43,031 bases of DNA from Nemertoderma westbladi (taxonomy: Eukaryota > Animalia > Xenacoelomorpha). The notes below the pieces were generated by a model. It searched no databases and had not been told where the DNA came from. It saw nothing but the letters and a program-made list of their open reading frames with translations. The DNA lies in NCBI GenBank assembly GCA_032718475.1, contig JAUCBJ010003487.1, positions 1-43,031 of the forward strand. The letters run 5' to 3'. Positions 1-43,031 of the stretch are shown here, piece by piece (position 1 is the first letter of the stretch; each line of letters opens with the position of its first letter). The position numbers were made by a program, and so were the translations under genes.

Positions 1-76
1 TCGCGTTCCTTCTGTTCGCGTTCGAGCTGGAGTTCGCGTTCCTTCTGTTCGCGTTCGAGCTGGAGTTCGCGTTCCT
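1..76. repeat. 33-bp coding tandem repeat (ERELQLEREQK)
   Basis: tcgcgttccttctgttcgcgttcgagctggagt repeated about 2.3 times. Confidence 0.9.
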
Positions 77-1250
77 TGCGTTCGCGTTCCGCTTGCTCGC
101 GCTTACCTTTCTCTTCCAACTCTCGCAACTTTGCGTCTAACTTACGTGTTCGCTCCCGTTCCCGCTCGGCTTCCTTCCGTGCTTCCGATGCACGCAAAAC
201 TTCCGCCTGCTGTTCGTCCAGTCGGCGTCTTCTCTCCTCCGCCGAGTTGTGCGAAACAAGGGATCTAGCACATATTACCTTACCTCGCGCGTGACTAACC
301 TGGGAATCGCCGCTGTCTCTAGATGCATCATCGGGTGGAGTCAACGTCCTCTGTTGGATGTTCTCCGTCGTCGGTAGCACCTGACCTGGTACCACCACTC
401 CATTCTGCATCAGCCAGCTAGTAACTTCCCTTTGATACCTGCGCTCCTCCTTGTCTTGGATCTCTTCTCGCTCCACTAACTCTCTCAGCTCTGCGTCACT
501 CACTTGAGTCGCCTGCGCTTGTGATGTCCATAGCAGCCAGTTCTCCGTCCTAACTCGTCGGAATCGCTCCGATAACTCGCGGTGCTCTAACAAGGCTGCT
601 AAAACCCTGTCGTAAATCCTCGTTGCTACGTCGCTCGACTGAGACTCTACTGCCTTCTTCGCTAGGACTGCAAGCTCCTCCGTCTGCTTGAATAATGCTG
701 AGTTATATCCTCTTCTAATCTCTACTAACTCTACCCTCCCGATGTTGGCTGAGTCAGCTAACATCTTCCTTACCTTGTCCGCCGTCCGGGTTATATGTCC
801 GGCATGCGCGCGAAGTTTCTTCTTCATCGCAGTGTCGAACTCTCTATCACTTACCTGACTTACGCTCGGTGGACTTGAAGGATTATTTCGGGAACTACGG
901 GTACTCCTTACAGCCGTCGGGACCACGGCACTTACCATACCCACAGGTCTGGAAACCGGGCTCCGGGCTCTCGCTTCTGCTACACTACCCTCCCTATCAC
1001 TCACCTCTGTCCGGGCTGCCGTACAGTCCTTCCTTACAGTAGCGGTAGGGGATCCTAATACTATTACCTGAGGTTGTTGTTCTTCCTCACTAGTCACTGT
1101 CTCGTCCTCCTGTTCACTTACGTCAGCGTCGCTCGCTGCGTCGTCATAGTCGGCATTGTCGTCAACAGTAATATTTACGCTATCGTCAGTCGGCGGTCCA
1201 GCCGCCGTCTCGTAGCTGTCCTCTAGTGCCTCTTTGTCTGAGACACTCAT
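1..1250 (-). CDS. Gag-like polyprotein N-terminus, about 416 codons, truncated by the window edge (not in the supplied ORF track because it has no stop)
   Basis: ATG at 1250-1248. My translation reads MSVSDKEALEDSYETAAGPP...KKKLRAHAGHITRTADKVRKML...ERELQLEREQKERELQLEREQKERE with no stop. An acidic N-terminus and E/R-rich coiled coil are typical of retrotransposon gag N-termini. Confidence 0.7.
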   Translation of the reverse strand, partial: MSVSDKEALEDSYETAAGPPTDDSVNITVDDNADYDDAASDADVSEQEDETVTSEEEQQPQVIVLGSPTATVRKDCTAARTEVSDREGSVAEARARSPVSRPVGMVSAVVPTAVRSTRSSRNNPSSPPSVSQVSDREFDTAMKKKLRAHAGHITRTADKVRKMLADSANIGRVELVEIRRGYNSALFKQTEELAVLAKKAVESQSSDVATRIYDRVLAALLEHRELSERFRRVRTENWLLWTSQAQATQVSDAELRELVEREEIQDKEERRYQREVTSWLMQNGVVVPGQVLPTTENIQQRTLTPPDDASRDSGDSQVSHARGKVICARSLVSHNSAEERRRRLDEQQAEVLRASEARKEAERERERTRKLDAKLRELEEKGKREQAERERKERELQLEREQKERELQLEREQKER

Positions 1251-3588
1251 AGTCTAATAATGTTTTGCCTTCCGGCAAAAATATCTCGCAAAAGTTCGAG
1301 ATATAATTATAATTTAACCGAAATACGGTCAAATTATTTGTCAAATAATCAGTTGGTCCAAATGTCAGAATAAATTCGCAATGCAATATTGTGAATTTAA
1401 TGGGGTATATAGTTATAGCAAATACTAGCACAATATTTAAACAAAAATATTATTATATAGCTACTATATAGCATTAAATACCGGTATAGCACAAAATAAC
1501 TTTGAATCTAATACAAAATATTCAAAATATACTTGCCGCCCGAATATTTCTAATTTTATATATATATAGCTCTAATCAACGTAATTTTAATTTCAAATAT
1601 TATTATGTATCCACTAGCGCGTGGCTACATCTTCGGGTTGCGACTCTCTCTAACTCTCTCTCTAACTTGAGCGATTCAAAACCATGGCCGGCTAAACCTA
1701 AATATCCTAACTAATAAATTGAGTTCAGCTTCGCAGTTAAACAACCGATAATTTTTTACTGCTTCCACAAACACACTGGTGCCAACAGAACAACTAACCT
1801 TGTTTGCTGTGAGATTCCACGTCCGCGTCCAAAGATTCAGGCCCTTCGCTGATTGCAAACCGAACCCGCAGACCCACACGAACCCCAAACTCAGAAGTTC
1901 CGTCTTGCCATGTATCTCCAGATGGTATAAAATAACTAAGCGGTTACCTAACATACCGGTACAAAACTCTAGAATTTTACAAAATAATTTTGACCGAAAA
2001 CTGAATTCTCGCAAACCTAGCTAATAATTTCAAAAAACTTACTAATTACTGTTTGCCCTAAGGCCTAAGGAACTGCTGTATTCGCAATTAGTAAAAACGC
2101 ACTACCGTACATCCACTGTATGCAGTACAGTAAGTAAAACAGTACACCAACCTAACAGCCTAATGATACTGTGTATGGTACGGCAAAACAAATGTCCCTT
2201 CTACCGTACGCAGTAACAGCAATCAGCCTAATGTACTACTGTACTATCGTACGCAACCAGTGAATACAGTAATCTAAACTAACAACCTAATAGAATAAAC
2301 TCAATGTCTTACTGTACGCTAGCCTATAGCCTACAGCAGACGATCACGTGCTCCAACTTATTACTTAATACTGTGATACTACTATCAGCCTAAGAATACA
2401 CTATTGACTGCCGCAAGCAACAGCCAATATTGCGCGTATTACTGATAAACAACCGCGACCTCTATACTAACAGCAGAACTGTTGAACAGACAAATACTGG
2501 TATACTTCTCTGCCAACCTAATAAGTTCCCGCCTAACCAATAAGACACGAAGACTGCTCTACTGTTAAGTAAAGGGGATCAGGAGCGTGCTATTACTAAA
2601 TTGTAAGGGTTGCTAAATACAAAACCGCTACTTACCGTTAGATGGCGCTAATCTGCCGTCCACTAATATATTTTACTAATTTTACACAACTCCTGCAAAA
2701 TCGCTTGTTCCTTTCTCTACCGATCGCTCGATAGAGAGCTAACTGTTCGAATCTATGAGCCACGCGGGAATAACCAAAACAATAAACCCGAGTCGGCTCC
2801 CTAAGCTTACTTAAGACGAGTGCGAGAGGCCTTGCACTCAGAGTATTCTTACGCCTAATTCTATCACTTATTAAAGCACGCTATTACCTACGTCTTTCTA
2901 ATCGCGAATACTGGAGGTTCCCTAACGTAATGTGTGAATGCGAGAATATTTAAAATATCAAAACGGTACAGTATCTGTTTCTACGTGGATAATACCACCC
3001 TGGGTCTAAAACTGCCCGCGACTGGCTTTAGGCCAGCAAAATTACTAGCGTATCGTGCGTACCGAATAGTGCGTTCTAGCTGATTGCCCGCTAATGCAAA
3101 TAACCGCTCAGCGTGAATAGTTTACAGTACACTAATTATTACCTTAGCTACTCTCCGCTATGCTGCGTACTAATTCTTAATTTTTTACTAATTAATTACA
3201 GTCACGAATATTTAACAGCGTACTAATTACTAAGAGTTCCAGAATACGTAATTCTAATTTATCACGCAACAGGTTTCGATAGTAATAGCCTAAATTGCCG
3301 TATTACTTTGACCTAATCAATAACTAATTATTGTAACTAAGAAATAGAAATCAATCAAAGGAAAAGAGCGCCTATCTAAGCATTCGTAATCTTAGGCACA
3401 CTTCAATAACACACCAATCAGCGTTAGAAATCACAGTTTACAATTGTGCAATTCACTACTCGTACTCCACACTCAACGTTGTAATACGCGCAGGCCTCTC
3501 CCAGGTACATCTAGGACTCCTAACTAACCCAATTCCTGCCCCCCTAATACTAAATAGAGACAAAATCTGGATCATCAGCCCCCTAATT

Positions 3589-4596
3589 TGCTGTACCGGC
3601 GATCGGTCTGCGTGCCGCAGTGCAAGTTACCCGCCCGCAACGGTGACCCTGGCCAGCGTTGCTCGCTTTGAATCCTCCGCTCTCTCCTAGTCGCTCAACC
3701 CCCCGATGCGCCCACCGCCCACTGGCACCTTAGCTCTCCATGATGCTAATAGCTACCGTAGCGGCGCATGCAAATCACAAAGTCTGACAGTCTCAGAATC
3801 CCTTAGGATTATTGCGCAGAAAGAATCACATAGAACCATTAATCAAAGGTAGAAATCATAGTTCAATTGTAATTAGCAGCAATCAAAGGAATTATTGAGA
3901 AACACAAGCAAGTAATCGCACTAGCAAATCATTTCACGAAAATTAATCAAATTAGCAAATTGCAGAAAATATCAAGAAAAAACAGCAAGACAGGTGCTAG
4001 GGCTAGGTGTCATGTGATGAGTAGAATTGTTGTTGCTCTACCGGCACACCGCCAATTTATAGGTGATCCGGATGGGGTGATGCAATAGGGTGACTCAATC
4101 GCTTTCCTATTGGCTCTCCAGTCCGTGCTAGCACTAGACCAACCTGGAAGCAGCTAGTCCAATAAGGAGGCCGGATTGTAGCCCTATTTGCTTCCCTTCC
4201 TCGAATTATTACCATATATGGTAATGGTTCACGTCTCTGGCTGCTGAATGGCCAGGACAGCGTCCCTATATGCTAGCCCTACTAAAGCTAATATCAGCAA
4301 GCACTGAATCCAGGGTCCGAATAAACTTACCCTGGAACTATCTACATATAACCTAATACAAAATTACGTAGGTAGGGCTACATACTATACAAAATGGATG
4401 GTTTCAAATATATGGGCGTTTTGATTTCCCTACCTAAATACCACTGCGTTATTATGCCTTATCTAAAATATCATGCTGCACAACGGACTAATATTACGTA
4501 CAGTATAACGGACTAATATTGCATACTGCATAACGGACTAATATTGCATACTGCATGATGACTAATATTATGGATACAGCGCCATATACCGTAACA
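3589..4596 (-). repeat. Putative 5' LTR of the left-hand element
   Basis: TG...CA termini and TATAAA on the minus strand at 4061-4056. Followed by AATTAGGGGGCTGATGATCCAGAT, which resembles a degenerate tRNA-Pro PBS (TGGGGGCTCGTCCGGGAT). No second LTR is in the window, so the inner boundary is uncertain. Confidence 0.5.
4481..4570. repeat. 25-bp tandem repeat within the LTR U3
   Basis: taacggactaatattgcatactgca, about 3.5 imperfect copies. Confidence 0.85.
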
Positions 4597-5088
4597 CCTT
4601 TATATATGATAAAATACATTGACGGGCGGCAAATTAATGAGCAGTATTGTGTGTTACCGGTAGTGTGCATGATTGTGACCGATAACTAAGCATTTCCTAA
4701 AGAATGCGCCTCATACGTGAATCTTAAGCCTTACCGACTTGCCGTTGTGATTAGTATAAGTCATATCTCTGTTTACTTAGATAGAGCGCCACATCCTAAA
4801 GGAACTGTTAATATTTCCCGAAAGTAAATAATATTAGTCAGAAATTAATTATTAACGATCAATCGAATAATACAATACCGTAAGCTTCACTGCAATAATA
4901 ATCTAAGCCGACAGAATCCAGCCTCCCGGGATTATCCAGCGGGTGAATGGACGCGCACTAGGCTGGCTTCTGCTAATGTTGTGTTTATTGGTATTAAATA
5001 TTTGTCATCTTCTAAAGTATATTTATAAATCAAAAGACATATAAATTTTGGCAGGTTAAACTGCTAAAGGTCTTCAAAAGCGCGTACA
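4597..5088 (+). mobile_element. 3' (U5) fragment of a diverged BEL-family LTR, probably a solo LTR interrupted by the left-hand element
   Basis: Colinear with about 9642-10099 (e.g. tcctaaaggaactgttaatatttcccgaaagt; tttggcaggttaaactgctaaaggtct) and ends gcgcgtaCA. Confidence 0.9.
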
Positions 5089-5376
5089 CAGTCTTTCTCA
5101 GCAGTACTTTGTGGCTCGTCCCACATAATAAAAACTGAAACTTTGCTATGACAACACACCCGGTTCTTTTAAATTTGCGTGATTTGATTTATGCTCGCAC
5201 CACTATTTGTAAGAAATATTAAAACTTATCTTACAGTATGCCAATGTAGTAATGGTATTAAAATATAATTAAATTAATTTACACTATTAATGCTTCAGCT
5301 AAAAAATCGTTTCAGCTAAAAAATCGTATGTAATAAAAAAAATAAGAATATTTTTAATATGTGTATATGTAATATA

Positions 5377-6035
5377 GGTATTACTGCTAAGTTAGGCAGT
5401 AGGCCAGAGCGGGCTCCTTAAATACATGCAACTACTTTATTATAGTGTAGGTCAACTATAAAATATTTTGCAATCCACAGTGAGTATCGACTGCAATAGG
5501 ACACAACACACTGCTTTGTGTAACTAAAATTCATTCTCCTGATCCACCCACTAACATAGCAGAGTGAGTAACCTTATTGTAGATATACCCTTAGGAAGCA
5601 CTGGGAGAGCAATCAGCTTATGGGGTAATACATTAGAAACCAACAGCTTATGTGTGAGTAAACATTGCCTTTCCTTATAGCCTACTAGTAAAACTTGGCA
5701 ACCAACACGTTTTTCTATGACTGTGTATAACATATTAAGCCATATTTCATCATGAACACCAGCTGTTATTTTACCATTGCTTTTAATTTCGCGACAAAAC
5801 AATGTCAAAAAACTAAATATATCGAATACCACACATATAATCGATCTGAAATTTTGTAACGCGATTATGAACCTCAAAAGCAATGTACTTGCAAAATTTC
5901 ATCAAAATCGCCAGGCAGGAAGTGCCTTAACCTAGATAATTATCAGTCAGTATGTCAGTCAGTATGTCAGTCAATGTAATGTATCCTGAAGATTCTTACA
6001 GTAAGTATCCCGCTGTCAAGCGGGCTCCTAATTAT
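5377..6035. repeat. Probable non-autonomous interspersed repeat (Helitron/HINE-like)
   Basis: agcgggctcct near both ends, an aaatttcatcaaaatcg motif and a (tcagtcagtatg)n microsatellite near the 3' end. Family not verifiable. Confidence 0.3.
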
Positions 6036-6220
6036 TTACTATTTATACTGTAATTACGTTTTATATTAAATTGTTCTGTACATTACATCTTTATCATTGA
6101 GTCGGACATTGTCACGCTCTGGGTAAAGTTGTACATGTACATAGTGTAATTACGTTTATATTGGTTTTAGGTTAGCGCAGTGTAAGTAATATTGTACTTG
6201 TAACCAAGTAACATATAAAA

Positions 6221-6268
6221 GACCCCCTTGGAAATAAGTGGGTAATCCTATATGTTATGTTGGACAAT
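6221..6268 (+). repeat. Dispersed LINE/SINE 3'-tail-like repeat, copy 1
   Basis: gacccccttggaaataag...gggtaatcctatatgttatgttgg, also present at 42640-42719. Confidence 0.6.
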
Positions 6269-6575
6269 ACCTTTATACCGGTACATGGTTTGGTGTATTT
6301 GTTATTGTTTTTACATAATGTATAAATAAATCTATCTGTAAAGTGATTTTTAGTGATTTTAAGTTACTTTTATTTACATACTTACTTGTTATCATTATTA
6401 ATTAAGTGCTAAGTATTATATATAAAATACTTAATTTCATTTTGCATATTTTATTATTCTATATTTTGTCTGTACTGGTAAAAAATGGTTAATAAAAATA
6501 GCGTTAACAGAATGTACAGTATCACGGTAGAGATAGTCCAGCTAGTAGAATATCGAAATAGTTGTCGGATCCTCA

Positions 6576-7928
6576 TTATAATATCTGGTATTCATTTTTC
6601 CCGAATATTTTATAAAACGAGTTATGGAAATTGTTGTTCTCTTCAGACAGTTGTTGGCTATCACTAAAGGGTAGCCACCCAGTTTTTTTATTTTTTTGTT
6701 TTTCGATTGAAGGAATTTCGTTTAACTCCACTGCACATTCATGAAGCCTCGCTCGTGTATCAACCACATTAAAACGAAAATCTTTGTGCAGACTGCTAAA
6801 ATATAGGATTATGTCATGCGAATTCAACATATTTTTTATTTCTTCTTGGTGCAGAGAGAAGATGCAATACATCATTGCAATTAAGATTTCGTCTCCATAC
6901 AATAGGTATTCATCCCAAAACATACTAACCAAGGGATATGGAAGCTCATTAATATATATTTTCCGTGTCCAGGAATAAATAAAATTACAGAATATGTAAT
7001 CCATACAGCCATTGCTTACTAAATGATGGTATAGATCTGGCAGTTTATTCTTTAGAACCCACCGAGTTAAGTCATTCACATTCGCTACATGATCATCATG
7101 ACATACCATTATATTCCATATATAATCATAGTACGATCCCGTTGTTTCCTCCGTTGAAATTCCAGTGTAAAATCTACGCATATTATGATTCTGACCTGCC
7201 ATTAGCGAATTAAGGAACCAAAATGCTTCCTCCTCAGAATTTTCTCCCTCATCTTCGAGGTGGAAATAGAACCATTCGACAAGCTGGTGCATTCCTTTAG
7301 ATGCTTTATCATATGTGGCATAAGCAGATAGAACTTGAAAAACAAAACGAAGTGCCTTCAATTTCGCGTCTTCATCTATAGTGCCGCAACTTCTTGGGAA
7401 TAAATGGATCAATAAGTGTGAAGTACACCGCTGATAAGGTGATCTTGTCATATCTGCATCAATCTGTTTTAATGTTTGCAAATGCAAATTATTGTCCTGC
7501 GTTCGGGCAATTTTCTTGAATTTCTTATATTGACCGATGTTCTGTTCCTTGCGTTGATTCGCCCCCAAGAGATCCAACCATCTATTCGTAATACTTTGTC
7601 TGCGTGATTTGGAGTCGGGGCTATGCCATATACCGATACCATTTAACCTAATCTTTTCATAATCATTACTACGATCGTATCTCTGAAATATTTCATCCCT
7701 TTCCCTCTTCTGTATTATTTTCTTAATATCTTCGCTGTTTTCGTATTCAAAATCTGTTTTTTTTTCGTATTCAAAATCTGTTTTGTTTTCGTATTCAAAA
7801 TCTGTTTTGTTTTCGTATTCAAAATCTGTTTTGTTTTCGAAAAAACCCTGTTTTCGAATAAAGGTTTCATATGCCCGTTGCGATCCAAATCTCTCACGAA
7901 GTATAGTTTTTCGGATTGAATACGACAT
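6576..7928 (-). CDS. Intronless, divergent TBC-domain (Rab-GAP-like) protein related to USP6NL/RN-tre
   Basis: 450 aa ORF. ERDEIFQRYDR resembles the USP6NL N-terminal ERAEIVAKYDR. Contains the IxxDxxR motif (QIDADMTR), VLSAYATY, EEEAFWFL, LPDLYHHL and FWDEYLLYG, matching TBC helices. Confidence 0.8.
   Translation of the reverse strand: MSYSIRKTILRERFGSQRAYETFIRKQGFFENKTDFEYENKTDFEYENKTDFEYEKKTDFEYENSEDIKKIIQKRERDEIFQRYDRSNDYEKIRLNGIGIWHSPDSKSRRQSITNRWLDLLGANQRKEQNIGQYKKFKKIARTQDNNLHLQTLKQIDADMTRSPYQRCTSHLLIHLFPRSCGTIDEDAKLKALRFVFQVLSAYATYDKASKGMHQLVEWFYFHLEDEGENSEEEAFWFLNSLMAGQNHNMRRFYTGISTEETTGSYYDYIWNIMVCHDDHVANVNDLTRWVLKNKLPDLYHHLVSNGCMDYIFCNFIYSWTRKIYINELPYPLVSMFWDEYLLYGDEILIAMMYCIFSLHQEEIKNMLNSHDIILYFSSLHKDFRFNVVDTRARLHECAVELNEIPSIEKQKNKKTGWLPFSDSQQLSEENNNFHNSFYKIFGKNEYQIL
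7737..7839. repeat. 24-bp coding tandem repeat (ENKTDFEY)
   Basis: gttttcgtattcaaaatctgtttt repeated in frame within the TBC ORF. Confidence 0.9.
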
Positions 7929-8208
7929 CTTTACTGTTTTTTCTGTATGGCTATGACTGGATCTTGTAAATCATGTTTTCTTGGCCACGAATGAAAAATG
8001 TACCGTTTTATTGGGAAAAATTGGCGTAAATACCAGGTGGATAACATGTAAAAATCAACTATAACCCCCATTGAATAATTCTTCTATATTTTTTGTTAAA
8101 ATAATACGCCACTGCTCCTTGGCTGGCACCATTAATGCAAAATACAATTCCTTTACTTGATATAGATCATATTTTCTGGTGGTTTTTGAAACATCGTGCT
8201 ATTAATGA

Positions 8209-8503
8209 TAGCTGGTGTTAGAGCGATGGTTACCCAACCGGATGGTCGTGAGATCGACCCCGAAAAAGGAACATCCCACTGTTAGCTGGTGTTAGAGCGA
8301 TGGTTACCCAACCGGATGGTCGTGAGATCGACCCCCAAAAAGGAACATCCCACTGTTAGCTGGTGTTAGAGCGATGGTTTCCCAACCGGATGGTCGTGAG
8401 ATCGACCCCGAAAAAGGAACATCCCACTGATAGCTGGTGTTAGAGCCATGGTTTCGAACCGGATGGTCGTGAGATCAACCCTCAAAAAGGAACATCCCAC
8501 TGT
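8209..8503 (+). repeat. Four tandem 74-bp tRNA-derived units (multimerised SINE head)
   Basis: Units start at 8209, 8283, 8357 and 8431. Each has an A-box-like TAGCTGGTGTTAGAGC and a B-box-like GGTCGTGAGATCGACCC. A single tail follows, ending in an A-run near 8570-8583. Confidence 0.75.
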
Positions 8504-8849
8504 TCCATAAGTACCACTGTACCATACTGGCTTGGAAGACAACACTTTACCAAAGGGCGATTACGTAGAGAAAAAAAAGAAAGTGTAAGATACTGTACCT
8601 TTTTTGTGGACTATATTGATTTGTAATATTTTTAAAAGAAATTCATTTTTGACGCCCCTTAGCGGCCAGAGCCAAAATTTTCCAAAAAGTAATGTTTTTT
8701 CCGTAAAATGGTATAACAGATGAACAATCGCAAAATAAAAAAAAACTGCTCGAATTTTATTATAAACCACAAAACCATGCTAGCCCTTCTTGCCTTGCAG
8801 GTAACAGACCCCGAGAGAGGATACTTCGGGTTGCCTCCGGTGGTGAGTA

Positions 8850-10099
8850 TGTAAAAGCTTTTGCGGGATATAACTGGCCCTTTTCTCCGCAATGTACTGT
8901 GTAAGGTGTTTTTAGAGGACATAACTAGCGATTTATCCGCTGTGTCTGCATGTGTGCTTTAGCGGACATAAAAAGCCAGTTTTCCCACAATGCGCTCAAA
9001 TACTCTAAACTACCTAACTCAAATGACGCAATCTACCAACCGATTTGCTGTACGCCTATAGGCTCTTTGTTCTGTTCGATCAACCAATCAGAACAATGAT
9101 CCACCAATCAGAGCGATTTCGCCTTGTGTTGAATATGGGCTGCAAAAACCCGAATAGTTCGGCATTTAGACATTCGTGGAACCTACAGAATCTGGAACTC
9201 GGCCAATGAGAGCTGTTTCTCTTTGTGTTGAAAGATACCTACAACAGCCCAGAGGGATCAGTTGTGTTGGTTTTTTCCGAGCCTAGAAGACCGGCTTTGG
9301 AATCTCTGTGTTTTCAGGCTTTAGCCCAACATTAGTAGGCTTAATTATAGAACGTATATCTGTTATCTTACTTACTTAACAAATCAATCATAACATAACA
9401 TATCATAACCATTCATACCTTAACATTTGTACTGCTATTTACTGTCGGTTATTCATTATATCAGTTGATGGAATATTATTATATTGGATAATATCGATAA
9501 ATTAATCATAAAACCCTCAATCTTCTTGATATACTGAAGGTAAGAGAGACCGGTTACATATAACGATTGCAACTTACATTAAAGTGGTTTTGAAGTGAAT
9601 CTAATGCTATTTCATAGGCACTACATGTATCGGTCGTTGTTCTCTTTATATGTGACTAAATTAGTGAAGGTCGGCAGATCGGTGTGCAGCATTGTGCAGT
9701 AGTGTGTATGATTGTGACTGATAACAAAGCATCTCCTAAAGAATGCGCTATATACGTGAATCCATAGCCATCCCGTTGTGTCTAGTTTAAGTCATAACTC
9801 TGTTTACATATTTAGAGCGCCACGTCCTAAAGGAACTGTTAATATTTCCCGAAAGTGAATAATATTTGTCAGAGATTATATATTACGATCAGTCGAATAA
9901 TACAGTAGGCCTACACCGCAATAAGGTTAGGCTTCCAAATCCAGTCTCCCGGGTATATCCAGCGGGTGAATGATCGCGCATAGACTGGCTTCGGCTAATG
10001 TAGTGTATCAAATACTCGTCATAGGCTAAAGTCGATTTATTATCTAGAAGACATCCAAATTTGGCAGGTTAAACTGCTAAAGGTCTGAAAGCGCGAACA
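8850..10099 (+). repeat. 5' LTR (1250 bp)
   Basis: Matches 20220-21987 apart from an insertion and about 5 substitutions that I could see. Confidence 0.95.
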
Positions 10100-10110
10100 A
10101 TAACAGATAT
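10100..10110 (+). promoter_or_regulatory. Non-tRNA primer-binding site, complementary to LTR 9356-9366
   Basis: ATAACAGATAT directly abuts the LTR and has no TGG. Its reverse complement ATATCTGTTAT lies at 9356-9366. Copy 2 shows a compensatory change. Confidence 0.7.
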
Positions 10111-10379
10111 TGCTTCTGTATTGCAGTAGGCAATAAAGCTGAAGTACCGGTCAACCGGTACCTAGTAGGCCTGACTACCTAACCACCCGGACCGGTACCT
10201 ACAGCAGTACAGGTACAGCAGTATTATTCGAATTTGATAATTATATACCGGTAGGCCTTAATAATTAATCAGGGACGGCCGCCCTGGTTTTTTATTGAGA
10301 TTTTACTTGTTTCTGTCAGGTTTTATTTATTTGTAGGTTAATATTGAGCAGAAGACGTGTAAGCCTGCTCAGATTGTAC

Positions 10380-10958
10380 AGATAATTTGTAGGCTGGACT
10401 GTTGTCTGACTGTCGTTAGGTCTGAAGGGACTGTAGTGTGTGTAGAGCGTATGACCGAAAAAGTACTAGTTAGGAAAGTAGGGGCTTCCAGTGCTGTGAG
10501 GTAAACCCCCTCGAAAGAATAAGTCATACTACTCGGTTAGAACGCATACTAACTAACCATTTCGGAGTCTGCATATACTGTAGTTTATTTAGGCTTGATA
10601 GTAGTCTGCCAGCGTTTGGTCTGTACTTTGTTTGTGTAGTCTGTATGGGTAGCGTAATATTTCTTATTTAGATAATTTGTAGGCTGGATTGTTGTCTGGC
10701 TGTTGTTAGGTCTGAAGAGATTGCGGTGTGTGTAGAGTGTATGTCCGATAAAGTGCCAGTTGGGAACGTAGGGGCTTCCAGTGCTGTGAGGTAAACCCCC
10801 TGGAAAGAATAAGTCGTCCTACTCGGTTAGAACGCATACTAACTAACCATTTCGGAGTCTGCATATACCGTAGTTTGTTTAGGCTTGATAGTAGTCTGTC
10901 ATTATTTGGTCTGCATTTTGTTTGAGTAGTCTGTACGCGTAGCGTAATATTTATTATT
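10380..10958. repeat. 290-bp tandem duplication in the 5' leader
   Basis: agataatttgtaggctgga starts at 10380 and again at 10670. Copy 2 has a single unit (about 34045-34335). Confidence 0.9.
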
Positions 10959-12288
10959 CAGAGTTTATGCGATTATTCGCAACATTCATATCCCCAAGTT
11001 TATTCCTACAGTAATTGTGCTTGTTATATATACCGTTATAGTTAAATTAACCCCGGTACTACATCAGGGCTGCTTGGCGTAGGTAAAGACTGGTGATTTT
11101 GTGCCCCGGTCACTCCAGCAGATACCGTGGTTCTTTTAGCTGTTCAAGTATTTTTAACTACTGATTATTTGTTGTATAAGTACTTGTACCTAATTTAGGG
11201 TTTAGTGTACAGTGCTTTCCGAAGGTGATTAGTGTGTAGGCAGTATATTTGTGTTGTAAAGTGGTTAATAGGCACGTTGGTTCTGGTAGACCGCGGTAAT
11301 TCTAGGTAGAAACACTCCATGATACATAACATAGTACTTATAGCGATACGGCTATAAGTCGTCAGACGGTGGTATTTTTTCTATCTGGACAACGCAATAT
11401 ATTTACTACTGCTTGTTATTTTCAAATACCGTAGTACCCTGTCCGTTGTAATAACCAGATATTCTAACCCTTTGTTAGGCTGGTTTGTAGACTTCTTGTA
11501 AAATTACCCTAAAAATTCGTACGTGTAATTTTTGTGTTTATTTAGAGATTGTAATCTCACCCCGAATTGTTCGTAATTTGTAGTATTAAGTAACTTAGGT
11601 AAATTAGAATTATTTGTTTTAGTGTCCAACAAGTAGCATTTCACTGAGAGCGTACAGCTTCTGTGTAGTGACTCCTTCCCAGAAATAATAACATTTATTT
11701 CAAATATTGACAAAACCCATTATACGGGTATATATATTATAAATCAACTCAAACCGATTTATAAAATAGTAGGCCTGTCTTACAATAATTAGGTCTAAAT
11801 ATCAGTTGGACTACTGCTTAAATAACGGTAATAAAGTAAAGTAAAGTAACCAAGTAACCCCCTAAAATTCAGAAATTCAATTATTTAAAATAATTGACAT
11901 ACCGGTATTTACAATAGGCTTATTATATTTATTTCTATAAATTTAGGCTAAATTATATACCGGTATTCTGTGATTAATTCTAGTCTGTAATTATACTTAT
12001 ATATATACATTACAAGTGTAAGCTGTATACCAGTATTCACGATAGGCCTATCATATATTTATATATATTTACGCTAAAATTATATACCGGTATTCTGTGA
12101 CAAACCTAGTCTGTAATAATACTTATATATATACTATAAGCATACCGGTATTCTAATATATTATATATATATCACGCTACACTGAGTAGCAGTATCGGTA
12201 ATTAATTACTAGGCTAACAGTTGATACTGAATTACTAGACTTGCTTTAACTGTAATTTAGCAGTAGGCATTCAACTGTACAAATAAAC

Positions 12289-14817
12289 ATGTCTGACACA
12301 AAGCAAAACCTGTCAGACAGTCTCCTAGATACAACCATCTGTGACCCAGACAGGAGTGTGGAACGTGTGAGACCAAAGTTCCACTCACCTCCTACTGTAA
12401 GAAAGATCATCCCTCCAGTAGTAGTATCAGACCCTAGGCTAGTCCAACATCGTAGGTCTATCATAGGCACTCGAGCCCAAGTCAAGCGGGACCAAGAAGC
12501 AGCGGAACAGCAACAACCCGCGAGCCGAGAACTTATTTCTCAGCGGCCCGACAGCTCCAGTAGTGCGGATACTGTAGAGCTGACACCCGAGTGCGGAGCA
12601 AAGATGGCAGATGCGGTTTATTCGGATCCCCTTCTCATCCTTCCTGCAGCCGTACTCACTAGGGTATTGATTGCGGTGGAGGAACACCAGATTGATTGGG
12701 CGAGAAGTAAGCGATCGACTAAGGATAGTTATGCGGGATACACAAGGGAAGAACTGAAGTCTATTGTCGAGTCGCAATGGAACTTCCCCGGACCCGGACT
12801 CCCGTTTGACTTATCGGAAGCTGCCTGGGAAGACATACACAGGATGGGAGTAACAAAGGAAACCATCGATCCAGCTGTGTGGAAGAGGTCCGCAGCAGGA
12901 TACGTACAGGGATTCTTCAGCTCTTTGGAGAGATTAGAGGAACAACTGTTTCGACAACCCCAAGGACCTCAAGAGCAGGGAGAGCTGCTTTATCAAGTTC
13001 GAGAAAGAATTCTACGAATCCGACTAATCTTATCGGCCTTTGAGGAGGCTTCTAAAAGAAAACAAGATACGTCGTTGCAAGTTGCTGTAAAGACTTGGTT
13101 CCAGCGGGTGAGTCTCCAGGTTCAAGGAACTGCCCAGTGGAAATCTCAGCTGGCCGAGCACTCAACCCATGGAGAATCAACAGACGCTACATTTTCCCAA
13201 GTGGAAAGTGAAGCGACGGCAGAGAAACCGCATGAGAGGGACGCTATTGACATCTATCTGTCAGACTATCAACGATTTGTAGGTGACGAAGAGTTGAGGA
13301 GACGGCTGTCTGGACTTAGCCCTAATAGTGAAGGAGCCAAGCTTGTGTTGGACGCAATCGATGCGGATATGAGAGCTGCGAACCAAGCTAAATTTGATGA
13401 ACGCCTCCGCATCACTAGGGTCCAAGAAGAACAAGTAAAGAAAAAACGTATAGAAGACAGAAAGACAGCGGCAGTGGCAGCAGCAGTGGCAGCGGCAGAA
13501 GAGGAAAGAAAAGCGGCAGCGGCAGCGGCAGAGGCAGAAACGGAAAGAAAAGCGGCAGCAGCAGAAGCGGAAAGAAAAGCGGCAGCGGCCGAAGCGGAAA
13601 GAAAGGCGGCAGTGGTAGCGGCCGAAGCGGAAAGAAAGGCGGCAGTGGCAGCGGCAGAGGCAGTGGCAGAAGCAGAACGGAGAGCGTCTGAAGAAACCAC
13701 CCAACTAGAATTGGAAAACATTCAGGAGAATCAAGACTGCATAAATAAACAGTTAACAGCTAGTCAAATGCAGATGATGAGTCGATCAACTCCCAAAAGA
13801 CAGGGATATACATCATCTGAGGAAGGTGATACCACCGATCCTGAAGGCGGAGGAAATATATCTCGTCTAAGCAGGCATAGAAGAATGTCCGACCGTCAGA
13901 AATTGCCTGATTTGCCCCCAGCTGTTAGAAGGCAACTAACTAACACAAACTTAGGTAGTACAGAACCCACAGACCAAATAATTAACATAGAAAGAGTCCC
14001 TACTATAGTAGATGAGCCTGAAATAATTAGGCCTGTTCTCGAAGCCACCCCTTCGGTGATAGAGACACCTGTACTCCCAGAACCTACCTCTAAATTCCCT
14101 TTGCATAGCACTAAGCTACCTGTGCCCCACAGAACCATCCCTGAAAATGTTCATGTCCTGGACTCCGAGCGAAATATTAATGATTTGTCGCCCGTTGTCC
14201 CTCGTCCGCCCGCTACAACATTGGCGACTCCCGCTTCGGCGGTCGAGTGGGTGGATGAGAGACAGCGGGGGATGGATCTCCTGCTCGGGCAGATGCAGGA
14301 GACTGTTAAGCAGTTCAAGGGTACAGTAAGGGAAAGTAGGTTAGAGTTGCAAAAAGTGCAGCAAAGTATCGCATTAGAACGCGATAAATTAGTAAATACA
14401 CAAAGGGGTATACCACCACCCCCTGTAACAATGTGTCAACCTGTTAGGTCTGAAGTATTTCATGCGCAAGGTGTGGAGCCTACACGCATCTATACTGCTA
14501 GCGAAGTGGAAACTCCTATAGTAAACCCTATTAAGGGTAATTATAAACCTGTTGACAATGATATTCCATATAGACTTGATAATAATCCGAGAAATTTATA
14601 TACCGATAACTCGATATTAAATAACAAGATGGCCCAAGAAAGTTTTATGCGTCAAATGGCTAGAACCGAAGCCCGTCAAGCGGTAAAGGTGGGAGAGATC
14701 GTCAAGTTCAATGGAGATGAGATGAAATGGTTACCTTTTAATGAATATTACAAAGATAACATACAGAACTCTGTGTTATTATGGAGATGTGAACTTATGA
14801 AGGATCTCCCAAGTTAA
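12289..14817 (+). CDS. BEL/Pao Gag N-terminal part (frameshifted near 14780-14800)
   Basis: Closely similar to the first ~830 aa of ORF 28001-32731. Has an (AAAEAERK)n coiled coil and the gag motif KFNGDEMKWLPF. Local deletions relative to copy 2 shift the frame. Confidence 0.9.
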   Translation: MSDTKQNLSDSLLDTTICDPDRSVERVRPKFHSPPTVRKIIPPVVVSDPRLVQHRRSIIGTRAQVKRDQEAAEQQQPASRELISQRPDSSSSADTVELTPECGAKMADAVYSDPLLILPAAVLTRVLIAVEEHQIDWARSKRSTKDSYAGYTREELKSIVESQWNFPGPGLPFDLSEAAWEDIHRMGVTKETIDPAVWKRSAAGYVQGFFSSLERLEEQLFRQPQGPQEQGELLYQVRERILRIRLILSAFEEASKRKQDTSLQVAVKTWFQRVSLQVQGTAQWKSQLAEHSTHGESTDATFSQVESEATAEKPHERDAIDIYLSDYQRFVGDEELRRRLSGLSPNSEGAKLVLDAIDADMRAANQAKFDERLRITRVQEEQVKKKRIEDRKTAAVAAAVAAAEEERKAAAAAAEAETERKAAAAEAERKAAAAEAERKAAVVAAEAERKAAVAAAEAVAEAERRASEETTQLELENIQENQDCINKQLTASQMQMMSRSTPKRQGYTSSEEGDTTDPEGGGNISRLSRHRRMSDRQKLPDLPPAVRRQLTNTNLGSTEPTDQIINIERVPTIVDEPEIIRPVLEATPSVIETPVLPEPTSKFPLHSTKLPVPHRTIPENVHVLDSERNINDLSPVVPRPPATTLATPASAVEWVDERQRGMDLLLGQMQETVKQFKGTVRESRLELQKVQQSIALERDKLVNTQRGIPPPPVTMCQPVRSEVFHAQGVEPTRIYTASEVETPIVNPIKGNYKPVDNDIPYRLDNNPRNLYTDNSILNNKMAQESFMRQMARTEARQAVKVGEIVKFNGDEMKWLPFNEYYKDNIQNSVLLWRCELMKDLPS

Positions 14818-17255
14818 TGGCGTTAAAGTTTATTGGACATCCAGATGGATTAAGACAAGTTTGGGATACCCTAAACATCAGGTATGGTAATAGGAATAAC
14901 ATAGCTAGGTATTTGTATGCAAAATTGGTAGCGCCCCGAAAATTCATTAGCAGCGGGATTATAGAGTTTTCCGATGAAATTCAGGAGATCTGTAGACAAT
15001 TAGATTGGCTAGGTAAGTCTCATGAATATCAGAGTTCTATGGTTATTGGAGCCATGGCCTCTACTTTACCGAAGGGTGGAGTAGGTACACGCTGGGATAA
15101 GAAAGTGTTATATATGATGGAACATCAAAGACGAGACCCTACCATGGCTGATCTCATGTCATTCTTAGATGGAGAAGTAAAATTACAGCTCCTAAAGCAG
15201 TCCAGAGAGAAGACACCGGAAAATAAGGTAAGTGAGAAACCCGTTTCTAGGAGAAGGGTAATACCAGTGTGTTATACAGACGACGGCGAAAGCCAGGCTT
15301 CTCAAGAGGAAGACAGCGGGAAAGACACTGAAAGATCTTACTATGACAACAAAGCGCCTAAGGACGTAAGTAAATTCAAGTCTCGAACCAATGACAGGAG
15401 AGAACAGGTAAGAAAAACTCCTACGTCTCCTAAGAGAATTCATGTAAGAAAGCCCGAGGAAAGAACGAGTGTGCACAACGTTACCCAGAGTAAGGTAAGT
15501 AACATCAAACCAAAATGTGTGCTGTGCGACGGGCCCCACCGTTTGAATGTGTGTGATGAATTCCTGAGGAAATCACTAAAGGACAGACGTGAAGTCATGT
15601 GGGATAAGCGGTTGTGTTATAATTGCCTCAGACGAGGACACCAACGGCGAACCTGTTACTCCGACGCAAGGTGTGCAAAGTGCGGCGCAAAACATCATAT
15701 CTTGTTGCACACTGAATTCGATCGAAACAGCCCGAGTCAGGTAAGTGAGTCCGAACTACATGTCCAATTCAGTGATGTGAACGACACTGACCAAAGTTCT
15801 GAGATGGAAGGATTCTATACGGACGAATTCTCCGACGAAAACGAATCCTGTTACCTGATAAATACCGCAGTGTATCGAGCACTTACGTATGAAAAGGACA
15901 CCGACAGCGAGCTCCCCCTAACTACTTCTGACCGACAACCATCTTGGAAAGCACCAACTTCCAATGTAGGAATCCGAGAATTTCCCGTAGTGCAGTTAAG
16001 GGTCCACGGGCCACGAAGGAGTTATATAGTGAACGCCCTCCTTGACTCCGGTAGCACGGGAACATTCATCGACAAAGAACTAGCCGAAGACATCTTTGCT
16101 GGACAACCCAAGTTCCGAACCAAGTTAAACATGTCAGGAATTATGCAGGTTTGGAAATCTACAGTAATAGCGGATTATTATGTAGGTGCGTTGTCCACCC
16201 CCCAGGATGAACTAGGAGAACACAGCATAAGGTCAGTAAAAATGGTGGCGATAAAGAACTTCGCTACCAGCCAAGTAGAACCTTATAACTGGGATGAGGA
16301 CGATTTCACCCAGCAGCTTGATATACCTAGATTCAACACAGATTACCCTGGAGTGCAAATACTCATCGGTCAAAATGCGCATGAGGCGCTCGAGACATTG
16401 GAGAAACGGCCTGCTCAACCGCAACCACTACAAGCCTATGCGGGAAGAACTAGAGTAGGTTGGTACTTTACTGGCCTTTCCCGTAGAACTCTCATAGAAA
16501 GGTTACCAAAAGAACGGGTATACCAAGTAAGTGAATGGGAAGCGGAGAGCAGTGAGGTAGATGACCCAACTGAGGGAACACCACACTCCTCAGATAATGA
16601 CGATATTAACTCCAATGTAGATCAATGGAGACATTGCCCCAAGACGATTAATCTAACAGACATTGCTTCCAGAGGAGCAACTCCTCAAGAACTGACAGAT
16701 ACTCCAGACTGGTTAGGTGGCCCCGACTTCTTAAGTAAAGAAGATGAATGGCCTCCCCATCTTACCACGGCTGAGATTAGACAAGCCAAGGGAGCGGAGA
16801 AAGTCAAACCTAAAACCCGGACGAGTAAATCAAGGTTATTTAAACCCGTGATAGATCTGTCTGTATTACACATTGCCAGGGACGACACTGTGGATCTAAA
16901 CTCCCCCACCGCGAACCGATCTGTTGTGGAGATCAGAGAGAGAGACTGGAGATCTGGAACACCAGACGTCTCGCCGGGACTCTCACCTCTCCTGCCGGGA
17001 GCGATGGACCACTATAGATCCTGGAATCGGCTTTGTAAGGCCGTCGTGTATTTGAAGCAATGTTTCTATCGTCGCTATTCCAGGACGAAGAGGAAACCTG
17101 GAATTCTCTTCGAGACACAGCAGCTCAATCGCCCAGTTGGTCGTTTATGTTTACTGGAAAGAGACCGAGAACTGTCCGGAAACTATGGAAGGCAAGATAC
17201 TCTTCCCACGACCACCTCCCTAATCCAACAAACATCTAGGGACTCCCCAACGTAA
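14817..17255 (+). CDS. BEL/Pao Gag C-terminus plus aspartic protease plus short remnants of RNase H and the integrase C-terminus
   Basis: Knuckles CVLCDGPHRLNVC, CYNCLRRGHQRRTC and CAKCGAKHHILLH. Protease ALLDSGSTGTF. RNase H tail QWRHCPKTINLTDIASRG...WLGGPDFL...WP. Terminal LNRPVGRLCLLE, typical of the BEL pol end. Confidence 0.9.
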   Translation: MALKFIGHPDGLRQVWDTLNIRYGNRNNIARYLYAKLVAPRKFISSGIIEFSDEIQEICRQLDWLGKSHEYQSSMVIGAMASTLPKGGVGTRWDKKVLYMMEHQRRDPTMADLMSFLDGEVKLQLLKQSREKTPENKVSEKPVSRRRVIPVCYTDDGESQASQEEDSGKDTERSYYDNKAPKDVSKFKSRTNDRREQVRKTPTSPKRIHVRKPEERTSVHNVTQSKVSNIKPKCVLCDGPHRLNVCDEFLRKSLKDRREVMWDKRLCYNCLRRGHQRRTCYSDARCAKCGAKHHILLHTEFDRNSPSQVSESELHVQFSDVNDTDQSSEMEGFYTDEFSDENESCYLINTAVYRALTYEKDTDSELPLTTSDRQPSWKAPTSNVGIREFPVVQLRVHGPRRSYIVNALLDSGSTGTFIDKELAEDIFAGQPKFRTKLNMSGIMQVWKSTVIADYYVGALSTPQDELGEHSIRSVKMVAIKNFATSQVEPYNWDEDDFTQQLDIPRFNTDYPGVQILIGQNAHEALETLEKRPAQPQPLQAYAGRTRVGWYFTGLSRRTLIERLPKERVYQVSEWEAESSEVDDPTEGTPHSSDNDDINSNVDQWRHCPKTINLTDIASRGATPQELTDTPDWLGGPDFLSKEDEWPPHLTTAEIRQAKGAEKVKPKTRTSKSRLFKPVIDLSVLHIARDDTVDLNSPTANRSVVEIRERDWRSGTPDVSPGLSPLLPGAMDHYRSWNRLCKAVVYLKQCFYRRYSRTKRKPGILFETQQLNRPVGRLCLLERDRELSGNYGRQDTLPTTTSLIQQTSRDSPT

Positions 17256-17808
17256 CATCGTCTGGAGTGGGTGTATGACTATATTATTTTATATTTGCTT
17301 TTATTATTTTATACTTATGTATGTATTATTATGTAATTTTATTATAATCGTTTTCTTTAATTTTATTTAGTAGAATGTTATTTTAGCGATTATTTAGTAG
17401 ATTAGTGCAATATATATTCGCGTTTATTACTTAATTACTTATATTATATTATACTTAGTGCAACGGTGAGAAATAATTCTTTTTCTCTTTCCTTACTGTC
17501 CGTATTACATTATAAATACGTGACTACAGTAAGATGAAATGTCCGTACTTATTAAAGTACAATAAAGCTCCTACTATATTCAAGTATTATTGGTAAGTAG
17601 AGTATTAGGAATGCAAAGTTCAGATCCTCGTGTCTCGGCTAAACCAAGCTCTGGGTAGACCTTGGAAACGACTTGCCTCTTCTCACTGACATTGCTTCGT
17701 GCGATATTGCTCTCATACCGTATATTAAATAATACATATAGTAGCGTGATGTCCCTTTAACAGTAGCGTACAACGCAAATAAATCTGTTAAACCCTTTGA
17801 CCATCTGC

Positions 17809-18085
17809 AATTCTAGTCGATTAAGATATCGCGGCACCCACCGATATACTTGAAAGACAAAATTCTAGAATCAGTGGTTAACGTCCCCAGACAAGTTCTG
17901 GAATAAACTGGTGCCCATCCTAAATATTAATTATTAATATTTACAAAATCTGGCAAATTTTAGATCCTTTAAAATTCTAGTCTATTAAGATATCGTAGCA
18001 CTTACCGATATTCTTAAAAAGACCAATTTCCTAGAATCAAGGATCCTAGTCCCCAGACATGTTCTGGAATAAAATTGTGTCTATT
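17809..18085. repeat. Diverged ~164-bp direct repeat in the 3' internal region
   Basis: aattctagtc.attaagatatcg...gtccccagaca.gttctggaataaaa at about 17809 and 17973. Confidence 0.85.
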
Positions 18086-18798
18086 TAATATTAAATAATA
18101 AAATTTACGGGAATAAATTTAAATTCATATTTTAATGAATTTGATAAATTGTCATTTTTATACAATTTATAACATTCCCAAAATTCCATAAATTAATAGA
18201 TCATGGGAGCGGAGATTCACCCTATTAAGTATATTAGTGTGCGAGAATCTCCAATATATAGTCAATAGCCGATAAAATTCATAAAATCATGTATAAAGAG
18301 AAATATTGACAATTAAAGAATTACTATTAAAAGTGAGTTAAAAGAACAATAAAGCTTGCCCATTGAATAGCATAAGGAATAAATAGCACACTGCTAGTAT
18401 CCCAGGATACCCAATAATAACGTGGCATTCTGGAAGGCACTGACTAACGTACAAATGGCCCGAATGTGTACAATTTGTGACAGTTGCGTGGAATTTGTGC
18501 GTTTATAGGTGAATGTTACTACTAAAGTGTGTTTACAGTAGCGAGTCGCAATTGTGAAAGTAGCCCTAACTCTCCAGTAAGAACCTGAAGTAAATCTAAG
18601 CCTTTGGGACGGACGGTGGAGTGACTCGCGCTGGTTGTTGTGGTCGTTGTGCAGCTACGACGTTGGCGATAGGCACATCGGCGAAAGTACACCAGCGCTG
18701 AGGATCTTGCGCTGTCCGGGGGCCGAGAGGGGTAGGCAGCGACGCCCGCTAGCCTAAATATAAACTCATTATAATATTGATAAACTCATATAGCAGAT

Positions 18799-20141
18799 AT
18801 GACTGAGTTGATAGAAGATGATCTTGGTATCAGGGAGCGATATACTCTACCTTTACAAGCGTTTGTTGATAGCTTGATACGCGGCGACGCTGGTCCAACT
18901 ACTACGGAGGACGATGGTTGTTATATCGAACCGCCAATGTCCCAGGAGCAACTTACGCGTGAATTGGACTATAGAAAATTCACCGCTCGCTATACGCATC
19001 GTAATGGTATGTATATGGACTTCTTAACTACTAGTCATTCTATCGATTTACACGATACGGACGATGTCGACACCGAAAGGGAAATGGTACTGTTTTGAGT
19101 ATCCTACCCAGCGGAGTCGGAACGATAAACTGAAAATCGAATGTGAAAATTCTATTCAAAATCGACTCGAAAGGGAAGACGTTAAAGAACCGGATAAACG
19201 CAGTAACTCTAACGTATATTTGGAATTCTTGAGAGAAACGTTGTAACACCGAATAAATATCACCCACGTTTCCCCTACAATACGTGCGTCTTTGGTATTA
19301 TTGCGATGAATGCCCAAGACCCAACCAACAAACGGAAAGACATAAACATCCGCGGAGACGTTGCTTTAAACACAGTTTTACTCGCTATATTTACGGGAGT
19401 TTCGAGCGAAACTTGTTCGATGTATCACCTACGCTCGCTCGATTCAAACGATCCTTAAATAAACCTATGATCAGAGTTCCGGAATACTCGGTCAGACCTC
19501 CTCATTCCCTAGTTAGACCTCAGACTCTTGATCCTAATAGTATCACGGATCCTCCCGAACTGTACTCACTGTTCAAAGATCTAGTGTTACCCGAACAGTT
19601 AGTCGGTGGCACTCCGGTTGTGGACTCCCTAAATATTCACCCATCTTACTTAGTCGGATTGGGACGCGGACAGCTAATATCGCCATTCAACCGTATCATC
19701 GTCCCTGTTTAACCCGATACAACCTGTCACCGAGGCGGAGGAAAGAGTTGTACGAAACGCGTTGGACACTATTCGTCAAAAGATCGGAAAATGAACCTAC
19801 AATTGTTTAGAGAAACGTAAATTGCAGCAGCAAGTTAATTTTATCTCAGTTCGATCAAGAAATTCAGAATCTCTAAGAAGATATCGAACTTGGACGACCC
19901 TATTCTCTGCAAGAGTTTTGGACGAACGCATCCAACGATAAGCGGAGGAAAATCAGCTCGAGGAGAAGCATATCGAAATGGACGAGACATCGACCGTAAC
20001 CCTAAACCTTCTGATGCAATTGTATTGCACCCTTCACCCAGGAGTTACAGCCCTCCTAGTAAAGTGGCTCGCCCCAAAGAGAAAAGGACTCTTGCTAGCC
20101 TCAAAAAACTGTGTAAACGCCGTCCGCGCAAGAAAGACTAG
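18799..20141 (+). pseudogene. Fragmented accessory ORF in the env position of the BEL element, function unknown
   Basis: Chain of adjacent sense-strand ORFs (18799-19098, 19064-19246, 19284-19712, 19890-20141) with higher GC than the flanks, ending just before the PPT. Confidence 0.45.
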
Positions 20142-20210
20142 CTGTTTAGAGTATTTTTATATTTTAGAAACTGTGATTTTTTATATTTTATAGAATTAAA
20201 TCCCATTTTC

Positions 20211-20219
20211 TGGGAGCGG
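20211..20219 (+). promoter_or_regulatory. Polypurine tract
   Basis: TGGGAGCGG immediately precedes the TGT of the 3' LTR. Confidence 0.75.
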
Positions 20220-21987
20220 TGTAAAAGCTTTTGCGGGATATAACTGGCCCTTTTCTCCGCAATGTACTGTGTAAGGTGTTTTTAGAGGACATAACTAGCG
20301 ATTTATCCGCTGTGTCTGCATGTGTGCTTTAGCGGACATAAAAATCCAGTTTTCCCACAATGCGCTCAAATACTCTAAACTACCTAACTCAAATGACGCA
20401 ATCTACCAACCGATTTGCTGTACGCCTATAGTCTCTTTGTTCTGTTCGATCAACCAATCAGAACAATGATCCACCAATCAGAGCGATTTCGCCTTGTGTT
20501 GAATATGGGCTGCAAAAACCCGAATAGTTCGGCATTTAGACATTCGTGGAACCTACAGAATCTGGAACTCGGCCAATGAGAGCTGTTTCTCTTTGTGTTG
20601 AAAGATACCTACAACAGCCCAGAGGGATCAGTTGTGTTGGTTTTTTCCGAGCCTAGAAGACCGGCTTTGGAATCTCTGTGTTTTCAGGCTTTAGCCCAAC
20701 ATTAGTAGGCTTAATTATAGAACGTATATCTGTTATCTTACTTACTTAACAAATCAATCATAACATAACATATCATAACCATTCATACCTTAACATTTGT
20801 ACTGCTATTTACTGTCGGTTATTCATTATATCAGTTGATGGAATATTATTATATTGGATAATATCGATAAATTAATCATAAAACCCTCAATCTTCTTGAT
20901 ATACTGAAGGTAAGAGAGACCGGTTACATATAACGATTGCGACTTACATTAACATGTCGTACGTATATTAGAACAACTAGCATTATTGATGCTATAAGTT
21001 GACAGCACACGATTACTGGACTACATAAACATAAAACATTGTCAGCTCCAGCGCCAATAAAAAAAAAAAGAAAAATACAATTCTCAGATGCACAATGCAT
21101 AAAGAAATAACAACATATATTATACATCATAGATTTGAGTAGTTACAATTTTATTGATATAGGTTAAGTTACATATTCGATTATAGCAATAACAATGTAT
21201 TTCTAAGTTTGGTAGCCTTACTAATAAAGATAGATAGATTTTTTACTTCAGATCTGGACTGGGATGATAATAATTTGCGGTACTTAAAAACGGATGGAAA
21301 TAATTGATAATACATTTTAATAAATTCTATTCTTAGTTCTCTGTATGCGGGACAAATCAGTAAAAAATGAAGTTCATCCTCAATTTTTTGAGTTACAGAT
21401 TCGACACAATCTCTCGGAAGGCTCCTGTCGCTCCCACCGGCCTACCTCCACTTGCAACCTGCTTCATTAAAGTGGTTTTGAAGTGAATCTAATGCTATTT
21501 CATAGGCACTACATGTATCGGTCGTTGTTCTCTTTATATGTGACTAAATTAGTGAAGGTCGGCAGATCGGTGTGCAGCATTGTGCAGTAGTGTGTATGAT
21601 TGTGACTGATAACAAAGCATCTCCTAAAGCATGCGCTATATACGTGAATCCATAGCCATCCCGTTGTGTCTAGTTTAAGTCATAACTCTGTTTACATATT
21701 TAGAGCGCCACGTCCTAAAGGAACTGTTAATATTTCCCGAAAGTGAATAATATTTGTCAGAGATTATATATTACGATCAGTCGAATAATACAGTAGGCCT
21801 ACACCGCAATAAGGTTAGGCTTCCGAATCCAGTCTCCCGGGTATATCCAGCGGGTGAATGATCGCGCATAGACTGGCTTCGGCTAATGTAGTGTATCAAA
21901 TACTCGTCATAGGCTAAAGTCGATTTATTATCTAGAAGACATCCAAATTTGGCAGGTTAAACTGCTAAAGGTCTGAAAGCGCGAACA
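20220..21987 (+). repeat. 3' LTR (1768 bp including a 512-bp insertion plus a 6-bp duplication)
   Basis: Direct repeat of 8850-10099. The length difference of 518 equals 512+6. Confidence 0.95.
20953..21464. mobile_element. Unclassified 512-bp insertion in the 3' LTR with a CATTAA duplication
   Basis: CATTAA at 20947-20952 and 21465-21470; the site is single in the 5' LTR. Confidence 0.85.
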
Positions 21988-22461
21988 GAGTATTACACAC
22001 TTCCACTGATCAATTTAATTACCTTGTTAAATAAATCCATTTCCTTGAAATCAATTCTCTGTGGAGGTCATGGGTTCGATCTCCACATGGGGGCCAATGG
22101 ACTTTCCGATTCATCCTCTGCGCTTTTAGAGTGACTAGCCAGGGCATATATCTTCCTTGCATAATTAAACGGTCGCTAAATGAGTAGTGATTCCTCCCGG
22201 AAGTATAGATAGTTCTTGGGGGACCGCACTGGACATAAGTCGTTAGAGTTTGTGCTTCAATAAGTACAGCAAATGTCAGTTAAAGCACGATGGGCGTAAG
22301 TCGATTAATATTTTTATGCAGCGGACCCTGATAAATACTACAGTACAACAATAAAACTTTGCACAGCTAACAATTATATTAACCATAATAAATATAGATA
22401 CTTGTAATTGAATTAAAACGATAAACTACTAGGATCGGCATGCTGCATTGCAGCTGCATTT

Positions 22462-22845
22462 TTAAGAATGCTGTCCCGGCTTATCGACAAAATTGCACCG
22501 CCACAACTCCCTATCACCCATGACATTTGCTAGATCATCCACATCTTCAAGGCCAGTGTCCTTTAAGATGCGTCTCAAGAAAGTCATGGGCTGTCCACCA
22601 TGCTTATTCACTCCATGAGGCTGCCAAAGTACAAGATTATGCACTGGCTGGTCCTCACGGCGAAAGCAATGTCCTGCAAAGCGGAGGCGCTTTTGTTCTA
22701 GTGTCAAGCTTGGGGGAACCAATGAGACACCTCCAATGTTATATAGTGTCTGGTTGGAGATGTGTGCATTGTACTTGACACAATGAACACGGCGTAGCAT
22801 TCTTGTGAATGTGCCATCCAGAGATTTGGTGTCCTCAGCAGTTAG
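22462..22845 (-). mobile_element. 5'-truncated RTE-like LINE fragment (RT C-terminal region)
   Basis: LDGTFTRMLRR...SNQTLY...RLRFAGHCFR...LVLWQP...DTGL...MGDRELWR is characteristic of RTE-type ORF ends. The first ~70 aa of the listed ORF are read-in from flanking DNA. Confidence 0.85.
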
Positions 22846-24337
22846 ATAAAAACGATAAAATGTTCTAAAAAGACACACATATACTGTACCTAAAAAATGG
22901 AGATACCTTTCATAGTAGTGCCTCTCAAACTCTCTTTCAGTAAAAGTAATACAAATAGATACCGGTACCGTAAAATACACTAACTTGGTACACAAAACAA
23001 AAACAATGCAAGCTATATGAATCATATGCGAAAAAAATAGAAGCAAATTTCGCAAATTTTGTTTTAGAACAAAGTTTTATATCAAAATTAATAGAAAATC
23101 CAAGCTGATCAACAAGTTGACCTGCGTTCTGAAATAATATTACATCATTTATATTACTTTAGAGTACCTACTGTACTGTACCTCTATTTGTTCATGGGGG
23201 ACCAGAGATGACTGGTATATTGAACTCTGGTGAATGGTCAGCTCAAGTGAAACGAAAGCATTCCCAACTGTAGTTATACAATGCACAATGCACAGCACAC
23301 AGCAGTAGAGGGGCATTAGCAGTAGGCCTACAGTAAGCATATACCCAATTGGGGTGTCGTTTCAGCGTATTTTAACATATTAACTTAATTTCGCGAATAT
23401 TTAATTTCGATATTCACCATTTAAGGTACCTTTTAAAGGAAAGTAGGAAATTAAAGTTATAATGGCAGGGTTTTCTAACCAAAACACTAAACTAAATTTA
23501 GGAACACAGTTTAGTAAAAATTTTACTTCTAGGGTCTAATTTTTCAATATTAATTTAACATTAACCTTTTAACATTGAACTTGAGCAAGTTTGAAACAAG
23601 TTCGATTTGATCTGGAGTCAAACGTTCGAGAGGTATTTGCCCGTAACTTTCAAAAATATTGGAAATTTTTCTCTAGTATGCCCATACAAAATTTGGTTGA
23701 AAATGTTTAAAATCTTCAAAAGTTATTTACGAATGAATACGTTACAGACAGACAGACAGACAGACATTAAATTTTGCCCTATTTACTAATTATAATTATG
23801 CACTAAGAGGCTCGCCCTGACTGCGTAACTCGCCCCATATCTGGTTTGGCGGGCTGGCGTTAATGTAACTTCAGCACAGTTTGCCTTGCCTGACGGCTTA
23901 GGGATATTTTTCAATATAAAATAATACCAATATGATGTGCTCCTACAGTACCAACGTTTACAACCCCCCCCCAGCCCTCTTAGTTAAGTGCTGTGCTTGC
24001 TAACTGCGACATGGGGCCTTTAGCTATTGTTTTGGCTGACCATGGGAGGCCCGTGGGCCCAGATCGTTAATAAGGGAAGGGGGCCCGGGAATTTCCCCGA
24101 ACAGATGTATGGTGGCCACAACGCTACTGCTTATATTCATGTTAAAGTGAGTGTTATTTAATAATTTCCGGGTTAGATTATTCTGCAAAATGCCTCTTAT
24201 GGTACCGGTACAGTAAGCACAGATAACATCTGAAACGGTGATTTGGAGATACCTTGAAATTTGAAGGTACCTGCATGGCTACCTTGAAATTTATCGCGAA
24301 CCTTGACTTAAACTCAAGTCAAGATTTATTATCAAGG

Positions 24338-24390
24338 GTTAGCGCCTTAGAAATCCTGTACTTGGAAAGGCGCTATATAAATAAATATTA
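24338..24390 (+). repeat. L2/SINE-type 3' tail remnant
   Basis: agcgccttag...aaggcgctatataaat stem-loop followed by an AT-rich tail. Confidence 0.5.
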
Positions 24391-24439
24391 GTAATATATA
24401 TAATATATAATAATTAAATATTATTATTAATTAATTAAA

Positions 24440-24560
24440 CAGGACTAAGGATGATCCAACTCTATAGCAAATGGAGCATGAATTCGATCCCAGCCAGCGG
24501 GGATCGAACCCGCGTCTCCCGATAAACGTTCAGGTATGCTAACCACTACACCACGGAGGC
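24440..24560 (-). mobile_element. tRNA-derived SINE head or tRNA pseudogene
   Basis: Minus strand GCCTCCGTGGTGTAGTGGTTAGCA...GCGGGTTCGATCCCCGC has good A and B boxes, but the acceptor stem does not close. Confidence 0.75.
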
Positions 24561-24724
24561 AAATATTTAAATATTATTATTATTATTTAATTTTTTTATT
24601 CCAAAATTGTAACATATTACTCAACGCCGTTAGTATTAACAGCGAGTTGTTATTTAGCACTTTACAACTTTAGAGGACATTACAGCATTGTATTGGCCTG
24701 TACATTTAGTATTGTATTTGGTGT

Positions 24725-24813
24725 TATTGTTTACGTGGTAACCATGACGGCGTTAAGTAATGTCCCCCTAGTGGACATTACTTAACGCCGTCATGGTTAC
24801 CACGTAAACAATA
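24725..24813. repeat. Perfect inverted repeat, 41-bp arms, 7-nt spacer
   Basis: 24725-24765 is the exact reverse complement of 24773-24813. Confidence 0.95.
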
Positions 24814-25081
24814 GGTGGAAATTTGCCTGACAGCCAGATAGGCCTACTGCATTACCTACCGGTAGGCGGGGTATAGCTATTAATAACCAGTAGGGCCTAG
24901 CTATATTATTATAACATGGCTCCAAACGCCACGATAAATATAAGCTAACTTATTTATAACATAATTTATGTCATTTTTACATTTATTTATACAGCAACTA
25001 ATATAATTTGTGCAGTTTCTATCACTTATAATGTATATGTACAATCATTTCGTAATGTTAAAATTTTGGAATAAAACTACA

Positions 25082-25218
25082 TACATACTTGTTGCAAAGT
25101 ACTTTACAGTGTTCTGATCCTCGTGGCTTTATTTTCACTCACTCACTAACGTTCGTTCGTGTAACAAAGCCACTCGGATCATCACACTGTAAAGTGCTAC
25201 TTTACACACAAGTATGTA
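25082..25218. repeat. Imperfect palindromic (hairpin MITE-like) element
   Basis: Nested pairs tacatacttgt/acaagtatgta, ctttacagtgt/acactgtaaag, tgatcc/ggatca and gtggcttt/aaagccac. Confidence 0.85.
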
Positions 25219-25608
25219 AATAGTTATTACAGGCTTGAAATTTAAAGTTTACCTAGAGGAAATTCTCAAGTCTACATTAAGGTTGACCTTGAAATATTTC
25301 AAATAGGAATACTAGTAAAATAGATTCAAGGTTAGTATCAAGGTCAATCTCAAGATTTTTTAAGTTACTCGGCCAGGGAGTATACAATATGTATACGGTG
25401 TTCTAGAACTCAACATTGTTGCCACAGTAACAATGATTGATGTTTAAAAAGTGTAGTGCTATAAGGAACTCTAGACAACTTAGCTAAGTTGTGTGCACAA
25501 GATATTAAGTTGTGCGCACAACTTAGGAAATAAATATATTTTCCCAAATGTCCCTTTAGGAGCTCCGTATAAAACACATACACAAAAGGATCAAAATTTT
25601 GGTACCCA

Positions 25609-26469
25609 GGCTATAAGGTACTGGTGTTTTATAGGTACGGTACACCCCCCCCCCCTCAAAATTGCTAATATAATATAGCAAATTTTGGCCAACATTTTTT
25701 GCAAATGTTCTAGAACATGTCATATACCGGTATTTAATAATTTATATAATAAAATATTCTAGAACAAATATTCTTTGTTCTACAACCAATTTTTCAAAAC
25801 TTTCTAATAATATTTTTTATTAGCTATATCATGTACATTATGTTATCAAGGTAATTATATTTTCTTCTAGATCATTTTAATTTCTATAGCGAAGATTTAT
25901 GATTACACGATGTAAAAATGTCTGATTTGAGTTTAGAGGAATTGTGTAAGAAATTAATAATTCTTATACAGTATAAGTCTTCTTTGTAATTTATTTCTGA
26001 ATATATAACCTCAATACAATGAAATCCTTTTCTTAAAATTAGCTATTGGAAAAAACTACCGGTAGCTACACCCCACCCACCCACTCATCTTGCCAGCAAC
26101 GATTAAAATTAGATGAAACAATTTCTTCAAAAATAACAAAATATGTTATATATTTAAAAATAAAATGTTCTTGAGCTTGAATTTATTTTGTTCTATAACT
26201 TTTCTTTCCAGTTCTGAATAGCGAAGATGTTCTAGAACATTATTCAAAAATAAAAATACCCATTAATTTTTTATTATTTTTTAAAATTGTTCTAGAACAA
26301 AAAAATATTTGTTTTAGAACATATATTATTTTTTTAAATTAGCATGTTCTGGAACATGTTCATAAAAAGAAATAGCACAAACTAGCCAGTAAAAAAAAGT
26401 TTGAGGGGGGGTTGGTGTACCTATGTGACACCCTTGGGTGTGTTATCGCCGTGTTATGTTCCTATAGCC
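25609..26469. mobile_element. Degenerate non-autonomous DNA transposon (MITE-like) with long imperfect TIRs
   Basis: ggctata...gtacaccccccccctcaaa versus tttgagggggggttggtgtac...tatagcc, with repeated internal tgttctagaaca palindromes. No TSD seen. Confidence 0.55.
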
Positions 26470-27134
26470 GGTGGTGCGACGAAACTAATGGCGTTGAGAG
26501 TGTAGTCAAAGAATATTCATTCAAATGATGTTTTTCTGTACAAAATTTTGTGGAAATCAAAATTACAAAATATGTTAATTCGGCCGCTTTCCAATGCACC
26601 AATTTTCCCCGATATTTCACCATTTGTTATACATTTGCTACAATTTGTTATACATATAGATTACCAGCCAGTTTCGTAGGGTACCTTCTCCAACGATTTT
26701 ACGTGAACTTTATTCGTCTACAAGGAAGTCAGATGAGTAGCCTAGCTGTTTGTTACAAAGACAGTGGTCTGGAAAACTAAATTTAAACTGAATGTACATT
26801 ATTATAAGCTGCCAGTTACTTACAAACATATCATAGTACTTCAGTTAGAGTTTCTTTCCTAATTCTAGAATACTATATGTTAGTGCTAGCAGCAACAGTA
26901 ATATTTATTGAACATTATTGTATAATTATCGATCCGCGTCATTATTACTCAAGCAAGAAAAATAAATATACTGTAGCTCAGGTTGGCCATACTTAAAAAT
27001 CTTTTGCCAACAAACCTAAAGAAATCGAGGGTATTTTAGAAATTAGAAAAACGATGTTGGTTCTATGCTGCTTCTATTGAATTTCACCTTATTATTGTCC
27101 TTTTTATTTTTATTTATACTCCAGAGTCCACTAA

Positions 27135-27588
27135 GGGCTAACTTCTGCAAACAGTAATACGTCAGCCATCAACCGTGACACGTCAACATTGGTGTTTATG
27201 GGCTAACTTCCGCACACAGAAACACGCAACCATCAACAATAACACGTCAACCATCAACAGTAACACATCAAACATCAACCGTGACACGTCAACACTGGTG
27301 TATACGGGCTAACTTCCCCCAACAGTAACACGTCAGCCATCAACCGTGACACGTCAACATTGGTGTTTATGGGCTAACTTCCGCACACAGAAACACGCAA
27401 CCATCCACAATAACACGTCAACCATCAACAGTAACACATCAACCGTGACACGTCAACACTTGTGTATACGGGCTAACTTCCCCCAACAGTAACACATAAA
27501 ACATCAACCGTGACACGTCAACACTGGTGTATACGGGCTAACTTCCACTAACAGTAACACGTCAAACATCGACCGTTACACGTCAACT
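27135..27588. repeat. Modular minisatellite
   Basis: Six gggctaacttc heads (27135, 27200, 27306, 27371, 27470, 27535), each followed by 2-4 ~21-bp aac(a/c)gt(a/g)acacgtcaaccatc subunits. Confidence 0.9.
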
Positions 27589-27789
27589 TTGCGGTGAACC
27601 GGTTACCTTTACCATACCTACAGTCGTGTAAATCTAATCAACAGACGCTGTCGCAAAGGGTTCGCTAAATCAAGTAATAATATCATTTTTTAGAAACTTT
27701 TTAGAAACTTTTAATTAATAATAAATCACTATTCGTTTTATCAAACCTAATTCCATTAACAATAATTAATAAATGTGCCTTATTGGTGT

Positions 27790-28813
27790 ATGAATGAATT
27801 GAATGAATTGAATTTTAATGTCATGGGCTCATGCCCCCAGCAGCTAGCGGCTTACCAGACACCAGATTATAATAATGCACAGCACTATAACACAAAAATA
27901 TATTTAAAAAGAGAGATGAATAACTATAATTATAGACAAAACTGAATATAGCTGAAATATATGATAGAGAAAATATTCGAATTTACAAATCAGTAATCAA
28001 TTACAAATGATTGTACAATATATTTTTCCGTTCATCAAACAATGAAGATAAATATTTAACCGCACCAACTTGATTATCGCACATGAAATATTTAAGTTTT
28101 TGTTGATTATTTAATTTACGTATATCTAGTGGTATAGAAGAGCGGTCTAAAGCACTACAGTCACTCAGAAAGTGGACCTCATCCTCGATCTCGCCAGATC
28201 GGCACACAGTGCAAATGCGGTCTTCTAATGACCTGCCCTGGAACCGACCCACCTCGATCGCTAGAGGAAGAACTCCACACCGGAATTGAGCCATTAGACT
28301 GCGCTGGCTACGTGTAACACACTTATTAACAACATATTGCTCTGCACCGAAAATACTTTTAAATTTAATATAGGTACGTAGTTTAGGTTTCGATTTTAAT
28401 TCAGAACTCCACTTATCTTCAAAATATTTATCGCATGATTTGCTAAAATTATTTAAATTAACCTTAAGTTTCCTATGGTAAGAGTCTGTAAAATTAAGCA
28501 CCTTGAAAATACTTAGCATTTCATTGCACCACCCTGAGGTGTCACCATGATCAACATTAAAAATCTGTTTAGGCAGACGGTCATCTGTCATTTCCACCAA
28601 TCGGTTCCAGCGCCTAGCCAAGCTAAGATAACGTCTGTGTTGAGGATAAATCCAGCCCATTTCACCTTCAACTGCCAAGTTTGGTGTGAACTTATGGACA
28701 CCTAAGAATGATCGCATCACCTTTCGGTGTACAGTATCAATATCTGGTGCAGCTAGATACCCCCAAACACCAGACGCATAATCCAGGATGGGACAAACGC
28801 ATGAATTATATAA
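27790..28813 (-). mobile_element. 5'-truncated LINE (RTEX/CR1-like) with C-terminal CCHC finger and (ATTC/AATTC)n tail
   Basis: PILDYASGVWG...WNRL...KLRTYIKFK...FRCGVLPLAIEVGR...CTVC...EDEVHFLSDC. Stop at 28001, then a 3' UTR ending ATTAAAATTCAATTCATTCAATTCATTCAT. Confidence 0.85.
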
Positions 28814-31800
28814 TCCTAGTTTATCCTGTGGAGTGGACAACTCACCTATATAATAGTCGGCAGCTACAGTAGAATTCCAAACCTGCATGATCCCTGACAT
28901 GTTTAGCTTGGTTCGGAACTTGGGTTGTCCAGCAAAGATGACTTCGGCTAGTTCTTTATCGATGAATGTTCCTGTGCTACCGGAGTCCAGGAGGGCGTTC
29001 ACTATATAGCTCTTCTGAGGTCCGTGGACCCGTAACTGGACTACAGGAAATTCTCGGATTCCTATATTGGAAGTTGGCGTTTTCCAAGATGGTTGTTGAT
29101 CAGAAGTAGTTAAGGTAAGGTCGCTGTCTGTGTCTTTTTCATGCACGAGTGCTCGATACACTGCGGTGGTGTTTATTAGGTAACAGGATTCGTTTTGGTC
29201 GGAGAACTCGTCCGTATAGAATCCTTCCATCTCAGATTGATCAGTGTCGTTCACATCACTGAATTGGACATGTAGTTCGGACTCACTTACCTGACTCGGG
29301 CTGTTTCGTTCGAATTCCGTGTGCAACAAGATATGATGTTTGGCGCCGCACTTTGCACACCTTGCGTCGGAGTAACAGGTTCGCCGTTGGTGTCCTTGTC
29401 TGAGGCAATTATAACACAACCGCTTATCCCACATGACTTCACGTCTATCCTTTAGTGATTTCCTCAGGAATTTATCACACGCATTTAAACGGTGGGGCCC
29501 GTCGCACAGCACACATTTCGGCTTGATGTTACTTACTTTAACCTGTGCTATGTGGTGCACACTTGTTCTTTCCTCGGGCTTTCTCACCTGAATTCTTTTA
29601 GGAGACGTAGGAGGGGTTTTTTGTACCGGTTCCCTTCTGTCATTGGGTCGAGACTTGGATTTACTTACCTGATCTTTAGGCATTTTATTGACATAATAAG
29701 ACCTGTCAGTGTCTTTCCCGCTGTCCTCTCCTTGAGAGGTTTGGCTTTCACCGTCGTCGGTATAACATACTGGTGTTACCCTTCTCCTAGAAACGGGTTT
29801 CTCACTTACCTTACTTTCCGCTGTCTTCTCTCTGGACTGCTTTATGAGCTGTAATTTCACCTCGCTATCCAAGAATGACATGAGATCAGCCATGGTAGGG
29901 TCTCGTTGTTGTTGTTCCATCATGTATAACACTTTCTTGTCCCAGCGTGTACCTACTCTACCCTTCGGTAAAGTAGAAGCCACTGCTCTAATAACCATAG
30001 CACTCTGATACTCATGAGACTTACCTAGCCAATCTAATTGTCTGCAGATCTCCTGAATTTCATCGGAAAACTCTATAATCCCGCTGCTAATAAACTTTCG
30101 GGGCGCTACCAACTTTGCATACAAATACCCAGCTATGTTATTCCTATTACCATACCTGATGTTTAGTGTATCCCAAACTTGTCTTAATCCGTCTGGATGT
30201 CCAATAAACCTTAACGCCATTAACTTGGGAGGTCCTTCCAAGCACTCGATGAGGAATCTAAGTTTCTCTCCATTAGATAGTACAGAGTTCTGTATGTTAT
30301 CTTTGTAATATTCATTAAAAGGTAACCATTTCATCTCATCTCCATTGAACTTGACGATCTCTCCCACCTTTACCGCTTGCCGGGCTTCGGTTCTAGCCAT
30401 TTGACGCGTAAAACTTTCTTGGGCCATCGTGTTATTTAATATCGAGTTATCGGTATATAAATTTCTCGGATTATGATCAGGTCTATAGGGAATGTCATTA
30501 TCAACAGGTCTATAATTACCCTTAATAGGGTTCACTATAGGAGTTTCTACTTCGCTAGCAGTATATATGCGTGTAGGCTCCACACCTTGCGCATGAGATA
30601 CTTCAGACCTAACAGGTTGACACATTGTTACCGAGGGTGGTGGTATACCCCTTTGTGTATTTACTAATTTATCGCGTTCTAGCGCGATACTTTGCTGCAC
30701 TTCTTGCAACTCTAGCCTACTTTCCCTTACTGTGCCCTTGAATTGCTGAACAGTCTCCTGCATCTGCCCGAGCAGGAGATCCATCCCCCGCCGTCTCTCG
30801 TCCACCCATTCGACCGCCGAAGCGGGAGTCGCCAACGTTGTAGCGGGCGGACGAGGGACAACGGGCGACAAATCATGAATATTTCGCTCGGGGTCCAGGA
30901 CCTGAACTGTCTCCTGGGCAGTTCTACTGGGCACAGGTAGCTTAGTGCTATGCAGAGGGAATTTAGAGGTAACTTCAGGGAGCACAGGTGTGTCTATCAC
31001 CGAAGGGGTGATTTCAAGAACAGGCCTAATTATTTCAGGCTCATCTACTATAGTAGGGAGTCTTTCTATTTTAATTATTTGGTCTGTGGGCTCTGTACTA
31101 CCTAAGTTGGTGTTATTTAGTTGCCTTCTAACAGCTGGAGGCAAATCAGGCAATTTCTGACGGTGGAATGTTCTTTTACGTCTGCTTAGACGAGATCTAT
31201 TTCCTTTGCCTTCAGTATCGGTGGTATCGCCTTCCTCAGATGATGTATATCCCTGTCTTTTGGGAGTAGATCGATTCATCATCTGCATATTACTAGCTGT
31301 TAACTGTTTATTTATGCAGTCTTGATTCTCCTGAATGTTTTCCAATTCTAATTGGGTGGTTTCTTCGGACGCTCTCCGTTCTGCTTCTGCCACTGCCTCG
31401 GCCGCCTTTCTTTCAGCTTCGCCGCTTTGCTTCTGCCGCTGCTCTGCCGCCTTGCCTCTGCCGCTGCCTCTCGCCTTTGCCTCTGCCGCTGCCTCTGCCG
31501 CTGCCGCTTTTCTTTCTGCTTCTGCCGCTGCCACTGCTGCTGCCACTGCCGCTGTCTTTCTGTCTTCTATACGTTTTTTCTTTACTTGCTCCTCCTGGAC
31601 TCGTGTGATGCGGAGTTGTTCATCAAATTTAGCCTGGTTCGCAGCCCTCATTTCCACATCGATGGCATCCAACACAAGCTTGGTTCCTTCACTATTAGGG
31701 CTAAGTCCCTCTAACCTTCTCCTCAACTCGTCATCACCTAAAAAACGTTGATAGTCTGACAGATAGATGTCAATGGCATCCCTCTTATGCGGTTTCTCTG

Positions 31801-32731
31801 CCGTCGCTTCACTTTCCACTTGGGAAAAAGTAGCGTCTGTTGATTCTCCATGGGTTGAGCGCTCCTCCAGCTGAGCTTTCCACTGAGCTGTTCCTTGAAC
31901 CTGGCGACTCACCCGTTGAAACCAAGTCTTTACGGCAACTTGCAACGACGTGTCTTGTCTTCTTTTAGAAGCCTCTTCAAAGGCTGATAATATTAGCCTG
32001 ATTCGCAGAATTCTTTCTCTAACTTGATAAAGCAGTTGTCCCTGCTCTTGAGGTCCTTGAGGTTGTTGTAACAGTTGTTTTTCTACTCGCTCCATAGAGC
32101 TGAAGAATCCCTGTGCGTATCCGGCTGCGGACCTCTTCCACACAGCTGGATCGATGGTTTCCTTGGCTACTCCCATCCGGTGTATGTCTTCCCAGGCAGC
32201 TTCTGATAAATCAAACGGGAGTCCGGGTCCGGGGAAGTTCCATTGCGACTCGACAATAGACTTCAGTTCTTCCCTCGTGTATCCCGCATAACTATCTCTA
32301 GTTGATCGCTGACTTCTCGCCCAATCGATCTGGTGTTCTTCCACCGCAATCAATAACCTAGTGAGTACGGCTGCAGGAAGGATGAGAAGGGGATCCGAAT
32401 AAACCGCATCCATCATCTTTGCTCCGCGTTCTGGTGTCAGTTCTACAGTATCCTCACTACTGGAGCTGTTGGGCCGTTGAGAAGTAAGTTCTTGGCTCGC
32501 GGGTTGTTGCTGTTCTGCTGCTTCTTGGTCCCGCTTGACCTGAGCTCGAGTGCCTATGATAGACCTACGATGTTGGACCAGCCTAGGTTCTGTTATTACT
32601 ACAGGAGGGATGACCTTCCTCACAGTGGGAGGTGAACTGAACTTACGACTAGACGGTTCTACGCCTCTATCTGAGTCGCAGATAGTTACATCTAATAAAC
32701 TGTCTGACAGGTTCTGCTTAGTATCAGACAT
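28001..32731 (-). CDS. Chimeric ORF: BEL/Pao Gag-protease fused in frame to a LINE ORF2 C-terminus
   Basis: 1576 aa uninterrupted. Homology with copy 1 ends at STPQDKLG (28814) and LINE sequence begins at LYNSCVCPILDY. Confidence 0.9.
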   Translation of the reverse strand: MSDTKQNLSDSLLDVTICDSDRGVEPSSRKFSSPPTVRKVIPPVVITEPRLVQHRRSIIGTRAQVKRDQEAAEQQQPASQELTSQRPNSSSSEDTVELTPERGAKMMDAVYSDPLLILPAAVLTRLLIAVEEHQIDWARSQRSTRDSYAGYTREELKSIVESQWNFPGPGLPFDLSEAAWEDIHRMGVAKETIDPAVWKRSAAGYAQGFFSSMERVEKQLLQQPQGPQEQGQLLYQVRERILRIRLILSAFEEASKRRQDTSLQVAVKTWFQRVSRQVQGTAQWKAQLEERSTHGESTDATFSQVESEATAEKPHKRDAIDIYLSDYQRFLGDDELRRRLEGLSPNSEGTKLVLDAIDVEMRAANQAKFDEQLRITRVQEEQVKKKRIEDRKTAAVAAAVAAAEAERKAAAAEAAAEAKARGSGRGKAAEQRQKQSGEAERKAAEAVAEAERRASEETTQLELENIQENQDCINKQLTASNMQMMNRSTPKRQGYTSSEEGDTTDTEGKGNRSRLSRRKRTFHRQKLPDLPPAVRRQLNNTNLGSTEPTDQIIKIERLPTIVDEPEIIRPVLEITPSVIDTPVLPEVTSKFPLHSTKLPVPSRTAQETVQVLDPERNIHDLSPVVPRPPATTLATPASAVEWVDERRRGMDLLLGQMQETVQQFKGTVRESRLELQEVQQSIALERDKLVNTQRGIPPPSVTMCQPVRSEVSHAQGVEPTRIYTASEVETPIVNPIKGNYRPVDNDIPYRPDHNPRNLYTDNSILNNTMAQESFTRQMARTEARQAVKVGEIVKFNGDEMKWLPFNEYYKDNIQNSVLSNGEKLRFLIECLEGPPKLMALRFIGHPDGLRQVWDTLNIRYGNRNNIAGYLYAKLVAPRKFISSGIIEFSDEIQEICRQLDWLGKSHEYQSAMVIRAVASTLPKGRVGTRWDKKVLYMMEQQQRDPTMADLMSFLDSEVKLQLIKQSREKTAESKVSEKPVSRRRVTPVCYTDDGESQTSQGEDSGKDTDRSYYVNKMPKDQVSKSKSRPNDRREPVQKTPPTSPKRIQVRKPEERTSVHHIAQVKVSNIKPKCVLCDGPHRLNACDKFLRKSLKDRREVMWDKRLCYNCLRQGHQRRTCYSDARCAKCGAKHHILLHTEFERNSPSQVSESELHVQFSDVNDTDQSEMEGFYTDEFSDQNESCYLINTTAVYRALVHEKDTDSDLTLTTSDQQPSWKTPTSNIGIREFPVVQLRVHGPQKSYIVNALLDSGSTGTFIDKELAEVIFAGQPKFRTKLNMSGIMQVWNSTVAADYYIGELSTPQDKLGLYNSCVCPILDYASGVWGYLAAPDIDTVHRKVMRSFLGVHKFTPNLAVEGEMGWIYPQHRRYLSLARRWNRLVEMTDDRLPKQIFNVDHGDTSGWCNEMLSIFKVLNFTDSYHRKLKVNLNNFSKSCDKYFEDKWSSELKSKPKLRTYIKFKSIFGAEQYVVNKCVTRSQRSLMAQFRCGVLPLAIEVGRFQGRSLEDRICTVCRSGEIEDEVHFLSDCSALDRSSIPLDIRKLNNQQKLKYFMCDNQVGAVKYLSSLFDERKNILYNHL

Positions 32732-34601
32732 GTTTATGTGTACAGTTGAATGTCTACTGCTGTATTACAGTCTGAGCAAGTCTAGTAACTCAGTATTAAC
32801 TGCTAGCCTAGTAATTAATTACCGGTACTGCTACTCAGTGCAGCGTGATATATATAATATATTAGAATACCGGTATGCTTATAGTATATATAACTATATA
32901 AGTATTATTACAGACTAGGTTTATCACAGAATACCGGTATAATTTTAGCACAAATATATATAAATATATAATAGGCCTATCGGAATACCGGTATACAGCT
33001 TACAGTTTGTAGTATATATAATTCTGGACTAGAATTAATTACAAGTACCGGTATAATTTCAGCCTAAATTTATAGAAATAAAGATAATAGGCCTATCGTA
33101 AATACCGGTATATCAATTATTTTAAATAATTGAATTTCTGAATTTTAGGGTTACTTGGTTACTTTACTTACTTTATTACCGTTATTTGAGCAGTAATCCA
33201 ACTGATATTGAGACCTAATGGTTGTATGGTAGGCCTACTATTTATAAATCGTTAGATTTGATTTATAATATATATATACCCGTTTTAATGGGTTTTGTCA
33301 ATGTTTGAAATAAATGTTATTATTTCTGGGGAGTAATCACTACACAAAGCGGTGCGCTTTCAGTGAAGTGTTACTTATAGGACACTAAAACAAATAATGC
33401 TAATTTACCTAAGTTACTTAATACTACAAATTACATACAATTCGGGTGAGATTACAATCTCTAAATAAACACAAAAATTTACAAAAACACAAATACGAAT
33501 TTTCAGGGTAATTTTACAAGAAGTCTACAAACCAGCCTAACAAAGGGTTAGAAATCTGGTTATTACAACGGACAGGGTACTACGGTATTTGAAAATAATA
33601 AGTAGTAGTAAATACACTGCGTTGTCCAGATAGGAAAATACCACCGCCTGACGACCTATAGCCGTATCGCTATAGGTACTACGTTATGTATCACGGAGTG
33701 TTCCTACCTAGAAGTTAATAGAGCTAATCGAACGTGCCTATCAACCACTTTACAACACAAATATAATGTCTACACTAATTACTTTCGGAAAGCACTGTAC
33801 ACTAAACCCTAAATTAGGTACGAGTACTTGTACAACATATAATCAGTAGTTAAATATACTTGAACAGCTAAAAGAACCACGGCATCTGCTGGAGTGACCG
33901 GTGCACAAAATCACCAGTCTTTACCTACGCCAAGCAGCCCGTGTAGTACCGGGGTTAATTTAACTATAGCGGTATGTATAACAAACACAATTATTGTAGG
34001 AACAAACTTGGGGAATGAATGTTGCGAATAATCGCATAAACTCTGAATAATAAATATTACGCTACGCGTACAAACCACTCAAACAAAATGCAGACCAAAT
34101 ACTGACAGACTACTATCAAGCCTAAATAAACTACAGGACATGCAGACTCCGAAATGATTAGGTAGTATGCGTTCTAACCCAGTAGCACGACTTATTCTTT
34201 AGTTGGGGGTTTACCTTACAGCTTTGGCTGCCCCTACTTCCTAACCGTTCTTTATCGGACAGAGGCTCTACACACACTGCAATCCGTTCAGACCTAATAA
34301 CAGCCAGACAACTATCCAGCCTACAAATTGTCTGTACAATCTGATCAGGCTTACACGCCTTCTGTTCAATACTGGCCTACAAACAAATAAAACTTGACAG
34401 AAATAAGTAAAAATCTCAATAAAAAACCAGGGCTGCAGTCCCTGATTAATTATTAAGGCCTACCAGTATATAATTATCAAAATCGAATAATACTGCTGTA
34501 CCTGTACTGCAGTATGTACCGGTCCGGGTGGTTAGGTAGTCAGGCCTACTTGGTACCGGTTGCCGGTACTTCAGCTTTATTGCCTACTGCAATACAGAAG
34601 C

Positions 34602-34613
34602 TATATCCGTTAT
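34602..34613 (-). promoter_or_regulatory. Non-tRNA PBS of copy 2, complementary to LTR 35350-35361
   Basis: Minus strand ATAACGGATATA abuts the LTR. Minus-strand TATATCCGTTAT lies at 35361-35350. Confidence 0.7.
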
Positions 34614-35824
34614 TGTTCGCGCTTTCAGACCTTTGGCAGTTTAACCCGCCAAATTAGGATGTCTTCTAGATAATAAATCACTTTTAGCCTCTGACAAGTA
34701 TTTGATTCACTACACTAGTCGAAACCAATCGGTGCGCGATCATTCACCCGCTGGATATACCCGTGAGATTGGGTTCGACGGCTTAATCGTATTGCTATGT
34801 AAGCCTAATGTATTATTCGACTGACAGTATTATATAATTTCTGACAATATTATTCACCTTCGGGGAATATTAACAGTTCCTTTAGGACGTGGCGCTCTAT
34901 CTATATAAACAGAGTTATGACTTAAACTACTCACAACGATATGGCTTAGTTATAATTCACATATATGGCGCATTCTTTAGGAAATGCTTCGTTATCAGTC
35001 TCACTCATACACAATACTGCACAATACTGCACACTAATCTGCCGATCTTCACTGATTTTAGTCACATATAAAAGGAACACAGACAAACTCATGTAGGGTC
35101 TATCAAATAACATTAGATTCACTTCAAACCACTTTAACATAAGTCGCAATCGTTATATGTAACCTTTCTCTCTTACCTTCGGTATATCAAGAATATTGGG
35201 TTTCGGGGTTATTTCTCGTTATTCCAAATATAATAATTCATCAACAAATATAATGAATAACCGACAGCAAAGCAGTAATGTTAAGTTAAGTTGCACAGTA
35301 TGGGCCAGTTAACTAGTGTTAACCAGTGCAGTTATGATGGTACATGCAGATAACGGATATATGTCCTTATAATTAAGCCTACTAGTGTTAGGCTAAAAGC
35401 AGAAAAGCACAAATATTCCAAAAGCCGTTCTTTCTTGGCTCAGGACTGAATGATAACACTGCCCATAAAGCATTGCGTGATTTCTAGGAAATTTCTGTAC
35501 AAGAACAGTAAAAACGCTCTGATTGGTTGACTGAACTGAGAGATGCCGTAGAACAAAGAAAATCAACACGTATGAATATCAGCTGTTAACCGTCGTCATA
35601 GTAACTACTGTTCAAGAGTATCTAGCCGCTTTTGCATCACGGAATTGCCATAGAATCATCAACTATGCCTTCCACAGTACGCATACGGAAGAAATAGCTC
35701 TTAGATCCTCTAAAAACACCGATACAGCAATAATACGGCCTCTTACGCCTATTAAACCAACTACAGAGTATTTTACGGGAAAAATAAGGAAAAATAACCG
35801 GGCAATTCAGCAAAAGCTTTTACA
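34614..35824 (-). repeat. 5' LTR of copy 2 (1211 bp)
   Basis: TGTAAAAGC...GAAAGCGCGAACA termini. The 3' two thirds are alignable to the copy 1 LTR; the 5' third is strongly diverged. Confidence 0.92.
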
Positions 35825-38800
35825 GTTAGATCGTCACTCGATGACTGTAAATGGTCCGAAACAGTCTACGCCGGTTATGTAGAACGGTGGTGAATCGAAT
35901 TGCAGCCGTGTAGCCGGTAACTCAGCCATTCTTTGGGTGAGCGGTGGCGCGAGGTATCGTCTGCAAGGGAAACATCGTTTTAGGACTTTTCGGATCAGTG
36001 GCTGGATGTGGGTAATCCAATATCTTTGCCGGATGTTAGCCATAATCCAGTTCTGGCCCGCGTGATGGTTTTCCTCGTGACACTGCTGGATTAATAGCTT
36101 AGCTAGTGTTGACGTTCCGGGCAGAAGTGCTGGGTATTTGACTTCATATTCGACCGGGGCATTTGCATTGGTATTTAGTCGGATCAGTCCATCTTCCCCC
36201 ATCATGGGTCTCAACTGGTACACTGGGCTGTCAGGTTTCAAGGTCTTGCCCGCTCTGAGCTGTTCCCATTCATCGGGGAAACTTTCTTTCTGGACATATC
36301 TCACAATACATTTCTCCGCAATAATGAGTTCTCGGATACTTCATCGAACTATCGGTTTATTATCCTTCCACCGCAGGAAGTTACGAAGAGTCATGATGTG
36401 GTGGATAAGACATCTCATCAAGGAGGTTCGCTCTATCAAGAGTTGTAAGGACGCGGTAGGTTGCGCAGTGGTCGCAACATTATAGTGCCTGCCTGAGTCC
36501 TTTGCAGGCTCGGTCAGGCAACTATAAATTTCCACGGTGGCGCTTCCATGGACTTTGCGAATCTCCTTGTCATCTTCCGAATATTTCCCGCTATCTAGTT
36601 CGGGATCGAATCAGATGCTCCAGGTTAGTTGTGGTAGCTTTAAGAACCCCAGGCCTGTGAGCCAAAGTTTACTCTTACCGAGCTGTCGTGGGGTGGCGCC
36701 TCTGCTCGATAAGTCCGCTGGGTTTTCTTTCCCGTTTACGTGGTGCCACTGTTCTCGGTTGGTACATTGTTTTATTTCCATGGCTCGGTTCGCTACGAAC
36801 GTGGTGTGTCGCCGTGATGGTGAGTGGAGGTAGTAAAGCACGATACTTGAATCAACCCAGAAATGCTGCGATTCGATGGGGATTCTTAGGTTCCGCATGA
36901 TCATGCGGTTCTGCCTCACTGCCCAGACTGCGGCCTGCAGCTCGAGTCTTGGGATTGTTACCACGAATTCCCCGGATACCGTCTTGGCTTCGGAGAATAA
37001 GAAGCTCGTATCACCGTTTCTATCCTGACTTAATCTTCTTAGGAAGGTAACTACGCCGATTCCGGTATTCGATCCATCTGAGAAAGTATGGAGCTGGAAT
37101 ATATCGGTGGGTAGTTTGTCGAGGAAGAACGGTCAAGGGATCCGCATGAGGTGTAGCTGTTCCATCCACTTCTTCCATTTGGCACTGAGGTGTGGGGGGA
37201 GTTCTTCGTCCCATCCCAGTCCTTCTATCCACATTTCTTTGATCAAATTCATACCGGCCAATGTTACTGGGGATATGAAGTTTAATGGATCAAATATGGT
37301 GCTCTTTACAGATAAACATCCCCTCTTTGTCATTGGTTTGGGCAGGGGGTTAGGTTTGAAGATGAACTGATCCAGTTCTATGTCCCATTCGATACCGAGT
37401 ATACGGTGATCCACACCCTCGGAATACATTTTGTTGTCGTCTAGCCGAATTTCTTCCAGGAACCTTTCCATAAGTTCCTAATCATGGGATCTAAACTTTA
37501 CAAGAGGGAAACCTCCTCTCTTTAAACATTCCACCATTCCCATAGCCAGCTGATATGCCTCGTCAACATTCTCGGCACCAGCGCATCCGTCGTCTACATA
37601 GAAACATCATTGGATGGTCTCTATGACTGTCGGAGGGAACTCATTTTCACACATAGTCGCTGTTTTCTTCAACATGTCGCTACATGCAACCGGTGAGTCC
37701 TTAGCGCCGAAGATTCTGACAATCATGCGCATTACGTCCACATCCTTCAAGGTGAGTTGGTTTATCTCTTGTGGAGTCAATGTTTTATCTGTCCACAATA
37801 TACGTAGGCAATCTGAGTCTCTTGGTAGCGTTCGGACCTGGTGGAACATCGCTTTGATGTCGCATGTGAAGGCTATTTTGTTTTCTCGGAACCTGATCAA
37901 TACGCCGATCAGTGTACTATAGATGTTGGGCCCGGTGTAAAGTTGGCTATTTAAGGATTCCTGATACATAGCCGCAGCATCATTTACTACCCGGATTTTA
38001 CCGCCCTTCCGGGCTTCAACCACATAGTGTGTTGGGAGGTAGTACGTCCGTCGTCCGTCTAGTCCCCTGTAGTTCATTCTGGGGCACCATTTCCGCCAAT
38101 CCATCTTCCAAATAACTTTTAATCACATTATTGTATTTCTCTTTTATCTCAGGTAGCTCGTTCAACCGGCGTAAGATACCCTTGAGCCTCCTAAGGGCCA
38201 TGCTGGCATTATTCGCCATCGGTCTATCTGGGTCTTTCCAAAGCATGGGCGAGCACCAATGTCCGTCTTTGAACGTGGCCTGGTCGAGAACATCCATACA
38301 ATATTGATCTTCTTTGGACGGGTTCTCGTCCTTCTCAGCAAATTCTTGAGTCTCTAGGTTGAAATATTTTGTCATCTCCTGTTGGGTTTTTTCTGTTTCC
38401 AAGAATAAATCCTCGTCGAGGTGGGTTGCTGAACAGTAACCCACATATGTTGCGTTCTCTTTGATCTGGCATTTAGGAAGATATGTATATGTGTCGGAAG
38501 TTTCCTCTTTGATGCCGCAGAGTGTCCATCCCATGATGGTGCGCTCCGCATAGAAACCGTCGTCCCGCTTTACGGATCGGGCGATGTCTCTGGTCGGTAT
38601 ATGTAATTCCGGTGTATCGAGTCCGATTAATAGCGTAATTCTGTTCACATCCAATGGTGGGCATCGTAGATCTACATCTTCCCGGTCTAACTGTATGAGG
38701 GGTGCGTATTCGGATGATTGTCGGAACTGCACTCTGAGATCGGTATGTACCAGAGCATTTTTGATTGTTAGTTTGACCGCTTCGTAACCCTTCATAACTC

Positions 38801-39482
38801 CTTCCATCTTGAGTTGTACCTCCCCGGACTCGGCCTCCTGTTTATATCTTTCCTCAGCTAGTACGTCCTGTTCGATCTGTAATTGGACGTATTCATCCTC
38901 CATTCGGGCTTTAAGGGCCAATGCCTTCTGTTCTCGTAGCTGATCTCGGAGTGGCTGACCCCCTTGGGAGCTGCGCGCTGAACCGGATATCTTGCTCCTG
39001 GCGCTGGAGTGCTGGTGCCTCGAGCACCCAGTTCTCTTTTGCTGAACCACGGTCCTGGTACCGGAGGTCCGCACTGATTCCGCGTCCACCCTCTCAGTTC
39101 TTTTGTAGTACTGCTCTTCGTAACCTCTCACGAGGCTGAGGGTCCTCCGATGTTGCTTGCGGAACTCTTCCAGATGTGCAACATGTTCCTCCAGTCTGGG
39201 GTAGTCTGGTATATCGGTTGCGGGGATGAGCTCCTCATATGCCTGTATCATCCGTTCATATCGTTGTAGGATACTTCGGATTTTTTGTAGTTGGGTATGT
39301 ATGTCGCTGAGGGGGGTCTCGACTCCCTTTAGTTGTTTCTCGATGCGGTGATATGCTCGAGTTACTCCGCCTTTGAGAGCGCCCAGTCGACGGGCCATGT
39401 TCTTTACGTTTGGGACCTCGTCAGCTTCCGAGTCTGTATGGGGCTCCATTTCATCGGTGTCGGAGACATTATCCGTTATCAT
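35825..39482 (-). pseudogene. Disrupted BEL/Pao gag-pol (gag N-terminus, protease tail, RT, RNase H, integrase N-terminus)
   Basis: LKGGVTR (gag start); LLIG...RTIMGWTLCG; RT KIRVVNDAAA, DIKAMFHQV, FGAKDSP and YVDD at 37600-37589; RNase H LHTFSDGS, TIPRLELQAA and NPADLSSRG; integrase HEENHHAG...CFPC and GVDCFGP. Several stops and frameshifts. Confidence 0.92.
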
Positions 39483-39670
39483 TCTAGCGCCTCATTTATT
39501 GCAAGATATGCGATATCGTAGAATAGTTCATCGTAGGTTTCGTATTCAGCCTGAACTACCCGAACAGTAATCCTGAATCGTCCCACGTTCGTACCCTGTA
39601 CTTCGACTTCAATGTGCCACATTCCTGGCTCAACTTGGATTATATTAATAGGTGTGATTGATACTTCCAT
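39479..39670 (-). CDS. 63-aa upstream ORF overlapping the gag start (ATGA)
   Basis: Its TGA overlaps the ATG of 38016-39482. The peptide has protein-like beta/alpha patterning. No family recognised. Confidence 0.35.
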   Translation of the reverse strand: MEVSITPINIIQVEPGMWHIEVEVQGTNVGRFRITVRVVQAEYETYDELFYDIAYLAINEALE

Positions 39671-39820
39671 TCCCTGTTAACAACTCTCTATTAATGATCT
39701 GCCGACTACGAGTTTTAAATTGAGTTTGTAAGTTGATTAAACCACGGCTTTGTCTTAAATCAAATACCAGAGTTTCCTCGTAGTGGTACTGGGTAAGCAC
39801 GGAGAGAGTTTGAAGAATAC

Positions 39821-41270
39821 TGTAGAATTCCCAACTTCCACCAGTTGAAGTTGGCCGCGTATTATTCTCAATTTTGTTGCTGTTATTCCCGACACCATGG
39901 GGAAAACGCCGATGCTGGAGGCGGAATTTTCAGACCACAGGATTCCGGCCAGTCACCAGATATTGGGAGTGGAGAAGGAGTCCTATCTGAGATGCAAGAT
40001 TGCAGTCGAGAAAAAGTTGCATTGGTTGGAAATAATCTTTAATATAACCTGAATGTTGTGACTGAACCTTGATTGAGAATAATTTGGGCTTCCCCACACC
40101 AATATACCAAATATTCACAATAATACACGAACATATAAATTCCTACAGTACATTAATTAATTACCCACTGTTCACTTTAGATTTTAACCTAACTAATGTT
40201 CCCCATTTTCCTTCGGTCCTAGTCCCGGTGCCGTAGTGTCAGTGTCGGTCGACCCTGTTGCGTGTCCGTCCCACCCTTCCCGAACCCCGAATGGATCAGT
40301 CATCAGGAAAGCGGTACGGCTTGGCTAAGGGTCGGTCAAGTCGGTAGACCCGGTTGCGTGTCCGTCCCACCCTTCCCGAACCCCGAAGGGATCGGTCATC
40401 AGGAAAGCGGTACGGCTTGGCTAGGGGTCTGTCAGTTCATCGCAGGGTCCCAACCACCTAAGCTTTCCGAATCCTTTTCAGGCTCGTATTCGCTTCGGTA
40501 GTCGAGAAGCTGCTCCTAATAGTCAGTAGGCCAGTAGAGTCCGGTCCTTTGTCTTTCAACCCCATTGCGTGTCTGCCCCACCCTTCCCAAACCCCGAAGG
40601 GATCGGTCATCAGGAAAGCGGTACGGCTTGGCTAGGGGTCTGTCAGCCCGTTGTGAGTCCCAACTGTCGGTAGCTTTCCGAGTCCCTTTCAGGCTCGTAG
40701 TAACGCCGGTTGTGGAAGCCACTCCAGGAAGGCAGTCCTCGTCGAACCCTTCCTCCGTCTAGTCGGTCGATCCGTCACAAGTCCCCGGTGCAGTCAGCAA
40801 GCTTTCCGAGTCCCTTTCAGGCTCGTAATAACTGCCGGTGACCAGGGACCACTAAGGATCTGTCTGTCGGTTCCTGTCGCAAATCCCTGACGCAATCAGC
40901 AGACTTTCCGAGTCCTTTTCAGGCTCGTAATATCTGCTGTTGGCCAGGAACCTCTAAGGGCAGTCCTTGTCCCTAGGCCTAGCGGGTTACCAAAACTACC
41001 TCTACAGGCAGTAGGAAGTTGGCTAGGCCTAATAGTATCAGGTAAACCTGAGTACTGCTTGATTTTGCCTCCCACCCTTGGCCCTTAAATATCTGATATG
41101 AGTCCCGTGCCCTGTAAGTCGCCCCAATATTCGCCCGTAAATCGCCCCCAGTCCATTGAATATACCCAAATTCCATGTTCCCACACCCAGTACTGATATT
41201 GGAATATTCATTATAAATAAATCCGAAAAATATTCAACTCGCGTTATGAAAAGTTGAAATACCGCGAACA
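39821..41270 (-). repeat. Putative 5' LTR of the third element (about 1450 bp)
   Basis: Minus strand TGTTCGCGG...GAATTCTACA with hairpins near both ends; unrelated AT-rich DNA begins after 41270. No second LTR is present to confirm the boundaries. Confidence 0.5.
40260..40929 (-). repeat. Interleaved array of two hairpin modules (3 x 74 bp, 4 x 28 bp)
   Basis: Module A at 40260, 40356 and 40567; module B at 40461, 40672, 40800 and 40903. Confidence 0.9.
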
Positions 41271-41279
41271 ACCATCACC

Positions 41280-41376
41280 TACTTTACGAAAAAATATTTT
41301 TATGTCACGTACTTTACGAAAAAATATTTTTATGTCACGTACTTTACGAAAAAATATTTTTATGTCACGTACTTTA
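41280..41376. repeat. 30-bp tandem repeat x3, with an inverted copy of its end near 41518-41533
   Basis: actttacgaaaaaatatttttatgtcacgt x3; tgtcacgtactttacca versus tggtaaagtacgtgaca. Confidence 0.9.
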
Positions 41377-42639
41377 CCATTGTAAATGTGTCAAAAGCAC
41401 AGAATTTTCGAGAAATGTTCAACGCAAAACATGTAAATATACTTTAATATTGTAGATTCCACTTTTAGTTCCCTTGGAGCTAAATTTGACTTTATAAAAT
41501 AAAATAATACATATTTTGGTAAAGTACGTGACATTCAAATTGCCTCATGCAAAAATCAAAAGTATTAGTCAGTCAACTCGTTTTAGATCATGAACAACGT
41601 GGCATTGCATTCCCAAAATGTATATATTCCATCTGAAAAGGCTGAAAATAGCAAAACTGTATTGCATTGTATCAAATTTTCAAAAAACACAATGTCTCTA
41701 ATTTTGACAAAAAAATTGAAATTTTAACGCACCAGCTACCAGAGCAATTTACGATACTAAAATTTATATATTTGAGATTTATAGTTTCAGATTCGTATTC
41801 TGCGATAAATTTCGATCTAGTAAAAGTTCACAAAAGCCAACAATACCTAACTTTTAGAAATGAGCCCTTGGTTGACGTTATCGTGGAACGTGCCAGTAAT
41901 ACATTCTGGAATACGGCAATTGAAGTTGTTTCCATGACATTGATTACTTTGCAGCGTTCCGTCCTATACGCCGCAACGCTGCAAAGTAGTACTTTGCAGC
42001 GTTACGAGTAATTCACCAGAACGCAGTTAAGTTGACATAATGTAACAAAATAATTAATTCAGTTAGGTATGCTATTTTCAGTTCGAATTGGAAATAGTAC
42101 AAATAATTTACTATTCATTATTTGAAATTATGTGGTATTTTCAATAAAGTCTCCATTATATTCTGGGTCCAATTACAGTTACTAAATTCGCAATTCGCTT
42201 CAGCGTCGTAAACTGTAAAAGCTAATGTTATTTAATTATTGTATCATTTTGTACATTCAACTCTCGGCTTTATTCTCCCGTCTATATCGATAACAACGCT
42301 CAATGAATGATTCCATTTAAGCTACTACTGTGTCGAATTCAGCTAATACTGTAGTATTTGAAAGATCCAGGTTAAGAAGGTAAAAAAATCCATTAACTAT
42401 AAATTACATTAAGCCTTTCTCAGTCCCACTACAAATTTGGCATCAGCTCTATTATTTATGTAATGAAAAATGAAGTCTTGAAGGATGGATAATGCACATC
42501 GGCCCGTGGGAATTGAACAGTTTACGGGAGGGGGAGTGAGTTGGTGGTCCATGCGGGGAGAGTTCACCTACTATCACCAATCAAGTTATCAACGTACTAA
42601 ATCTTTTCCAGGTCTTTTAATTAAAAAAAATATTTTAAG

Positions 42640-42719
42640 GACCCCCTTGGAAATAAGTAAGAACCCCTTGGAAATAAGCTGCAAAGCTTTAGGGTAATCC
42701 TATATGTTATGTTGGCCAA
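42640..42719 (+). repeat. Dispersed LINE/SINE 3'-tail-like repeat, copy 2
   Basis: Homologous to 6221-6268, with a local duplication of ccccttggaaataag. Confidence 0.6.
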
Positions 42720-43031
42720 TGTTTCCACTTTATAGTCCCTACAGTAGGTTGGCCTACTGGCCTCCTTTATTAGGCTTGCATGCCAATTATAACTACAGTA
42801 GTGGCGTGCAAGCACGCGGGGTGTATATCTGTAAACCATTACTACACAACACAGACAGATACCATCAGCTGAGACAAAAATACCAACGTTTACCACTCAT
42901 GATTATTATTACACCAATTATTGCAGTACTAGGCCTACAGTTGAAGGCCTACTGTACATAATTACTAAAATTCATTCACCTGGAATTAGTAATAAATTCA
43001 CATTCGCCCATATCTTGACTGATTAGGATAT

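Follow-up and report, generated by a model that had tools for sequence, protein, structure and literature searches.

The results of this analysis suggest that a family of LTR retrotransposons is quite likely to prime reverse transcription with RNA from its own LTR, independently of tRNA. Two copies of this family lie in the window (the whole stretch of 43,031 nucleotides of Nemertoderma westbladi DNA that was analysed), and its sequence identifies the family as non-autonomous and BEL/Pao-derived. Priming by LTR RNA is supported because the primer-binding slot and its complement in the LTR covary, because the slot varies among copies, and because 21 other BEL/Pao elements, in which the 5' LTR end could be read, split into elements of the TGG type and self-matching elements. 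The two copies and a third LTR fragment have the following parts:

8845..8849 (+), target-site duplication (TSD) GAGTA, 5 bp, bounding copy 1, with its right copy at 21988-21992
8850..10099 (+), 5' LTR of copy 1, 1250 bp, TGTAA..GAACA, with TG..CA ends
12256..14817 (+), Gag N-terminal open reading frame (ORF) of copy 1, without a Pfam match
14793..17255 (+), ORF of copy 1 running from Gag (DUF1759, triple Cys-His) through the protease (LLDSG) to a C-terminal remnant of a Pao RNase H
20212..20219 (+), purine-rich tract immediately 5' of the 3' LTR of copy 1, a putative polypurine tract
20220..21987 (+), 3' LTR of copy 1, interrupted by a 518-bp insertion and carrying the primer sequence at 20726-20736
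34614..35824 (-), 5' LTR of copy 2, 1211 bp, lying within an older BEL/Pao element, in its integrase region
28001..32764 (-), Gag-protease ORF of copy 2, with DUF1759 above the Pfam cut-off
4598..5088 (+), third LTR fragment, more diverged (75-77%), without the primer region and not followed by an internal part

Copy 1 is a complete insertion, with two LTRs and GAGTA on either side. The end of its 5' LTR had been placed at 10099 from the target-site duplication, and this position holds, the duplication flanking 8850-21987. The two LTRs differ by five mismatches in 1250 nt when the 518-bp insertion of the 3' LTR is excluded; this insertion (20953-21470) lies in a young LTR and has a 6-bp duplication at its flanks. 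Neither a reverse transcriptase (RT) nor an integrase core was found in copy 1. The RNase H remnant was recognized with E values of 5e-6 against the neighbouring Peptidase_A17 ORF and 1e-6 against P0056, and the ORF at 14793-17255 continues uninterrupted from the protease into this remnant, skipping the RT, an architecture that possibly points to a stable, non-autonomous family encoding only Gag and protease. Two further ORFs, of 104 and 151 aa, lie in the 3' region of copy 1 (18784-19712), the longer one without a Pfam match. The 3' LTR of copy 2 is absent from the window, and the LTR end of this copy was set by homology to copy 1, with which it shares about 87-90% identity in R-U5, the leader and the coding parts. 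DUF1759 scores 43.7 bits in copy 2 and 22.6 bits, under the cut-off, in the split ORF of copy 1, and the LLDSG protease motif is present in both. Homology to copy 1 stops at 28814, after the protease, and the ORF of copy 2 beyond this point carries a motif that we take to resemble a LINE C-terminus. An intact RT is missing from both copies, and neither encodes the RT/RNase H needed for priming. The family has TG..CA LTRs with a 5-bp TSD, an LLDxG protease and a Gag that combines DUF1759 with a triple Cys-His box, the latter being a BEL/Pao hallmark (PMC554778, excerpt).

The slot and the LTR site that would supply the primer are located as follows:

10100..10110 (+), primer-binding slot of copy 1, abutting the LTR and without TGG
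9356..9366 (+), intra-LTR complement, the predicted self-primer of copy 1, with its 3' end at 9366
34602..34613 (-), primer-binding slot of copy 2, 12 nt
35350..35361 (-), intra-LTR complement of copy 2, 12 nt, compensated

A full-length tRNA primer requires TGG in its site, because tRNAs end in CCA. The preliminary description had noted that a sequence other than TGG follows the 5' LTR with no spacer, and neither copy has a TGG within 148-185 nt, the first one past the LTR lying at offset 185 in copy 1 and 148 in copy 2. Both copies that have a slot (2 of 2) carry its exact reverse complement in the LTR, 11 nt long in copy 1, just where it had been reported, and 12 nt long in copy 2, at slot-to-site distances of 744 and 748 nt, respectively. 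Complementarity ends at the LTR edge in both copies, with none into the LTR end; the match thus ends where the 3' end of a primer must lie for a minus strand that begins with the terminal bases of the LTR. The LTR alignment shows the two intra-LTR sites to be orthologous, with one T/C difference that is mirrored by one A/G difference in the slot. The co-change about 740 nt apart that had been described for copy 2 is therefore real, although only one pair is compensated between the two copies, and the twelfth pair in copy 2 stems from a one-sided difference. The sequence just 3' of the LTR site was said to have diverged between the copies; it does diverge, but only after two bases that are still shared. 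Exact complements of at least 11 nt within the 1250 nt upstream occur at 0.27-0.28% of window positions (41751 per strand), a count that includes inverted-repeat elements, and the expectation from composition is 1.1e-3 and 2.4e-4. The probability of the matching change is 0.013 at R-U5 rates (T>C rate 0.053, divergence 0.132), or 0.053 if the remaining 10 bases are kept for another reason.

Slot variation was followed in Logan contigs from four runs, in which depths were summed, unphased and not equivalent to copy numbers, and in which no contig covers both slot and site. The family is large and diverse, with 9586 contig pieces in run X1. Among the matches listed, C>A at 10104 accounted for 0.30 and 0.41 of the summed depth (21 and 8 contigs) and A>G at 10105 for 0.64 and 0.80 (41 and 20 contigs) in X1 and X3, respectively, two runs that come from two studies. 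Two contigs of run X5, which has another organism code and may be DNA, have a loose end in which the slot differs yet again, behind an LTR end resembling that of the third fragment. The slot thus varies among copies, unlike a fixed tRNA site, and the C>A change would be incompatible with wobble pairing to one fixed primer. If self-priming holds, an RNA should end at 9366/9367, and slot position 5 should covary in phase with the LTR site.

An alignment of 30 BEL/Pao polyproteins led to 66 related loci (L003-L068) in MAG records and GTDB representative genomes, which are probably misbinned animal host DNA in prokaryote bins; many carry both LTRs and target duplications. The 49 loci with usable flanks comprised five in which the flank was too short, 13 without an LTR pair, 10 with cut or unrelated repeats only and 21 with a 5' LTR end. 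In 14 of these 21, which represent about eight families (seven are near-copies of one), TGG occurs within 7 nt of the LTR, and none of the 14 passed the self-match test; most of these sites presumably read like a tRNA-Tyr site. The other seven (L006, L007, L012, L014, L019, L022 and L023) have no tRNA-type site, L019 being grouped with them since its TGG, at offset 1, lies within its self-match. Five of the seven (L006, L007, L012, L014 and L019) have an exact 11-nt LTR match at offset 0-1 across a GT[AG]AG..YAG intron. In the four elements for which a null was computed (L012 was not among them), such split matches were found for 0-2 of 600 interior 11-mers; the LTR end of L012 was picked among five CA ends, its 3' LTR being cut. 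The remaining two show near matches outside the preset rule, with 10 of 11 bases in L023 and 11 of 11 at offset 8 in L022. The self-match that the preliminary description had suggested testing for in related elements without a tRNA site is exact across an intron in five of seven and nearly so in two. Three slot bases and three donor-side bases change together between L006 and L007. All seven self-matching relatives have AATAAA in the second exon, 8-36 nt from its start; unlike these, copies 1 and 2 have no AATAAA close after the primer.

In a quick Pol tree with long branches, the seven self-type elements all lie to the same side of a branch, in a 14-row group (SH-aLRT 99) that also holds fish, amphioxus, sea urchin, coral and snail proteins and, on a long branch, the RNase H of the older element in the window. 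In an equally quick Gag-protease tree (five of the 21 loci lack a knuckle ORF), copies 1 and 2 are on a long branch outside the self-type group, so that they may or may not be kin of the seven relatives. A search for homologues of the Gag-protease gave one weak match among 2672 candidates, and a scan of viral contigs found no relative. Two DNA-pattern matches in metagenome contigs were rejected as chance matches in bacterial DNA.

Under the favoured explanation, the transcript would begin at 9356 or somewhat upstream, and 9356-9366 would fold back onto 10100-10110 during leader synthesis. A cut 3' of 9366, likely made in trans by the RNase H of an autonomous partner, would leave a 3' end sitting precisely at the LTR edge, from which an RT, also supplied in trans, would extend the primer through U5 and R before the DNA is transferred to the 3' LTR. 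The data fix only the 3' end of the primer; its 5' end may coincide with the cap or be located further upstream. Two features bear on the start and processing of the transcript:

9084..9207 (+), three CCAAT boxes (9084, 9104 and 9203) in the diverged U3-like part, a putative promoter
9538..9544 (+), candidate splice donor, AG/GTAAG, kept in both copies, 3' of the primer

In its strictest form, self-priming would follow the Tf1 mode, in which the RNA begins at 9355-9356 and its first 11-12 nt serve as the primer; we rate this narrower version at somewhat short of an even chance. The primer is contiguous, a T/A start dinucleotide is present at 9355/9356 in both copies, and 9320-9349, just upstream of the site, is strongly conserved between them. 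The preliminary description had argued for Tf1-like self-priming, of which priming by the element's own LTR RNA has gained support (from the covariation, the variable slot and the 21 elements), whereas a primer made of the first 11 nt is unproven: in the seven relatives the primer spans a predicted splice junction and is hence internal, about 220-240 nt past TATA-like boxes in L006, L007 and L012. That description had also set the site soon after the onset of conserved sequence; conservation does start upstream, but about 77 nt away, at 9279, and therefore does not fix the transcript start. Promoter-like motifs conflict. CCAAT at 9203, together with an initiator-like TCAGTT at 9258, would in our assumption set the start near 9260, upstream of the primer and against the strict mode, whereas the TATA-like TATAG at 9346-9350, if used, would put it near 9376, downstream of the primer, and priming from the 5' LTR would therefore be ruled out. 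Acceptor-like pyrimidine tracts were seen by eye in the leader (10300-10340), and splicing to them from the donor at 9538-9544 would take the primer-binding slot out of the Gag mRNA.

Predicted folding bears on both the start and the fold-back, and involves the following segments:

9893..9903 (+), LTR segment predicted to pair with 10221-10231 in a helix that crosses the primer helix; contains AATACA
10221..10231 (+), leader partner of 9893-9903
10060..10081 (+), predicted U5 hairpin, in which two differences of copy 2 preserve pairing
10108..10136 (+), predicted hairpin that overlaps the slot and then extends past it

The predicted probability of the primer helix is highest (0.85-0.97) when the RNA starts 0-11 nt upstream of the site, in agreement with the strict Tf1 mode, falls to 0.001-0.06 for starts 66-96 nt upstream, and is 0.33 and 0.004 at 126 nt; folding thus speaks mildly for a start no more than about 45 nt from the site, with the caveat that pairing between fragment ends is favoured anyway. 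For RNA running from the site to the leader partner at most, the helix has a probability of 0.65-0.96 in copy 1 and 0.51-0.96 in copy 2. With a longer leader, it drops in copy 1 from 0.65-0.95 (ends up to 10235) to 0.001-0.007 beyond 10260, being at or below 0.01 when folded to 10260-10300, and likewise in copy 2 from 0.96 to 0.0. The 9893-9903/10221-10231 helix is predicted in both copies at 0.96-0.98, and nested folding models cannot contain both crossing helices; in these models, the second helix would displace the primer helix as the leader lengthens. The crossing helices may be a switch, a real pseudoknot or an artefact of the model. A switch might alternate between priming and another state of the RNA, for example one in which a poly(A) signal of the 5' LTR is hidden: AATACA is present in all three LTRs, and it is possible that it is such a signal, masked by the leader at the 5' LTR only. 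Folding was not a dependable detector even in relatives, with values of 0.00, 0.005, 0.08, 0.43 and 0.91 in five spliced leaders. In Tf1, a U5 stem-loop structure is reportedly needed for cleavage, and in copies 1 and 2 predicted hairpins, which may or may not be equivalent to it, flank the LTR edge on both sides.

Priming might also occur in trans, from a short LTR-only RNA or a second packaged genome, with no fold-back within the same molecule. In its favour, the LTR copies in run X1 are very numerous, and the loop between primer and slot is long (733-736 nt in copies 1 and 2, as against 45-149 nt in five relatives after splicing). We nevertheless regard this as unlikely, as the covariation inside each copy points to joint inheritance of primer and slot and, with several slot variants in the genome, free priming in trans would tend to uncouple the pairs. 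It is slightly less likely still that the pairing is a structural leader helix or switch alone and that a host RNA or a protein acts as the primer: further long-range leader helices do exist and cross the primer helix, but this would leave unexplained both why the match ends at the LTR edge, here and in five of the seven relatives, and why it is absent from all 14 TGG-type elements. Priming by an internal tRNA fragment, with the LTR match due to chance or a relic of a one-off inversion, is highly improbable, for although half-tRNA priming exists in Ty1/copia lineages (PMC6317226, excerpt), chance would have to act at about 0.003 times 0.013-0.053 and variants at slot positions 5 and 6 are common among the matches listed. 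No tRNA was found in the window with ARAGORN. A weak tRNA-like Rfam match at 24494-24556 (-), unrelated to the slot, may represent the head of a SINE; an inverted repeat that is long and perfect (24725-24813) lies near it.

Other elements share the window. An LTR-type family at the left end, on the minus strand, has an ORF running leftwards from about 1250 and an exact 12-nt complement (3492-3481 against 2442-2431, 1050 nt apart), followed by a 29-nt hairpin whose ends and length match those in copies 1 and 2; its crossing helices also behave as in these copies, with a drop from 0.98 to 0.001. The complement can be read in two ways, either as a second self-primer with the LTR ending at 2443, or as the 12-bp terminal inverted repeats of an LTR at 3492-2431, the purine tract in front of which, like that of copy 1, agrees with the latter. 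This family has no 3' LTR within the window and was excluded from the support for self-priming. The older element into which copy 2 is inserted is:

35834-39491 (-), older BEL/Pao element, with RT (YVDD), RNase H and integrase pieces interrupted by stops and frame changes

It matches Peptidase_A17 and Integrase_H2C2 and has tandem repeats in its leader (40244-40959); no LTR end was identifiable in 35834-41200 among 110 CA ends tested. An uninterrupted ORF of 464 aa with a RabGAP-TBC domain (6576-7970, -), lying amid repeats, is a host gene exon or a retrocopy.

Tentatively, and with less confidence than for the strict Tf1 mode, a whole BEL/Pao branch in aquatic animals may be proposed to have swapped tRNA priming for an internal self-primer, usually spliced together by the host across an LTR intron. 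The family of copies 1 and 2 would be its intron-less form, the crossing helices a co-transcriptional switch between priming and normal use as mRNA, and the left-end family might share the design. If self-priming holds, BEL/Pao would be the third superfamily to use it, after Ty3/gypsy and, by prediction, plant Ty1/copia; tRNA independence would have arisen or survived repeatedly, missing primer sites in annotation would be explained, and the elements might escape regulation by tRNA fragments. Were the primer internal or built by splicing, the cut would be unlike that of Tf1 and replication would be tied to splicing. Some BEL-type Cer elements have reportedly been proposed to encode a tRNA-like primer of their own, which would amount to self-supply of another kind.

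The preliminary description knew of no self-priming in BEL/Pao, and a search of titles and abstract openings, with several older papers and Repbase outside its scope, gave no report of it either. The coverage includes PMC3601003, PMC5443660, PMC6934838, PMC8220671 and PMC3286476 (excerpts); PBS and tRNA go unmentioned in the excerpt of PMC554778, as do primer, PBS, tRNA and self in PMC3118150. Self-priming in BEL/Pao is, thus, likely to be absent from print. The ICTV profile of Belpaoviridae describes an 18-nt site for a host tRNA (PMC8742986). The present family resembles Belpaoviridae in its triple Cys-His Gag, LLDSG protease, Pao RNase H remnant and LTRs with a 5-bp TSD, but differs in having no host-tRNA site, RT or integrase; given that no TGG occurs within 148-185 nt, it is filed as a BEL/Pao-derived variant and not as a typical member. 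The primer is copied into the site by the plus strand in retroviruses but not in Ty1 and Ty3 (PMC7472051, excerpt); if such copying occurs in BEL/Pao elements, a change in the LTR site would reach the slot without a second mutation.

Plant Tcn1 chromoviruses and the TAR/Houba/Osr-1 Ty1/copia elements have self-primers predicted from sequence only, on the criterion of an LTR complement of at least 10 nt starting 0-5 nt past the 5' LTR (PMC6317226, excerpt). The self-primer described here is called by the same LTR-complement criterion, in BEL/Pao rather than in plant Ty3/gypsy and Ty1/copia, and recurrence across superfamilies is therefore already known from the plant predictions in that excerpt. 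In Tf1 and Tf2 of S. pombe and Tj1 of S. japonicus, which belong to the Tf1/sushi group, the PBS complements 11 nt of the element's own LTR, and the cut in Tf1/sushi elements is predicted after the 11th paired base (PMC7175516, PMC4600332, PMC5341516; excerpts). Copies 1 and 2 likewise have an LTR-adjacent site complementary to about 11 nt of their own LTR. They differ from Tf1/sushi elements, which are of the Ty3/gypsy chromovirus lineage, in a Gag, protease and RNase H remnant of BEL/Pao type and in a 733-nt loop; their primer would be the first 11 nt in the strict mode, whereas their relatives build it across an intron, and priming here, unlike in Tf1, is predicted from sequence. The mechanism would be Tf1-like, but the element is not a member of the Tf1/sushi group.
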